From positions 6,830 through 70,829 of the forward strand of contig QMMN01000007.1 in NCBI GenBank assembly GCA_003647275.1: a stretch of 64,000 bases of DNA, written 5' to 3'. Positions 1 to 64,000 of this stretch are shown piece after piece (within the stretch, counting starts at the first letter, position 1; each line of letters begins with the position of its first letter). This DNA is from Deltaproteobacteria bacterium (lineage in GTDB: Bacteria; Desulfobacterota; Desulfobacteria; Desulfobacterales; C00003060). Under the pieces are notes generated by a model. That model was not told where the DNA came from. It was given only the letters and a program-made list of their open reading frames with translations, and did not search any database. Both the position numbers and the translations under genes were made by a program.

Positions 1-48
1 TAAACCCTTACCAAATAAGGGCTCGCATTTGCTATGTGACACTCAGTG

Positions 49-276
49 TCATAAATTTCGGTAGTTCTTCTCGATAAACTCATGAATATCTTTCATCTTG
101 AACCGGACAAGATTTCGACGTTTCTTTGTTCCCTCCCCAGGACATGGAATCCTCACGCAGGGTAAGCGCCCCTGATCTGCCAGCTTGTAAACCAGTGGGA
201 GGCTTACCTTGAGCATCCGCTTTACATCCTTGGCGTCCACCAAAGAGTCAATGTGGTTTTGTCCGGTCATGTCCAA
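49..276 (-). CDS. Excisionase/AlpA-family helix-turn-helix DNA-binding protein
   Basis: 75 aa. The segment VKRMLKVSLPLVYKLADQGRLPCVRI fits the excisionase-type HTH pattern. It is the last gene of the element module. A palindrome TGACAC-N3-GTGTCA (37-51) overlaps its stop codon. Confidence 0.55.
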   Translation of the reverse strand: MDMTGQNHIDSLVDAKDVKRMLKVSLPLVYKLADQGRLPCVRIPCPGEGTKKRRNLVRFKMKDIHEFIEKNYRNL

Positions 277-372
277 TAAAAATTAATTCAATGTGTGCGT
301 TACCAGAATCCCCATAAATTTACCCACCACCAACCCGCGCTCCGGCTGGGGCAAGAGCGCACACCAAAACTA

Positions 373-1110
373 TCAAAGGTCTGAAAGCTCATCCTTCCAG
401 GTTTTCAATTTACTTGTTTCCGTTGTTTGGTTCCTGATAATCCCGTAAAGATAGTCTTCGCGCTTGCCTTGAGAAGCATAGTCTTTGTCCAGGTAAATTT
501 TAATTCCCGCCTCCACCTGTCCAACAGGGTATCGGTCCCACTTCCGCAGTTGAGCAACCAAAACGCTGTCAGCCACCTTGCCACTCTTGCGGGTTGAACG
601 TATCGCATCAAAGGCTCGGTCTATTAGTTCCTGGTCATCATATCTTTTCCTTAAGGATGAAAAAACTTCGGGGGTTATTTCTTCTTGATTGTTCTTGTTT
701 GTGTTCATTTGATGTTCACCCTGTTGTTCACTTCGCTGTTCACTTCCTTGATATGTCGGCCAGTTACTCACGGTAATTATTGAAAATTTTGTACAAGTTT
801 TGATGTTCAAATTTTCTGTTTTTTCTAAAGTTTTTAACCATCGATATAGCGTTATCGCTGTAGGCTTGAGTTTGCGGCTATATTTGTTCTTGATGTGGCC
901 TTGGTGATACTCGTAATGCAGGGAATCACGACCTGTTATGAATTGACCTGGTTTCAAGTTCACAGGTTCTAATAATCCGGGGACTGACACCTCAATCTCT
1001 TTATGGGTTGCCTTTGTCATGCAAAGTACCCACAACTTTAAAAGTCCTGGATGACTAAAAACATGGGAATCAATAATCTTACGATGTAGCTTTATCCATC
1101 CTCGGTCCAC
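373..1110 (-). CDS. Hypothetical protein of the element replication module (possible replication organiser; function not established)
   Basis: 245-aa ORF immediately downstream of the helicase gene. The N-terminus WIKLHRKIIDSHVF...LLKLWVLCM resembles phage replication-associated wHTH proteins from memory only. Confidence 0.4.
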   Translation of the reverse strand: MDRGWIKLHRKIIDSHVFSHPGLLKLWVLCMTKATHKEIEVSVPGLLEPVNLKPGQFITGRDSLHYEYHQGHIKNKYSRKLKPTAITLYRWLKTLEKTENLNIKTCTKFSIITVSNWPTYQGSEQRSEQQGEHQMNTNKNNQEEITPEVFSSLRKRYDDQELIDRAFDAIRSTRKSGKVADSVLVAQLRKWDRYPVGQVEAGIKIYLDKDYASQGKREDYLYGIIRNQTTETSKLKTWKDELSDL

Positions 1111-1128
1111 GTTCCCCAGCCTTCATGT

Positions 1129-2076
1129 TTAATCTTCTTCAACAATCTTTGTGAAATTGTCTGTAAATCTCAGTTTCTTCTTACCTGTCGGTCCGTGTCT
1201 GTTCTTGCGAATAGCACAAAGAAGAAGCTCCTTATCTTTCTGGTCTCGTTCGAGCCAAAGCCCCAAGTCACAGGCTGCTGCAATTTCACCTGCCCCTTTA
1301 TAGCCGATCACTTTAGAATCGGACCGGGCAGCCTCGTTTGACACCTGGGACATGGCGATAACACAGGTGTTAAGGTCCTTAGCCATTTTCTGAAGTTGGA
1401 TCGGAATAACAGACATCCGGTCATAAATACTGCCTTCGCCCTGCATATTCTGAAGGAAGTCCACAAAGACCACATCAAGGCCTGAAACTAACTTAATCGC
1501 CTTGCACCTGTCATTGATGCCCTGAAAGGTATACACATCGTCATAAATCCAGATGTTTTTTGTGTAGAAGTAATCAAGGGCCTCATCCACCTTGTTTTGA
1601 ATCTCGGGGCTGAACTTACCCCTAAAAATGCTTAACGAAGGAACAACCGTTCTGTTGGACATTAAACGGAGCAAGATGCTCTCAGCGCTCATTTCAGTGC
1701 TGAATATTGCAATTGTGATATTTGGGTTGTGTTCAAGGGCATTCACAATCAATTGAATCATTAATGCAGTCTTTCCATGGGAAGTGTAGCCCCCCACAAT
1801 CCAAAAGTGGGTCTTCAGAAAGCCCTGAATCGTGCTGTCCAAAAAACTAAACCCGGTCCGCTCACCTATCTTTTCTTGTTTTTTGTTTAGGTTGATTCTA
1901 TCGCTCAGACGAAAGGCCACCTGTTTGATTGTGGCGTCCTCAAGCCCTATGCTTGGCCTCTTCTTTTCAAGCACATACTCAGTCAACTTATCTTGCTCTG
2001 CTTCAAGTGCCTGCCCTAGTTGATTGTTACACATACAACTCGCTTCTGAATAGTTGGAGTTTTGCTTGATCGTCAT
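1129..2076 (-). CDS. DnaB-like helicase C-terminal-domain (RecA-fold) ATPase
   Basis: Walker A GGYTSHGKTALM, Walker B-like DVVFVDFLQNM, and C-terminal RKNRHGPTG (arginine-finger region). The true start may be the internal Met at about 2034, because the ORF overlaps the upstream gene. Confidence 0.7.
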   Translation of the reverse strand: MTIKQNSNYSEASCMCNNQLGQALEAEQDKLTEYVLEKKRPSIGLEDATIKQVAFRLSDRINLNKKQEKIGERTGFSFLDSTIQGFLKTHFWIVGGYTSHGKTALMIQLIVNALEHNPNITIAIFSTEMSAESILLRLMSNRTVVPSLSIFRGKFSPEIQNKVDEALDYFYTKNIWIYDDVYTFQGINDRCKAIKLVSGLDVVFVDFLQNMQGEGSIYDRMSVIPIQLQKMAKDLNTCVIAMSQVSNEAARSDSKVIGYKGAGEIAAACDLGLWLERDQKDKELLLCAIRKNRHGPTGKKKLRFTDNFTKIVEED

Positions 2077-2566
2077 TTCCTGCCAGTATGTCTAGGTGGT
2101 GCTCATAAACGGCAAGATCGTGATAGCGTTCGCCATACGTCTCAAGGTCTTCTGGGCTATTGATCTCACCAAGGACTTTCCTGCAAGCTCGGCAAAAGGT
2201 TGCCACTTGGTCCGTTGCCTCGATTTCCCATCTCCTGAAGGCTTCAATCAATTTACGCCGGTGCTGCAATGTTTTGACCTTTTGGCATTGCTCACGGGTC
2301 AAGGGTCCTCGGTCAACGCCCAAAATTTTGAGAGCCTCTTTGAATGTGTAACCATGCAGTCTTTGAATGAAGTCTATGGCGTCCCCATGTTCGCCACATC
2401 CAAAGCAGTGAAAATGCCCATCAGGAAACACAGTGAAAGACGGAGTCTCATCGGCGTGAAAAGGACACAACCCCACGTGCCGGTTACCGGACCGTTTCAA
2501 CTCCACTCCTGCGGCTTCCGCGACGGAAACAAGGTCAACGGAATCTCTAATTACTGATACATCCAT
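2027..2566 (-). CDS. CHC2 zinc-finger (DnaG-type primase N-terminal finger) protein; no TOPRIM domain evident
   Basis: CPFHADETPSFTVFPDGHFHCFGCGEHGDAIDFI is the canonical CHC2 primase zinc-finger signature. At 179 aa the protein is too short for a full primase. Confidence 0.75.
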   Translation of the reverse strand: MDVSVIRDSVDLVSVAEAAGVELKRSGNRHVGLCPFHADETPSFTVFPDGHFHCFGCGEHGDAIDFIQRLHGYTFKEALKILGVDRGPLTREQCQKVKTLQHRRKLIEAFRRWEIEATDQVATFCRACRKVLGEINSPEDLETYGERYHDLAVYEHHLDILAGNDDQAKLQLFRSELYV

Positions 2567-2567
2567 T

Positions 2568-2783
2568 TCAGCCTACCACCCCTACCTCGTTGCCATTTTG
2601 AAAAGCGGGGAAAAAGTCTGCAGGATTCACCCTGAAAACCTCCGCGATTTTCTTGGCCTCCTCTATCTTAGGAGGAATTCCTCGTTCGATTAAACTAACC
2701 CGCCATTGTGGGATGCCGGTCTTTAAAAACAAATCGGTTTGACTCATGCCCCTTTTAATTCGTTCGAGTCGCATTTTAGTCAT
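2568..2783 (-). CDS. XRE-family helix-turn-helix transcriptional regulator
   Basis: 71 aa. MSQTDLFLKTGIPQWRVSLIERG fits the Cro/CI-type HTH. Its stop lies 1 nt from the primase-finger start. Confidence 0.7.
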   Translation of the reverse strand: MTKMRLERIKRGMSQTDLFLKTGIPQWRVSLIERGIPPKIEEAKKIAEVFRVNPADFFPAFQNGNEVGVVG

Positions 2784-3039
2784 TTCTAACCCTCCTCCTT
2801 TAAAATGATTGAACGCAAACCTTCCATCTGCTTTATTTATATTATCGGCATATTTAAGGCTAAGCCAAGCTAGCGCGTTGATAATTATGGAGAAATAATC
2901 TCCCTTAAACTTTCAGTTTTAAGCAGATTTTGTCCCTTTTTAGTGAAAACAAAATTATCGGGATAATAATCTGGATTTAATCACAGGGTGTTTTTTGATA
3001 GGGAAAGGTGGAAGGAATAGTCCTATAATGCAGAAAGGC

Positions 3040-3723
3040 CTACTTTGTGGAAATGTTGCGGGACCGTGCCAAACGCTTCTCGATAGTGGAAGCTTTAATG
3101 TTAAAACCAGTAAGAGAGTTTATAAGTTTTTCAATGTTCTTATAAATAGCTCTTTTTGAAAGGCCGTGGACATATTTTTGGAAGACATTAACCCAGCTAG
3201 GTATCAAATTTTTGTATAAGAGCGTCTCAAATAAAATACTACTCGGTCGGGCTTGTTTTCCCGGAAGTTGATAAATCTCCCTAGATATTAAAGGTCGAGT
3301 TTTTCCTTTTCGGGGCTTCATCAAAAAATCATAAACCTTCTTGTTACAGCGTTTCTCCCAGTCTAAGAAAAGCTTGTGGGTTTTTTGAAGCGCACTTTTA
3401 CGAACAACTTTATATATTATTAGAAAACTTTGCACCTCTTTATACGATCTTTTTAGTTCTTCAAATGCCTTTGCTTGCCTTCCTAGTAGCCCTGCTGGCG
3501 TTGTCACAAAACTATGAATAAAGGAATCTAACTCCATCACCAATTTCGTTATGAACCGATCAATATGTTGGCATGGTTTATAATCTGTCGCTGTTCTATA
3601 GGTTTTTATACCTAACGGATTCTTGTCCACATCGAATTTTATAATGCCGGAACTTATTATTATTTTCTTGCACTCTTCAACGGTAGATTCATCGAACAAT
3701 TTGCGTGATGGTGTGTTCCTCAT
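3040..3723 (-). CDS. Hypothetical protein (AT-rich orphan cargo gene)
   Basis: 227-aa ORF, Lys-rich and in very AT-rich DNA. I recognise no motif. Confidence 0.4.
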   Translation of the reverse strand: MRNTPSRKLFDESTVEECKKIIISSGIIKFDVDKNPLGIKTYRTATDYKPCQHIDRFITKLVMELDSFIHSFVTTPAGLLGRQAKAFEELKRSYKEVQSFLIIYKVVRKSALQKTHKLFLDWEKRCNKKVYDFLMKPRKGKTRPLISREIYQLPGKQARPSSILFETLLYKNLIPSWVNVFQKYVHGLSKRAIYKNIEKLINSLTGFNIKASTIEKRLARSRNISTK

Positions 3724-3928
3724 AGTGCCTCTCCAAAAGACAAAGATTCCACTTTAGGGTTTTTAGGGGGAAGGCCAGCAGTGGAGATACTGGCTTTTTG
3801 CCCGGCCCTGGCTATCCCCCACAACGAAAAATGTGACAAACTGTGACATGAATTACTTTTATTGCATTATTTGTTTCTATTGTATATAATCACAAAAATC
3901 AAGAAAGTTAAGAACTTGAGTAATTCTA

Positions 3929-4849
3929 GTGTCTTGCCAAATGCCTTCTAACCGGCCGTCATTTCAAGTGTATGGTCTGGGACAGTGTGCCCTGGACTAC
4001 ATTGGAAAAATAGACGCCTATCCCCCGCCTGATGTGAAGTGCGAGTTTTCTGACATGGTCATCCAGGGTGGCGGACCTGTGGCCACGGCCCTGGTGGCCC
4101 TTGCCAGATGGGGCCTGTCGTGTGTCTTTGCTGGCGTGCTTGGAGATGATCTGTTCAGTAGTATGATCAAGGCCTCTCTGGACGGGGAAGGAATCGATAC
4201 CAGCGGCGTGCTTGTCAGGAAGGGTTTTGACTCCCAGTTTGCCTTTATTGTGGCCGAACCGGGGGCGGGGAGGCGAACCATCTTTTGGCGAAGGCCCACG
4301 GGGCCGCCTCCAAGCCCTGATGAGATCAATTACAGCATCATCAGCCGAGCCAAGGTTGTTCTCACAGATGGGCTCTTTTTAGAGGCCGCCCTTGCCGCAT
4401 GCACGGCCGCCAGAAAAGCTGGGGGCCATGTGGTTGTGGATGCAGGTTCCCTTCGGGAAGGCATGCTTGATCTTGCCAGATTAAGCGATTATTTTATCGC
4501 ATCTGAAACCTTTGCCACAGCCCTTGTGGGAGACGACAAGCCGATGGAAGCTTGTAAGCGGCTCGCAGAACTTGGACCCCGGGTGGTGGGCGTCACACTG
4601 GGCCCAAGGGGTTATGTGGCCCTGGCTCAGGGAAAAGTCATTAAGAAATCCGCATACCCTGTCGAGGCCGTCGATACGACGGGCTGTGGCGATGTCTTTC
4701 ATGCCGGCTTCATCTATGGTCTGATCCAAGGGTGGGACATTGAGAAAAGCCTCGACTTTGCCGCCTGGGCGGCTGCCATGGTCAGCCGCAAACTGGGCGG
4801 GCGAGCCGGTATCCCCTCTCTTAAGGCGCTTTTGAAACATGGTTATTAA
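3929..4849 (+). CDS. PfkB-family carbohydrate (ribokinase-like) kinase
   Basis: C-terminal DTTGCGDVFHAGFIYG (PfkB signature 2) and N-terminal GLGQCALDYIG. The start may be GTG 3929 or ATG 3941. Confidence 0.8.
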   Translation: MSCQMPSNRPSFQVYGLGQCALDYIGKIDAYPPPDVKCEFSDMVIQGGGPVATALVALARWGLSCVFAGVLGDDLFSSMIKASLDGEGIDTSGVLVRKGFDSQFAFIVAEPGAGRRTIFWRRPTGPPPSPDEINYSIISRAKVVLTDGLFLEAALAACTAARKAGGHVVVDAGSLREGMLDLARLSDYFIASETFATALVGDDKPMEACKRLAELGPRVVGVTLGPRGYVALAQGKVIKKSAYPVEAVDTTGCGDVFHAGFIYGLIQGWDIEKSLDFAAWAAAMVSRKLGGRAGIPSLKALLKHGY

Positions 4850-4894
4850 ACCCGAATTTCGCAAGTATCGCAGGCTACTTATTACCACCAGGAG

Positions 4895-5008
4895 GTGAGG
4901 GAAACCGCTGAACGCAGGCCCACAGCCATTTCCACCCAGTACAACAGCACGCCAGGTAAAGGCATTGGGGGCTGGAGTGAAGTGGTTTCCCTCACCGTAA
5001 TGGTGAAT
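4895..5008. repeat. Copy A of a ~115-nt hairpin element (second copy at 18940-19056)
   Basis: The 16-bp terminal helix GGTGAGGGAAACCGCT / AGTGGTTTCCCTCACC encloses the conserved blocks GCCATTTCCACC, TAAAGGC and TTGGGGGC. The conserved tail is AATGGTGAA. Confidence 0.7.
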
Positions 5009-5086
5009 ACCGAAACCATTGTGTGAGGCCCCAGGGTAGGACCAGCACTGAATCCGTGCAAAATTCAGTTTAATAGGGACATCTTT

Positions 5087-5761
5087 ATGTATCGTAAGCA
5101 GCTTGTAAGAATCTTGGTTTTCTTTGTTTTTGTATCAGGCACGCTGGCCATGGCTGGCCTGGCAGGTAATGAGCCTGCGGCCGTAAGACAGGTTGAGGAT
5201 TTTTCCAGGTTCAAGATCGGCACATTTCCTGAAGGCTGGAAATCCCGCGGCGGGGACGCATCCCAGGTGTACAGGGTCAGGGCAAACCAGGAAAGCTATC
5301 TTGAAGCAAAGGCGATCAATTCAGCCGTTACAATTGCCAAGGAATTTGAGTACGATCTTAGAGCATATCCTTTCCTGACATGGCAGTGGCGTGTGATTCA
5401 ATGCCCGAAAGGCGGCGATGAGAGATACAAGAAAACAGGCGACAGTGCGGCCGCCATCTACGTTATCTTCCCGGCCCTTTTCAGACCGAACAACATCAAG
5501 TATGTATGGAGTGCTTCCCTGCCCATCGGCACAACGACTGAGAGCCCGTATAGCAGCAAGACCAAGATCATAGTGCTCCGGAACCAGTCTTCGCCCCTTG
5601 GGACCTGGGTGTCCGAGAAGGTCAACGTTTACGAAGATTACAAGAGACTGTTCGGCCATGAGCCCGAACAGGTGAAAGCTATTGGACTCATGTCCGATTC
5701 AGACAACACCAAATCCAGAAGTGAGGCTCATTACAAAAAGATAAGTATAAGCAGACAATAG
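5087..5761 (+). CDS. Secreted DUF3047-like protein
   Basis: N-terminal signal-like hydrophobic segment. The motifs PFLTWQWRV and GDSAAAIYVIF match my memory of the DUF3047 family. Not verified. Confidence 0.5.
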   Translation: MYRKQLVRILVFFVFVSGTLAMAGLAGNEPAAVRQVEDFSRFKIGTFPEGWKSRGGDASQVYRVRANQESYLEAKAINSAVTIAKEFEYDLRAYPFLTWQWRVIQCPKGGDERYKKTGDSAAAIYVIFPALFRPNNIKYVWSASLPIGTTTESPYSSKTKIIVLRNQSSPLGTWVSEKVNVYEDYKRLFGHEPEQVKAIGLMSDSDNTKSRSEAHYKKISISRQ

Positions 5762-5944
5762 TCATGCATTCTCGCTGCCCTACAATACAAAGCATGTCTC
5801 AGCGCCCGCTTGTGCAGTTCAATGGGGCTTGCTGCAAAGCATCTAATCGTTTACATCTAAACATCTGCCATCAAACATCTCTGCGTTATTTATTGCAAAC
5901 AATCGTTATGCCCTTCTTAGTAAATAAGCGACCTTTGCAAGAAA

Positions 5945-7864
5945 CTATCTGTCCACAAAGGTCCTGTGCCATAATTCCAAAATAAGAAGCGACCAGAGTC
6001 GATCTCCGTGGTCAACCCCCCCCGCCATGTGTTCACGCACAAGGGTCCTGATGGCATCTTTCTTAAAGTACCCGCGGGATAGGGCCTGCTGGCCCAACAA
6101 AAGGTCCGCGGCATACGACTTCAGCTCATTTCGAAACCAGTAGCCAAGGGGAACACCAAAGCCCATCTTGGGCCGCTTCACGATCTTATGAGGGAGAAAG
6201 GGTTTTGCGACCTTTTTCAGGATATATTTTTTGGTCCAATGCCTCAGTCTTAAATGGACCGGGATCCTGGCCACATACTCCATCAGGTGATGGTCCAAAA
6301 AGGGTGATCTGGCCTCCAAGGAATTGGCCATAGAGGCGATATCAGCCTTAACCAGCAAATCATTAGCCAAATAAGAACGCATGTCAAAATCAAGGATCTT
6401 TTCAACTGGGTCATGAGCCGTGCTTTGTTCAAAAAGCGTCAAGATGACCTGGTAGGCATCCTTGTCCGAGACCGTGGTCCTAAAACCATTTGTGTAAATG
6501 TCGGATTTCAACCTCTTGTCAAAATGGCACACCCACTTGATATAATCCTCACCACAGGGGTATGCCATCCCTTCCAGGAAACGCTTCACGCGCCTGACTC
6601 GGTTGTGGATATCCGGGGATTCAGGCCACATTGTCAGCAGTTTCAATAGAAACGGGTTTAAGAATTTTAAGCTTTTTCGGTAGTATCTTCCATACTTGTA
6701 GGCTACATATCGATCATACCCAAAGAAGTTCTCGTCTCCGCCATCCCCGTTCAATGCCACAGTCACGTAATCTCTGGTCAGTCTTGAGACGCAATAGGTG
6801 GGAATAATCGAGGCGTCAGCAAAGGGTTCGCCCAACTGAAACACCAGATCTGGGAGTATATCCAGTGCATTTGGCCTTACCTTAAATTCGTGATGTTCGG
6901 TGCAGTACTTCCCAGCCACGACACGGGCATATGGTAATTCATTGTACGAACTCTCCTCAAAGCCGATTGAAAAGGTCCTGATCGGTTCTGGATGAATATC
7001 GCTCATGAGCGCCACGATAAGGCTGGAGTCTATGCCTCCGCTCAAAAAGGCCCCGAGAGGAACATCGCTAATCATCCTTAATTCGATCGATTCTCGCAGC
7101 TTCTCAAGTAAAGCCTCTGCGATCTCGGCCTCGCCGAGGTCCTCTAACTTGTTGTTATAGTCAAGCGCCCAGTACCGTTTTACCAACAGATTCCCCTTTT
7201 CCCATACGAGGAAGTGGGCGGGTGGAAGCTTTTTAATCGCTTTGAATGCAGTCAAGGGGGCAGGCACATACTGGTAGGTCAAGTAGAGATCTATGGCTGT
7301 ATGATCAATATCTCTTGGAACCGATGTATCCGCCAGAAGGGCACAAAGACTCGAGGCAAAGCTGAGGCTGCCATCTTTTCCAAGCGAATAAAACAGAGGC
7401 TTTTGCCCCAAACGGTCTCTGGCCAAAAAGAGTCTGTTTTTCTCTTCATCCCAAATCGCAAAGGCAAACATACCCCTGAGTCTGCTTAGGAACTCGGTCG
7501 AAAATTCTTGATATGCATAAAGAACAATTTCAGTATCTGTTCTGCTCTTGAATCTATAGCCCCTTGCTATCAGTTCTCGTCTGAGATCTTCGAAATTATA
7601 TACCTCGCCATTATAAACAATCCAAATCTTCCCGTCGCTGTTGCACATGGGCTGGCGGCCTGCCCGTGATAAATCAATGATACTCAACCTTCGATGACCC
7701 AGACCGACTGACACGCCGCCGCCCCTTTTTGACGTTGAACCCTGTTTGATATAGAGCCCATCATCATCCGGCCCTCTGTGTCTCATGGTCTCCCGCATGG
7801 ATAAGAGGATTTCCGGGTCGATCGGCTTCCCCTCGGGGTTGATATGCCCACAAATGCCGCACAT
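5945..7864 (-). CDS. asnB: Asparagine synthase (glutamine-hydrolysing)
   Basis: N-terminal MCGICG (Ntn Cys), a HRGPDD block, and the PP-loop SGGIDSS. 639 aa. Confidence 0.9.
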   Translation of the reverse strand: MCGICGHINPEGKPIDPEILLSMRETMRHRGPDDDGLYIKQGSTSKRGGGVSVGLGHRRLSIIDLSRAGRQPMCNSDGKIWIVYNGEVYNFEDLRRELIARGYRFKSRTDTEIVLYAYQEFSTEFLSRLRGMFAFAIWDEEKNRLFLARDRLGQKPLFYSLGKDGSLSFASSLCALLADTSVPRDIDHTAIDLYLTYQYVPAPLTAFKAIKKLPPAHFLVWEKGNLLVKRYWALDYNNKLEDLGEAEIAEALLEKLRESIELRMISDVPLGAFLSGGIDSSLIVALMSDIHPEPIRTFSIGFEESSYNELPYARVVAGKYCTEHHEFKVRPNALDILPDLVFQLGEPFADASIIPTYCVSRLTRDYVTVALNGDGGDENFFGYDRYVAYKYGRYYRKSLKFLNPFLLKLLTMWPESPDIHNRVRRVKRFLEGMAYPCGEDYIKWVCHFDKRLKSDIYTNGFRTTVSDKDAYQVILTLFEQSTAHDPVEKILDFDMRSYLANDLLVKADIASMANSLEARSPFLDHHLMEYVARIPVHLRLRHWTKKYILKKVAKPFLPHKIVKRPKMGFGVPLGYWFRNELKSYAADLLLGQQALSRGYFKKDAIRTLVREHMAGGVDHGDRLWSLLILELWHRTFVDR

Positions 7865-8097
7865 AATGCTCTAACTATCCAAGGACTTCGATTCAGGCGT
7901 GACGTATGACATGAATATCAAGGCCGGACTTATCGTACTGTTCAGCCCTCCTCCAGCTCAGAGGGCGTGATGGCAAAGCTTTTTAGAATACCTAGGACAT
8001 CGGTAAACCAGAACGGGATAAAACTGACATTCTTTTGACCACACGCAAAATATCCTCTTCTGTGTTACAAATCATCTCTGCCTTTCCTGTATGGGAT

Positions 8098-9621
8098 TCA
8101 TCGGTATAGGCGATAGTCGACGCCATATTTTTTTGCCTTATAAGCAAATTTGCGCTCGGTTGTGTGAAGCATCTTTGCGGCCTTTGCCATATTGCCCCGC
8201 GTGCTTTTCAGCGCATCAATAATGATCTCCCGCTCCAGATTCGCCACAGCCTCCTCTAATGACCGCCCAGGCAAGGTACCCGACTCCTCTGCCGTCTGCA
8301 CTGTCGGAGGCAAATGGTAGCTGTGGATCACGCCCTCGTCACAAAGCAGCACGACCCGCTCTATGCAGTTCTCAAGTTCTCGCACGTTCCCAGGCCAGTG
8401 GTACTGCATCAGCATGTCAATAGCCGGCGTCGAAAAACGGCGGATGTCCTTTTGGTTCTCCTTGGCGTATCGCTCTAAAAAGTAGTCCGCTAACAGCAAA
8501 ATATCAGTCTTGCGCTCCCTTAACGGGGGCATGTAAATGGGAAAAACATTCAACCGGTAATACAGGTCGCCACGAAAGCTCCCTTCCGCCACGGCCCGCT
8601 CTAAGTTCTTGTTCGTGGCCGCTATAATGCGAACATCCGCCTTAATGGTCTCATACCCCCCTACCCGCTCAAACTCCTTCTCCTGAAGAACCCGCAAAAG
8701 CTTCACTTGAATCTCCATGTCAACGGAACCAATCTCATCCAAAAAAATCGTCCCTTTGTTCGCCAATTCAAATTTTCCACGCTTTTGCCGAATCGCACCA
8801 GTAAAGGCCCCTTTCTCATGACCGAAAAGCTCGCTTTCAATAAGATTGGCAGGTAGTGCTGCACAGTTCACTTTCACAAACGGGGCATTTGCCCTCAGGC
8901 TGTTATAGTGAATGGCATTGGCTGCCAACTCCTTGCCCGTGCCGCTCTCACCCCGTATCAACACCGTGGCATTGCTCTTGGATACCTGGGAAATCATTTG
9001 AAACACATCCCGCATCTTGTTGCTGTTGCCTATGATATTGGTAATGCGGTACTTATTGGAAAGCTCCTGGCGAAGCCGCCTGTTCTCTTCCCTGAGCCGC
9101 TCCCTTTCAAGGTGGATCGTTTCAAGATTAATCACATGCTGGGCAATCATCGTGGCAATAATGGAAAGCAGCCGCTCCCCGTCCTTTAAGGCGTAAGACG
9201 CCTCATAGGGCCGATCAACACTCAGGGCCCCCACAACCTGACTCCCTTTTTTCACAGGAACGCATATAAAGGAAATCTCCTGGTCCGATACAGCCCTCCT
9301 GGTGGCCGTGCGGTTCAAAAACAAAGGCTCTTCGCTGATCCTCGGCACAACAATAGGCTTGCCTGTCTGGATCACCCGCCCGGTGATCCCCTCACCCATC
9401 TTATACTTACCCCTTTGCATGGCAGCCCTTGAAAGACCGTGCGCAACCTCAATGCTGATCTCATCCCTGAGGGGATTAAGAATGGTGATCGTCCCTCGCA
9501 CCATGTCCGTTGAATCGGAAAGAATGTCCAGAACCTTGTAAAGTGACTTCCTCAGATCCAAACTCATATTGAGGGCTTCGCTGATCTCATAAAGCAAACG
9601 GACTTCTTCAATCTTTCTCAT
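8098..9621 (-). CDS. Sigma-54-dependent transcriptional activator, GAF-AAA+-HTH (NifA-like architecture)
   Basis: N-terminal GAF-like domain of about 170 aa, Walker A GESGTGKE, the GAFTGA loop (HEKGAFTGA), ESELFGHE, and a C-terminal Fis-type [23 protein letters not shown]. Confidence 0.85.
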
Positions 9622-9765
9622 CTGTCAACCCGAATCATGCGACGAAACATGAAATCCCTTCCTCACCCAAAAGGTAAAACGCAACACAAACAAAAGCAAC
9701 AACGTAAAAGGGGCGTCAGGCTTGTCTATTGGGGTACAATCTGGGACAAACGGATAGCGCAATTT

Positions 9766-11448
<1,683 letters not shown>

Positions 11449-11534
11449 TCACAATGTGTTGATGTATGATGCCCGATGCCTGATAACAAGTGAAATGTTT
11501 GTCGGACATCCGGCATCTGGGATCCGGCAACCGT

Positions 11535-14500
11535 CTATGAAGTACTCCCATTTTTCACACGATTGACAATGGACTCGGAAATCTTTTCGGCAGATATACC
11601 AAAGAGTTCTTCAATCTCAAGCAGATTTAGATATTCATCCTTCCAGGCAAGGCTTGTCTCTTCAACAAGATTTCGGATATGATGATATTTGCCCCCTAGA
11701 GCGCTGACCTTATCTTCAAGCTCTACCTGGGTTTTAAATCCAACATTGAATAGTAGGAGATAGTCAATATTGGTGCCGGCTGAGATGACCGGAACGGCAA
11801 GAATACTTCTGTTATCCGTTCTTCCTTTGCCAATAAATACATTCCCGTTCTTCACGATGATCCGCTTGGTACCCCGCAACCTATTATCAGTCTCAACCCG
11901 GGAGACAAGCTCTGCAGCGCTTCCTTCTTTTTTGATCACATGGATGGTCGAATCTTCAACAGGCTCCCCCAAATAGTTCAAACCCGCTATCCTGTAAAGT
12001 GTGGTCCCCTTTATTTCGCTAATGACCGCCTGTAATCGCTTCAACACTAAAACGTTGCTGGTGGTAAGCTGGTTTTGGTTAAACCCATGATTACCGAGTG
12101 CTTCAAAGAGGAGGCCTTCTACCTTTTCTGAGATCCTGCTTGTGCCAACCGTGACAGTTTTCGCCTGGTGTTTTATGGCATCCACAGGCCGGGCCATCTC
12201 ATTGATGACTTTGCCAATACACTCAAAAAAGGCTGTCAGTATATTGGGCGCGGTGCCCTTGATCCCAAAATCAAACTCAAAATCTGAGACAGGGAGTCTT
12301 CCTGCCAGGTATTTTAGCAAGAGCGTGAGATCCGATGCGGCCTGTATTGCCATGGCTGTGGTGTATCGGTTGTGGCTTATTCTCTCCTTGAAGGCCTTAT
12401 AAAACCGCGCTGCCTTTTCTTTAAATCCCTCATCCAGTATGATCTCGTACACATCCTGTCCCTTGTCCATAGAGGTGGCGACATGTTCATGGATCTGCTC
12501 CCGGAAATTGAACAGATATCGGGACTCTTCATTGATGGCCAAGGCTGCGTAGTATCCCCAAAGATGACCTGCCAGGGTGTTTAGTATGGGCGCAAAGTGC
12601 TCCTTTACCTCGGGCACGTAAATCACTGCATCGGCATACGGCTCAAACCGATGCTCGCCTTCTGTGGCCACCACAATCGGCACAGCTTGATGGGCTTTGA
12701 ATATAGCTGTGTCCTTCACAATGTCACCGACGACGTCATCACGGTTGCCTGCGGCACAAACAAAGATCAAGGGCTCCGAAGAAAGATCAATGTGCTTTTT
12801 GTCTTCAACCACGTCTGATGAGATCGTTTTATAGCAAAGTTCGCTCAGTTTTATTCTAATTTCATCAGCAGAGATCTTATTGGGGCCGCTTCCCACAACA
12901 GCCCAGTATTGTTTTGTAACCGCAAATTTCTCTGCTGATTGTCCGATCTCCCGCCGCTTTTCCAACACCTTCTCCATGCATGCAGGAAGCCTCCAAAGGT
13001 GTTCTATCTCCGCTATAATCAAATCGTCTGTTATGCTGCCGACCAATTGGGCCAGCCTCAGCCCCAGGATGCTCCCTCCTACAACCTGAGAATAGTACGC
13101 CTTGGTGGAGGCAACAGACATTTCAATATCTCTGCCGGTGCTCGTATAAAGCACGCCATCCACCTTAAATGTGATGTCAGAGTCCCTCCTGTTGACAATG
13201 GCTATGGTGTAGGCCCCTCGTCCTTTTGCCATATCAATGGCACGATTGGTATCTGTGGTCGTTCCAGACTGCGTGATGGCAACCACCAGGGTATCCTCCA
13301 ATGCGTCTGCAAGCATAAACCCGCTGAATTCAGAAGCCTTAAGGGCAGCCACACGGATATCGGTCTCTTTTAAATAGTACTTCAGCAGTTCCGCACACCC
13401 TGAAGCCGCCACCCCTGCTGTGCCCTGTCCCATAAAAAAAATCTTGCGGATCCTGTTTTGTCTCAAGGCCGATTCAAGGCGAGCCGGTATGACGGAAGCA
13501 TCCAGGAGGATCTGTGGACATCTTTTGCCGTTTTTTTCAACGATGGCCACCCGGCCTTCAATGGTCTGTTCCACCGAGCGTGGCGATTCTGAAATTTCCT
13601 TCAAAAAATAGTGGGGATAGTTCTGGCGGTCGATATCTCTTGAGGTAATTTCTGTCTCTTTAACGTCCTCTTCGGAGAGCTCAATAGGCATGCCATCATA
13701 ATACATGGCCTTGATACCTTCAATGCCTCCACTGGAATTCTGATCCAACACAAATATTTGACCCTGAGTTTTGCCGGATATGCCTTCAACCACCTTCTCC
13801 CCGTCCAGCTTAACATAACGGGGCGTTTCCTCAACAAACCCGTAGCTCTCAGAAGCCAACACATAGTGGTCTTCGGCCAACCCCACAAATATCGCTTGCC
13901 CGCTGCCCTTCTGTGCGAGAAAAATCTTTCCGGGTGCAAGGTCACTGTGCATGGCAATGGCATGAGACCCTTCAAAATCGCTGACTGCCAGGCGAAAGGC
14001 TGTTTCAAGCGTCTTGTCTTTCTTAAGGTACTTTTCTATCTGAAGTGGAATGATCTGAGTATCTGTGGTAATCTCCTTGGCAATAGCCCGCCCACTTTCC
14101 CTTTCATAGTCCCGTTTTAGGCTCTGGTAATTATCAATATCTCCATTCAAACAAACATGAATGATGCCGGTAAGATTTGGCTCGCAGACGCCAACGCCAT
14201 CTTTCTCATGAAAACCGTCTTGCGCCACGCCAAAATTATCAACAGGATGGCAGTTGGCTTCACTGATTTCGCCAACCGAAGCCCAGCGGGTATGGGCCAC
14301 TGCGCTGTGATCAATGTGGGGGAACCTAATGAGGTGCTGGAATATGGCATCCTCCCGAACCTGCTTTCTCAGATATTGAACATTGTCCCCAAGACTTCCG
14401 ATCTCAGCGGCTATCTTGTAAGTGAATGCCAATGAAACCGTGGGACTGTGCTTATTGATCCTGATGCCGCGATTTAATAAGACATAGCCAGCCTGTCTGG

Positions 14501-15272
14501 CCTCAAATTCATCAAGCAGGGATTTCTCTTGCAACGTTTTTTGAAACCGGGAAAAGTTGGCCTCATCAAGTACAAAAAGGAGGGAGATACCTGCAGAGTC
14601 TCTTCCCCTGACTTCAAGTCGATCCAGGTTGTTAAAGACAAGGTTAATCTCTTTGAGCCGCCTCACAGCAAGTGGGGTGTTGTCGTATTGGCCAAATGAG
14701 CCCAAGGCATTTATTTTGTCAATATTTTCAAGGATCTCGTACTTCAAGGACCACAGGATATCCCTCAACTGAATTATGCGGCGACTCATGGATTCATATT
14801 CTTCTGCTGCCAAACGCCCTTTTTTCTGGATCCGAACATTGTCTTCAGCCTCGATCAGGCTCTCTAACTTCGCACAAAGGTTGGAAAGTTGCTCCCTGTA
14901 GCCCCTGTTAGAAAAAACTTCATAAAACTCATCGTGAGCCTTAAATCTATTACAGAGGTGTTTGATCTCCTTCAAGAGATCTTTTCCACCAAGGTAACTG
15001 TCTATTCGTCCCGGCCTTTTTTTTTCGAGCCTCTCCCAGGTGTATTCAAAAAGGGTCTCTACCTTATGCTCTATCTTCTGAACGGGCAAATTTACGGTTT
15101 GGGCAGATCGTCTCTTGAAGGCCAGAACACCTGTTATCCCGCAGTTTAAAACGGCAGGATCATAAGGAAACAGAACTAATGAACCTTCTGCAACCGTTTT
15201 CAAACTCCTTCCAAAGTAAAAGCCGGTAATGCCTTTTGTCTTCAAAAATGCCTTTATTTTCTTGAGTATCAT
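11535..15272 (-). CDS. Giant GlmS-like protein: class-II glutamine amidotransferase plus two SIS domains, with large insertions and extensions
   Basis: NCGITG (Cys44), RGRDSAGIS, HTRWASVG, CHP and LNGDIDNY blocks form the GATase-2 part. SIS motifs are GQGTAG...ITQSGTTTDT and VVGSGPN. At 1245 aa it is about twice the size of a typical GlmS. Confidence 0.75.
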   Translation of the reverse strand: MILKKIKAFLKTKGITGFYFGRSLKTVAEGSLVLFPYDPAVLNCGITGVLAFKRRSAQTVNLPVQKIEHKVETLFEYTWERLEKKRPGRIDSYLGGKDLLKEIKHLCNRFKAHDEFYEVFSNRGYREQLSNLCAKLESLIEAEDNVRIQKKGRLAAEEYESMSRRIIQLRDILWSLKYEILENIDKINALGSFGQYDNTPLAVRRLKEINLVFNNLDRLEVRGRDSAGISLLFVLDEANFSRFQKTLQEKSLLDEFEARQAGYVLLNRGIRINKHSPTVSLAFTYKIAAEIGSLGDNVQYLRKQVREDAIFQHLIRFPHIDHSAVAHTRWASVGEISEANCHPVDNFGVAQDGFHEKDGVGVCEPNLTGIIHVCLNGDIDNYQSLKRDYERESGRAIAKEITTDTQIIPLQIEKYLKKDKTLETAFRLAVSDFEGSHAIAMHSDLAPGKIFLAQKGSGQAIFVGLAEDHYVLASESYGFVEETPRYVKLDGEKVVEGISGKTQGQIFVLDQNSSGGIEGIKAMYYDGMPIELSEEDVKETEITSRDIDRQNYPHYFLKEISESPRSVEQTIEGRVAIVEKNGKRCPQILLDASVIPARLESALRQNRIRKIFFMGQGTAGVAASGCAELLKYYLKETDIRVAALKASEFSGFMLADALEDTLVVAITQSGTTTDTNRAIDMAKGRGAYTIAIVNRRDSDITFKVDGVLYTSTGRDIEMSVASTKAYYSQVVGGSILGLRLAQLVGSITDDLIIAEIEHLWRLPACMEKVLEKRREIGQSAEKFAVTKQYWAVVGSGPNKISADEIRIKLSELCYKTISSDVVEDKKHIDLSSEPLIFVCAAGNRDDVVGDIVKDTAIFKAHQAVPIVVATEGEHRFEPYADAVIYVPEVKEHFAPILNTLAGHLWGYYAALAINEESRYLFNFREQIHEHVATSMDKGQDVYEIILDEGFKEKAARFYKAFKERISHNRYTTAMAIQAASDLTLLLKYLAGRLPVSDFEFDFGIKGTAPNILTAFFECIGKVINEMARPVDAIKHQAKTVTVGTSRISEKVEGLLFEALGNHGFNQNQLTTSNVLVLKRLQAVISEIKGTTLYRIAGLNYLGEPVEDSTIHVIKKEGSAAELVSRVETDNRLRGTKRIIVKNGNVFIGKGRTDNRSILAVPVISAGTNIDYLLLFNVGFKTQVELEDKVSALGGKYHHIRNLVEETSLAWKDEYLNLLEIEELFGISAEKISESIVNRVKNGSTS

Positions 15273-15441
15273 ACCCCTATCTTACAAAATTGTACGTTAA
15301 CAGGGAAAGCCTCCATCTTTCCCATTACTCCTGAGAGAAGGGGGGCGGCCCTAAAAAGTAGTAAATGAGCTTGAACAGATGCTTTAATCAAGCCCTACGT
15401 ATATGATTTTGGGACCTCATCCCTACTCATGCAAAAGGATT

Positions 15442-16188
15442 TTAACCCCTAAGGGCCATCTCAAGCTTTCCAATATCTGCTGGTGTGTCAACTTCCTTTG
15501 AATCATAGCGGGTCTCTACCACTTTAATCCGGTAGCCATGATCCATAGCCCGTAGCTGTTCAAGCTTCTCTATGGCTTCCAGCCTGCCCTGCGGAAGCGA
15601 GGCAAAGCAATCCAAAAAATGCTTCCGGTAAGCATAGATCCCCAGGTGTTTGAAGATATCGAATGACACGGCACCATCCCGGCTACAAGGGATGGTTGAT
15701 CGGGAGAAGTAAAGGGCAAAGTGGTCTTTGTCAAACACACATTTTACGTGATTCGGATCATTGATTTCAGCCGGATCACTTATCTTGTAAATCAGGGTGC
15801 TCATGACAAGGTGGGAATCCTCCAGGAGTGGAGATACAACCTCAGGAAGACACCGCGGATCAAAGGCTGGTTGATCGCCCTGGATGTTGATGACAATATC
15901 TTCGTCTTTTAGGCCAAGTGCTTGGGCGGCCTCTGCTGCCCGGTCTGATCCGGATCGATGGGTTGGCGCTGTCATTAATACCCGGCCACCAAACCCCTGA
16001 ACACACCTATAAATGCGCTCGTCATCTGTGGCAATCACCACGTCGGTCAGAATGGCGGCCTGTTTGGCCTTCTCATACACCCACTGGATCATAGGTTTGC
16101 CGAGAATCGCCATCAGGGGTTTGCCTTCAAATCTCTTGGAACCGTATCTGCAGGGAATGATAGCAACTATTTTCATGAGATCAAACAC
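15442..16188 (-). CDS. kdsB: 3-deoxy-manno-octulosonate cytidylyltransferase (CMP-Kdo synthetase family)
   Basis: VAIIPCRYGSKRFEGKPL N-terminus, the NIQGDQP block, and a typical length of 248 aa. Confidence 0.85.
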   Translation of the reverse strand: MFDLMKIVAIIPCRYGSKRFEGKPLMAILGKPMIQWVYEKAKQAAILTDVVIATDDERIYRCVQGFGGRVLMTAPTHRSGSDRAAEAAQALGLKDEDIVINIQGDQPAFDPRCLPEVVSPLLEDSHLVMSTLIYKISDPAEINDPNHVKCVFDKDHFALYFSRSTIPCSRDGAVSFDIFKHLGIYAYRKHFLDCFASLPQGRLEAIEKLEQLRAMDHGYRIKVVETRYDSKEVDTPADIGKLEMALRG

Positions 16189-16415
16189 ACATCATGGACT
16201 CGTAAAAAGTCATCAAATAGACGGCTCCAGATGCAAGACGCGCACCTCTTTTAAAGCCGTCAGGCGCAATCTTGAGAAATGAGGCGTACTTAAACGTACG
16301 TCGGAATGATTTACCCTGTTAAATCGGCTCCGCCGTCTCGCATAACAAGAATTTAACAGAGCGGGGATGAAGCGCAACGCAGTAGATGGACTTTTTACGA
16401 AGCTGTCACACACGA

Positions 16416-17621
16416 CTAAAGTACAACAGAGGCCGCCTTTTGGACAGCCGACACAATGGTTTCAAGGCGATCGTCGCTCATTTTCACTGAAATGGGATAG
16501 ACCAGAAGCCTGTCGAAAACCGCTTCTGACTTAGGGAGGTTATCTGGCATATATCTTAATGCCTCTCCTGCTTCGCTTCTTTTGAAAGGCCACCCGGTCC
16601 GACACAGGGTCAAGCCCTGGTGCAGGTGTTCCCATTTCGGATAAAAATGCCAGGTATTTTCTTTAAAGTAGATAGCACCCGCCTTTTCCTCAGACAATAC
16701 CTTTTTAAATTTCCTTGCCGTGCCCCCGTCCGGGAGAAAAAAGGCCAGAAAGGTGGCCGTGTCTCCTGCTGGATCCGGGATTGTTCGAAAAGTCACACCA
16801 TCCACATCTTCAAGAGCCGACCTGATGGCCGCCTTGTGTTTCCTCTGTGCAGCAATGATGTCATCCAGCTTGGCCAGTTGGGCCAGTCCAATCGCTCCTT
16901 GAAGCTCGGTCATCCTGTAATTGAACCCTATGAATCGGCGACCTTCCAAGCCTCGTTCCAGCTCCGGGTTATGGTCATGGCCGTGGTCGTGAAATTCTGA
17001 ACAATTGCGATAAAGGGCCGCATCATTGGTCACAATCATGCCGCCTTCACCTGTTGTGATGGCCTTTACCGGATCAAATGAGAAAATGCCCATGGTACCA
17101 AAGGTCCCTAGGTGGCGACCATTCAAGGTTCCACCGCAGGCCTGAGCTGTATCCTCTATAACGGGAATACCGTGCCTGTCCGCAATGGCTACGATCTCCT
17201 CTATGCGGGCCGGTGCCCCAAGCATATGGACCGGTATGATCGCCCTGGTGCGAGGCGTTATCTTTTGCTCCAAGTCTTCAGGGTCCATGGTCAGGGTTTC
17301 ATCCACCTCTGTAAAGACAGGCACCGCCCCGCTATCCAGAATGGCCTCCCACGTGGCCACAAAGGTAAACCCCTGCGTGATGACCTCGTCGCCAGGACTA
17401 ATACCGAGGGCTGCCATGGCCACACGAAGTGCAGCGGTTCCTGAGGATACTGCCTGTGCATAAGCGGCTCCGCAGTATTCGGCAAATCGTTTTTCAAATT
17501 CAGCTACTTTGTAAACGCCTTTTCGCTGTTCGGCAAACTCATAGCGAAACAGGACCCCGGTATCGAGCACCTCCAAGACCTCACGCTTTTCTTCTTCCCC
17601 AAAAACTTCAAAGCCAGGCAT
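16416..17621 (-). CDS. DegT/DnrJ/EryC1/StrS-family PLP-dependent sugar aminotransferase
   Basis: 401 aa with family-typical blocks AVSSGTAAL, DEVITQGFTFVAT and SFDPVKAITTGEGG (the Lys in the FxxxK context). Confidence 0.85.
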   Translation of the reverse strand: MPGFEVFGEEEKREVLEVLDTGVLFRYEFAEQRKGVYKVAEFEKRFAEYCGAAYAQAVSSGTAALRVAMAALGISPGDEVITQGFTFVATWEAILDSGAVPVFTEVDETLTMDPEDLEQKITPRTRAIIPVHMLGAPARIEEIVAIADRHGIPVIEDTAQACGGTLNGRHLGTFGTMGIFSFDPVKAITTGEGGMIVTNDAALYRNCSEFHDHGHDHNPELERGLEGRRFIGFNYRMTELQGAIGLAQLAKLDDIIAAQRKHKAAIRSALEDVDGVTFRTIPDPAGDTATFLAFFLPDGGTARKFKKVLSEEKAGAIYFKENTWHFYPKWEHLHQGLTLCRTGWPFKRSEAGEALRYMPDNLPKSEAVFDRLLVYPISVKMSDDRLETIVSAVQKAASVVL

Positions 17622-17635
17622 GGGTTTCCTCCTAT

Positions 17636-18793
17636 TTAAAAAGCTGATTGGTAAATCTTGATGGCTGCCTCTTTTGTCATTTTTCTCGGATTGTTTGCAA
17701 TGGGTCGGGCGACCGTCATGGCCATCTCAGCCATGTCCGCTATGGCCGACTCTGGTATGTTAAGATCTTTGAGCCGTTGCGGGATGCCGATATCCCTTGA
17801 GAGCCCTCTAACGACCTCCACACCTGCCTTTGCGGAGACCCCCCGGGAATGTCCTGTTGCCCCGGCTCCTATCAGCAATGCAACCTGTGCATATTTTTCT
17901 TCTGCATCCTCTAGGTTATATGCCATAATATACGGTAAAAGAACGGCATTGGCCAAGCCGTGCGGAATATCAAAAAAGGCGCCGAGTGGATACGCCAAGG
18001 CATGGCAGGCCCCCACACCGGCACTGGCCAGTGCAAGCCCCCCCATGAGGCTTCCCAGCAACATATCACGCCGAGCCTGCAGATCGTCTCCACGGTCAAC
18101 AGCCCGTCTCAAATTCGCCCCGATAAGGCTGATGGCTTCACGGGCCACCAGATCACTGATCGGGTTGGACTGCAATGAGGTAAAGGCCTCAATAGCGTGT
18201 GTTAGGGCATCCATGCCCGTGGTGGCAGTTGGATACGGGGGCAAACTCACGGTCAACTCTGGATCCAGGAGCGCCAGGTCGGGATACATGAAGCGGCTGT
18301 TAATGCCTCCCTTTACCTTTTTCTCTCTCATGGTAAAGACGGCTGTAAAGGTCACCTCACTCCCTGTGCCTGCAGTCGTAGGTATCATGATGGTAGGCAG
18401 GCCGGGCATTGGTACTGTTTCAAGCCCGATATAGTCAACAGCCTTTCCACCGTTTTTAGCCAACATAGCTGCCGCCTTGGCCACATCCAGACTACTGCCT
18501 CCACCCACGCCCACAATAAGGTCACAGCGTTCTTTTATGGCCAGCGCAGCCCCCTCATCTGCCAGAACGGGTTCTGGCTCCGAGGTAACCTTATCGTACA
18601 GAACATAAGAAACGCTATTGGCTTCCAGGGGATCCACGACCCGTTGAGCCACACCGACCTGCTCAAGGCCTTGATCCAGAACCAGCAGGACCTTTGTCCC
18701 GGAAAGTGCCTTAATCTCGTCTGATAGCTTTCTAATAGAACCCTGTCCGAATAAGATCTTCTTAGCACCTTGAAAGGTAAATTGGGATATCAT
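17636..18793 (-). CDS. Iron-containing (group III) alcohol dehydrogenase-family oxidoreductase
   Basis: GVGGGSSLDVAKA and histidine-rich metal-site blocks (THAIEAF, CHALAYPLG). The start is reset to ATG 18793 (MISQFTFQ), which has a GGAGAG RBS. The 40 upstream codons in the ORF track are translated repeat DNA. Confidence 0.85.
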   Translation of the reverse strand: MISQFTFQGAKKILFGQGSIRKLSDEIKALSGTKVLLVLDQGLEQVGVAQRVVDPLEANSVSYVLYDKVTSEPEPVLADEGAALAIKERCDLIVGVGGGSSLDVAKAAAMLAKNGGKAVDYIGLETVPMPGLPTIMIPTTAGTGSEVTFTAVFTMREKKVKGGINSRFMYPDLALLDPELTVSLPPYPTATTGMDALTHAIEAFTSLQSNPISDLVAREAISLIGANLRRAVDRGDDLQARRDMLLGSLMGGLALASAGVGACHALAYPLGAFFDIPHGLANAVLLPYIMAYNLEDAEEKYAQVALLIGAGATGHSRGVSAKAGVEVVRGLSRDIGIPQRLKDLNIPESAIADMAEMAMTVARPIANNPRKMTKEAAIKIYQSAF

Positions 18794-18842
18794 ATCAACT
18801 CTCCACAGGCTGTTGCCCAAATCACCGAAATGCAAATGTGAA

Positions 18843-18909
18843 GCCTCCCCGCCCTCCCGGGCAGGGATTCTGCCTGACGGCAGCGCTTCGCGTCCGGGGA
18901 GCAGGCCGG
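18843..18909. repeat. GC-rich multi-hairpin (cloverleaf-like) repeat, copy 1 (copy 2 at 47403-47470)
   Basis: The outer helix CTCCCCG/CGGGGAG encloses three hairpins: GCCC-tccc-GGGC, CTGCC-tgac-GGCAG and CGC-ttc-GCG. The 3' two-thirds is near-identical to the second copy. Confidence 0.7.
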
Positions 18910-18939
18910 TCAATATGTAAAATGCTCAAACAGTCTAAA

Positions 18940-19056
18940 GGGTAAGGAAATCCGCTAAGCATAGGTTTCCGGCCATTTCCACCGACAATAATCGCATACC
19001 GGCTAAAGGCGTTGGGGGCCGATGAGAAGCGGTTTTTCTTACCCTGAATGGTGAAC
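18940..19056. repeat. Copy B of the ~115-nt hairpin element (copy A at 4895-5008)
   Basis: The terminal helix GGGTAAGGAAATCCGCT / AGCGGTTTTTCTTACCC differs from copy A in a way that keeps base-pairing. The internal conserved blocks are the same. Confidence 0.7.
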
Positions 19057-19068
19057 TATTGCAAACTT

Positions 19069-20466
19069 TCAGTATTCAAGGCACAGCTTTGAAAAGCCTT
19101 CTTCTGGCGGTATGGGATACTTACCATTAAAACAGGCCAAACAAAAACCATCCTTTTCAAGTCCCGTAGCCTCAAGCATGCCAGGAAGGCTCAGATAGCA
19201 AAGGCTGTCCAGCCCGATAAAGTTTTTCACCTCTTCCACCGTGTGCTGGGAGGCAATCAGTTCCCCCTTGGTCGAAAAGTCAATACCGTAGTAACAAGGA
19301 TAACGGTGAGGCGGGCAACTTACCACCATGTGAATTTCCCTAGCCCCGGCTTCCCGCAAGGTCTTAATGCGCATCTTGCTCGTGGTACCCCGTATGATCG
19401 AGTCTTCGACAATCACGACACGTTTCCGTTTAAGAATTTCACGAACCGGGTTGAGTTTAACCTTCACCCCGAAGTCCCGCATGGATTGGGCAGGCTCAAT
19501 AAAGGTCCTCCCCACGTAATGGTTCCGGATGACCCCCATCTCCAAGGGTATGCCTGATCCATGACAGAAACCAATGGCGGCATAGTTTCCAGAATCTGGG
19601 AAGGGCATGGCAAAGTCGGCCTCAAGGGGATATTCCTCGGCCAATTTTTTCCCAAGCCTCTTTCGCACAGTATAAACATTCTGGCCAAAGATATTGCTGT
19701 CGGGCCTGGCAAAATAGATAAATTCGAAGATGCAAAATGTACTCCTGCGTTCGGCAAAAGGCCTGATTGACCTTAACCCATCTTGACCAATGATCAATAT
19801 CTCGCCTGGATCAATATCTCTGATATACTGAGCATCTATCAGATCGAGGGCGCATGTCTCAGAGGCGACAATATAGCTCCCGTTGAGCGCTCCAAGACAC
19901 ATGGGACGGAACCCATTGGGGTCCCTGAAAGCCATAAGCTTATCTTCAGTCATCAAGACGCAACAATAAGCCCCTTGAATCTCAGAAACTGCCTTGACCA
20001 CGGCCTCTTCCACCCCATCTTGTATGTTGCGGGCCAGCAGGTGGACGATGATCTCGCTGTCCATGGTGGTCTGAAAAATAGAACCTCTCTTTTCAAGATC
20101 TCCCCTCAGCTTTTTGGCATTGGTGAGATTCCCGTTGTGGGCAATGGCCAGGGTCTTTCCCGCATGGGAAACGACAAACGGTTGGGCGTTTTTGGCAATA
20201 GAAGACCCGGTCGTGGAATATCTAACATGCCCAATGCCTATGTGGCCGCGTAGCGTATTCAAGATCGGTTCATTGAAGACCTCATGGACAAGCCCCATCC
20301 CCTTGTGTTCTTGAATTGACTTACCCGTAGAGGTCACGATACCAGCACTTTCCTGTCCCCGGTGCTGAAGAGCATAGAGCCCAAAATAGGTTAACTTTGA
20401 GGCATCATCGTGTCCGAATACACCAAAGACGCCACATGACTCTTTTGGCCCATGACAAAGTTTCAT
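19069..20466 (-). CDS. purF: Amidophosphoribosyltransferase
   Basis: A short propeptide followed by CGVFGVFGH (Ntn Cys), plus a PRTase domain with VVIVEDSIIRGTT. Confidence 0.95.
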   Translation of the reverse strand: MKLCHGPKESCGVFGVFGHDDASKLTYFGLYALQHRGQESAGIVTSTGKSIQEHKGMGLVHEVFNEPILNTLRGHIGIGHVRYSTTGSSIAKNAQPFVVSHAGKTLAIAHNGNLTNAKKLRGDLEKRGSIFQTTMDSEIIVHLLARNIQDGVEEAVVKAVSEIQGAYCCVLMTEDKLMAFRDPNGFRPMCLGALNGSYIVASETCALDLIDAQYIRDIDPGEILIIGQDGLRSIRPFAERRSTFCIFEFIYFARPDSNIFGQNVYTVRKRLGKKLAEEYPLEADFAMPFPDSGNYAAIGFCHGSGIPLEMGVIRNHYVGRTFIEPAQSMRDFGVKVKLNPVREILKRKRVVIVEDSIIRGTTSKMRIKTLREAGAREIHMVVSCPPHRYPCYYGIDFSTKGELIASQHTVEEVKNFIGLDSLCYLSLPGMLEATGLEKDGFCLACFNGKYPIPPEEGFSKLCLEY

Positions 20467-20482
20467 CCTTTACCCCACCTTT

Positions 20483-23400
20483 TTAGGCGACCTCTTTTCC
20501 TCTCAGTGGCTCCTCTGAGGACTTGTTGCTCCAGTGGTCACAGTCTTTGTGGAAGTTTTGAAGCGATCGAACGGTCATCTTCCTCTTTTTCATCGCTTCA
20601 ATCCCCGAAGCCATGGCACAGGCACCAGCAAGCGTGGTGGCGTATGGCAGACCATATCTTAGGACTGTGCGACGAATGATGCGGGAACCTTTTGCACTTT
20701 CTTTGCCTGAAGGCGTGTTAATCACCAACTGGATATCCCCGTTCTTAATGTAATCAATCACGTTGGGCCGCCCTTCACCGATCTTCTTCACAGGTTGGTT
20801 TATCACGCCGGCTTTTTTTAAGCACTGTGAGGTCCCTCGGGTCGTTAGGATATCAAAGCCCATTTCATACAAGTGCCTTGCCACCGGATAGACCGCCTCC
20901 TTGTCTGCATCCTTGACACTGATAAAGACGGTTCCTTGCGTCGGCAGATATTGTCCTGCACCCAGTTGAGACCGCGCAAATGCCCTGCCAAAGTCAACAT
21001 CGATGCCCATCACCTCACCGGTGGATTTCATCTCAGGGCCCAGAAGAACGTCCACGCCTGGGAAACGATCAAAGGGGAAAACAGCTTCCTTCACTGAAAT
21101 ATGATTGGGTTTTGCTTCTCGAGTCAATCCCAAGTCTTTTAAGGTCCGGCCCAGCATCACCTTGGTAGCCAGCTTGGCCAAGGGAATCCCCGTCGCCTTG
21201 CTGACAAAAGGAATGGTTCGTGAGGCCCTGGGATTGACTTCCAGCACAAAGACTTCTTCGTCCTTGACGGCAAATTGAATGTTGATCAAACCAACCACCT
21301 GGAGTTCACTCGCGAGAGCCCGAGTATTCTCTCTGATCTGTTCCACGAGATCGGGCGGCAGGTCCTGCGGGGGGAGGACACAGGCGCTATCACCTGAATG
21401 GACACCCGCTGCTTCAATGTGCTGCATGATCCCACCGATAATCGTGGTCTGTCCGTCGGAAATCGCATCCACATCAATCTCGATAGCATCTTCAAGGAAT
21501 TTGTCAATCAGGATCGGGTGCTCTGACGCAGCCAGGAGGGCCTCACGCGTAAAGGCCTCCAAAGATAGGCGGTCATAGACAATCTGCATGGCGCGCCCTC
21601 CAAGAACGTAGGAAGGCCGTACAATGACAGGATAGCCGATGGCATCTGCCACAGTTGATGCTTCCTGTACACTGGTCGCGGTCCCGTTATTCGGCTGCTT
21701 CATACCCAGTTTCTTGAGAACATCTTTGAAAAGCTCCCGGTCCTCAGCAAGGGCAATGCTTCTCGGTGACGTCCCAAGGATGGGGACCCCTGCTTCGGCA
21801 AGGGCCGCTGAAAGATTGAGCGGCGTTTGTCCCCCAAATTGCACAATAACCCCTAAGGGTCTTTCGGTCTCCACGATGTTCAAAACATCCTCTTTTGTAA
21901 GAGGCTCAAAATAGAGCTTGTCAGATGTATCATAGTCCGTGCTCACCGTCTCGGGGTTGCTATTGACCATAATGCTCTCGAGGCCTTCTTCCTTCAGGGC
22001 AAAGGAAGCCTGTACACAGCAATAATCAAATTCTATCCCTTGCCCAATCCGATTCGGCCCGCCACCCAGGATCATGACCGTGGGTCTGGTAGAAACCCGT
22101 GCCTCGTTCTCGTTTTCATACGTGGAATAGTAATAGGGGGTTCGAGCTTCAAACTCTGCCGCACAGGTATCTACCAGTTTGTAAACCGGTTGTACGCCAA
22201 GCCGCTTCCGCAAGGCGCGGATCTCATTCTCATCCATTTTCAGGAGGTGAGCCAACTGAACATCAGAAAATCCAAAGCGCTTGCTCTTCCTCATGAGATC
22301 CGCGGGCAAGGGATGACCGGCTGTCAAGATCTCCTGCTCAACACGGACGATCTGGGCAATCTGGTATAGAAACCATGCGTCTATTCCCGTAAGCCTGTGG
22401 ATGGTGTCCACATCCATCCCAGCCTTAATACCGTGCCTAATGTAGAAAAGGCGTTGAGAATTGGGATTAACGAGCTTCTCCCGAATCTCCTCCAGCGAAG
22501 GGACGATCCCTCCCTGCTCTAGTTGATCCCTGCCGTCTGCCCCAAGGCCAAATCGCCCGATCTCCAAAGAACGCAGGCCCTTTTGGAGGGCCTCCTTGAA
22601 TGTCCGGCCGATGGCCATGGTCTCGCCCACTGACTTCATAGCCGTCGTCAGATAATCTTCACTGTCCGGAAATTTCTCAAAGGTCCACCGAGGGATCTTA
22701 ACTACACAGTAGTCAATGGTCGGTTCAAAGGAAGCAACGGTTTCCCCGGTGATGTCGTTTGGAAGCTCGTCCAAGGTATAACCCACAGCCAGCTTGGCGG
22801 CAATCTTGGCAATGGGGAAACCAGTAGCCTTGGAGGCAAGCGCGGAACTCCTTGAGACCCTGGGATTCATCTCGATGACAACCATTTCTCCATCCTCTGG
22901 ATTGACGGCAAACTGGATGTTGGAGCCCCCTGTCTCCACACCAATTTCACGGATCACAGCGATCGCGGCATCACGCATCATCTGATATTCCCTATCGCTC
23001 AAAGTCTGAGCCGGGGCCACGGTAATGCTGTCTCCGGTATGGATGCCCATGGGATCCAAATTTTCGATGGAGCAAATGATCACCACATTGTCTTTTACGT
23101 CCCGCATGACTTCAAGTTCAAATTCTTTCCAGCCGATCACCGATTCCTCGAGCATGATTTCATGAATCAAGCTGGCATCCAACCCCCAGGCAGCCAACCT
23201 CTCAAGGTCTTCCCGGTTGTAGGCCACACCACCACCTGTCCCGCCCAGCGTAAAGCTAGGTCGGACAATAATCGGATAGCCGATGCGGTCTGCAATCTCT
23301 CGAGCCCTCTCCATATCCCGGGCAATGCCGCTTTTGGGCACCCGCAGTCCTATGCGTTCCATGGCCGCCCGAAACAGGTTCCGGTCCTCGGCCTTCTTAA

Positions 23401-23767
23401 TGACATCGACTGAGGCCCCGATCATTTCCACCTTAAATTTTTCCAGCACCCCCATGTTAGCGACTTGCACAGCCGTGTTCAGACCTGTTTGCCCGCCAAG
23501 GGTCGGTAGAATGGCCTGCGGTCTTTCTTGTTCGATAATCATGGCAACCATCTCAGGTGTGACCGGCTCGATATAAGTATGGTCGGCCATCTCAGGATCG
23601 GTCATGATGGTTGCGGGGTTGCTGTTCACAAGCACAATCTCATAGCCTTCCTCTTTTAAGGCCTTGCACGCTTGAGTCCCCGAGTAGTCAAATTCGCAGG
23701 CCTGGCTGATAATAATCGGCCCGGATCCGATGATCATGATCTTTGATATGTCTGTCCTCTTGGGCAT
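20483..23767 (-). CDS. carB: Carbamoyl-phosphate synthase large subunit
   Basis: 1094 aa. Duplicated ATP-grasp halves and an N-terminus [25 protein letters not shown]. Confidence 0.95.
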
Positions 23768-23875
23768 GTGTGTGTTACTCGTTATTCGAAAATCGTTATT
23801 CGCGGCTCGTTACGTTTCACGTATGACGGTAACCGAAACGAGCTGCGTAACCGATAAACGACAAACGATTCTCGA

Positions 23876-25405
23876 TCATTCCCACTCAATGGTACTCGGT
23901 GGTTTGGAGCTAATGTCATATACCACGCGGTTGACGCCTCTGACCTCATTGATAATCCGGTTGGAGATCCTTCCAAGTAGGGAATGGGGAAGCTTGGCCC
24001 AATCAGCGGTCATGGCATCAGTGCTGGTCACCGCCCGAATGGCCACAATGTATTCATACGTTCTCTGGTCCCCCATGATCCCAACGCTTTTCAGGGGAAG
24101 GAGCACCGCAAAAGACTGCCATAACTTTTTATAAAGGTTGCTTGCCCTTATTTCCTCAAGGAGAACGGCATCTACCTTCCGTAAGATGGAAAGCCTTCTA
24201 CGTGTGACGTCACCGATGATTCGAATGGCTAAACCCGGGCCCGGGAAGGGTTGCCTCCAGATAAGATCCTCGGGGAGTCCAAGTGCTTTTCCAAGCAAAC
24301 GGACTTCATCCTTGAAAAGGTGCTTGAGGGGTTCAATGAGTTTCAGCCTCATCTTCTTGGGAAGCCCTCCAACATTATGGTGCGATTTGATCACAGCGCT
24401 GGGGCCCCCAAAAGCCGACCTGGACTCGATGACATCAGGATAGAGGGTCCCTTGGGCCAGAAACTCGACCCCCTTTATCTTGCGGGCCTCGTTTTCAAAG
24501 GCTCGTATAAATGTGCGACCAATAATCTTTCGCTTCTTTTCAGGGTCCACAACCCCCTTTAACCCCTCCAGAAACGGCCTCCTGGCATTGACAAATCTCA
24601 AATTCACCTTAAAGTGTCCCTTAAAAAGTGCCCTGACCTGTTCTGCCTCTGACTGCCTTAAAAGGCCATTATCCAAAAAGATGCACGTCAATTGATTCCC
24701 AATGGCCCGATGCAGGAGCAAGGCGGCAACCGATGAATCCACACCACCGCTTAGTCCCAGGATCACCTTTTTGTCTCCAACCTGAGACCTGATGTCCTGG
24801 ACGGACTCTCTGATGAAAGATTTCATCGTCCAGGTCTTCTTGCACCCACAGATTCGGAAAAGAAAGTTTTTCAGCATCTTCTTTCCCTTAGGTGTATGGA
24901 TGACTTCAGGGTGAAATTGCAGCCCATAAAAGTTTTTTGTGGAATTTTCAGTAGCTGCCACCCTGGTGTTGGGCGTCCATGCCGTGATCCTGAAACCGCT
25001 GGGCAACTTTTCAATGGTGTCTCCATGGCTCATCCAGCATCTTGTCTTTTTTTCGATGCCATAGAAAATGCCTCTTCCATCTTTTATGTGCAGCTCGGCA
25101 AACCCGTATTCTCTTTTTTCAGCCTTTCTTACCTCACCTCCCAAGGCATCCATCATGTACTGCATCCCGTAGCAGATACCAAGAATAGGAATACCTAAAT
25201 CAAAGATGCCCGGATCCACCCTTGGACTGCTCTTTTCATAGATGCTTGCCGGGCCTCCAGACAGGATGATCCCTTCTGGAGAAAGGGCCTTGATCTGTGC
25301 GGTATCTATCCCGTGAGGTTCGATCTGACAATAGACGTGATGTTCCCGGACGCGCCGGGCGATAAGCTGGTTGTATTGGGAGCCAAAATCAATGATCAAG
25401 ATCAC
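23876..25405 (-). CDS. guaA: GMP synthase (glutamine-hydrolysing)
   Basis: N-terminal type-1 GATase, the PP-loop SGGVDSS, and a canonical C-terminus PPSTIEWE. Confidence 0.95.
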
Positions 25406-26499
25406 GCCTGTGCCCTCCCCTTCCTGCCCATAAAGCCAATAAACTGATCAAACAGGTAGCTCGCGTCATGAGGACCGGGGGAAGCCTCAGGATGATACTG
25501 CACCGAAAGGATGGGAAGACTTCGATGCCTCATGCCTTCAAGGGTCTGGTCGTTCAGGTTGATATGGGTTATCTCAATCTCCGGATCTTTGATCGAATCA
25601 ATGTCAACACAAAAACCGTGGTTCTGGGCTGTGATTTCCACCTTGCCTGTCAGGAGATTCTTGACCGGATGGTTTGCACCCCGGTGACCAAATTTCAATT
25701 TAAAGGTCTTACCACCAAAGGCAAGACCCAAAAGTTGATGGCCCAAGCAGATACCAAACATGGGATAATCCCCGATCAGGCGCTTGATGGTATCAACGAC
25801 ATAGTGGATGGGCTCAGGGTCTCCCGGGCCATTGGAAATGACGATGCCATCAGGGTTCATGGCCTTGATCTCCTCAGCAGCAGTAGAAGCCGGCACAATC
25901 GTCACATTGCACCCTCTCCGGGCTAAGCATCGAGCGATGTTGAACTTCATGCCGCAATCGAGCACAACGATGTTAAGGTGAGCCTCTTTGTCTTGTGATG
26001 TCCAATAGGGCTTAAGACAGGTAACCTCTTTGACCAAATCACGACCAACAAGTCCTTGAGAAGCCTTAGCCTTTTTAATCAAAGAAGCAGGATCGAGGTC
26101 CGTGGTTGAGATGACACCCTTCATCGCGCCTTCCAGTCTGATATGTCGCGTCAGCGCGCGGGTATCCACGCCCTCAATGCCAATAATTCCTTGCCGGCTC
26201 AGATAATCGGCTAGGGTCTCTTGAGATCGCCAATTGCTCGGTATGGGTTCATACTCTTTTACGACAAACCCCTCAACCTGAATCCTGCTTGATTCAACGT
26301 CTTGGGAGTTGATGCCGTAATTACCAATGAGGGGATAGGTCATGGTGACAATTTGCCCCTTGTAAGAGGGGTCTGTCAGAATTTCCTGGTAACCTGTCAT
26401 GCTTGTGTTAAAAACGACCTCGCCCGAGACCTCTCCCTCCCCGGCAAAGGTGTTCCCATAAAACACGGTTCCGTCTTCTAAGGCCAATAATGCTTTCAT
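25402..26499 (-). CDS. carA: Carbamoyl-phosphate synthase small (glutaminase) subunit
   Basis: [16 protein letters not shown]-terminus and GICLGHQ. The start is reset to ATG 26499, one nt after the hisF stop. The longer ORF-track start overlaps hisF. Confidence 0.9.
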
Positions 26500-26500
26500 C

Positions 26501-27280
26501 CTACCAGCGCATCCGCACCTTGACGTCGCGAGCGTGCAGCGTTTCCTTAATCTGCCTGATCGTGTAAGTCCCATAGTGGACGATAGAGGCCACAAGGGCG
26601 GCATCGGCCTTGCCCTTGGTTAGGACGTCATGGATATGATTGATGTTCCCGGCACCACCCGAAGCGATGACCGGAATATTTACATTCTCAGATATGAGAG
26701 GCGTTAACGTCATTTCATAACCCTGCTGGGTGCCGTCCGCATCAATAGAATTCAGGCATATCTCGCCTGCCCCCAAGCCTTCCGCCTCCTTGGCCCAAGC
26801 AAGGGCGTCTATTCCCGTATAAGTCCTGCCGCCGTGAATAACGATCTCATAACCTGACGGGATCTTATGAGAGGCTTCCACCTTTTTGACGTCCATCCCG
26901 AGGACAATGCACTGGCTCCCAAAGGCCCTGGCCCCATCTGAGATGATCTTAGGACTCTGGACTGCCGCCGTGTTCACACTGACCTTTTCCGCCCCGGCCA
27001 AAAGCACTCGGCGCATATCGTCGAGGGTCCTAATCCCTCCACCCACGGAGAAGGGGATAAAGATCTCCCCGGCCACGCGGCGGACCACATCGATCATAAT
27101 ATCACGGTGGTCGCTCGAAGCCGTGATGTCGTAAAAGACGATCTCGTCGGCCCCCTGCTCATAATAGAACCTGGCCATCTCCACAGGGTCGCCGATGTCC
27201 ACATTCCCTTTGAACTTTATCCCCTTGGTTGTCTTCCCGTCTCTCACATCAAGACAGGGTATAATCCTTTTACTCAGCAT
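26501..27280 (-). CDS. hisF: Imidazole glycerol phosphate synthase, cyclase subunit
   Basis: [21 protein letters not shown]-terminus. 259 aa. Confidence 0.95.
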
Positions 27281-27911
27281 GGCGACCGTTCCAGGTGCAA
27301 AAATTCTTCAGGATCCTTAACCCGGCCGGGCCGCTCTTTTCCGGGTGAAACTGCACGGCGATCAGGTTCTTATAACCAATGATGGACGGAAACTCTATAC
27401 CGTAGCAGGTGGTCCCAAACACATATTCATCCGAGGCAGGCCGGGGATAATAAGCATGAACGAAATAGAACTCATCGTCTGGCGTGATCCCTTCCAGAAC
27501 CGGGTGTCTCTTGAGAAAATGCACGCCGTTCCACCCCATATGGGGTATCTTAAGTCGTTCGCTTTCCTCAGAAAAAAGAGGGTTAGGAAAGAGCTTAACA
27601 TCTCCTTTGATCAACCCTAAACACTGGGCATCATTCTCTTCGCTCTTTTCCAGGATAATCTGGGCCCCCAAACAAATCCCCAGGATCGGTTTATGGGCCT
27701 CAAACGCTTGCTTCAATACCTTATCTAACCCAAGTTGCCTGAGATCAGCCATGGCCTTTCCGGCCGCCCCTACCCCCGGGAAAATGATCCTTTCACAGTT
27801 TAAGATCTCTTCCTTGCTTTGAGTGATTCGACAAGAAAAGTCCAATTTCTTCAGGGCACGCTCCACACTGCTCAGGTTGCCAGCCTTATAATCAATGATC
27901 GCAATCATCAA
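27270..27911 (-). CDS. hisH: Imidazole glycerol phosphate synthase, glutaminase subunit
   Basis: [25 protein letters not shown], and an 11-nt overlap with hisF. Confidence 0.9.
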
Positions 27912-28287
27912 TTTGTCCTTGTATCACTATAAAAGAAAATCCTGCAACCAAAATCTTGATGCATCCGACTGCCTAACAGAGACCGATGCTGCGAACGATT
28001 TCGGCATTGATGGCGATGGCAGTGCTTCAAAACTTTTTTAAATGATTACAAAAAACGAACAGGCCAAGGCATGAAGCGGACAGGCATCAAGGACCACTTA
28101 TGAGGCCCTCTCCGCCTTTGTTGAAAGTGGCTGGCCGGAGGAAAGGCAGGTTTTGTCTCAAGCCTCAAGGGCCTTAAAACCTTGATCAACCAAAGCGTCG
28201 TCCATTTGCTTTGGTATTTTCGTCTGCTTGTGTTTTTCTGATCGGTTTTTCTCGTATTTGATTTGGAAAGTAGAGCTGCAACCGACA

Positions 28288-30618
28288 CTACACAAGTGGT
28301 TCATTTTCCACAAGGCTCCAGATCCCGCAAGGGCAAGCCCCTGCGCAGAACCCGCATCCGATGCATCTATCGGGATCCACGACCATCTCAAAGTCTCCAT
28401 TACCCGCTTCCTGTTTGGAAATCGCCCCCTGAGGACAAATGGTCACGCAGATGCCACAGTCCCGACAAACCCCACAAGAGGAACACTGTTCGGCACATGC
28501 TTGGATGTCATCAAACTGCATCAGCCGGGGATCGAAGTATTCCAGCTTGATGCGGGAATAATCGATCATCCGGCGTGTGTCGCTCTGCGGGCGCTTGCCC
28601 GCCAGGATATCCGTGATCGCCTGGGCTGCCTTTCGACCGGCCCCTATGGCATCGGTCAGAAGACCCAATTTCACGACATCTCCAATGGCAAAAATCTGCG
28701 GATCCGTGGTCTGATAAATATCATTCACCACGATGAACCCCCGCTCCGTGGCGACCGTCTCCGGGAGAAAGTCCAGATCAGGCTGATCTCCGATCGATAT
28801 GATCACTGTATCTGCCGGAATCACTTCACCCGTAGTCAGCTCCAAACCTTCCTTGGTGACGGCTTTGGTAAAGCAAGGCCAACGGAACTTGGCCCCGATA
28901 CGCTCAGCTTCTTCTCTCTCTTTGCCAAATGACGCAGGTTGCTGAACATCAATCAGCGTAATCTCCTCGGCGCCAAGGCGGTGTGCTTCGGTCGCCACGT
29001 CACAGCCCACATTCCCCGCGCCAATGATCACCACACGCTTTCCCACTTGGGCTTGGTCTTGCTTGCTTTGCCTGAGAAAATCAAGGGCGGGGATCATTCT
29101 TTCCTTCCCTGGAACAGGCAGGATTCGAGGTTTTTGTGCCCCCACAGCAATAACCACAAAATCGTAGTCCACCTTCAACTGTTCGAGATCCTCGCGAGTG
29201 GGGTGCTGCTGGAGATGGATATGGGGCAGGGCCTTGCGAACTCGCTCCAGTTCCGCGCTCACGACCTCTTTTGGAATGCGGGTCTCGGGGATGACAGATG
29301 TAATCTTGCCTCCCAAAGTCTTGTCCATGTCAAAAATAACCGCCTCATGGCCTTCCTGGCGAAGCTGCCAAGCTACGGAGATGCCGGCAGGACCGCCCCC
29401 GATCACAGCGATGCGTTTGCCTGTCAAAGCTGGCAGCTCCGGCAATTTTGCATTAAGACTCGCCTTACCCAGCTCCTTCACATCTACCGGCACCATATTG
29501 GCAGTTTGCCGGGTACAGCCCTGCATACACAGGTTGGGACACAGATAACCACACACAGTGGCAGGGAAAGGCGTGTACGCCAAAGCTAAATCCACAGCTT
29601 CATCCATGCGGCCTTCACGGATCAGCTGCCAACGCTCATGCACCGGCATGCCGGTGGGACAATTGGCCTCACAGGGGGGGACATATTTTCGGTTCTCCCA
29701 AACCGGTACAAAGCGGCGCAGGTCACCGGTCGTAATGACCGGAATGGGACTTCGGTCAAGGTCGCTCAAATCTCCAATCAATCCGCCTGTGCCCAATTCC
29801 TTTTCCCAAACTTCCTGGCGGAAGGTGCCCACGGACCGTCTCGGCTTTGTGGCTTTCTCGTGAGGACTACGTGCCACCAAAAGTTGCCATTGCCCTCGGT
29901 TGGAAAGCTGCTCGAAGATATGGGAACGATGAATTTTTTCGAGAAAGACTTGCAGGTTTTTGACCAGCCACGCCCAATCTTCATCACTCATGGGTACCAG
30001 CTTGGCATCCACCTGGCTGAATCCCTTGTGAGGGCCCCGAAAAAAAATCCTCCCTCCCACCATCCCCACACACGGACGGTAACCCAAGACGTTGTCTGGA
30101 TCTTGCGCTTCGTGACCGCAGACAACGGCAATCCCCCCTGCCATGAACTCAGCAAAATAGTCCCCCACAGATCCCAAGACCCAGAGTTCGGGGGGATCAA
30201 AACGAGGGTTGTACTTCGTCATGGTCATGGCGCGGGCGCCGACGTTTCCCGCAACATAGATCTTTCCCTGGGCCATGGCATTGGCCACCCCATTGGTGGT
30301 ATGCCCATGGACGATGATCTCGGCACCTGCATTGAGCCAACCCACATCGTCGGAAGCCGGTCCCATAATTTCAATCTGTGTGTTGGGAAAGCCCATGGAT
30401 CCCACACGCTGTCCGGGGGAGCCGTTGATCTTCATATAAACCGGCACATCCCCTGCCCGCCACAATCGGCCCCCAATCCCGTGTTGGCCGTAGGCTTCCA
30501 CTTCCAGGCATCGATGGCCCTCAGCCACTGCTTTCTGGATTCGCTCTTCCAAAACTCGTGATTCCAGGCGACGGCCGTTTTCCATTCCGGAGATCGAATA
30601 TGATTGTACGTGTTCCAT
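28288..30618 (-). CDS. Glutamate synthase component: a fusion of a GXGXG (GltB C-terminal) domain, a GltD-like FAD/NAD(P)H oxidoreductase and 2x[4Fe-4S] ferredoxin
   Basis: N-terminal repeated G-x-G blocks (INGSPGQRVGSMG, VHGHTTNGVANAMAQGKIYVAGNVGARA). GltD-like CPTG...CPNLCMQGCTR, the dinucleotide folds VIGGGPAG and IIGAGNVG, and C-terminal CSSCGVCRDCGICVTICP and CIGCGFCAGACPCG. Confidence 0.8.
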   Translation of the reverse strand: MEHVQSYSISGMENGRRLESRVLEERIQKAVAEGHRCLEVEAYGQHGIGGRLWRAGDVPVYMKINGSPGQRVGSMGFPNTQIEIMGPASDDVGWLNAGAEIIVHGHTTNGVANAMAQGKIYVAGNVGARAMTMTKYNPRFDPPELWVLGSVGDYFAEFMAGGIAVVCGHEAQDPDNVLGYRPCVGMVGGRIFFRGPHKGFSQVDAKLVPMSDEDWAWLVKNLQVFLEKIHRSHIFEQLSNRGQWQLLVARSPHEKATKPRRSVGTFRQEVWEKELGTGGLIGDLSDLDRSPIPVITTGDLRRFVPVWENRKYVPPCEANCPTGMPVHERWQLIREGRMDEAVDLALAYTPFPATVCGYLCPNLCMQGCTRQTANMVPVDVKELGKASLNAKLPELPALTGKRIAVIGGGPAGISVAWQLRQEGHEAVIFDMDKTLGGKITSVIPETRIPKEVVSAELERVRKALPHIHLQQHPTREDLEQLKVDYDFVVIAVGAQKPRILPVPGKERMIPALDFLRQSKQDQAQVGKRVVIIGAGNVGCDVATEAHRLGAEEITLIDVQQPASFGKEREEAERIGAKFRWPCFTKAVTKEGLELTTGEVIPADTVIISIGDQPDLDFLPETVATERGFIVVNDIYQTTDPQIFAIGDVVKLGLLTDAIGAGRKAAQAITDILAGKRPQSDTRRMIDYSRIKLEYFDPRLMQFDDIQACAEQCSSCGVCRDCGICVTICPQGAISKQEAGNGDFEMVVDPDRCIGCGFCAGACPCGIWSLVENEPLV

Positions 30619-30741
30619 ATCTATCTAGCTTAACTCAAAGCTCAAGGGTGAAAGGTAAAAGAAAGACAAACCAAAACTCACAAAGCTCAAAGGCTGGAAG
30701 GTCATTCTCGCTTTGTGCCTCCAGCTTTGAGCTTTGATCGA

Positions 30742-32376
30742 TCATACCACATATCTGATTTGAAGCCGTTCGGCCGCAGCCTGATCGTTGATCCCGATTG
30801 CATCAGACATGCCGATGGGAAGCGAGGTGGAACGGCCAAGGGGCGCCATGATTTTTTTGAGCTCAGTGTCAAAGGAAAGAAAAACATCCACGACGCGCTC
30901 TGCCACCTGCTCCGGGTCCAGGCGCCGGTCAAGGCGGGGATCCTGGGACGTGATCCCCTTGGGGCAAAGCCCGATATTACAGATGTTGCACCGATCCGAC
31001 TCCGAGCCGACACATCCGGCCGCTGCTTGCATGATGTACTTGCCTATTTGCACACCGCTTGCTCCTAACATGATCAGAGCGGCTGCGTTTGCTGCCAGGT
31101 TGCCACTCTTACCCACACCGCCACCGGCAAAGAGGGGAATTTCGTTCTGCATGCCCAGCTTAACCAGATTGAGATAGCAGTCGCGGATATTGCTGGCTAT
31201 GGGGTGCCCCATGTGATTCATGGACACGTTGTACGCAGCGCCTGTGCCGCCGTCTTCTCCGTCAATAGCCAAGGCGGCCGCGTACGGGTTTCGGGTCAGG
31301 TTATTGAGGACCGCCAGGGCCGTGGTGGTCCCAGAAATCTTGGGATAAACGGGCACCCGAAAACCCCAGGCCATATACATGGACTGGATCATTTTTGCCA
31401 CAGATTCTTCAATAGAATACTTGGTCTGGTGCGTGGGCGGACTGGGAAGGCTCACCCCCGGGGGAACTCCCCGAATCGCCGCAATGAGTTTATTCACTTT
31501 GTACCACATGAGCAACCCGCCGTCCCCGGGCTTGGCCCCTTGCCCGTACTTGATTTCAATGGCGCAGGGATCTTCCTTCATTTCGGGTATGGCGCGGATG
31601 ATTTCGTCCCAGCCAAAGTAGCCGCTAGCGATCTGTAAAATAACGTACTTCAAAAACCGTGATCGCAAAAGCCGCGGCGGACAGCCTCCTTCTCCGGTGC
31701 AGATACAAACCGGCATACCGAGCTCTTCGTTAAGGTAGGCCACACCCATTTGGAGCCCTTCCCACATGTTTGGGGAAAGCGCCCCAAAGGACATCGCTCC
31801 AATCATTAAGGGGTAAATTTCCCGCACAGGGGGGATCCAACCCTCCTCATGGAGGAGCTTCATGTTTTCCTCAGGAGGCAGAACTCGGCCCAGTAAGGTG
31901 CGAAGCTCAAATTCGTGCCGTCCGGCATCCAAGGCAGGGTCGGTCAACATGGATATACGGATGAATTTGATTTGATCCAGAACGCCACCAGGGACATTTC
32001 TGCGTCCTCCACGCCGGCGGGGCTGGCCGCCTCGATTGATGTGATATCTCAGCTTATCCGCCTCATCACTCCGATAAGGGATAATGCAATCGTTGGGACA
32101 GACCAGAGTACACATGGCACATCCCACACAGGCGTATGAGGGGTCGGTTCTTTGCCGGATGCCGTAATACACCCGATACACATTGGACGGGGCCTCGGTC
32201 AGCCCGACCGGGGTTTCAACCAATCGCTGACGGTGCACACCCAATTCAATGGCATGAACCGGACAAACAGCCGTGCAGCGTCCACACAGGGAGCATCGAT
32301 CTTTATCCCAATGAATCTGCCAGGGCAGATCCTTGACGCTTAGTGTGGAAGGGGCAATTCTTCCGTTTGACGACAT
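30742..32376 (-). CDS. Glutamate synthase FMN/central-domain subunit with an N-terminal 2x[4Fe-4S] ferredoxin domain
   Basis: CSLCGRCTAVCP and CVGCAMCTLVCP, followed by FMN-domain blocks (EIKYGQGAKPGDGG, IPLFAGGGV). Confidence 0.85.
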   Translation of the reverse strand: MSSNGRIAPSTLSVKDLPWQIHWDKDRCSLCGRCTAVCPVHAIELGVHRQRLVETPVGLTEAPSNVYRVYYGIRQRTDPSYACVGCAMCTLVCPNDCIIPYRSDEADKLRYHINRGGQPRRRGGRRNVPGGVLDQIKFIRISMLTDPALDAGRHEFELRTLLGRVLPPEENMKLLHEEGWIPPVREIYPLMIGAMSFGALSPNMWEGLQMGVAYLNEELGMPVCICTGEGGCPPRLLRSRFLKYVILQIASGYFGWDEIIRAIPEMKEDPCAIEIKYGQGAKPGDGGLLMWYKVNKLIAAIRGVPPGVSLPSPPTHQTKYSIEESVAKMIQSMYMAWGFRVPVYPKISGTTTALAVLNNLTRNPYAAALAIDGEDGGTGAAYNVSMNHMGHPIASNIRDCYLNLVKLGMQNEIPLFAGGGVGKSGNLAANAAALIMLGASGVQIGKYIMQAAAGCVGSESDRCNICNIGLCPKGITSQDPRLDRRLDPEQVAERVVDVFLSFDTELKKIMAPLGRSTSLPIGMSDAIGINDQAAAERLQIRYVV

Positions 32377-33470
32377 ATCTTTACCTCCTGACGGTCGGGG
32401 CGTATGAATGCAGTGTCCAGGTACATAGGTTGAAAATCCTTGCTCTTATCCCGATCAGGAATGGCTGCATCTAACCCACACATTTCCGATGAAATCGCAT
32501 AAAGGCCGGGTTTGCCTCCCACCACACCGGGTCGAAGCTTTTTTCGATCTTGCACCAGGAAAAGGGTCTTGTCGGGCAGACAGCCGATCACACAATTCGG
32601 CCCATCAATGATGAGTCTCCGACAGGTATGCTTCAGATGTTTTAGGAAGCGACCGTTGGGGTGGTGATCCAAATCCTCGTCTTGCAAGGGTGTGATCACA
32701 TGCTTGTAAGTCTGGATTCCCAGTCCGAGCCGAGTCAGCGTGAAATGAAGGATATGGGTAAAGACCTCTGAATCGGACTGGTAGCCGACATATCCCGGAA
32801 AGCCGCGAGACATAAGAAATTCCCAAATGGGAACGAAGGCCGTATTTTCTCCATTGGTCATCGTAGCCACCCCCTGTATAAAAAACGGATGGCAGGCGTA
32901 GAGATTGATCGCGTAGTTGGTATTTTGCCGGCCCTGGGCCATAATCACCCTAGCCTGGAGTTCGGGACGATCGAGCTGGAGATATTCTGCGACGGTCAGG
33001 GGATCGCCAATCTCCTTGATCATGATCACATCCGGCCAGAAGCTGAAGACAATCATATCCTCCTTTTCCTCTCCCATGTGTCGAAGCTGAAGCCGGATGA
33101 GCATCAGGCGATGCTGAATCTCGCTTTCGCTCAACTCCTCCCAGGTCTCTGGATATTCATAAGCTCGAATCAGGTAGATATCTCGCTTGAATACCCCTGG
33201 CGGCGGGATTTTGGGAACTTTGATGGCCATTTTATATTTTGTCATAAACCCCACGTCTTTCATGAATTGATCAAGACGTTTCAGCCCCGCATTGGTAAAA
33301 ATCCCCGACAAGATGGGGACACCTTTCAACTCTTGAAAGGGACCTGTTAGATCACTCAAGAAAAGCCCCACACCGGAACCGTCGTGTCCTTCCTGCATCA
33401 CATCTAGGGCACGCATGGCGATCATGGGCGACTGGGGGGTATCACTGCTTACTGCAATCAGACGGCACAT
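32340..33470 (-). CDS. Class-II glutamine amidotransferase subunit of a split (archaeal-type) glutamate synthase
   Basis: Starts MCRLIAV (Ntn Cys at position 2). It is the first gene of the three-gene set and overlaps the next gene by 37 nt. Confidence 0.75.
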   Translation of the reverse strand: MCRLIAVSSDTPQSPMIAMRALDVMQEGHDGSGVGLFLSDLTGPFQELKGVPILSGIFTNAGLKRLDQFMKDVGFMTKYKMAIKVPKIPPPGVFKRDIYLIRAYEYPETWEELSESEIQHRLMLIRLQLRHMGEEKEDMIVFSFWPDVIMIKEIGDPLTVAEYLQLDRPELQARVIMAQGRQNTNYAINLYACHPFFIQGVATMTNGENTAFVPIWEFLMSRGFPGYVGYQSDSEVFTHILHFTLTRLGLGIQTYKHVITPLQDEDLDHHPNGRFLKHLKHTCRRLIIDGPNCVIGCLPDKTLFLVQDRKKLRPGVVGGKPGLYAISSEMCGLDAAIPDRDKSKDFQPMYLDTAFIRPDRQEVKICRQTEELPLPH

Positions 33471-33531
33471 CTTGTTCCTCTCTCCTTCTTTTGCCAGGAC
33501 ATCTCGCCCTCATTATCTTAGGGCATTTGCG

Positions 33532-33546
33532 GCAAGACTTATGCCA
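33532..33546 (-). promoter_or_regulatory. Sigma-54 (-24/-12) promoter of the glutamate synthase operon
   Basis: The minus strand reads TGGCATAAGTCTTGC (GG-N10-GC spacing, TGGCAT...TTGC). It lies about 62 nt upstream of the ATG at 33470, and a GGAGAGAGG RBS follows. Confidence 0.6.
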
Positions 33547-33757
33547 ATTGAATATATACTACAATGTCAGTATGTTGCTCAACAGAAACCGTTTGCGCAC
33601 CTTGAAAAATAAACGCTTTTGTAGGATTTTTTATGGATAAACAACATTTTTGTATACTAACAGTCCGTCAAAGCTGAATGATGATTATAGAAAGCCATCG
33701 TGGGCTGCAACAGAACCCAATCTATAAGAAAGTGGCCGATGAATGAAAACACGGGGG

Positions 33758-35404
33758 TCACTCGAATGAGGGTAGGTACCTTTGGGCGATGGGATACCTT
33801 CTTCCATAGCCGAAAGATTTTGTGGTGACCTTCAATCCCGGGGGGGCCTGATGTCGCTTGTATTCGTTGCGATCAACCCGGCAGATGGTTTCCCTCACAG
33901 TTTGAGGGTCAAACCCCATGGCAACGATCTCCTCTGCCCCCTTATTGTCTTCAATGTATGCCTTCAATATCCCATCCAGGATCTCGTAAGGCGGCAAATC
34001 GTCCTGGTCTACCTGATCGGGTTTGAGCTCGGCCGATGGGGGTTTTTCAAAAATCCTCGCAGGAATCACCTCTTCTTTCTTGTTGACAAAACGGGCAAGC
34101 TCATAAACCATTGTCTTTGGAACGTCCGAAATCATGGCTAAACCGCCGCTCATATCACCGTAAAGCGTGCAATAGCCCACAGCCAGTTCTGATTTGTTCC
34201 CTGTAGAAAGCAGGAGGCAACCCAACTTGTTGGAAAGCGCCATGAGCAGGGTGCCCCGAATGCGTGCCTGGATATTTTGTCCTGTAATTTCCGTGGCAAT
34301 GTCTTTGAAGACCAAAGACAATTCCTCAAGAAACTTCTCGAATATGCCTGCAATGGGCAGTTGAATAAGCTGAATACCCAAATTGGATGCAAGGGCTTTG
34401 GTATCTTCAAAGTTTTCCGTAGACGTATATTGAGAAGGCATGAAAACACCCTTGACATTTTCCCTTCCAAGGGCCTGTACGGCGATGGCGGCCGTAAGGG
34501 CTGAGTCAATGCCGCCGCTCAATCCTACCACGACCTTGTCAAACCCACACTTTCGGACATAATCCCTGGTCCCCATAATCAGCGCATTGCACATAGATTC
34601 CGTGTCGGTTTCAGCAATGGGGTGCAGGTCTCCCTTTTGGGTTTGGGTATCAAAGACGATCATATCCTCTTCAAAGTCACGCGCCCGGGCCGTCATCTGA
34701 CCTGTTGAATCAAAGGCCACGCTAAGCCCATCGAATAGAACACTGTCATTTCCACCCACCTGATTGACGTACACGAGAGGAACCTGATATTTTTTGGCAA
34801 TATTGCCGAGCATGTCCCACTTAAATGCTCTTTTTCCGACATAATAAGGAGAAGCCGAAATGTTGATGATGAGATTGGCGCCATTCTTGATGATACGGGC
34901 TACGGGGTCAACAGAGTAAAGCCGCCTGGGGAAAAAATCCTTGTCATTCCAGATATCCTCACAAATGGTCAGCCCTATTTCCCAACCCTTATAAAAAAAA
35001 GAGCTGTATTCGGTGCCGGGTTCAAAATACCGCCTCTCGTCAAAAACGTCATAAACAGGGAGCAATCTCTTGTGTACTTGATGGAGAATCCTGCCTTCAT
35101 CAAAAAGTGCTGCCGAGCTGTAAAGCGGGTTGCCCTCCTGCTTCTGATTTTTATCTACAAATCCACAGATAACGCCGATCCCTTTGACGGAATCAACCAG
35201 CCTGTAAAAATGATCCAGGTTGGCGGTCACAAAGGCTTGCTTTTCCAGGAGGTCCCGGGGTGGATAGCCACAGATGACCAGTTCGGAAAACACGATAAGG
35301 TCACACGCAAGGTCTTTGGCCTTTTCTATGTAGGCCATGATCTTATCCATGTTGTGTTTGAAATCGCCGATCGTGGGATTGATTTGCGCAAGAGCGATCT
35401 TCAT
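33758..35404 (-). CDS. nadE: Glutamine-dependent NAD+ synthetase (nitrilase-like glutaminase plus synthetase domains)
   Basis: MKIALAQINPTIGDF CN-hydrolase N-terminus and the PP-loop GLSGGIDSAL. 548 aa. Confidence 0.9.
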   Translation of the reverse strand: MKIALAQINPTIGDFKHNMDKIMAYIEKAKDLACDLIVFSELVICGYPPRDLLEKQAFVTANLDHFYRLVDSVKGIGVICGFVDKNQKQEGNPLYSSAALFDEGRILHQVHKRLLPVYDVFDERRYFEPGTEYSSFFYKGWEIGLTICEDIWNDKDFFPRRLYSVDPVARIIKNGANLIINISASPYYVGKRAFKWDMLGNIAKKYQVPLVYVNQVGGNDSVLFDGLSVAFDSTGQMTARARDFEEDMIVFDTQTQKGDLHPIAETDTESMCNALIMGTRDYVRKCGFDKVVVGLSGGIDSALTAAIAVQALGRENVKGVFMPSQYTSTENFEDTKALASNLGIQLIQLPIAGIFEKFLEELSLVFKDIATEITGQNIQARIRGTLLMALSNKLGCLLLSTGNKSELAVGYCTLYGDMSGGLAMISDVPKTMVYELARFVNKKEEVIPARIFEKPPSAELKPDQVDQDDLPPYEILDGILKAYIEDNKGAEEIVAMGFDPQTVRETICRVDRNEYKRHQAPPGLKVTTKSFGYGRRYPIAQRYLPSFE

Positions 35405-35905
35405 AACCGTCTCGTAAATCTTGCAACTTGCTGAAGTAATTTTGCCCTATTGCTTATTGTATCACAAAATGATGCTGGATGCTCGATGTCCCGGATCCAC
35501 CGAGATTATTCCGGTAAAAGTCGGAATAGATTAAAATACAAACTGAATATATGTAGCCAGTATCAAGCATCCAGGCCGCCGCATCCATCTCGTGGATATC
35601 TTCCGCCACCGACTCAGGAAGCGGGTTATTCTCTTCGACGCTTCTTCGTGTCGTCGATTTCTTCTTGTCCGTAAAGCAAGAATCGATCTGTAAGAACATA
35701 TGAAGGGAGAGCCGAACCGCGCCTCTTCCTTTATCTGGGGAATGCCCTGTTTGGGGGCCACGTTATCATGAAGCCCTATAACTATAGGAGGCTCTTGCCT
35801 GTACGGGAATTTCTAATTTCATGCATTTTCCCTCAACCCCGCAGATAAGCAGGGCTAATCAGTGGCAAGTCGGTCAGGGAAAATCAGCGATTAAGCATAC
35901 TCACC

Positions 35906-35932
35906 ATTATACTATGGTAGAATGTTTGTCAA
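35906..35932 (-). promoter_or_regulatory. Candidate sigma-70 promoter (TTGACA-N15-TATAAT) firing towards nadE
   Basis: Both hexamers are perfect consensus on the minus strand, but the spacer is only 15 nt. It sits about 500 nt upstream of nadE. Confidence 0.3.
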
Positions 35933-36362
35933 TTTTCACACCTTCTGAGCGACAACACCCTTTCGCCATCCAGATCCTGAAGCCGACCCGTAAATCCCGC
36001 TCAACCAAGACAATGGTCGTGCCAATCCAAGATGACGACAGGTTGTTGCCCAAACAGCCATGCACCCGGCATGAGGAGGGCCATCAAGGGTGATTTCTTT
36101 TTGAAGTCAGGTCACTGGGAATAAGTCTCCTTATTACCTTTGGCTATTCGCTAAATGAAAAAACTTTTTTCGACATACCGGTTTATCCCATTTACAATGG
36201 GCGCCTGAGGTTGTAAACTGCATTTATATGTGCCCTTCAGGGCCAGCGGCTGGTTCGAGTGACGCGATGCATTCTGCCCCTGACAAGCAGAATAAGATTT
36301 GATCTTCCTCAAAAAGAGATGCCCCTTGGCAGTTTGCAAACGCCAAAAGAGGGGGCTGGGAC

Positions 36363-36415
36363 TTGAACATGCACAGCAAACGCATTCCCCACAGCTTGCT
36401 GCAGACCGCTTCAAT
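36363..36415 (+). repeat. 53-nt interspersed repeat, copy 1 of 3
   Basis: TTGAACATGCACAGCAAACGCATTCCCCACAGCTTGCTGCAGACCGCTTCAAT aligns along its full length with 44431-44483 and with the reverse complement of 38506-38558. Confidence 0.7.
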
Positions 36416-36725
36416 TATCGTGATTTAGGCAACCGCCTGACAACGGGCTGTTGCCCAGATAAAAATTCCTTTGAGCGGTCATTAAAATGTTTTTTGTCAA
36501 CAAATCTTGGCGAAGCGGAAGATCAGCGACTTCAACTGTTTGAGTCCGAAGGGCGAGTTTTGAAGTCGCCTGGAGCAAGCCTTAGATTTGTCAAAAAACG
36601 TTTTAGACCAAGCGAGAAGGGATTTGGGCAACAGTCTGACAATACCTGACCTATGGCCACAGCTGGCAAGAATTGTTGGGAAGAACTACCATTTTGTATG
36701 ATTGGCCGATAGAATCCTGCAAAAT

Positions 36726-36741
36726 TGTGTGTTTGGAGACA
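36726..36741 (+). promoter_or_regulatory. TGT-N10-ACA motif (NifA-type UAS consensus) upstream of the glnA promoter
   Basis: TGTGTGTTTGGAGACA lies about 80-95 nt upstream of the -24 element and is followed by a tandem GGAGACAATA x2. The motif has low information content, so a chance match is plausible. Confidence 0.3.
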
Positions 36742-36820
36742 ATAGGAGACAATAATTGATATCCGGAGGTAATCTGTAACTTGTTGATCTATAAGGCATT
36801 CTTTAACCGATCTTTCGACA

Positions 36821-36835
36821 TGGCATGACATTTGC
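36821..36835 (+). promoter_or_regulatory. Sigma-54 (-24/-12) promoter of glnA
   Basis: TGGCATGACATTTGC with correct GG-N10-GC spacing, 60 nt upstream of the glnA ATG (36895). Confidence 0.65.
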
Positions 36836-36894
36836 CCTTTAGGAAGGGCCAAAATTTAATCCAAAAACAACCAGATCAAGGAGGAAATGGACAG

Positions 36895-38319
36895 ATGAGC
36901 AAACCAAAAACCCCTGTGGAAGTATTAGATCTCATTGCAAAAGAAAAGATTGAAGTTATAGATTTGCGATTCATGGACTTTCCGGGACTCTGGCAGCATT
37001 TTTCTGTTCCGGCCAGAGAACTTGATGAAGCTGCCTTTGAGAGCGGCGTTGGTTTTGATGGGTCCAGTATCCGGGGATGGCAGGCGATCAACGAATCCGA
37101 CATGCTTGTGAAGCCCGTGGCAGAGTCTGCTTTTATTGACCCGTTTTTTACTGCAAATACCCTTGTCCTGATCTGCAACATCTGTGATCCGGTCACCGGC
37201 GAAGACTATACGCGGGATCCCCGGAACATCGCGCGCAAGGCAGCAAACTATCTGAAGAGTTCGGGCATCGCTGATGTAGGGTATTTCGGTCCTGAGGCCG
37301 AGTTCTTCATCTTTGATGACATTCGGTTTGATCAAAACGAACATGAAGGGTATTACCATATCGATTCCGCGGAGGGTCGATGGAATACGGGCCGCGTTGA
37401 AAACCCCAACTTAGGCTACAAACCCCGTTATAAAGAGGGGTACTTCCCGGTTCCGCCCACAGACAGCCTGCAAGACATCCGCAGCGAGATGATGTTGACA
37501 TTGGAGAAAATCGGGGTTCTTATCGAAGCACAGCATCACGAAGTGGCCACAGGCGGACAGGCCGAAATCGACATGCGCTTTGCACCATTGGTGGAGATGG
37601 CGGATAACGTATTGAAGTACAAGTATGTTATTAAGAATACCGCCCGTAAATATAATAAGACCGTAACATTTATGCCAAAGCCGCTATTCAATGACAATGG
37701 TACGGGCATGCATACCCACATATCATTGTGGAAGGGAGATCAGAATCTATTCGCTGGCGATGGCTATGCAGGTTTGTCCGAAATGGCACTATATGCTATC
37801 GGGGGCATTTTGAAGCATACGCCGTCCCTGCTGGCCTTCACGAGCCCCACCACGAACAGCTATAAGCGTCTGGTGCCGGGTTTCGAAGCTCCGGTGAACC
37901 TGGCCTATTCCAGCCGAAACCGCAGTGCAGCGGTTCGTATTCCCATGTACTCTCCTTCTGCTAAGGCTAAGCGCATTGAGTTCCGCTGTCCAGACCCGAG
38001 TTGCAATCCTTATCTGGCCTTCTCGGCCCTATTAATGGCAGTGATCGATGGCATTCAGAACAAGATCGATCCCGGGGAGCCGCTGGACAAGGATATTTAC
38101 GATCTGCCTCCAGAAGAACTGGCAAAGGTTCCCCATACGCCGGGCTCTCTTCGCGAGGCTCTTGAGGCCCTCGATGCAGATCACGATTACCTGCTAAAAG
38201 GAGATGTCTTCACATCGGACGTGATCGAAACGTGGATCTCGTACAAGATGGAGTGCGAGGTGCAGGCCATTGACCTTCGTCCCCATCCATGGGAATTCGC
38301 CCTGTACTACGATATCTAG
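36895..38319 (+). CDS. glnA: Glutamine synthetase type I, with the adenylylation-site motif
   Basis: 474 aa from ATG 36895 (GGAGG RBS 10 nt upstream). Family blocks are [16 protein letters not shown] and [13 protein letters not shown]. The adenylylation loop [10 protein letters not shown] is present. Confidence 0.95.
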
Positions 38320-38360
38320 GCTTTTTAAGACCTTTTGTTTACTCTCAACAGATGCCCTGG

Positions 38361-38384
38361 AAAAAGGGCGTCCCTTTTTGTTTT
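38361..38384 (+). terminator. Weak intrinsic terminator candidate after glnA
   Basis: AAAAAGGG-cgt-CCCTTTTT hairpin followed by GTTTT. The stem is A/T-rich with only three GC pairs. Confidence 0.35.
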
Positions 38385-38505
38385 CTTCATCCCTAAAGAT
38401 CATCAAAAATATATGGTAGCCCCACCTCATAAATACAATAAATACAAATAAGGTTTGCGGCTTTTTCCCCGGCATTGTAAAATGGCGGGAAAGTACGATC
38501 TCTTT

Positions 38506-38558
38506 ATTGAAGCTCCCTGGAGTAAGCTTCGGGGAATGCGCTCACGGTGCATTTTCAA
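38506..38558 (-). repeat. 53-nt interspersed repeat, copy 2 of 3 (inverted)
   Basis: The reverse complement TTGAAAATGCACCGTGAGCGCATTCCCCGAAGCTTACTCCAGGGAGCTTCAAT aligns with the other two copies. Confidence 0.7.
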
Positions 38559-38669
38559 CTCATATGATGCCCCGGTGCACCGCTAACCAATGTACCTCCG
38601 TGGAGCAGGCCCTGATCATTGGGGGCACATAAACGGCCAGGCCAGTACAGCCAAGGGATAAACCGCCTT

Positions 38670-41600
38670 ATGAAGCCCACGCTTGATATGCTTAAGGCCG
38701 CATGTCCAGAAGTCGATCAAAGGCTTTTGAATGCCCACCTTTCCCGGCTAAGCAACCGATATTTTGACAGGTTCGCTACGCACCAGGTTTGCGAACATAT
38801 GAAAGGACTTTCACGGATCTCAACCGAACATCCCGTGGAAGTGCTGCTGGATGCAAAAGGCGATGGGAATGTGAATTGTACGGTGCTGGCCTTTGATTAC
38901 CCTTACCTGTTTTCTCTGATCACCGGCGTGTTGGCAGGCATGGGCTTCAATATTGTGTCTGGCGATGTGTTTACATACGAACGGGCCCTCGACAAACCGC
39001 TGATAGATGTCTGCCGAAGAAAACTTACTTCCCGCAGGACAGTACAAGATCCTCTGAAAAGACGGCGTATCATAGACTTTTTTTCCGGTCAGCTGGAAAC
39101 ATCTCGCGCACCTGAAACCTGGTCGGATGATCTCAAAAAAAATATGGAAGATGTCATTTCCCTTTTGGAGCGCGGTGATAGCGAATCAGTGACTGATGCA
39201 AAACATCGAGTGAACGAAATGGTCGTCAAACGGCTGGCCGATCTGCATATGGATTCGCATCCGGTCCTGTTTCCGGTGCAAATAGAATTCGATAATGAGA
39301 GCGGTCCGTACACACGGTTGAAGATCGTGTCCGAAGATACGCCGGCCTTTCTTTACACCCTGACCAATGCCCTCTCCCTCCAAGGAATTTCGATTGAGCA
39401 CGTCAGCATACGCACCATTCACGGACGAGTTGAAGATGAAATAGAGGTTGTTGATGTTCGTGGCAAAAAGATTGAGGATCCCAATGTCTTAAGTCGCGTC
39501 AAGCTTTCGGTTCTTCTTACGAAACAGTTCACTTATTTCCTCGGGAAGGCGCCCGATCCTTATGTCGCCCTGCACCGTTTTGAACAGCTTGTCGGAGACG
39601 TCTTGCGACTGCCCGAGCGAGGCCAATGGATGGACTTGCTCTCCAACCCGCACGCCCTGCAGGATCTGGCACGGTTGCTCGGGACAAGTGATTTTTTGTG
39701 GGAAGATTTTATCCGTCTCCAGTACGAGACACTCCTGCCAATGCTTAAGCCCTTTTTGGAGGGGCACCGGTTCAGCGAGCCCGTAGACCAGCTCTCCCAA
39801 AGGCTCCGAAACGCCATAAAAGGGATCAACAAGCTGGAAGAGCAACGACGAAGGCTCAATGAATTCAAGGACCGGGAGATCTTTCTTATTGACCTGGATC
39901 ATATCCTGAATCCTGAAACGGATTTCAGGGTGCTCGCTAGAAGACTGACGGTCCTGGCGGAAAATGTTGTGAACATGGCGGCAGAACTCGCTTACGCACA
40001 CCTGGTCAAACGATTTGGAAGGCCTAGAACAGCGGCCGACCTTGAGGCCACTTTTGCCATTTTGGGGTTGGGTAAAATGGGGGGAGCCGCATTAGGCTAT
40101 GCTTCTGATATTGAACTCCTTTTTGTTTACAGCGATAACGGTTCGACGGACGGTGAAGAATCTATTGAAAATGCCGAGTTTTTTGACCGCCTGGTAAGAA
40201 ATACAACGCAATTCATACAAGCCAAGAGAGAAGGCATATTTAATGTTGATCTCAGGCTTCGCCCTTATGGAAACAATGGTCCATTGGCCTGCAGCCTGGA
40301 GAATTTTTGCCGATATTACGGACCAGAAGGATCAGCTCATTCCTATGAGCGTCTTGCTCTCGTGCGTCTGCGTGCCATAGGGGGCGATAAGAATTTGGCC
40401 GCTCGGGTGGAAAGAATTCGGGATCAAATGATTTATGCCTCTAGAAACATCAACCTCAAGGAACTGCGTGAACTGAGAAACAAGCAATTTAAGGAGAAAA
40501 CAGAAGCTGGCAAGCTTAATGCCAAGTTTAGCCCTGGCGGACTCGTGGACCTCGAATATGCCGTACAGGTTCTTCAGGTCATGTATGGCAAGGATGTGCC
40601 TCAGCTTAGGACACCTCGCATACACGAGGCCCTGACTGCCTTGACCGTTGCAGGCGTTTTATCACCAGTTGAAACAGAACAACTCACGGCTGCTTACGGT
40701 TTTCTTCGCCGCCTGATTAACGGTATGCGCATGCTCCGGGGTTCAGCAAAGGATCTTTTTCTTCCCCCCATTGATTCGGATGAATTTGCTCACCTTGCCA
40801 GGCGCATGGAATACAAAGGAGGAGGCGCACTGGATCCCACGGGGCAACTCCACATGGATGTCGAAACCCACATGGCTACCGTGCGGGCCTTTGTTGAGCG
40901 GCATTTTGGGCGCGATTCATTACCGGGGTCTGCAACCGGCACCGTAGCCGACCTGGTCCTATCCGATCGTGTGCCCCATGACCTCCGGCATCAGATTCTG
41001 TCTGGTGCTGGCTTCAAAAATCCTGCACGAGCCTATGTGAACCTCCGGGCTTTGGCAGGAGACGAATCACGCCGGCAGACATTTGCCAGGCTCGCCCTGC
41101 TGGCCTTTGACATTCTTTTGAGAACTCCAGACCCCGATATGGCCCTTAACAACTGGGAGCGGTACATCCGCGCCCTGCCGAGCCCTGAATTCCACTATAA
41201 CATACTTCTTTCTCAGCCCATGCGGCTCGAAATCCTGTTGAGCGTTTTATCTGGAAGCCAGTTTCTGGCCGATACCTTGGTGAGAAACCCGGGATTTTTG
41301 GACTGGGTCACCATCCCGAAGAACTTACACCAAATCCAAGGCAGAAAGAATCTTGAGGATGAATTAAGAATGGCTTCTGAGGGCTGCAACAGCCATAAGG
41401 TATGGCTTAATAAGCTCCGTCGATTCAGAAGACGAGAGATGCTTCGGATCGGTACACGCGATATATACCTCGGGGTGTCAACCGAGGATGTCATGCTGGA
41501 ACTCTCTACTCTTGCTGAAGCCCTTACCCAGGTAGTCCTTGAGAGGGTCTGGGCAACGCTCAAGGAGGAGCAGGAGACCGCGCAGGAGGTGGAAGCGATA

Positions 41601-42476
41601 GCAAATCACTTTTGTATCCTGGCGTTCGGTAAGCTTGGAGGCTCTGAACTCAATTACAGTTCAGATATTGACCTCCTGGGAATTTATGATGCCCCTGCCA
41701 CGTCTCTGGGGTCCAATGCTCACACCTTTTTGCAAAAGCGCTTCGCCCGGGTCATGGAAAGCGTACGAGCAGACCTTTCGATGCATACAGACGAGGGGTA
41801 TGCATATCGCGTGGACCTGCGACTCAGGCCATATGGTGGAGCGGGCGAACTCGTCCCCTCTGTTTCAGCACTCATAGATTATTATCGAAACGTGGCATCC
41901 CTCTGGGAAATTCAGGCAGCCCTTAAGATTCGGCCGGTGGCAGGCCACCTACAAATAGGTGACCATTTCCTTGAGAAGATCCGCCCTGTTCTTTTGCAAC
42001 GTCGCAAACGCGAGGCCATTGTCCATGCCATTGAAAAAATGCGCAAAGCGGCCATCAAAACCTGTTCTCGTCGCAATAGGCCCATCAGGGATGTGAAAAG
42101 CGGCATGGGTGGTTTGCGCGACGTGGAATTCCTGGTTCAAGGGCTGCAGCTCATCCATGGACCAGACCATCCCGGGTTGCTGGAGAGAAATACCCTGAAC
42201 GCCCTGGAGGGACTCCAAAAGACAGACATTCTACCTGAACCAGTGGCAGCGCAACTCAGGGAAGACTACGTGTTCTTGCGACGAGTCGAACACTATCTTC
42301 AAATTCTAGAAGATCGTCAAATACATGCCCTGCCAAAAGACCCTGATGAGCTGACCGCACTGGCCAAAAGGGTCCTTGGCGCTGAAGGGAATGCAAGCCA
42401 TTTCATGGAACAACTGGAGGGATGTCTGAAGCGCATACGGGCCGCCTATATCTCGTACCTGGTGGAAAGCAAGTGA
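38670..42476 (+). CDS. glnE: Glutamine synthetase adenylyltransferase/adenylyl-removing enzyme with an N-terminal tandem ACT-like extension
   Basis: Two nucleotidyltransferase halves (GKMGGAALGYASDIELLFVY and GKLGGSELNYSSDIDLLGIY). The first ~330 aa hold two ACT-like segments (NCTVLAFDYPYLFSLITGVLAGMGFNIVSGDVFTY and YTRLKIVSEDTPAFLYTLTNALSLQGISIEHVSIRTIHGRVEDEIEV). The start is uncertain: TTG 38619 or ATG 38670. Confidence 0.85.
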   Translation: MKPTLDMLKAACPEVDQRLLNAHLSRLSNRYFDRFATHQVCEHMKGLSRISTEHPVEVLLDAKGDGNVNCTVLAFDYPYLFSLITGVLAGMGFNIVSGDVFTYERALDKPLIDVCRRKLTSRRTVQDPLKRRRIIDFFSGQLETSRAPETWSDDLKKNMEDVISLLERGDSESVTDAKHRVNEMVVKRLADLHMDSHPVLFPVQIEFDNESGPYTRLKIVSEDTPAFLYTLTNALSLQGISIEHVSIRTIHGRVEDEIEVVDVRGKKIEDPNVLSRVKLSVLLTKQFTYFLGKAPDPYVALHRFEQLVGDVLRLPERGQWMDLLSNPHALQDLARLLGTSDFLWEDFIRLQYETLLPMLKPFLEGHRFSEPVDQLSQRLRNAIKGINKLEEQRRRLNEFKDREIFLIDLDHILNPETDFRVLARRLTVLAENVVNMAAELAYAHLVKRFGRPRTAADLEATFAILGLGKMGGAALGYASDIELLFVYSDNGSTDGEESIENAEFFDRLVRNTTQFIQAKREGIFNVDLRLRPYGNNGPLACSLENFCRYYGPEGSAHSYERLALVRLRAIGGDKNLAARVERIRDQMIYASRNINLKELRELRNKQFKEKTEAGKLNAKFSPGGLVDLEYAVQVLQVMYGKDVPQLRTPRIHEALTALTVAGVLSPVETEQLTAAYGFLRRLINGMRMLRGSAKDLFLPPIDSDEFAHLARRMEYKGGGALDPTGQLHMDVETHMATVRAFVERHFGRDSLPGSATGTVADLVLSDRVPHDLRHQILSGAGFKNPARAYVNLRALAGDESRRQTFARLALLAFDILLRTPDPDMALNNWERYIRALPSPEFHYNILLSQPMRLEILLSVLSGSQFLADTLVRNPGFLDWVTIPKNLHQIQGRKNLEDELRMASEGCNSHKVWLNKLRRFRRREMLRIGTRDIYLGVSTEDVMLELSTLAEALTQVVLERVWATLKEEQETAQEVEAIANHFCILAFGKLGGSELNYSSDIDLLGIYDAPATSLGSNAHTFLQKRFARVMESVRADLSMHTDEGYAYRVDLRLRPYGGAGELVPSVSALIDYYRNVASLWEIQAALKIRPVAGHLQIGDHFLEKIRPVLLQRRKREAIVHAIEKMRKAAIKTCSRRNRPIRDVKSGMGGLRDVEFLVQGLQLIHGPDHPGLLERNTLNALEGLQKTDILPEPVAAQLREDYVFLRRVEHYLQILEDRQIHALPKDPDELTALAKRVLGAEGNASHFMEQLEGCLKRIRAAYISYLVESK

Positions 42477-42513
42477 TCTCCCTTCAGGGCAGGAGAGGAT
42501 TCACACTTCTTCT

Positions 42514-44265
42514 TTACTGTAAAGGGAGACGCAGGATAAAAGTTGTGCCTTTTCTTAATTCGCTCTGGCATTCAATAGTCCCGCGATGAGCCTCTACAAT
42601 GGTCTTGACGATCGACAACCCGAGGCCAGTACCCTTTTTGCCTTTGGTTGTAAAGAACGGGTCGAATATCTGTTCTAAGATATCCGGCCCGATCCCAGGT
42701 CCTGTATCTTCTATCCTGACCACAAGGTGCTCTCCCTCAATCCTTCCTTCAATACTGATGTTTCCTGAATCAGTCATCGCCTCCAGGCTGTTTTTGACCA
42801 AGTTATTCAAGACCTGGTACATAAGGCGGGGGTCTACATTGACGGGGGGCAAGTCAGCGGGCCAGTTGAGTTCAAGGTGGATTCCTCTTTTTTCAGTATC
42901 AGGCTGATGGATCAATAAGACCTCTCGAATCATTGCATCGATTGATCTCCTTTCTAAGCGCAGTTCCGGTTTTTTGGCAAATTGCAAGAAATTGTGGATA
43001 AACTCCCTGACCCGCGCTGATTCCTTTTCCAGTATCTTCAGTGCATTTTTCCCCGTCGGGCTGAGAGCTTCGCCCTTCAGAGTAGCCTGGATCATTCCTA
43101 CATTGTTGAGAAGGTTGCCCACCTCATGGGTTACCTTGCTGGAGGTCGTGCCAAGGACGGCTAAGTTCTTGGCGTGGGCAAGTTCCCTGGCTGTCTCTAC
43201 TTCCCGCCTTATAAATTTCTTAAGCGAAGCTGTCATCTCATTAAAGGCCAGACCTAGATCGCCAATCTCGTCCTGCGAGTCAACAGACACCTTCTGATCT
43301 AAGTCGCCCTGGCCTATTCGTTGAACCTGGCGATGCAGGTTGTGAATCGGAGTTAAGAAGCGTTTTACCCAATTCCACCCGAGGAGGATAGCTGCAAGGC
43401 AGATTAAACAGGTTATAAAGGCTGCCCGATAAATATTCTGGTATAGATATGCATAGATCTCCGGATAGGTCTGACTCAAGACAATAACCCAATCAAAGCC
43501 CGGGATATAGTAGCCCAAACAGTAGAACTTGGTTTCGTCCCTTTCTTCGATCCATTCGATCGGCGTATCTGATTCTCGGAGTTCTTTGAGTATGTCCGGT
43601 TTTTTTGCCGGAGGGGTTGTTACGACCCGGTCAATCTTCCGGTGTGCGATAAATCGTCCCGATAGATCCATGATATACACCTGACCCGTGTGACCTATAG
43701 CAATTCCCTCCAGTACATCCCAGACAGACTTGAGGTTTAATTCGCCCCAGAGGACCTCTTTTACCTCGCCTAAGCGTAATACAGGGACGGCTATATGAAT
43801 GTAAGGGATATTCTCTTTGGTCAGCATGACACCAGAAATGGCGTTTTGGCCCATAAGGACTTTCTTAAAGATCTCGCTTTGACTAAAGGTAATGTCATCC
43901 CCTTCCCGACCGGTAGATACGATCTCGTTTCCTTCTATGGAAATCAAAGAAACAGACATAAATTCAACAGCCATATGATTGAAAGCTGTCAGGGCCATCT
44001 CTTTTTGCCACCGATCCAGTTTGGTGGCAGCCATCACCAAGGCAAGGCCTTCCAAACCCTTTTGGGCATGTTCCATGTAAAGGCGAATCTCGCCGGCCGA
44101 GCTTTTGATGATATTTCTGTAATCCTGGTTTATCGTTTTCAGGAAATAATTATAGCTTGTCCAGGAAAGGATCACGCTGGTAATGATTATAGATAGGATC
44201 AGGAGGGGGAGGATAAAAAGGAGGAACTTATAGATTAATTTTGTCTTTTTGATTCTATTCATCAA
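42514..44265 (-). CDS. Sensor histidine kinase (TM, large extracytoplasmic sensor domain, TM, HAMP, HisKA, HATPase)
   Basis: Two hydrophobic segments flank about 240 aa (a Cache-like position, not verified). HAMP-like LHRQVQRIGQGDLDQKV, H-box VTHEVGNLLNN, N-box NLVKNSLEAM, G-boxes EDTGPGI and GTGLGLSIV. Confidence 0.85.
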   Translation of the reverse strand: MMNRIKKTKLIYKFLLFILPLLILSIIITSVILSWTSYNYFLKTINQDYRNIIKSSAGEIRLYMEHAQKGLEGLALVMAATKLDRWQKEMALTAFNHMAVEFMSVSLISIEGNEIVSTGREGDDITFSQSEIFKKVLMGQNAISGVMLTKENIPYIHIAVPVLRLGEVKEVLWGELNLKSVWDVLEGIAIGHTGQVYIMDLSGRFIAHRKIDRVVTTPPAKKPDILKELRESDTPIEWIEERDETKFYCLGYYIPGFDWVIVLSQTYPEIYAYLYQNIYRAAFITCLICLAAILLGWNWVKRFLTPIHNLHRQVQRIGQGDLDQKVSVDSQDEIGDLGLAFNEMTASLKKFIRREVETARELAHAKNLAVLGTTSSKVTHEVGNLLNNVGMIQATLKGEALSPTGKNALKILEKESARVREFIHNFLQFAKKPELRLERRSIDAMIREVLLIHQPDTEKRGIHLELNWPADLPPVNVDPRLMYQVLNNLVKNSLEAMTDSGNISIEGRIEGEHLVVRIEDTGPGIGPDILEQIFDPFFTTKGKKGTGLGLSIVKTIVEAHRGTIECQSELRKGTTFILRLPLQ

Positions 44266-44430
44266 CGACCGAACCTGGACAAGCTGGAATTAAACAAGCG
44301 AAGGGACTCATCACGCCCCCCCTCAAGGCGGACGCCATAAAACACGAAAGAAACAGGAATGGCGAGGCTACTGGCAGGTACGTATAAAAGATCCTTTACT
44401 CATTGTAAAGAATATTTAAAGGGGTAAGAT

Positions 44431-44483
44431 ATGAACTGCAACAGCGAGCGCATTCCCCGCAGCTTGCTCCAGGGGGCTTCAAT
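44431..44483 (+). repeat. 53-nt interspersed repeat, copy 3 of 3
   Basis: ATGAACTGCAACAGCGAGCGCATTCCCCGCAGCTTGCTCCAGGGGGCTTCAAT lies in the MFS-to-kinase spacer. Confidence 0.7.
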
Positions 44484-44489
44484 GAATAA

Positions 44490-45668
44490 TTATCTCTTTG
44501 CCAGAAGGGATGCCGAAACCATAATAAAAGAGCCGGTCAATAGAAGGGATTGGGGGCCCCATATCTTTAATACGAGGGCGCTGCTTAATATGGTCCCTAA
44601 ATAACATGCGCCTCTGTAAGTTGATAACAATGATATGGTTTTCCCTATATGGGTCCTCGGGCTGTTTTGCTGGATGAGGCTTTCCAAAAAGATATGTATT
44701 AAGGTAAAGCCGCAACCAAACAGGATCATCAGCAAGGCAACCTGGATGTAGGTCGTGAGTTGACCAAGGATGGCCATGGCGCCCCCGAGGATCAAAAAGG
44801 TGAAGGAGAGGATGGTTTGCTGCCTGAAGGTTGATGAACATCTGGGCAACAGGAAGGTAGCCAGGCAGGAACCAGCCTGAAATCCAGACATGATCAATCC
44901 CCAATCAGCAATATTCCTCCCAAAATGTATCTTAAAAAAAATGGGAAGACCAAGATTTAACACCCCGCCTCCCAGGAGGACAAACCCGAAGATCATAAAA
45001 TAGGCCTTGAGGTCATGATTGTCTGTAAATGGCTCTCTGTACTTAAAAAGCAAAGGCCTTAGACCTTTACCTCGCCTCAGACAATGGGTCGATTGTTCAG
45101 CGATCTGACCAAATTTCGGAAGTCCGTAAATGGCGCACACCGAGAGTGTGAAAAGAAGCCCGGCCAGCCCTAAAGCGACCCCCTGACCTGTTTTCAGGAC
45201 AATCCATCCGATGAGCCATGGACCGAATATCCGCCCTACAAGAGATACCCTTTCATTAAGTGAGTTAAAAGAGATAAGCTCATCTTTGGGTATCAACATG
45301 GGGGTCAGGGAAAGTCGCCCGATATGGAAAAAGAGAGAACCAATCATAAAGCAAAGATAGGCAGGAAAGATGACCCAGAGGGATGCTTTAAAGACAAGGA
45401 TCCCGACCAAAAGGCATTTGCTTAGATTGACGATGATGAGCCACCTTCTTCCCCCGACCCGATCAATCCAGAAGCCCGCAAAAGGGCTCAGGAAGATAGA
45501 AGGTGCCTGCTCAATGACGCACATCACCAGGAGATTGGATAAGGCACGCTCACCCTTAAAAATCAGCAAGTCGAGCAGGGTTAATTGGACGAACTGGTTT
45601 CCCAGATCTGACAGAAGATCAGCCGATATGATCAGGTACTTGGGGTGAATCCGGTCAATCCCTTTCAC
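44490..45668 (-). CDS. MFS transporter (putative exporter of the adjacent peptide locus)
   Basis: 392 aa, hydrophobic throughout with about 11-12 predicted helices. Its GTG start overlaps the corrected rSAM stop as GTGA. Confidence 0.75.
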   Translation of the reverse strand: MKGIDRIHPKYLIISADLLSDLGNQFVQLTLLDLLIFKGERALSNLLVMCVIEQAPSIFLSPFAGFWIDRVGGRRWLIIVNLSKCLLVGILVFKASLWVIFPAYLCFMIGSLFFHIGRLSLTPMLIPKDELISFNSLNERVSLVGRIFGPWLIGWIVLKTGQGVALGLAGLLFTLSVCAIYGLPKFGQIAEQSTHCLRRGKGLRPLLFKYREPFTDNHDLKAYFMIFGFVLLGGGVLNLGLPIFFKIHFGRNIADWGLIMSGFQAGSCLATFLLPRCSSTFRQQTILSFTFLILGGAMAILGQLTTYIQVALLMILFGCGFTLIHIFLESLIQQNSPRTHIGKTISLLSTYRGACYLGTILSSALVLKIWGPQSLLLTGSFIMVSASLLAKR

Positions 45669-46980
45669 GCTGCTTTTTTCAGGCGGATATTCTCTCCCTG
45701 AGACAAAACCGCAGAGGCCCTCTGTCTGATGTAATCTTCAAGAAAAAAACGATAGGTATTGTAATGACAATCGACCCCGTTAAAATCCTTCTCATGAACC
45801 AGGGCCTGCATGCGGCACCCCCCATGCAGATGGGCAGAATGGGGCATTTGTTGAGACATCTGTCCGGTAATCTTCGCTTCAGTAGTTGGGATTCTGAGAC
45901 AAAGTCGATCCCTTTGGTGACGTGTCCATAGGCCATTTCCCCACCTTGAAGGGATGGGCATGGGATAATCGAGCCATCTGTGTCAAAGACAAACCGGGCT
46001 CGAAAATCAGCCATACAGGTGTTGGAGGGGGCCTCACGATCCTGCAGATAGCCCCGTTTTTCAGCCTCCTGCATCAGGTATTGAAGTATTTTAGGATCGC
46101 CCATCCCGGAATCATAGGGGCTTTCTCCTCTTCTGGCCAGGATGGGGGTGAAGGTGATGTTTTCAATAGCAATATGGCGCTCGCCCATATCATCCAGCAT
46201 CTCTGGAATGCTCAGAAAATCAAGTGCCCCGCTGTCGTATTGACATTCAATGTTGATGGGAATCAGACCGGAAACAGCCTGTAGATTCTCCATGATCAGG
46301 TCATAGGTCTTCCCATTATTCTTGGAGGGCCGCAAAAAATCGTGAACAGGGGCCGGCCCGGCCAGGCTGACCCGAATGCCTGTGAGTCCTACCTCTTTCA
46401 TGCCCGAGATCATGGATGGCCTGAGGAGCGTGCCGTTGGTGGTAATGGTAAAGCCATATTCGATCCCCCTGCCCAGGCAGTAATAAAACCGCCTGGCAGC
46501 ACTTTCTAAGATGATCTCAGAATTAAGGAGCGGCTCACCCCCAAGGTAGTCGTCTTCAACCCTCTGAGGGTTCTTTTCCTGGATGATCTCAATGTAGAAC
46601 CGGTCCATGGCCCGGGCTGTGTCAGGGGACATCTCCCTGGCTTCAGGGTCCAGGATGCAGTAGCGACATCGATTATTACATTTCCGGGTGACCAGGACCT
46701 TGGATCTTAATGTGCTGAAGTCATGGACGTATTGTTGCTTCCAGTTCTCAAACACAATGGTTTCGTCCACGCCCTCCTTGACCAGGAATCCCTGGTCACA
46801 GAGCATATCGATGGCAGCCGGATCGGCTGGTGCGACGGGATCGCTCAGGATATAAGACCAGGTCTTTTCAGGGATCAGGATAAAGGCCCCTGTCATGGTC
46901 TGATAGAGGGCGATGAGCGCTTCTCGGCTGTTTTCAACAGCAATATCCACCGTGAATCTGGATTTCTTAAAAAAAGCCAT
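45665..46980 (-). CDS. Radical SAM/SPASM peptide-maturase-like enzyme, interrupted by an apparent 1-nt frameshift in a G6 run (ORF-track pieces 45679-46980 and 45665-45961)
   Basis: CNNRCRYC (CxxxCxxC) at aa 101-108, after a ~100-aa N-terminal extension (RRE-like position). CX13GX4C (CMADFRARFVFDTDGSIIPC). After a frame shift at the C-run 45818-45823, the C-terminus reads CLNKCPILPICMGGCRMQALVHEKDFNGVDCHYNTYRFFLEDY, which completes the SPASM cysteine pattern. Confidence 0.8.
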
Positions 46981-46995
46981 GATGTGATCTCCTTT

Positions 46996-47035
46996 AAAAA
47001 CGGCCCCCCGGGCAAACCAGGTCTGCCCGGGGGCC
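46996..47035 (-). terminator. Intrinsic terminator/attenuator hairpin between the precursor peptide and the rSAM gene
   Basis: The minus strand reads GGCCCCCGGGCA-gacctggtt-TGCCCGGGGGGCC (12 bp, one bulged G), followed by GTTTTT and then the rSAM RBS AAAGGAG. Confidence 0.55.
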
Positions 47036-47051
47036 TAAAATAGTCGTCGGG

Positions 47052-47141
47052 TTAGTTGCGGGAGCTTGGAGCATTTCCACAGCACATGAGTCCTGACTTT
47101 TTGACCCTGTATGTGCCCTTGTTGATCACAATCAGTTTCAT
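47052..47141 (-). CDS. Putative RiPP precursor peptide, 29 aa: MKLIVINKGTYRVKKSGLMCCGNAPSSRN
   Basis: Absent from the ORF track because it is below the size cutoff. ATG at 47141 is preceded by AAGGAGG with a 9-nt spacer, and TAA is at 47052-47054. It lies 71 nt upstream of, and co-oriented with, the rSAM/SPASM gene. The C-terminal half contains a Cys-Cys pair. Confidence 0.6.
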   Translation of the reverse strand: MKLIVINKGTYRVKKSGLMCCGNAPSSRN

Positions 47142-47402
47142 GATCGCACCCCTCCTTTCTTGAGTGATTTCAGTCATAACATTAGCCAATGCGCGCCTGG
47201 CTGGTGTTTTTTCATTATCAGGATGTGTGCCATGATTTGAGATCTGTGAGGGGATTGTCTATCTCATTGTTATTGTAAGGAAAGAGGATATGGATCAAGG
47301 GATGAAGAGGGCTTTTGAAAGAGTAAGGGTTTGAACTTTTTGAGGGTGAGTTTGAACAGCGTGGATATAAGTGTTAACTTGGCGCGTCCTTGAAACTGTG
47401 AG

Positions 47403-47470
47403 GCCTCCCCGTGCTTCCGCACGGAGGGTTCTGCCTGACGGCAGCGCTTCGCGTCCGGGGAGCAAGCCGG
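47403..47470. repeat. GC-rich multi-hairpin (cloverleaf-like) repeat, copy 2
   Basis: It has the same outer helix CTCCCCG/CGGGGAG and the identical segment TTCTGCCTGACGGCAGCGCTTCGCGTCCGGGGAGCA. The first hairpin is GTGC-ttcc-GCAC instead of GCCC-tccc-GGGC. Confidence 0.7.
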
Positions 47471-47526
47471 GTCAAACCAATCCTCAAGCAAACCGGTCCT
47501 CAAGCCCGCCAAAGGCGGACGCGCCT

Positions 47527-49101
47527 CTAACCCGATTTAAGCGAGGCATATCTGAGGCGGTAGATCCCTTCGTGGGTGAGAGAAAACGGGAAAGGCAATT
47601 TAAACCGTTTGGACATCACATCAATGGCTGTTTTATGAAACAAAAACGTGCCAGGCTGAAGCGCTTGGATCCGGGCATCGATCTTATAAAAAAGCGCTTT
47701 TTGCTTGAATGGGTCTTTTTCATCAAGGGCCTGACAGATCAGGCGGGTCACCTCAGGATCTTCAAATGAACCAGCCTCAGACCTTTTGGGGCGATCAAAA
47801 GACCATGACTGTTTCAAGAATTCAGGATCCCGGTAAACGCCTCTCAACTCTGTTAGCACGGCCTGAAACTGATTGTTTCTATAGTATCTTCTTTTAAGCT
47901 CCTCAAAAGGAACGGATTGCAGGCGCACCTTGATCCCGAGATCATTCAGGCAAATCTGCAGGTATTGGGCGACCTTTTTTTCAATCTGGCTCTCTTTAAA
48001 GACAAGGATAGTAAATTCAAACCCCTTTCCACCCTTTTCAAGATAGCGGCCCTCATGATCATAAGACCAGCCTGCTTGTTTCAGGAGCGCCAGTCCCTTT
48101 TTGGGGTTGTATGGTATGGGTTGGACCTCGGGGTTGTGATAAGGGGAGTCCACCCCCATGGGGCCGACTGCAATCCTCCCAAAGCCCCTTAAGATCTTCT
48201 TTACGATGTATGCCCTGTCAATGGCATAAGAAAAGGCGAGTCGAACCCTTGGATCAGAAAAAAGGGGATCGGTTGTATTGTAGAGGAGGATCGTGTACCA
48301 ACGCAGAGGGTAGAGATCAAAATAGTATCTTTTTCCATACTGCTTCATCATCTCATAGTTTTTGGGGGAAATCTCCTGTGCAATATCTGTCTCCCCTGAA
48401 AGGACCCTTGTCCATGACTTTTCTTTGTCCGGCTGAAAATAGAAGACAACTCGATCTATGGAAGGGCGGCCATGAAAATAATCTTTATTCGCCTCAAGGC
48501 AGACTTCCTTTTCTCCTTTTCTGTATTTGAATCTAAACGGGCCAGAGCCAATGGGGTGATTGTAATAATCGATCTTATCTTCATGGGGTTGAGGAAGAAT
48601 CTCCATGTCCCAGATCTTTTGAAGAAATTCAGGATCGTTTCTCTTAAGACCAATACAAATAACCGTATCTGACAAAGGAAAGATCCGGTCTATTAGAGAA
48701 AACAAAGCAGGGCGATTGTTCTTTAGCACCCCCTCCAATGCATACTGGACATCCCTTGAAGTCACAGGGTGTTTGTTGTGGAACAGGGCGTCTTTTCTGA
48801 GATGGATCGTCCAGGTAAAACTCTCGGAATCATAGGTCCATTTGAGGGCCAGATCCGGTTCGAGTTCTCCGTTGGCATTTGGGACAAAAAGATAACTGTA
48901 CAACAAAGGGAAGATATGGTTTGAACCGGAGGCATAAACATATGTGGGATTCAAAGAGGTAAAAGGGGCGCTCACATCATAGCGAAGGACATTTTCATTT
49001 TTGTTTTTTTCCCTGGCAGGAGGGGTGCCAGGTTGTTCACAGGAAAGAATAAAACCGGTAAAGAAAATAAATACTAGGATTGAACTCAGATATCGAAGCA
49101 T
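47527..49101 (-). CDS. ABC-type family-5 (peptide/nickel/opine, OppA/DppA-like) substrate-binding lipoprotein, with no adjacent permease or ATPase
   Basis: 524 aa. Signal peptide with a possible lipobox (FILSC) and family-5-like blocks (LRYDVSAPFTSLNP, GSGPFRFK). No cognate membrane components lie nearby. Confidence 0.8.
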   Translation of the reverse strand: MLRYLSSILVFIFFTGFILSCEQPGTPPAREKNKNENVLRYDVSAPFTSLNPTYVYASGSNHIFPLLYSYLFVPNANGELEPDLALKWTYDSESFTWTIHLRKDALFHNKHPVTSRDVQYALEGVLKNNRPALFSLIDRIFPLSDTVICIGLKRNDPEFLQKIWDMEILPQPHEDKIDYYNHPIGSGPFRFKYRKGEKEVCLEANKDYFHGRPSIDRVVFYFQPDKEKSWTRVLSGETDIAQEISPKNYEMMKQYGKRYYFDLYPLRWYTILLYNTTDPLFSDPRVRLAFSYAIDRAYIVKKILRGFGRIAVGPMGVDSPYHNPEVQPIPYNPKKGLALLKQAGWSYDHEGRYLEKGGKGFEFTILVFKESQIEKKVAQYLQICLNDLGIKVRLQSVPFEELKRRYYRNNQFQAVLTELRGVYRDPEFLKQSWSFDRPKRSEAGSFEDPEVTRLICQALDEKDPFKQKALFYKIDARIQALQPGTFLFHKTAIDVMSKRFKLPFPFSLTHEGIYRLRYASLKSG

Positions 49102-49104
49102 TTA

Positions 49105-50241
49105 TTATGATAGAAAAACCTCAGAGAGTCTGTATCTGGACTGATTTGCCTTTTTTTTATTATGCACACAGATATGGTTCTTTTTCAATATAGAAAGATA
49201 TTTGCCTGCTGTTCCGTATTTATTCCTGTCGGATTTGGCCTTGTCACTCAGGAACCTTGCAAACTCGAGCCGGGAAAATGGTCTTTGGCTGGTCTTTAAA
49301 AGAAATTCATGGATGGTCTCTATGGTGGTACACTTCAAGGTGCGATGCCATTGTTTTGCTGCCCCGCCATTATCAGATATGGTCGCTCCCTTTAGCACCG
49401 CTAAGAGCTCGTCACTCTTAACGCTGGCGTAAGCCTCATATTCTCTCCCTGACCCGTTTGATATTTCTTCGGGAAGGTCTTGAATGGTTATCTCCCTTTG
49501 TTTGGTTAGGATAACCGCCCGTTCGATGATGTTTTCCAATTCCCTGATATTTCCGGGAAATGAATAGTTCATCAGGACCTCAAGGGCCTTGTTTGATATC
49601 CCCAGAATATCTTTTTTGTTTTCACAGGCATATTTTGCCACAAAATGATCAACCAGGGGCGGGATATCCTCTTTATGGTCTCTCAAAGGGGGAAGCTGAA
49701 TCTGGATAACATTCAGACGATAAAACAGATCCTCCCTGAACCAACCTTCCTGAACGCCTTCCTTCAGGTCTTTATTGGCGGCCGCGATGAAGCGTACATC
49801 CACCTTGATGGTCCTGGTGCCTCCGACCCGTTCAAATGCCATCTCCTGGAGTACCCTCAGTAATTTGACCTGAAGGGATAGAGACATCACAGAAACCTCA
49901 TCCAGGAAGAGGGTGCCCTTATCCGCCAGCTCGAATCGGCCTTTTTTCATGGCAATAGCCCCGGTAAAAGCCCCTTTTTCGTGTCCAAACATCTCGCTTT
50001 CACACAGGTTATCAGCCATGGCCGAGCAGTTGACCGCAATAAAGGGTTTGTCTCTCCGTGGGCTATGATCATGAATGGCCCTGGCAATCAACTCTTTTCC
50101 TGTTCCACTTTCCCCGACAATCAGTACCGTGGCCCTGGTGGGGGCAACCATTTCGATGAGTTCATAGATCTTTAACATGGGTCCGCTTTTCCCCACCATA
50201 TTATGAAAGTGGGGTTGTTGGATAGCTTCTTGCGGTAACAT
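49105..50241 (-). CDS. Sigma-54-dependent activator consisting of an AAA+ domain with an atypical C-terminus (no receiver or sensor domain)
   Basis: Starts about 15 aa before the AAA+ core. [14 protein letters not shown] (HEKGAFTGA), and FPGNIRELEN. The last ~120 aa lack the usual AA-LG-SR-TLYRK Fis-type HTH signature. Confidence 0.8.
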   Translation of the reverse strand: MLPQEAIQQPHFHNMVGKSGPMLKIYELIEMVAPTRATVLIVGESGTGKELIARAIHDHSPRRDKPFIAVNCSAMADNLCESEMFGHEKGAFTGAIAMKKGRFELADKGTLFLDEVSVMSLSLQVKLLRVLQEMAFERVGGTRTIKVDVRFIAAANKDLKEGVQEGWFREDLFYRLNVIQIQLPPLRDHKEDIPPLVDHFVAKYACENKKDILGISNKALEVLMNYSFPGNIRELENIIERAVILTKQREITIQDLPEEISNGSGREYEAYASVKSDELLAVLKGATISDNGGAAKQWHRTLKCTTIETIHEFLLKTSQRPFSRLEFARFLSDKAKSDRNKYGTAGKYLSILKKNHICVHNKKKANQSRYRLSEVFLS

Positions 50242-50336
50242 ATGCGCCTCCTTCCTTGCTCGGTCGTATCCGATCGGTCACACAAAGGGTTTATAAAAAA
50301 CACTATAGGTGAACTAGGGCTAAGGGAGGAGTCATC

Positions 50337-52211
50337 TTAAAACTCAAAGTTTACCCCGCCCTCAATCCAGCGATCAGGTTGAGGAAAGACGTGGCGGTAG
50401 ATGTAGGTAGAGTTGGTAAGATTGTGTACAGCACCAAAGAGAGTTAGGTCGCCGTATCGGTCCGGAAAAGGGGGTTTGACCTGAAGGAGATAGTCAAAGA
50501 TAAAGACGCGATCTCGGGTCTCGGGGTAGCTGGAATAGTTATAGACATATTTTCCGACAATGGAATGGGTCATCCATTGATGTGTGTAGGAGGCCGAGAC
50601 ATTATAAAGGGTCCTGGGGATATCCTGGATCACCTTGTCGGTCTCTTCATCTCTCACATCCATAAAGCTCCCGCCGAATGAGAGGGTCAACCCAAAGCCA
50701 AAGGTGGCCCGGATGTTGCCTTCTACGCCCTGCCGGGTGACCTTATCGATATTTTCATACTTTTTGGTGTCCGGGTTATAGCGGATGAGGTCCTTGATGT
50801 CCGCCCGAAAAAGGTTCAGTTCGAGCCTCAGGAACCTGAAGGGTCGCACCTCGCCGCCAAGCTGATAGTTTATCCCGGCCTCTGGTTTCAGGTCCTTGTT
50901 GCCATACTGGGGATCGTTTACCCAGGCACCGGGTGGGGCTGAAAAGCCTTTAGCGACCTGGGCTCGGATAAGGGCATCCACGCCTGAAATACGATAGACC
51001 ATTCCGCCCGAAGGGCTGACCTCAGAGCCAAAATCATGGTTATCATCATAGCGAGCCCCGGCATTAAAAGAGAACGCTTCCAGGTTGAAGGTATCATTGG
51101 CATAAATGGCCCAGTTTCTGGAGTTATACTCTTTGGCATAAGAGCTGAAATCGTATCGGCCCCAATCCCCGTCAAACCCCAGATTAAACCTGTTTAAATC
51201 ATTGGTGTAGTAACTCAGCCGGGCACTGCCCCCCCAGGTCTCCTCTAAGTAATGGAAATAGTTTTCCCTGTGATCAGGATAAACATCGTCAATCCAGTTA
51301 AAGAATCGATGATGCCGTCCCTCAAGAGTCAGATCAAGATTTTCAACAGGCGAGGTCTCAAAGAGAAGGCGTTGGTAGGTGCGTCTGCGATAGAGGTCAT
51401 CCCAGAAATCCGGATAATTAAGAACGGGATCTGCATTGCGGCCCACATCATAGCTGTAGGCAAAGTTAAGGCGACTTGTCTCACCCAGTTCATGGTTGAT
51501 TTTGGCATATACGGCCTCCTGTTCGTACCCGGTATGCTCGATGAACCCGTTGCTCTCCTCATGGGTAAGGGAGAGTAGGAACCCAAAACGATCCTTCGTA
51601 CCGCTGAAGGTTCCGCGGTTCTTTAAGGTTTTAAACTCTCCATAAGAGGTGCGGAGATCGGCCACAAACGGCTTTTTGGGGTCGGGTTCTTTGGTGATGA
51701 TGTTGATCAAACCACCCAGGGAAGAACCCCAGGCCGAGGAGGCCGCCCCCTTGTAGATCTCGATCCGCTCGATCGTATCAATGGGAATATAAGAAAGGTC
51801 AGCCATGGGATTGGCCAGTTGGTTGAGGGGGATCCCATCCTGATAGATGGCCACATGCCGGACGTCAGAACCCTGGATGGTAGCCGTGGACTGGCTCCCC
51901 AATCCACCGTTAAACTCCACGTAGATACCTGGTACATACTGGAGCACCTCGGCCGCATTGGAGGCCGGCATCTTTTCTATATCATCCCTGGTAATAACCG
52001 TGATGTTTGCAGCGACCTCCTGTCTGGGGGTCTCCAGGCGGGTGGCAGTCACCACGATTTCTTCCAATTTATATTCATGGACTTCGGGTCCGGAAGGCAT
52101 ATCTGCTGCCCAAGCTTTCAAAAAGAACATAACCCAAAGAACAGAGCTAACAATAAGAACTACCTCAGTTTTCGGTTGTTTCATCCAACTCGTAATTCTT
52201 AATTTTTTCAA
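50337..52211 (-). CDS. TonB-dependent outer-membrane receptor (small, BtuB/CirA-sized)
   Basis: Signal peptide ending AWA, TonB-box/plug EEIVVTATR, and a plug domain. The C-terminal beta-barrel ends in GGVNFEF (terminal aromatic). The likely start is the internal Met at 52184. Confidence 0.85.
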   Translation of the reverse strand: MKKLRITSWMKQPKTEVVLIVSSVLWVMFFLKAWAADMPSGPEVHEYKLEEIVVTATRLETPRQEVAANITVITRDDIEKMPASNAAEVLQYVPGIYVEFNGGLGSQSTATIQGSDVRHVAIYQDGIPLNQLANPMADLSYIPIDTIERIEIYKGAASSAWGSSLGGLINIITKEPDPKKPFVADLRTSYGEFKTLKNRGTFSGTKDRFGFLLSLTHEESNGFIEHTGYEQEAVYAKINHELGETSRLNFAYSYDVGRNADPVLNYPDFWDDLYRRRTYQRLLFETSPVENLDLTLEGRHHRFFNWIDDVYPDHRENYFHYLEETWGGSARLSYYTNDLNRFNLGFDGDWGRYDFSSYAKEYNSRNWAIYANDTFNLEAFSFNAGARYDDNHDFGSEVSPSGGMVYRISGVDALIRAQVAKGFSAPPGAWVNDPQYGNKDLKPEAGINYQLGGEVRPFRFLRLELNLFRADIKDLIRYNPDTKKYENIDKVTRQGVEGNIRATFGFGLTLSFGGSFMDVRDEETDKVIQDIPRTLYNVSASYTHQWMTHSIVGKYVYNYSSYPETRDRVFIFDYLLQVKPPFPDRYGDLTLFGAVHNLTNSTYIYRHVFPQPDRWIEGGVNFEF

Positions 52212-53520
52212 TAAGGGTTTTGCGGCTTATACCCAATAAATCAGCCGCTTTGGTCTTATTGTTTTTTGTACGTCTCAAGGCCAGACCGATAAAAAACCTC
52301 TCCACATCCCTCAAGTCCAGATCAGATATTTTCTCATACTCTCCTTTCCCAAATGGAAGGTGTTTGGTGGTGATCATATTATCCTGGCAGGTTATCACGG
52401 CCCTCTCTATGACGTTTATCAGTTCCCGGACATTGCCCGGCCAATCATACTCCCTGAGGGATAACATGGCATTCGTAGAAATACCGGTTATTGGTCGACG
52501 ATACGCCTCACTGAACCTTTTAAGATAGAACTCGGCTATAAGAGGGATGTCCTCCTTTCTATCCCTCAAGGGTAGGATTTCAATCGTATAGATGTTTAAA
52601 CGGTAAAAAAGATCCTGACGAAAGCGACCACAGGCAACCTCTGCTTCCAGGTTGCGGTTGGTGGCCACGAGGAGGCGAAAGTCCGAATATATGGGGTAGA
52701 TTCCTCCCACGCGCATGAAGGTCTTGGTCTCCACGATCCTGAGGAGTTTAGACTGAAAAAAGGGCGGAGCCTCGCTGATCTCATCCAGAAAAAGAATCCC
52801 CTTGTGAGCCACCTCGAAAAGACCTATCTTTCGATCTATCGCACCAGTAAAGGCCCCTTTTTCATGGCCGAACAACTCACTTTCCAAAACCCCGAGGGCA
52901 AATTCATTGCAACTTACTGCAAAAAACGGCTTATCGCGCCTGTCGCTTAGATTATGGATGGCCCGGGCAACCAGCTCCTTCCCTGTACCGGTCTCCCCGC
53001 AGATAAGGACAGTCACAGGAAGATCAGCGACCTCCTCTATGGATCTAGCGACCTTCTTGATTCCCTCTGATTGTCCTATGATGGTCACCGGCGTTTTTAT
53101 CTGGAGGGACCTTTCTCTACGAAGCGAGGCGAGCTCTTTCAATATCTCCCTCTTGGCCAAGGCCTCCCGAACGGTTATCCAAAATAGATCTAATTTGTCG
53201 TTGATCGGCTTTTCAAAATAATGGAAGGCCCCGCGCTTGACCGCCTGGATAGCCCCTTCTGTAGAGCCGAAGGCCGTAATCAGGATAACGGGGATATCAG
53301 GATACAGGTCCTGAACCCTGCTAAAAAGCTCGGTCCCGCTCATCTCAGGCATCTGCACATCTGAGATAATCAGGTCTACAGGCTCCTTGTTCAGGACCTC
53401 GAGCGCCTTTTTGGCCGATGTGAGAGGAACGATATCAAAGCCCTGTGCCCCTTCTAAAGAGAGGAAAAGTTCCAGGAAGGCTTCATTATCGTCTATCAAC
53501 AGAATCTTGGGCTTGCTCAT
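52165..53520 (-). CDS. NtrC-family sigma-54-dependent response regulator (REC-AAA+-Fis HTH)
   Basis: REC (ILLIDDN...DLIISDVQMPEMSG), GETGTGKE, GAFTGA, and C-terminal KAADLLGISRKTLIEKIK. Confidence 0.9.
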   Translation of the reverse strand: MSKPKILLIDDNEAFLELFLSLEGAQGFDIVPLTSAKKALEVLNKEPVDLIISDVQMPEMSGTELFSRVQDLYPDIPVILITAFGSTEGAIQAVKRGAFHYFEKPINDKLDLFWITVREALAKREILKELASLRRERSLQIKTPVTIIGQSEGIKKVARSIEEVADLPVTVLICGETGTGKELVARAIHNLSDRRDKPFFAVSCNEFALGVLESELFGHEKGAFTGAIDRKIGLFEVAHKGILFLDEISEAPPFFQSKLLRIVETKTFMRVGGIYPIYSDFRLLVATNRNLEAEVACGRFRQDLFYRLNIYTIEILPLRDRKEDIPLIAEFYLKRFSEAYRRPITGISTNAMLSLREYDWPGNVRELINVIERAVITCQDNMITTKHLPFGKGEYEKISDLDLRDVERFFIGLALRRTKNNKTKAADLLGISRKTLIEKIKNYELDETTEN

Positions 53521-53747
53521 AATAAGGTGTTTGCTGACAAGTACCTATGAAATTCATTCGAAAATGTCCATATTTTTTATCAAAGAAAGTCTCTTCCCGC
53601 CCTTCTGTGTAGAATCGTAACACTGAATTAACGCAACAAATCGCAATATTGTAACCTTTTGTAACAGTAAAACGCCTGGCTCATTTCTGCCCCGAGAATT
53701 AAACTCGGATTACAGATGGTTAAGGTCCATTTGGAGAATTGTTTTTT

Positions 53748-53762
53748 TGGCATCATGATTGC
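53748..53762 (+). promoter_or_regulatory. Sigma-54 (-24/-12) promoter of the stand-alone receiver gene
   Basis: TGGCATCATGATTGC with correct spacing, 47 nt upstream of the first ATG (53809). Confidence 0.65.
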
Positions 53763-53808
53763 TAAAATTTTTATTAAAATGCTAACCTAATATTTTGCAA
53801 TAGCAGAG

Positions 53809-54300
53809 ATGCCCCGATGTATGAGGCATCCTGATGATAGGAGATGGATAACCCTGAACGCCCAAATGCTTGGTAAACCTGTTCAGATTTTGTTGGTGGA
53901 AGACAATCCTGGGGATGTGCGCCTGACGCAGGAAGCCCTCAAGGACAGCAGGATGCTTGACAACCTGCATATAGCCAAGGATGGCCTGGAGGCCATGGCC
54001 TTCCTGCACCGAGAAGGCCGGTATACTGACGCGCCTCGTCCAGACTTGGTCCTGCTCGACCTGAACCTGCCAAAGAAAGCCGGTCGTGAGGTGCTCGCAG
54101 AGATAAGGGCCGACGAAAGCCTGAGACGAATCCCTGTGGTGGTCTTGACCACGTCCCAGGATGAAGAAGACATCATCAAGGCCTACAATCTCAACGCGAA
54201 CTGCTATATTACCAAACCGGTTGAGTTGGAACAGTTCTTCAAAGTGGTGAAGTCGATCGTAGAGTTTTGGTTTACCGTTGTGAAACTGCCAGGTGAGTGA
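53809..54300 (+). CDS. Single-domain response regulator (receiver only)
   Basis: ILLVEDNPGDVRL, DLVLLDLNLPKKAG, PVVVLTTS and YITKP. The start could instead be Met20 (53866). Confidence 0.85.
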   Translation: MPRCMRHPDDRRWITLNAQMLGKPVQILLVEDNPGDVRLTQEALKDSRMLDNLHIAKDGLEAMAFLHREGRYTDAPRPDLVLLDLNLPKKAGREVLAEIRADESLRRIPVVVLTTSQDEEDIIKAYNLNANCYITKPVELEQFFKVVKSIVEFWFTVVKLPGE

Positions 54301-54317
54301 AAAAATAGACGGATATC

Positions 54318-54473
54318 TTGCCTGAACCGGTGGCAGCGCAACTCAGGAAATCCGACGTGTTTTTTTGCGGCGGATCGAACACGATCTTCAAATTCTTGAA
54401 GTTCGTCAAATAAAATACATGCCCCGCCAAAAGACCCCCATGAACCAACCGCACTGGCCAAAAGGCTCTTGGT
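54318..54473 (+). pseudogene. Decayed fragment duplicating the 3' region of glnE (cf. 42231-42379)
   Basis: CCTGAACCGGTGGCAGCGCAACTCAGG...TCGAACACGATCTTCAAATTCTTGAAG...CGCACTGGCCAAAAGG aligns with the glnE codons for LPEPVAAQLREDYVFLRRVEHYLQILEDRQ...TALAKRVLG. By eye about four-fifths of positions are identical. Indels break the frame, so it translates as LPEPVAAQLRKSDVFFCGGSNTIFKFLKFVK then stop. Confidence 0.75.
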
Positions 54474-54802
54474 CTAGATAAACCCTTCACAGGCTATTTC
54501 CAAACCACGACAATCCAGGTTTCAGCCATCTTTTGGTGTTTGTCAGCCTCATGCCAGGTGTACGGCTGTTTGGCTCAACATCCTGTAAGGAGGGCTGGCC
54601 AGCAGCAACGTGGCCACTCATTATTGTGAATGAATCATAGAAATCTTCAATAACTAATAGGCAAAAAAATCAATATTACCTATTTGACAGGTGTATGAAA
54701 GCAAGAGACAATTCTATTTTTTGGAGAAAGGGCGTCAGTCGGCCTGATGCCGACAAGGACCGCTGACAGCAGCTCAATTCATCCGATAAAGGGGGAGGTC
54801 AT

Positions 54803-55399
54803 ATGGAAACATTGAATTGCCGGGGGCTTGCCTGTCCACAGCCTGTACTCAGGACCAAGCACTTTGTGGAATCCAATCCCCAGGTCCCGGAATTCACCAT
54901 CATCGTCGATAATGCTGCCTCAGCCCAAAATGTGGTCCGGTTTGTGGAGAGCCAGGGTTTTAGTGCCTCTCTGCAACAAAAGGGCACTGACTTTGAAATC
55001 AAGGCTATAAAGTCTGAGGAAATCGGTGCCGAAGCCGCTGGGAGGGGAGAGGTTAAGTCGAGCGAGAAGATCCTGGTGATGATCACCAAAAATACCATGG
55101 GTTCTGGAGATGATGTGCTGGGGGAAGGGCTCATGTTAAATTTTTTAAACACCCTTAACGAGATGGGCGAAGCCCTTTGGAGATTGGTTTTCCTCAACAG
55201 CGGGGTAAAGCTGACGATTGCGGGGGCCAAGACCTTGCCTGCCATACAACAACTGGAGGCACAGGGTATTAGCGTCCTGGTATGCGGTACCTGCCTGAAT
55301 CATTTCAATCTGCTGGACCAAAAGCGGGTGGGTGAGACCACGAACATGCTTGACATTGTGACAAGCCTACAGCTTGCCGACAAAGTGATCGGTGTGTGA
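54803..55399 (+). CDS. yedF: YedF-like protein (TusA/SirA-like N-domain with a CPxP motif plus a DsrE-like C-domain); sulfur/selenium carrier family
   Basis: LNCRGLACPQPVLRTK (TusA-type Cys-Pro-x-Pro). The C-terminal half ILVMITKNTMGSGDDVLGEGLM...VLVCGTCLNHF matches my memory of YedF. 198 aa. Confidence 0.65.
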   Translation: METLNCRGLACPQPVLRTKHFVESNPQVPEFTIIVDNAASAQNVVRFVESQGFSASLQQKGTDFEIKAIKSEEIGAEAAGRGEVKSSEKILVMITKNTMGSGDDVLGEGLMLNFLNTLNEMGEALWRLVFLNSGVKLTIAGAKTLPAIQQLEAQGISVLVCGTCLNHFNLLDQKRVGETTNMLDIVTSLQLADKVIGV

Positions 55400-56688
55400 T
55401 GACGGAGAAGGGCATGAATGAAAAGTATGAAAAAATGTGGGAGGACTTGGGCCTTGATATCAGTGCCCATGACGGACTCCTCAAAGTTCTGGGGCAATTT
55501 TACGGCGATATCTATCTCAGCCAGGACAAACGTCTAAAGGGGATGGAATATCTGGATTTCGTGCTGTCAGAGGTTCATGGCCTGCGGATCAAAGAACTCC
55601 AGGATGCCAGGGCGGCCGGGAAGAAAATTATTGGAACATTCTGCATGTTTGTGCCGGAAGAGCTGATCTGTGCTGCCAACAGCACGGCGGTTGGCCTCTG
55701 CGCAGGAGCAGAGATCGGCAAGGAGGCAGCTGAAAAGATCTTACCCCGCAACACCTGTGCTTTGATCAAATCCTTTGTGGGCTTTAAGCTGGCCAAGCTG
55801 TGTCCATACGTCGAATCCTGCGATTTGGTTATAGGTGAAACCACCTGCGATGGCAAAAAGAAGGCCTACGAGATCTTCCAGGAATACGTGCCCATGCATA
55901 TCATGGAGCTTCCCCAGATGAAAGGGGCTTGCGATCGGGATCTCTATATGACTGAGGTGTTGAAGTTCAAGGCAAAGATAGAAGAGGTCAGCGGCCACGA
56001 TATTACGGCAGATAATTTAAAGGAGGCCATCAAGCTCATCAATAACCGGCGGAAGGCTTTGCAGCGACTCAATCAGCTTCGCAAGGCGATCCCCACGCCG
56101 ATTTCCGGAAGGGACGTTTTGCTCATCAATCAGATATCATTCTACGATGACCCTTGGCGGTTTACCGCCAAGATTAATGAACTCTGTGATGAGCTTGAAA
56201 AGCGTGTCCAGGCAGGCGAGGGTATCGTGGAAAACGACATCCCGCGCCTCATGATGTCGGGCTGTCCCATGGCCGTGCCCAACTGGAAGCTTCCCTATGT
56301 GGTGGAGTCCTCAGGGGCAGTCATTGTGGGAGAAGAATCGTGCATCGGGACACGAAACACACGGGACTTGGTAGACGAAACCGGTGAGACAATGGAAAAG
56401 ATGATCAATGCCCTCGTGGATCGTTATATGCGTATTGACTGTGCCTGCTTTACCCCGAACCCTGAGCGCCTGGAACACATTGTAGAGATGGCCAAAGACC
56501 TCAAGGTCAATGGCGTGATCCATTACGCCCTCCAATTCTGTCATCCTTATACTATTGAAGCTTATAAAGTGGAAAAAGCCCTGGAGCAGGAGAATATTCC
56601 CCTGCTCAGGATAGAGACCGATTACAGTATGGAGGATATTGAACAGCTCAAGACCCGGGTGGAAGCGTTTGTGGAAATGGTCAAATAA
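55396..56688 (+). CDS. 2-hydroxyacyl-CoA dehydratase / benzoyl-CoA reductase BcrB-BcrC family (HGD-D) subunit, paralog 1
   Basis: IIGTFCMFVPEELI, CALIKS, IGETTCDGKKKAYE, and a C-terminal YALQFCHPY...ETDYS. The start overlaps the yedF stop. Confidence 0.8.
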   Translation: MMTEKGMNEKYEKMWEDLGLDISAHDGLLKVLGQFYGDIYLSQDKRLKGMEYLDFVLSEVHGLRIKELQDARAAGKKIIGTFCMFVPEELICAANSTAVGLCAGAEIGKEAAEKILPRNTCALIKSFVGFKLAKLCPYVESCDLVIGETTCDGKKKAYEIFQEYVPMHIMELPQMKGACDRDLYMTEVLKFKAKIEEVSGHDITADNLKEAIKLINNRRKALQRLNQLRKAIPTPISGRDVLLINQISFYDDPWRFTAKINELCDELEKRVQAGEGIVENDIPRLMMSGCPMAVPNWKLPYVVESSGAVIVGEESCIGTRNTRDLVDETGETMEKMINALVDRYMRIDCACFTPNPERLEHIVEMAKDLKVNGVIHYALQFCHPYTIEAYKVEKALEQENIPLLRIETDYSMEDIEQLKTRVEAFVEMVK

Positions 56689-56700
56689 GGAAGCAGCGCA

Positions 56701-57846
56701 TTGAGACCAGAAAGCATGTCCTTGTTTGATCGTTTGAGTGAGAAGAGTCAGCTTGAAATAGAAACGGCAAAGGAGGTCGGCACAAAGGTAGTAGGCTTGT
56801 ACTGTACCTTTGCCCCAAAAGAGCTGGTACGCGCGGTCGGTGCCATTCCTGTTGGCCTCTGCGGAAAAGATCAAACACCCATTCGTGATGCAGAAACTAT
56901 CTTACCTGCAAACCTTTGCCCCCTGATCAAGTCAAGCTACGGCTATGCCATCACAAACACGTGTCCCTATTTCTATCTTTCAGATTTTCTCATTGGGGAG
57001 ACGACCTGTGACGGCAAGAAGAAGATGTTTGAGCTCCTGGGACAACTGAAACCCTTATTTCTCATGCATCTGCCGCCCTGTTGTGATGAAAATCGGTCTT
57101 TGAATTATTGGGTCGGAGAGGTGATAAGGCTCAAAGACTTCTTAGAGAGACAGACTGGTACGAAAATAGGTGAAGAGGAATTAAGTCGCCAGATTAAGAT
57201 TCATAATAAAAAAAGGGTGTTATTAAAGGAGATTGTTGGCTACTGCGCAAATTATCCTGTACCCATTTCCGGCACGGATATGATGGTGGTGATGGAGTCC
57301 AGGAACTTTTTGGTTGATATCGAAGGCTACATAAACAATCTGCAGCGACTTGCCCGCGAGCTTCAGGCCATAAAAAGGGAGGGGAGATCGGTCTGCAGCC
57401 CCGATGCCCCGAGGATACTTCTGACAGGATGCCCGGTGGGTAAGGGTTCGGAAAAGGTTCTGCGAATAATCGAGGAATGCGGGGGTGTTGTCGTCTGTCA
57501 GGAGCATTGTACCGGCATCAAGAGTTTTAACCTGCTGGTGGACGAAGATGATGCCCCTTACAAAGCCATCGCACACCGCTATTTAAAAACCCCCTGTTCC
57601 TGCATGACACCCAACCAAGGCCGAATCGAACTCCTGTGCCAGCTCATCGAGGATTTCAAAATTCAGGGCGTGGTCGATCTAACCTGGCAGTGTTGTCATA
57701 CTTACAATGTTGAGTCCTACCTCATCAAGACGTTCTTGGAAAAAAGATACCAGATACCGCTTCTCCACCTTGAAACAGATTATTCTGAATCGGATACAGG
57801 GCAATTGAAGACCAGGATTGAGGCTCTTCTGGAGATGTTCCATTGA
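56701..57846 (+). CDS. HGD-D family subunit, paralog 2
   Basis: VVGLYCTFAPKELV, CPLIKSS, IGETTCDGKKKMFE, and TWQCCHTY...ETDYS. The start is TTG 56701 or ATG 56716. Confidence 0.8.
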   Translation: MRPESMSLFDRLSEKSQLEIETAKEVGTKVVGLYCTFAPKELVRAVGAIPVGLCGKDQTPIRDAETILPANLCPLIKSSYGYAITNTCPYFYLSDFLIGETTCDGKKKMFELLGQLKPLFLMHLPPCCDENRSLNYWVGEVIRLKDFLERQTGTKIGEEELSRQIKIHNKKRVLLKEIVGYCANYPVPISGTDMMVVMESRNFLVDIEGYINNLQRLARELQAIKREGRSVCSPDAPRILLTGCPVGKGSEKVLRIIEECGGVVVCQEHCTGIKSFNLLVDEDDAPYKAIAHRYLKTPCSCMTPNQGRIELLCQLIEDFKIQGVVDLTWQCCHTYNVESYLIKTFLEKRYQIPLLHLETDYSESDTGQLKTRIEALLEMFH

Positions 57847-57884
57847 TTGAAAATGAAATTACCAAAACCAAGGAGGATACGGAA

Positions 57885-59072
57885 ATGACCAAGACAAAAA
57901 GAGATTTAACCAGGCGGGATTTTTTGAAAAAGGCCGGTAAGGTGGCTGCCGGAACTGCACTCGTCGGACTGGCTCCAGGCATTATCACGGCGAGAAAAGT
58001 GTACGCCAAAGTACCCAATATAAATTTTGCCTACATATTATCCGACCACCACGCGCCATTAATGGTTCTGGCCAAGGAGTGGGAGCTTTTCCAGGAAAGA
58101 TACAAGATTTACATTAAACCAGTAACCGAGCACAAACTTTATGATTTCTTTTACGACGGCTCAAAGATAGCCAAGGTAAAACTAATCCCTACGAAAAAGG
58201 GACCGGACCTTGAAAAACTGGTGGCTCAGGGGAGTGTCGATATGGGGATCAGCGGCACCCAGGCTATTATCATGTCGATCGATAAGGGAGTAAAGACGAA
58301 AATCATTTCCCCACTTCAAACCGCGGGCAATGTTTTCGTACTGAAAAAAGGGCTCCCCATGAACAACTGGAACGAATTCGTCAAGGAGATAAAGGGGAGC
58401 AAGAGTCAATTCAAGATAGGAATGCCCGGTCCTCATTGTGTGGCAACCATTGTATTCAGGTCAGCCCTCGATCATGAAGGCGTTTCCTATACAGAAGATG
58501 TTACGAATCGAAAGGCCGATATCCTTTTTATTAATATGAAAGGCCACGGAAATCTTATTTCTGCATTAGCAAACAGGATAACAGAAGGCATTATCGGGGC
58601 TCAGCCATTCCCGTCGGTTACCATAAATAGGGGCCTGGGCAAGTTGATTCTTAATCTCCAGGACGTTCCTCCCAATAAAAGATGGTATGGACATGCCTGC
58701 TGCTCGGTTGAGGCAACCGAAAAGTTTATGGAAAGGGACAGAGACCTTTTGCTCAAGATGATGGAGTTGATTGTGCTCGGGGTAAATGCGGCCAATGGGA
58801 ATAAAGCGATGACTGCAAGGGCATGCTCATCCTGGCTGGGTGTTGAAGAGGCGGTTGAGAAAGTCGCAATGCCGACCCTCAATTATACGACCATCCCTTC
58901 ATCCCAGTGGACAGATAGTGTTTACACCTATGTAAAAATAATGGATGAGATGAACATGGTCACCCAAAAATTACGAGGGAAACGGGGTAAGGAGCTGGAG
59001 CCCCTTGTCTTCGATTTTCAGTATACCGAAACAGCAAAAGACAACTTGAGACTGAAAAAATTCATCGTGTAG
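57885..59072 (+). CDS. ABC substrate-binding protein, NitT/TauT (NMT1/SsuA-like) family, with a twin-arginine signal
   Basis: TRRDFLKKAGKVAAGTALVG Tat-type signal. The start is reset to ATG 57885, behind an AAGGAGG RBS. The family call rests on the partner permease/ATPase type and overall look. Confidence 0.7.
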   Translation: MTKTKRDLTRRDFLKKAGKVAAGTALVGLAPGIITARKVYAKVPNINFAYILSDHHAPLMVLAKEWELFQERYKIYIKPVTEHKLYDFFYDGSKIAKVKLIPTKKGPDLEKLVAQGSVDMGISGTQAIIMSIDKGVKTKIISPLQTAGNVFVLKKGLPMNNWNEFVKEIKGSKSQFKIGMPGPHCVATIVFRSALDHEGVSYTEDVTNRKADILFINMKGHGNLISALANRITEGIIGAQPFPSVTINRGLGKLILNLQDVPPNKRWYGHACCSVEATEKFMERDRDLLLKMMELIVLGVNAANGNKAMTARACSSWLGVEEAVEKVAMPTLNYTTIPSSQWTDSVYTYVKIMDEMNMVTQKLRGKRGKELEPLVFDFQYTETAKDNLRLKKFIV

Positions 59073-59080
59073 ATCCTCCA

Positions 59081-59917
59081 TTGGAGACAAGAAGCGTTTC
59101 AGAGAGAATATTTTTCCGCCTCTTACTCCCTGTTCTATTGGCTGTGGTCTGGCAGGTGCTGGCCATCTATTTTGATAAGCCAATGGTCCTTCCCAGGTTG
59201 GAGGCGGTGGGAAAAGTTCTGGCACATCCAAACACAAAGATTCTGATTACCGGGAGCCTTATCGAAAATATGGGCATAAGCCTCGGGAGGGTGATGTGTG
59301 GCTTTTTTCTGGCTGCTGCCATGGCCATTCCTCTGGGAATATTGATGGGCTATTATAGATTGGCCGAAAGGGTTCTTGAGTCAACAGTTGAATCCTTAAG
59401 ACCGATCCCCCCACTGGCCTGGGTCCCTCTGATTCTCTCCTGGTTCGGAATAAAAAGCCTTGCTGACTGGTTTCCGGAACTAAGTAGCAGTGTGATCTTT
59501 GGGGGCGTTCAATTTTCCATGATCATCATTATCTTGATCGGTGCCTTTTTCCCGATTTTGCTCAATACCATCCACGGGGTCAAAGGTATCCCGGTAATCT
59601 TTATTGAATCTGCCAGAACCCTCGGTTCCAGGGGCTTTTCGCTCCTTTTCAAGGTAATTGTCCCGGCCAGTCTTCCTACAATAATGACAGGTCTGCGGAT
59701 CGGGTTGGGGATAGGATGGATGTGTCTTGTAGCAGCGGAAATGATGCCGGGAAGTAATGCCGGCATGGGCTATCTTATCTGGTATGCCTATGAATTGCTT
59801 CGGACGGAGATAATCGTTGCCGGTATGATTGTCATTGGTCTTATTGGATTTGTTATGGATCGGGGTTTCAGGTATGTTGAAAAGAAACAGTTTGCCTGGG
59901 TCAGCAGAATGAAATAG
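59081..59917 (+). CDS. ABC permease, NitT/TauT (SsuC/TauC-like) family
   Basis: Six or more hydrophobic segments and the EAA-type loop ESARTLGSRGFSLLFKVIVPASLP. Apparent TTG start. Confidence 0.85.
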   Translation: METRSVSERIFFRLLLPVLLAVVWQVLAIYFDKPMVLPRLEAVGKVLAHPNTKILITGSLIENMGISLGRVMCGFFLAAAMAIPLGILMGYYRLAERVLESTVESLRPIPPLAWVPLILSWFGIKSLADWFPELSSSVIFGGVQFSMIIIILIGAFFPILLNTIHGVKGIPVIFIESARTLGSRGFSLLFKVIVPASLPTIMTGLRIGLGIGWMCLVAAEMMPGSNAGMGYLIWYAYELLRTEIIVAGMIVIGLIGFVMDRGFRYVEKKQFAWVSRMK

Positions 59918-59920
59918 GCC

Positions 59921-60682
59921 ATGTTAAAGATAATCGACGTCACGAAAACATTTAAAAAAACAGACGGCAAAAGAGTCTTAGCCATAAGCAATATGAACTT
60001 ACAGATAGAGGAAAAGGAATTTGTTTGTATTGTAGGGGCATCTGGATGCGGTAAGACCACGACCTTAAGGCTATTGTCCGGTTTAGACATCCCTACAAAA
60101 GGGAAGATTCTCGTGGATGGAAGTCCAATCAATGGCCCCAGCCCTGAACGTGGCATCGTTTTTCAGGAATATACCCTTTTCCCCTGGAGAACCGTACTGG
60201 AAAATGTGACCTTTGGCCTTGAGATGAAAAGAATCGGAAAAAAGGAGAGAAGGCGAACGGCAAGGCACTATCTCGAATTGGTAGGGCTTGAGGATTACGC
60301 TGAGGCATATCCCTATGAACTCTCCGGCGGCATGCAGCAGAGGGTGGCCATCATAAGGGCGTTGGCTGCAAATCCAAAAGTTCTGTTGATGGACGAGCCT
60401 TTTGGCGCCCTGGATGCCCGAACCAGAGATTTTTTGCAAAATGAATTGATCAGGATATGGACAAGCGAGCAAAAGACGATTTTATTTGTTACTCATAGTA
60501 TTAACGAAGCGATTTTTTTGGCTGATCGGGTAGTCGTTATGAAAAGCAGGCCTGGTAGAATTCACGACATTATTGAAATTGATCTGCCGAGACCGAGATA
60601 TAAGACAGGTGAGGTATTTAAAGATTACTACACACGAATCCATGATATGTTAGAGAACGATTTAGATAAAGAGCAGCCTTAA
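59921..60682 (+). CDS. ABC ATP-binding protein, NitT/TauT (SsuB/TauB-like) family
   Basis: Walker A GASGCGKTT, signature LSGGMQQRVAI, and Walker B VLLMDEPFGALD. Confidence 0.9.
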   Translation: MLKIIDVTKTFKKTDGKRVLAISNMNLQIEEKEFVCIVGASGCGKTTTLRLLSGLDIPTKGKILVDGSPINGPSPERGIVFQEYTLFPWRTVLENVTFGLEMKRIGKKERRRTARHYLELVGLEDYAEAYPYELSGGMQQRVAIIRALAANPKVLLMDEPFGALDARTRDFLQNELIRIWTSEQKTILFVTHSINEAIFLADRVVVMKSRPGRIHDIIEIDLPRPRYKTGEVFKDYYTRIHDMLENDLDKEQP

Positions 60683-60686
60683 TCAA

Positions 60687-62288
60687 ATGGAAATTATGCA
60701 TCATCTTGTTTTCCCCATAAATGCCCTTCCTTCTTCTCAAATGGTCGAAGAGGGGATTGATGAAATCCTCTGGAAAGCGGACGTAAAGTTCGAAGCCTTA
60801 AGGAGGTATTATGAACAGATAGAAGCCGACGTTCTGTTTTATTTCAGTGACGTTGTTATCCAGGCAGAGGCCATGGGGGCAAAGGCAAAATATTCCAGAA
60901 AAATGATGCCTGCAGTTGAGGCCACAGCCCGGGTCATGTCGCTCCCCGACCCTGCCCAGGTTCCCAGAATGGCCGTAAACGCCAACGTGTTAAGGAGGAT
61001 GGCGGGAGAGTTTCCTTATAAACTGAGAGCAGCTTTGGTCTACGGACCTTTTACTGTGGCGGGTCTGCTTGCGGGGGAGGAGGCAATATTAAGAAAACTC
61101 ATAGATGATCCCAAAGAAGTCCTGAGCCTTCTTGAAAAAACCTTTGAGTGCGCAAGAAGATACGCCCTGTATCTTGTAGAATCCGGGGCAAATTTGTTGT
61201 GGATTTCTGATCCGCTTGCCGGCCTGATTCCTCCTGATCAGTTTTGGGACTTTGCCGGTAATTTTTTGAGAAGGATTTTTGAACTGTTTGCTTCTATCCC
61301 GACCATACTTCATATTTGCGGTGATACCTATCAGATTATTCAAGCGATGGTCGGGACAGGCGTACGCGGGATCAGTTTTGATAATTGTATGGATCTCTTA
61401 GCTGTGGAGGATGAAATACCCAAAGATGTCTATATTATCGGAAATATTGATCCGGTTGAGGTCATTGAACTGGGCTCGCCGGAGGAGATTATTTCCCGGA
61501 CAACAGATCTGGTATCCATGATGGCTTTAAAGAATAATTTTGTTTTGAGCACCGGCTGTGCTGTTCCTCCCTCTGCACCCATTGAAAATGTCAGGCTCTT
61601 CCTGGAAACCGGCAGAAAATCTTTTGCTGATCTTCGACCTCATATCCCCCTGCTTTCGGAAATCAGCCGGAATGTCTATACCGGTAACGGTGAGGAAACC
61701 AAGCAGGGGGTGGCAGCGGCCCTTGAGGATGGCGTCGAGCCGCTAACCATTATTAGCAGTGGCCTGACGCGGGCCATCCGGAAGGGGAGCACTATGTATG
61801 AAGCTAAGTCGTGCTTCCTCCCAGCTATTCTTCTCATGGTCGATGCCTTTTATAAGGGATTTCAGGCTCTGGAGAACACGCTTGAACTTGGGGGGTCGAA
61901 AAAGTCATCCATCGTCCTCGGCACGGTCAAGGGCGATATCCACGAAATAGGGAAAAACCTGGTGAAAATATTTTTGGAAACTTACGGTCACAGAGTGGTT
62001 GATCTGGGAGTAGATGTGGATGAAGATGCGTTTATAAGAGCTTATCAGAAATATCACCCTACAATTATAGGCCTATCTGCCTTTACCACGGAATCCAGGA
62101 AGGAGATGGGAAAAATCATTAGTGCCTTTCATAGAGAAGGGATAAGAGAAGTGCTTTTTGTTGTTGGAGGTGCTGCCGTAAATCATGAAGTCTCTCGTTC
62201 TCTTGGTGCTGATGGATATGCCCGTGATGCGGTAAGAGCGGTGGGTATGATTGAAAAGCTGCTTCAACAATCAGAAGTCGGTGTCTAA
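60687..62288 (+). CDS. Fused URO-D-family (MtaA/CmuA-like) methyltransferase and cobalamin-binding domain protein
   Basis: The N-terminal ~340 aa look URO-D/MtaA-like. The C-terminus has a B12 cap plus the DxHxxG motif (KGDIHEIGKN), followed by GLSAFTT and VGGAAV. Confidence 0.75.
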   Translation: MEIMHHLVFPINALPSSQMVEEGIDEILWKADVKFEALRRYYEQIEADVLFYFSDVVIQAEAMGAKAKYSRKMMPAVEATARVMSLPDPAQVPRMAVNANVLRRMAGEFPYKLRAALVYGPFTVAGLLAGEEAILRKLIDDPKEVLSLLEKTFECARRYALYLVESGANLLWISDPLAGLIPPDQFWDFAGNFLRRIFELFASIPTILHICGDTYQIIQAMVGTGVRGISFDNCMDLLAVEDEIPKDVYIIGNIDPVEVIELGSPEEIISRTTDLVSMMALKNNFVLSTGCAVPPSAPIENVRLFLETGRKSFADLRPHIPLLSEISRNVYTGNGEETKQGVAAALEDGVEPLTIISSGLTRAIRKGSTMYEAKSCFLPAILLMVDAFYKGFQALENTLELGGSKKSSIVLGTVKGDIHEIGKNLVKIFLETYGHRVVDLGVDVDEDAFIRAYQKYHPTIIGLSAFTTESRKEMGKIISAFHREGIREVLFVVGGAAVNHEVSRSLGADGYARDAVRAVGMIEKLLQQSEVGV

Positions 62289-62292
62289 GCGT

Positions 62293-62871
62293 ATGACAAA
62301 AGGTGTCATTAGAGTTACTTCCAGGATGCTCAAGTACCTCAGGGTACCCCAGGACGACCAGACTATGGAGATCATATCTTCGGTACTGGAAGAAACAGTC
62401 GGTCTTATTGATATTAAAAAGTGGAGCAAGTGTGTGCTTGTTGATGATTTTTATGAGCTCTTTCACCCTTATGCCCGATCAAGCAAATCGATTTCCAAGT
62501 TGCTGGGCAGGGCAGAACACGTCTATCTGATAGTAGTAACCCTGGGTGAAGACTTAGGGAACAGAGCCAAAGAATATTTTGGAAAAAAAGAGGTCTTTAA
62601 GGGGTACATACTGGATCGATTGGGGAGCTTTTTGGTGGAAGAAGAAGTAAAAAAGATAGACCTGGAGATCACCCGACAATGCAAGGAAGATGGTCACGCC
62701 ACCACCCACCGATATAGCCCGGGGTATGGCGATTTTTCGATCAAGGCACAGCGTACATTCTTCGATTTGGCAAAGGATACTATTCCCGGATTGACAATCA
62801 GTCATGGTTGCCTTCTGTCTTCTGAGAAGACGGTGTCTGCCATAAAGGGTGTGATCAAATCAGGATATTAG
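62293..62871 (+). CDS. Stand-alone methionine-synthase-activation-domain-like protein (corrinoid reactivation?)
   Basis: About 192 aa from ATG 62293. HRYSPGYGDFSIKAQ and LLSSEKTVSAIKG resemble the Met_synt_B12-type stand-alone proteins found next to corrinoid methyltransferases. Called from memory, not verified. Confidence 0.5.
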   Translation: MTKGVIRVTSRMLKYLRVPQDDQTMEIISSVLEETVGLIDIKKWSKCVLVDDFYELFHPYARSSKSISKLLGRAEHVYLIVVTLGEDLGNRAKEYFGKKEVFKGYILDRLGSFLVEEEVKKIDLEITRQCKEDGHATTHRYSPGYGDFSIKAQRTFFDLAKDTIPGLTISHGCLLSSEKTVSAIKGVIKSGY

Positions 62872-62926
62872 AGGAAGGTGATACAAATGATCAAGACAGC
62901 CTTTGAGCATAAAGGAGAATTTTTGA

Positions 62927-63673
62927 ATGAGACTTGCCGGCATTGACATCGGTTCCCGAACAATCGAGCTGGTGGTATTGAACGAACGAGGAATAATTGA
63001 CAGCAGGCAGGTGGATTCTGGCTTTGATCCTATGGCACGCGCTAAAGCACTCCTTGAAGGGGTTGAGTATGACCGGATCATGGCCACGGGCTATGGCCGC
63101 CACCTCTTTGAGCTTTCCTTTGATGCCCCTACAGTCACGGAAATCAAGGCCTATGCGGTTGGCGCAAGGGCTTTGTTCCCTGGAGTTCGTACAATCCTTG
63201 ATATCGGAGGGCAGGACTCCAAGGCCATTGCAGTTAATGAGGCAGGCAAAGTGACCAAGTTCGAGATGAATGACCTCTGTGCCGCAGGGACGGGAAAATT
63301 TCTCGAAATCATGGCGCATGCTTTAGGCTATGATCTGGACGAGTTTGGCCTTGAGGCCCTCAAGGCCAAAAAGGATATCCAGATAAGCAACATGTGCACC
63401 GTTTTTGCGGAATCAGAGGTGACTTCTCTTCTTGCCAAAGGGGAAGACCGTCAAGACATTGCTTTGGGTTTGCACTGGTCTGTTGCGCGCCGATCGGCCA
63501 GCATGCTGAAAAGGGTCTCAGTGGAAGGCCCGATTGTATTTGCCGGAGGTGTTGCGCGCAATGTGTGCATGCAGCGGTTGTTGGAGGAAGCACTCGAAAA
63601 AGAGATTATGGTCCCAGAAGATCCCCAAATGGTGGGAGCCTATGGGGCGGCGCTCTTGGCAGGAAACACTTAA
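62927..63673 (+). CDS. HgdC/BcrAD-BadFG-family ATPase (activase of 2-hydroxyacyl-CoA-dehydratase-type enzymes)
   Basis: MRLAGIDIGSRTIELV, ATGYGR, DIGGQDSKAI, the cluster-ligand contexts NDLCAAGTGKFLE and NMCTVFAESEV, and FAGGVARN. Confidence 0.85.
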   Translation: MRLAGIDIGSRTIELVVLNERGIIDSRQVDSGFDPMARAKALLEGVEYDRIMATGYGRHLFELSFDAPTVTEIKAYAVGARALFPGVRTILDIGGQDSKAIAVNEAGKVTKFEMNDLCAAGTGKFLEIMAHALGYDLDEFGLEALKAKKDIQISNMCTVFAESEVTSLLAKGEDRQDIALGLHWSVARRSASMLKRVSVEGPIVFAGGVARNVCMQRLLEEALEKEIMVPEDPQMVGAYGAALLAGNT

Positions 63674-63874
63674 ATGAAGCTTGTTTTTGTTTGTCCTGAG
63701 AAGCATCAGGCATTTGAAACTGATGCTTATCAGATCATTGAAGACAAGGGGATCAAGATTGGCAAAACCGGAAATAAGGTCTGGGATGCAAAGGTTGAGC
63801 TCACCTTAGCCTGCCCTTTTTGTGGCAAAAGACACATTTTTCGTGCCAGTGAACTGCCGTGCCCTTTTTCTTGA
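63674..63874 (+). CDS. Small zinc-ribbon-like protein
   Basis: 66 aa with CPEKH...CPFCGKRH...CP. Its ATG directly abuts the activase stop (TAAATG). Confidence 0.4.
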   Translation: MKLVFVCPEKHQAFETDAYQIIEDKGIKIGKTGNKVWDAKVELTLACPFCGKRHIFRASELPCPFS

Positions 63875-64000
63875 TTGATGGCGTGATCTCAAATATAGAA
63901 AAAGCCATCCTGGCAAAACTATATTCTCTTTTGAGAAAGACAAGGGGTTTTGGGCCGGTAGGATTTAATCCGTAATACCTTTATTAAGGCTAAAGACTGT

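Follow-up and report, generated by a model that had tools for sequence, protein, structure and literature searches.

Double-cubane-cluster reductases (DCCPs) have been associated with MtaA-like corrinoid methyltransferases, SAO-like NitT/TauT ABC transporters and selenium genes in bioinformatic studies of related clusters (Haft & Gwadz 2022/2023; Kountz & Balskus 2023), and YedF has been linked bioinformatically with an activase and a 'dehydratase' (Lin et al. 2015). DCCPs adjoin SAO ABC loci, and 955 of 970 DCCPs lie in genomes with SelD (Haft & Gwadz); MtaA-like Mlp clusters likewise contain a DCCP and Sel genes. ClMlp2 carries out methyl transfer between cobalamin and selenide, and the sdm loci of M. 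voltae and M. maripaludis, which are induced by selenium starvation, serve the use of dimethylselenide. In this literature the association has no biochemically characterised pathway, as the first-pass annotation of the DNA studied here had stated of its parts; the association itself had already been noted for related clusters, and the architecture described below is therefore a new variant rather than a categorically new system.

Gene content of the operon

Within the window (the whole stretch of 64,000 nucleotides that was analysed), positions 54803–63874 hold ten closely spaced plus-strand open reading frames in the same direction, here numbered g1 to g10, and an independent gene caller placed the identical ten genes on the same contig of the public assembly, bearing out the co-oriented, tightly packed arrangement first described. 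Neighbouring genes overlap by at most 4 bp and are separated by at most 55 bp, a 500-bp gap lies upstream of g1 and the coding strand switches downstream of g10, so that a single operon is the natural reading of this spacing. The best sigma-70-like promoter match (54684..54712, plus strand; TTGACA-17-GACAAT, 10/12 matches), about 90 bp upstream of g1, is weak evidence, since such sites in the region do not exceed shuffled expectation. Domain searches recovered all four functional elements named in the first-pass annotation.

The long-form g2 (55396..56688), which has an N-terminal extension, and the short-form g3 (56701..57846; start at 56716 according to the gene caller) scored 493 and 504 bits on the NCBIfam double-cubane model NF040772 (cut-off 350). 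End to end, g2 aligns with the Carboxydothermus hydrogenoformans DCCP (7YYL/6ENO, E=1e-145) and has the full set of cluster cysteines, and g3, which is 36% identical to g2, matches 7YYL at E=5e-89 versus 9e-20 for HadC. Neither is a dehydratase: matches to HadC/BzdN reach only about 1e-19, and the two do not group with any known dehydratase. Their earlier description as HGD-D paralogs thus stands at the level of the family and is refined within it: by these matches both are true double-cubane-cluster reductases, termed here DCCPa (g2) and DCCPb (g3), the latter being the copy that immediately precedes the binding-protein gene at most of the related loci. A single HgdC-type activase had been predicted, and g9 (62927..63673; BcrAD_BadFG), an HgdC/DCCP-R-type ATP-dependent electron-transfer activase ('archerase'), scored 231 bits on TIGR00241 (cut-off 125); its homolog pairs with a DCCPa homolog in loci L011, L015 and L020.

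The predicted NitT/TauT importer with a Tat-exported substrate-binding protein (SBP) was also confirmed, comprising the SBP g4 (57843..59072, likely start 57885; NMT1_2 and TAT signal), the permease g5 (59081..59917; BPD_transp_1) and the ATPase g6 (59921..60682; ABC_tran). HxCC (GHACCS) and DHH motifs are invariant in the SBP, and all its homologs keep HxCC together with the Tat signal RRxF[LIM]K. Zinc-bound 3UN6 was the best fold and profile match of g4 (AF2 model, pLDDT 89), with the CC pair aligned, and for a 3UN6-like SBP encoded in clade B CODH operons a published AF3 model places a predicted metal on two Cys and one or two His (PMC13592312). By analogy with these models, the g4 protein would hold a metal, probably zinc, via His/Cys/Cys. 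In the permease, GIGWMCLVAAEMMPGS is invariant, its Cys aligning with Ala in NrtB/CmpB. The CC motif of g4 resembles that of SaoX/SaoB; the best NCBIfam matches of g5 and g6, SaoP (190 bits, cut-off 295) and SaoA (264 bits, cut-off 360), nevertheless stay below threshold. No selenocysteine codons were found in g4 to g6.

Next in the operon, g7 (60687..62288; URO-D, B12-binding_2 and B12-binding) encodes an MtaA-like zinc methyltransferase fused to a corrinoid-binding domain, with the zinc-ligand residues His209-x-Cys211...Cys291, a DxHxxG corrinoid motif at 417–422 and three invariant Cys in the methyltransferase domain. Its family is discrete, with about 110 clusters at 43% identity or more and the next at 32% or less. 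The adjoining g8 (62293..62871; the real start is 62293, not 62251) encodes a stand-alone MetH activation (SAM-binding reactivation) domain protein, as had been proposed; searched alone it gave no Pfam match, and its family profile matched the T. maritima MetH activation protein TM0269 (PDB 1J6R) at E=2e-17, with an invariant RYSPGY (RxxxGY). Whereas related Mlp clusters always include a Ram/RACE gene, this operon has none and carries g8 instead.

At its two ends, the operon is bounded by g1 (54803..55399), a YedF protein with TusA-like and DsrE-like selenium/sulfur carrier parts (TIGR03527, 215.6 bits, cut-off 110; CPxP and CGxC motifs visible in the sequence as CPQP and CGTC), and by g10 (63674..63874), a 66-residue Cys-rich open reading frame (CPxxH...CPxCGxxH...C) that was also called by the gene caller. 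The latter had no family match in domain searches, lacked a homolog across 34 related loci, and is a doubtful or lineage-specific member; YedF is kept beside the cluster in one other locus, L020, where it is 48% identical, and survives in L001 as a decayed remnant. Neither is therefore a core member, contrary to the first-pass annotation, which had included both YedF and a zinc-ribbon protein in the module.

Conservation and selenium-gene neighbours

Eight of these ten genes are found together again in many other genomes at 45–82% identity, so their clustering is not due to chance, and the neighbourhood is conserved rather than dispersed among unrelated genes. About 15 Desulfobacterota genomes share the core of DCCP, SBP, permease, ATPase, methyltransferase/corrinoid protein and reactivation protein, and on this comparison the operon is conserved for the most part in sulfate-reducing bacteria. 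The arrangement DCCPb-SBP-permease-ATPase-(TauE)-g7-g8 was seen in L001–L003, L011, L014, L015, L017–L020, L023, L026, L028 and L030, and part of the core (SBP-permease-g7-type protein-DCCP) is kept in Neomoorella humiferrea, which belongs to a different phylum. Gene order varies between loci, sub-modules also occur separately and the activase gene is locally absent in several loci.

Searches from g7 and from the SBP converged on the same loci. Among 27 loci found through g7, g8 adjoins the g7 homolog in 22, and the HxCC-SBP transporter is present in 15, 14 of which have a DCCP. The three found through the SBP each have a URO-D/B12 protein nearby, a fused g7 homolog in L031 (with g8) and L033 (35% identical) and a split URO-D gene that is not a g7 homolog in L034; two of the three have a DCCP. 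Members of the g7 family also adjoin other importers (SsuA-like, Liv-type), there without selenium genes, and about 10 loci hold g7-g8 pairs without a DCCP, indicating from gene content that the DCCP belongs with the transporter and not with the corrinoid protein. None of 34 loci encodes a methyl acceptor or a methyl-H4folate methyltransferase, which weighs against the reading favoured below.

Selenium genes (YedF, Sec-containing SelD, YedE, DUF3343) lie next to five independent loci with a DCCP and to none of the DCCP-free loci. Besides the YedF of the window, L020 has a DCCPa-activase-SelD-YedF operon; in L002 a Sec-containing SelD (TGA at GAG-U-ACK; TIGR00476, 349 bits) follows the activase; and YedE, TusA and DUF3343 lie beside the cluster in L011 (Desulfosarcina variabilis), where YedE scores 490 bits on the selenium model TIGR04112 versus 32 bits on thiosulfate TsuA, and again in Neomoorella (L033). 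Of about 20 loci with a DCCP, only 5 have such genes within 10 kb, and 2 have YedF itself.

A putative route and its competitors

We tentatively favour, as a reading still well short of established, that the operon serves the uptake and processing of a small 'soft' chalcogen compound. This would most likely be a selenium species, methylated or anionic, with selenide for selenophosphate synthesis as the probable end product; import of a methylated small molecule that might contain S or Se had already been suggested. The exported SBP, with its putative metal, would capture a ligand such as methylselenolate, a species derived from dimethyl(di)selenide or selenocyanate and deliver it to the permease and ATPase, an importer by homology. 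The g7 protein, whose domains and ligand residues are present, would move the methyl group between the S/Se atom and Co(I)/CH3-Co(III), with demethylation as the presumed direction and the substrate suggested by the ClMlp2 and SdmABC precedents, and g8, by homology and the TM0268/TM0269 precedent, would re-methylate accidentally oxidised Co(II) with SAM, standing in for the ATP-dependent Ram/RACE activator of related clusters. Powered by the HgdC-type ATPase, the two DCCPs may reduce the imported compound or an intermediate, rather than the corrinoid, at very low potential, and YedF, where present, may pass released selenide (or sulfane) towards SelD.

Sulfur is indicated just as well by TauE and the sulfonate-type transporter families, and a rather unlikely but possible alternative is methylated-sulfur metabolism, in which the importer would bring in a thiol or a methylthio compound, candidates being methanethiolate, methylmercaptopropionate and methylthio-sulfonates such as methyl-CoM. 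In this scheme g7 would remove the methyl group in the manner of MtsA, the DCCPs would resemble the nitrogenase-like methylthio-alkane reductase in cleaving or reducing the carbon-sulfur skeleton, and sulfite would leave through TauE. The His-Cys-Cys zinc site is typical of S-methyltransferases, NitT/TauT and SsuA-like transporters are involved, TauE comes after the ATPase in 8 loci, a g7-g8 pair adjoins a nitrogenase-like reductase in L036, echoing MarHDK near non-selenium Mlp clusters, L030 has a glycyl-radical enzyme upstream, and the YedF, TusA and DsrE folds also serve as sulfur carriers. However, the neighbours include selenium-specific SelD (twice, once as a selenoprotein) and selenium-type YedE, DCCPs track SelD genome-wide, sulfide-producing hosts have little need of sulfur scavenging, and none of the 34 loci could feed the methyl group into energy metabolism through a methyl-H4folate methyltransferase. 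Handling of organometal(loid)s, related to SAO, is unlikely: here the Cys-rich SBP would import soft Hg, As, Sb or Te species or their methyl derivatives, to be (de)methylated by the corrinoid enzyme and reduced by the DCCPs. The Sao-type matches and CC motifs, a neighbouring DCCP, which 40% of SAO loci also have, the three invariant Cys of g7 and a ZnuABC with an ArsM-like SAM-methyltransferase near the Neomoorella cluster fit this, but every Sao score is under its cut-off, the MerB-like SaoL, the SaoE efflux pump, SaoT, SaoC and SaoD are absent from the window and the loci inspected, ars or mer genes were not found nearby, the transporter genes lack selenocysteine codons, and the neighbours are selenium-trafficking rather than resistance genes.

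The SelD/YedF neighbours could serve the DCCP itself, supplying a selenium-containing double-cubane cofactor while the importer takes another zinc-binding small anion that has nothing to do with selenium supply. For this, which we hold to be slightly less probable again, speak the L020 and L002 gene orders, the restriction of selenium genes to DCCP-containing loci and the near-perfect DCCP-SelD co-occurrence, a selenium-bridged cofactor being a formal possibility raised by Haft & Gwadz; yet the crystal structure shows an [8Fe-9S] cofactor bridged by sulfide, a role in supply or trafficking suits DUF3343 and YedE, a putative selenium transporter, equally well, and the always co-located S/Se-type methyltransferase is left unexplained. 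It is improbable that the DCCPs and activase merely activate the corrinoid domain by ATP-driven reduction, with no substrate of their own, in place of the missing Ram/RACE, even though the archerase-driven electron potential is reported to be low enough for Co(II)/Co(I): reactivation by a MetH-type route is already available through g8, the DCCP-free g7-g8 pairs do without them, DCCPs adjoin SAO loci in which no corrinoid component is described (Haft & Gwadz), DCCPb shifts position together with the SBP gene and not with g7, and two paralogous catalytic-type DCCPs would be excessive as an electron relay. Least credible, and very improbable, is a mosaic of independent selenium-carrier, reductase, transporter and methyltransferase units, adjacent by chance or through a shared regulon and with no common pathway; the variable order, separable sub-modules, locally missing activase and unconserved YedF and g10 would suit it, but DCCPb-SBP-permease-ATPase-g7-g8 is kept at 45% to 82% identity, partly across phyla, the window genes overlap or lie 3–55 bp apart, and both searches reach the same loci.

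For the favoured selenium reading, the neighbouring SelD, YedF, YedE and DUF3343 genes point to assimilatory selenium mobilisation over the catabolic or detoxifying role that had been suggested for this operon.

Cluster layout and conservation across genomes

Ten plus-strand open reading frames occupy positions 54803-63874, with neighbours overlapping by 4 bp or separated by gaps of 3-55 bp. They encode, in order, YedF (g1), a long and a short double-cubane-cluster protein (DCCPa, g2; DCCPb, g3), the binding protein (SBP, g4), permease (g5) and ATPase (g6) of an ABC importer, a methyltransferase/corrinoid fusion (g7), a MetH-type activation protein (g8), an activase (g9) and a 66-residue Cys-rich frame (g10). 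In a publicly available assembly (L027) of this contig, independent gene calling returned the same ten genes and, because the next genes lie on the opposite strand, the cluster ends after the tenth. A 500-bp non-coding stretch precedes g1 and holds the region's best promoter-like match; promoter and terminator scans of the region gave nothing better than shuffled sequence, and no riboswitch or leader RNA (cobalamin, SAM) matched at E<=0.1. The sigma-54 activators, TonB receptor and response regulator upstream of the cluster are not kept beside it in other genomes. Elsewhere in the window, a 1285-residue GlnE-like adenylyltransferase (38619-42476) with a weak, sub-threshold ACT-domain match adjoins a glutamine synthetase gene and is unrelated to the cluster.

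Loci for comparison came from a scan of one genome per species, which yielded 26 loci, and from look-ups of individual homologs; synteny was read from tblastn and a presence table, with counts taken over 27 loci. The g8 gene directly follows g7 in 22 of these, and the importer with the HxCC-type SBP (g4-g6) adjoins g7 in 15, all but one of which (14/15) also carry a DCCP. The commonest order, DCCPb-SBP-permease-ATPase-(TauE)-g7-g8, is held down to 45% g7 identity (L030). The SBP family comprises 88 clusters that are all at least 46% identical, except for one outlier (P0207, 33%) in which HxCC is still present, and loci reached from this family again have a URO-D/B12 protein nearby; in L031 and L033, this protein is homologous to g7. 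In the latter locus, from Neomoorella humiferrea (Bacillota), the SBP, permease, methyltransferase/corrinoid and DCCP genes are kept, and the SBP is a lipoprotein with HACC still present. In L034, the URO-D gene beside a DCCP-ABC unit is split and not homologous to g7, and it was not counted as strong evidence. Carriers of g7 are mostly Desulfobacterota, including Desulfatibacillum alkenivorans, Desulfosarcina variabilis, Desulfonatronum zhilinae and Desulfarculus, together with metagenome-assembled genomes (MAGs) of Syntrophales, Desulfocapsaceae and Desulfohalobiaceae.

Eight of the ten genes thus form a conserved, modular cluster, and the unit proposed by the first-pass annotation holds: its genes recur together rather than in unrelated neighbourhoods, and its pair of HGD-D paralogs proved to be DCCPs rather than clustering firmly with a known dehydratase. 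YedF was also correctly named (TIGR03527, 215.6 bits; cut-off 110) and has both the TusA-type CPxP (CPQP) and the DsrE-like CGxC (CGTC) motifs in its sequence; it lies beside the cluster only in the window and in L020. In L001, the closest relative of the window cluster, a tblastn match (4279-4419, E=2e-5) to the last 47 YedF residues lies upstream of DCCPa without an open reading frame, and is probably a decayed yedF. The zinc-ribbon protein of that annotation did not survive as a conserved member, since g10 (63674-63874), which begins at the base right after the activase stop codon and reads CPxxH...CPxCGxxH...C, has no family match and no homolog in any related locus, even at E<=1. Its membership is doubtful, and the frame may be either lineage-specific or not a gene.

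Modularity is also visible in what accompanies g7. Pairs of g7 and g8 occur without a DCCP. In about ten loci, a second ABC importer, SsuA-like and with an invariant Cys/His set of its own in the binding protein, lies immediately upstream of g7, and one g7-g8 locus has a Liv-type ABC system. An importer thus almost always adjoins the methyltransferase. The SsuA-like systems (L004:1423-2433, L029:7980-9991, L010, L012, L013, L016, L020, L022, L023 and L031) have the invariant binding-protein motifs VQFCATGHG, DKCTF and GCTK, and in L029 and L031 are led by a 64-residue 4-oxalocrotonate-tautomerase-like gene. In a Desulfosarcina MAG (L036:8001-17599), the genes after g7-g8 encode a TonB-dependent receptor, a NifH-like ATPase, two NifD/K-like proteins (Oxidored_nitro) and an ABC system of the Peripla_BP_2/FecCD kind. 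The nitrogenase-like genes make a second, non-homologous reductase, also ATP-driven, adjacent to this methyltransferase family, and this alternation parallels the pattern of MarHDK-like reductases near non-selenium Mlp clusters and DCCPs near selenium ones (Kountz & Balskus, PMC10418091).

Several local variations were observed. A TauE/SafE (TSUP) anion permease gene, absent from the window, follows the ABC ATPase in eight loci (L002:9068-9796, L011, L015, L017, L018, L019, L023 and L034), and in L002 an EamA exporter gene separates g7 from g8. In L031 (1-9671) and L032, the place next to the HxCC-SBP gene that DCCPb usually holds is taken by phage tail genes (tape measure, tail L, NlpC/P60, GpJ-like), and prophage insertion may have displaced DCCPb. 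Just upstream of DCCPb, L030 (2257-5735) carries a PFL-like glycyl-radical enzyme, split into two frames, with a radical-SAM activase and TetR regulators.

Double-cubane proteins and an importer with a putative metal site

The HGD-D domains and the HgdC-like activase of the first reading stand, but its dehydratase/BcrBC-type subunits do not, as g2 and g3 score 493 and 504 bits on the DCCP family NF040772 (cut-off 350) and only 119 and 109 bits on HadC (cut-off 700). DCCP structures were matched in the PDB at E=1e-145 (g2) and 5e-89 (g3), compared with about 1e-19 for HadC/BzdN. All equivalog scores of both proteins for 2-hydroxyacyl-CoA dehydratases and benzoyl-CoA reductases fall far below cut-off, and neither the window cluster nor the annotated related loci contain CoA-transferase or ligase genes. 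By sequence, g2 and g3 are therefore identified as double-cubane-cluster proteins and not as dehydratase or benzoyl-CoA reductase subunits.

The two proteins are 36% identical to each other. While g2 aligns end-to-end with the crystallised Carboxydothermus hydrogenoformans DCCP (6ENO, 7YYL), including the N-terminal extension, g3 lacks its first ~38 residues. No cysteine conserved with 7YYL is missing from either g2 (C83, 102, 121, 136, 151, 316, 349, 351, 382) or g3 (C35, 54, 73, 88, 103, 270, 299, 301, 332), with spacings that are 1-2 residues off the regular expression in the literature. In the class terms of a 2020 review, g2 would be the long 'class I' form and g3 the shorter, YjiM-length form, judged by length and alignment only. 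The g9 activase is of the HgdC/DCCP-R type (TIGR00241, 231 bits), matching the ATPase partner of the Carboxydothermus protein, and activases of this type adjoin DCCPa as a pair in L011, L015 and L020. ATP-driven low-potential reduction would be expected of g2 and g3 from this likeness, the difference being that the window cluster has two paralogs, one long and one of YjiM length. In the literature on YjiM/YjiL and on double-cubane proteins and selenium, we came across no experiment that assigns a substrate to a DCCP.

The binding protein g4 is, as first described, an NMT1_2 (NitT/TauT-type) protein with a twin-arginine signal. All of its homologs keep the GHACC(S) and SDHH motifs, H55, H270, C272 and C273 being invariant or nearly so, and the twin-arginine motif is kept in Gram-negative hosts. 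The best Foldseek match of its AF2 model (pLDDT 89) is 3UN6 (E=3e-18, target-normalised TM 0.83), a binding protein from Staphylococcus aureus that was deposited 'with zinc bound', followed by sulfonate, taurine, nitrate and bicarbonate binders. The g4 sequence profile also retrieves 3UN6, whose own CC aligns to HACC, so that both a fold match and two conserved Cys with one or two His are present. A binding protein of the same kind has been described for clade B CODH operons in two papers (Inoue 2019; PMC13592312), one of which (PMC13592312) reports an AF3 model in which two Cys together with one or two His hold a metal, and assigns no substrate. Considering the 3UN6 title and this reported model, we infer that the binding protein g4 contains a metal, which would explain Tat export of a folded protein and suggests ligand recognition by direct coordination, like that of the His-Cys-Cys zinc site of the methyltransferase. 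As in the CODH operons, the importer is encoded with an enigmatic complex metallo-reductase thought to act on the imported molecule; here, in contrast, the partner enzyme is a DCCP, the SBP is larger (about 395 residues) and Tat-exported, and a corrinoid methyltransferase is present.

The closest NCBIfam matches of the permease and the ATPase are SaoP (190 bits, cut-off 295) and SaoA (264 bits, cut-off 360), and the SBP scores 18 bits on SaoX (cut-off 300). No in-frame TGA was found in 13 permease or 16 SBP homologs. Selenocysteine in the permease was rejected, as direct translation gave intact frames and the missing homologs were an artefact of overlap filtering; likewise, the truncated SBP homologs P0205 and P0208, considered as CU variants, are frameshifted or partial sequences. 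Permease Cys215, considered as a candidate counterpart of the SaoP Sec gating residue, aligns with Ala in NrtB/CmpB.

A fused corrinoid methyltransferase and its predicted reactivation protein

In g7, an MtaA-like URO-D methyltransferase, a B12 cap and a B12-binding domain are fused. The H209-x-C211 and C291 residues are invariant in 31 sequences and align with the zinc-ligand motifs (LHICG...GC) of MtaA (PDB 4AY7), and the cobalamin motifs DxHxxG, SxL and GG are all invariant. The initial label of a CmuA-like corrinoid methyltransferase is apt for the fusion and its domain order but not for membership of the MtaA/CmuA subfamily TIGR01463, on which g7 scores 117 bits (cut-off 235; PRK06252, 129 bits, cut-off 244), even though the fold, zinc ligands and fusion order are present. 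The family is discrete, with about 110 sequence clusters at 43-80% identity and next relatives at 28-32%. Like CmuA, which acts on chloromethane, g7 has an N-terminal methyltransferase and a C-terminal corrinoid domain, and its single zinc methyltransferase could serve both half-reactions, as that of MtsA does with methylsulfide. Unlike CmuA and MtsA or MtsD/F/H, the window cluster has no CmuB or H4folate partner, and the hosts of g7 are neither methanogens nor methylotrophs.

The protein encoded by g8, which starts at 62293 according to conservation and the gene caller, has no Pfam (PF02965 included) or NCBIfam match by itself. A profile of 14 family members retrieves 1J6R from the PDB at E=2e-17, and RYSPGY, the RxxxGY SAM-binding motif, is invariant, bearing out its first description as MetH-activation-like; five of the 14 members match PF02965 weakly. 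The 1J6R entry is TM0269, the stand-alone activation-domain protein of Thermotoga maritima methionine synthase, which shares the RxxxGY motif and whose split arrangement (TM0268 + TM0269; Huang et al. 2007) also places it directly downstream of the cobalamin enzyme. By analogy with that system, and given its adjacency to g7, g8 would carry out SAM-dependent reductive methylation of its partner's cob(II)alamin. The partner differs in that it is not MetH, one URO-D-type zinc methyltransferase domain replacing the Hcy and folate barrels, and g8 differs from TM0269-type proteins in being too divergent to pass PF02965 alone.

Selenium neighbours, related systems and proposed function

In five independent loci that contain a DCCP, genes for selenium trafficking lie no more than a few kb away. 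In the window, this gene is YedF, no other selenium gene having been found among those sought there, nor any tRNA-Sec or other tRNA. In L020, a DCCPa-activase-SelD-YedF operon is divergent from the transporter. SelD follows the activase in a Syntrophales MAG (L002:14446-15495; TIGR00476, 349 bits) and is itself a selenoprotein, as indicated by an in-frame TGA at the canonical HGAG-U-ACK site. In Desulfosarcina variabilis, the cluster adjoins genes for a YedE of the selenium type (TIGR04112, 490 bits; thiosulfate TsuA, 32 bits), for TusA and for DUF3343/Se_S_carrier, as well as a Carb_kinase-like gene, and the same four recur in Neomoorella. In the latter (L033:15129-18284), a ZnuABC-type metal importer lies between the DCCP and the YedE/DUF3343/TusA genes, along with a small SAM methyltransferase weakly matching ArsM-like selenoprotein families. 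None of the DCCP-free loci has selenium-trafficking genes. Assuming about three selenium loci per genome of about 6 Mb and a 20-kb window, the chance is about 1% per locus, so that five in about twenty loci is far beyond chance, at a rough estimate of about 1e-6. In line with this, 955 of 970 DCCPs occur in SelD genomes (Haft & Gwadz), and a Slackia YedF has STRING links to an 'activase' and a 'dehydratase subunit'.

Two published comparative-genomic systems resemble the cluster. Type 1 clusters of mlp genes (MGCs; Kountz & Balskus 2023, PMC10418091) and SdmABC of M. voltae/M. maripaludis share with g7 an MtaA-like His-Cys-Cys zinc methyltransferase (H209, C211 and C291 in g7) with a corrinoid carrier, lack a methyl-H4folate methyltransferase, occur in strict anaerobes, often have DCCP/DCCP-reductase, Sao-like and selenium genes nearby, and are proposed to demethylate methyl-selenium (or methyl-sulfur) compounds. 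ClMlp2 catalyses methyl transfer from methylcobalamin to selenide (Kountz & Balskus 2023, PMC10418091), and the corrinoid Sdm systems use dimethylselenide and are induced by selenium starvation. The present cluster differs from MGCs in that a single fused methyltransferase-corrinoid enzyme, the only URO-D domain in the cluster, takes the place of separate Mlp2 and Mlp3 (± Mlp1) and a corrinoid protein; g8 stands in for the Ram/RACE activator; the importer with the Tat/HxCC binding protein belongs to the core; Desulfobacterota, and not Firmicutes, are the main hosts; and the methyltransferase domain is at most 32% identical to anything outside its own family. The selenocysteine-assisted organometallic (SAO) locus (Haft & Gwadz 2022/2023) likewise has a NitT/TauT-type importer with CC-type motifs in its binding proteins, adjoins NF040772 DCCPs with an activase, occurs in anaerobes and is linked to selenium. 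Here, by contrast, the transporter subunits fall below the Sao cut-offs and have no selenocysteine codons, and a corrinoid methyltransferase is present, of which the SAO paper makes no mention; SaoL (MerB-like), SaoE, SaoT, SaoC and SaoD are absent from the ten genes and their flanks.

The cluster is thus not a type 1 MGC, given its single fused methyltransferase and its lack of a separate corrinoid protein and RACE, nor an SAO locus or a dehydratase/BCR system, although each of these, like the split MetH of Thermotoga, has working principles in common with it. The combination for which the first-pass annotation knew of no characterised pathway has precedents in part: the association of DCCPs, corrinoid methyltransferases, SAO-like ABC systems and selenium is already published as comparative genomics, with none of it characterised biochemically. 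This particular architecture is not described in the literature that we searched, and it is distinguished by the fused MtaA-like/corrinoid enzyme, the stand-alone MetH activation protein, the Tat-exported HxCC binding protein, the pair of long and short DCCPs and its distribution in Desulfobacterota.

We tentatively favour, at somewhat less than even confidence, import, (de)methylation and reductive mobilisation of a selenium compound toward YedF and SelD. The metal-containing SBP and its ABC system would import a selenolate-type or other selenium compound; g7, with its zinc and corrinoid domains, would methylate or demethylate at selenium; g8, by analogy with TM0269, would repair oxidised cobalamin with SAM; the two predicted DCCPs would perform ATP-driven low-potential reduction; and selenide may then be handed to YedF and SelD. 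For the methyl acceptor, which is not encoded, the simplest guess is a thiol such as sulfide, used at the same zinc site as in MtsA. That this would be the first route dedicated to taking up and mobilising a selenium compound, joining the capture of a selenolate-type anion by a Tat-exported zinc-thiolate SBP, B12-dependent demethylation and DCCP-supplied selenide for SelD and YedF, is a more doubtful proposition.

Methyl-sulfur metabolism, to which TauE in eight loci and the sulfonate-type transporter families would be suited, is an unlikely reading given the SelD and YedE neighbours and the lack of a folate methyltransferase. SAO-like handling of an organometal(loid), which the resemblance of the importer and its DCCP neighbours might suggest, is quite unlikely, with Sao scores below cut-off and no MerB-like or efflux genes. 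A DCCP cofactor that contains selenium might instead be what the selenium genes serve; Haft & Gwadz raise this as a formal possibility, which we consider improbable here. The DCCPs travel with the HxCC-SBP importer and not with the corrinoid protein, which argues that they act on the imported compound; since g8 would already cover corrinoid maintenance, a role for them as corrinoid activators is very improbable. A chance mosaic of genes, set against the recurrence of the cluster, is hardly credible.

The cluster bears on the physiological substrate of DCCPs, sought since their discovery in 2018, for which its genomic context offers a candidate, and on the ligand of 3UN6-like metal-containing SBPs, which also occur with clade B CODHs and resemble SAO binding proteins. 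Because one unit unites a 3UN6-like importer with two DCCPs and a corrinoid methyltransferase of the S/Se type, has SelD, YedF or YedE next to it in several lineages and is present in cultured carriers (Desulfosarcina variabilis, Desulfatibacillum alkenivorans and Desulfonatronum zhilinae), the substrate hypothesis is concrete and testable. Split MetH-type, SAM-dependent reactivation, as predicted for g8, would also be a new way for anaerobes to keep a corrinoid methyltransferase active, in place of ATP-dependent RACE. If the selenium-mobilisation route is true, it would provide the long-sought physiological role of DCCPs and point to the kind of substrate carried by the 3UN6-like ABC importers found beside SAO loci and clade B CODHs.
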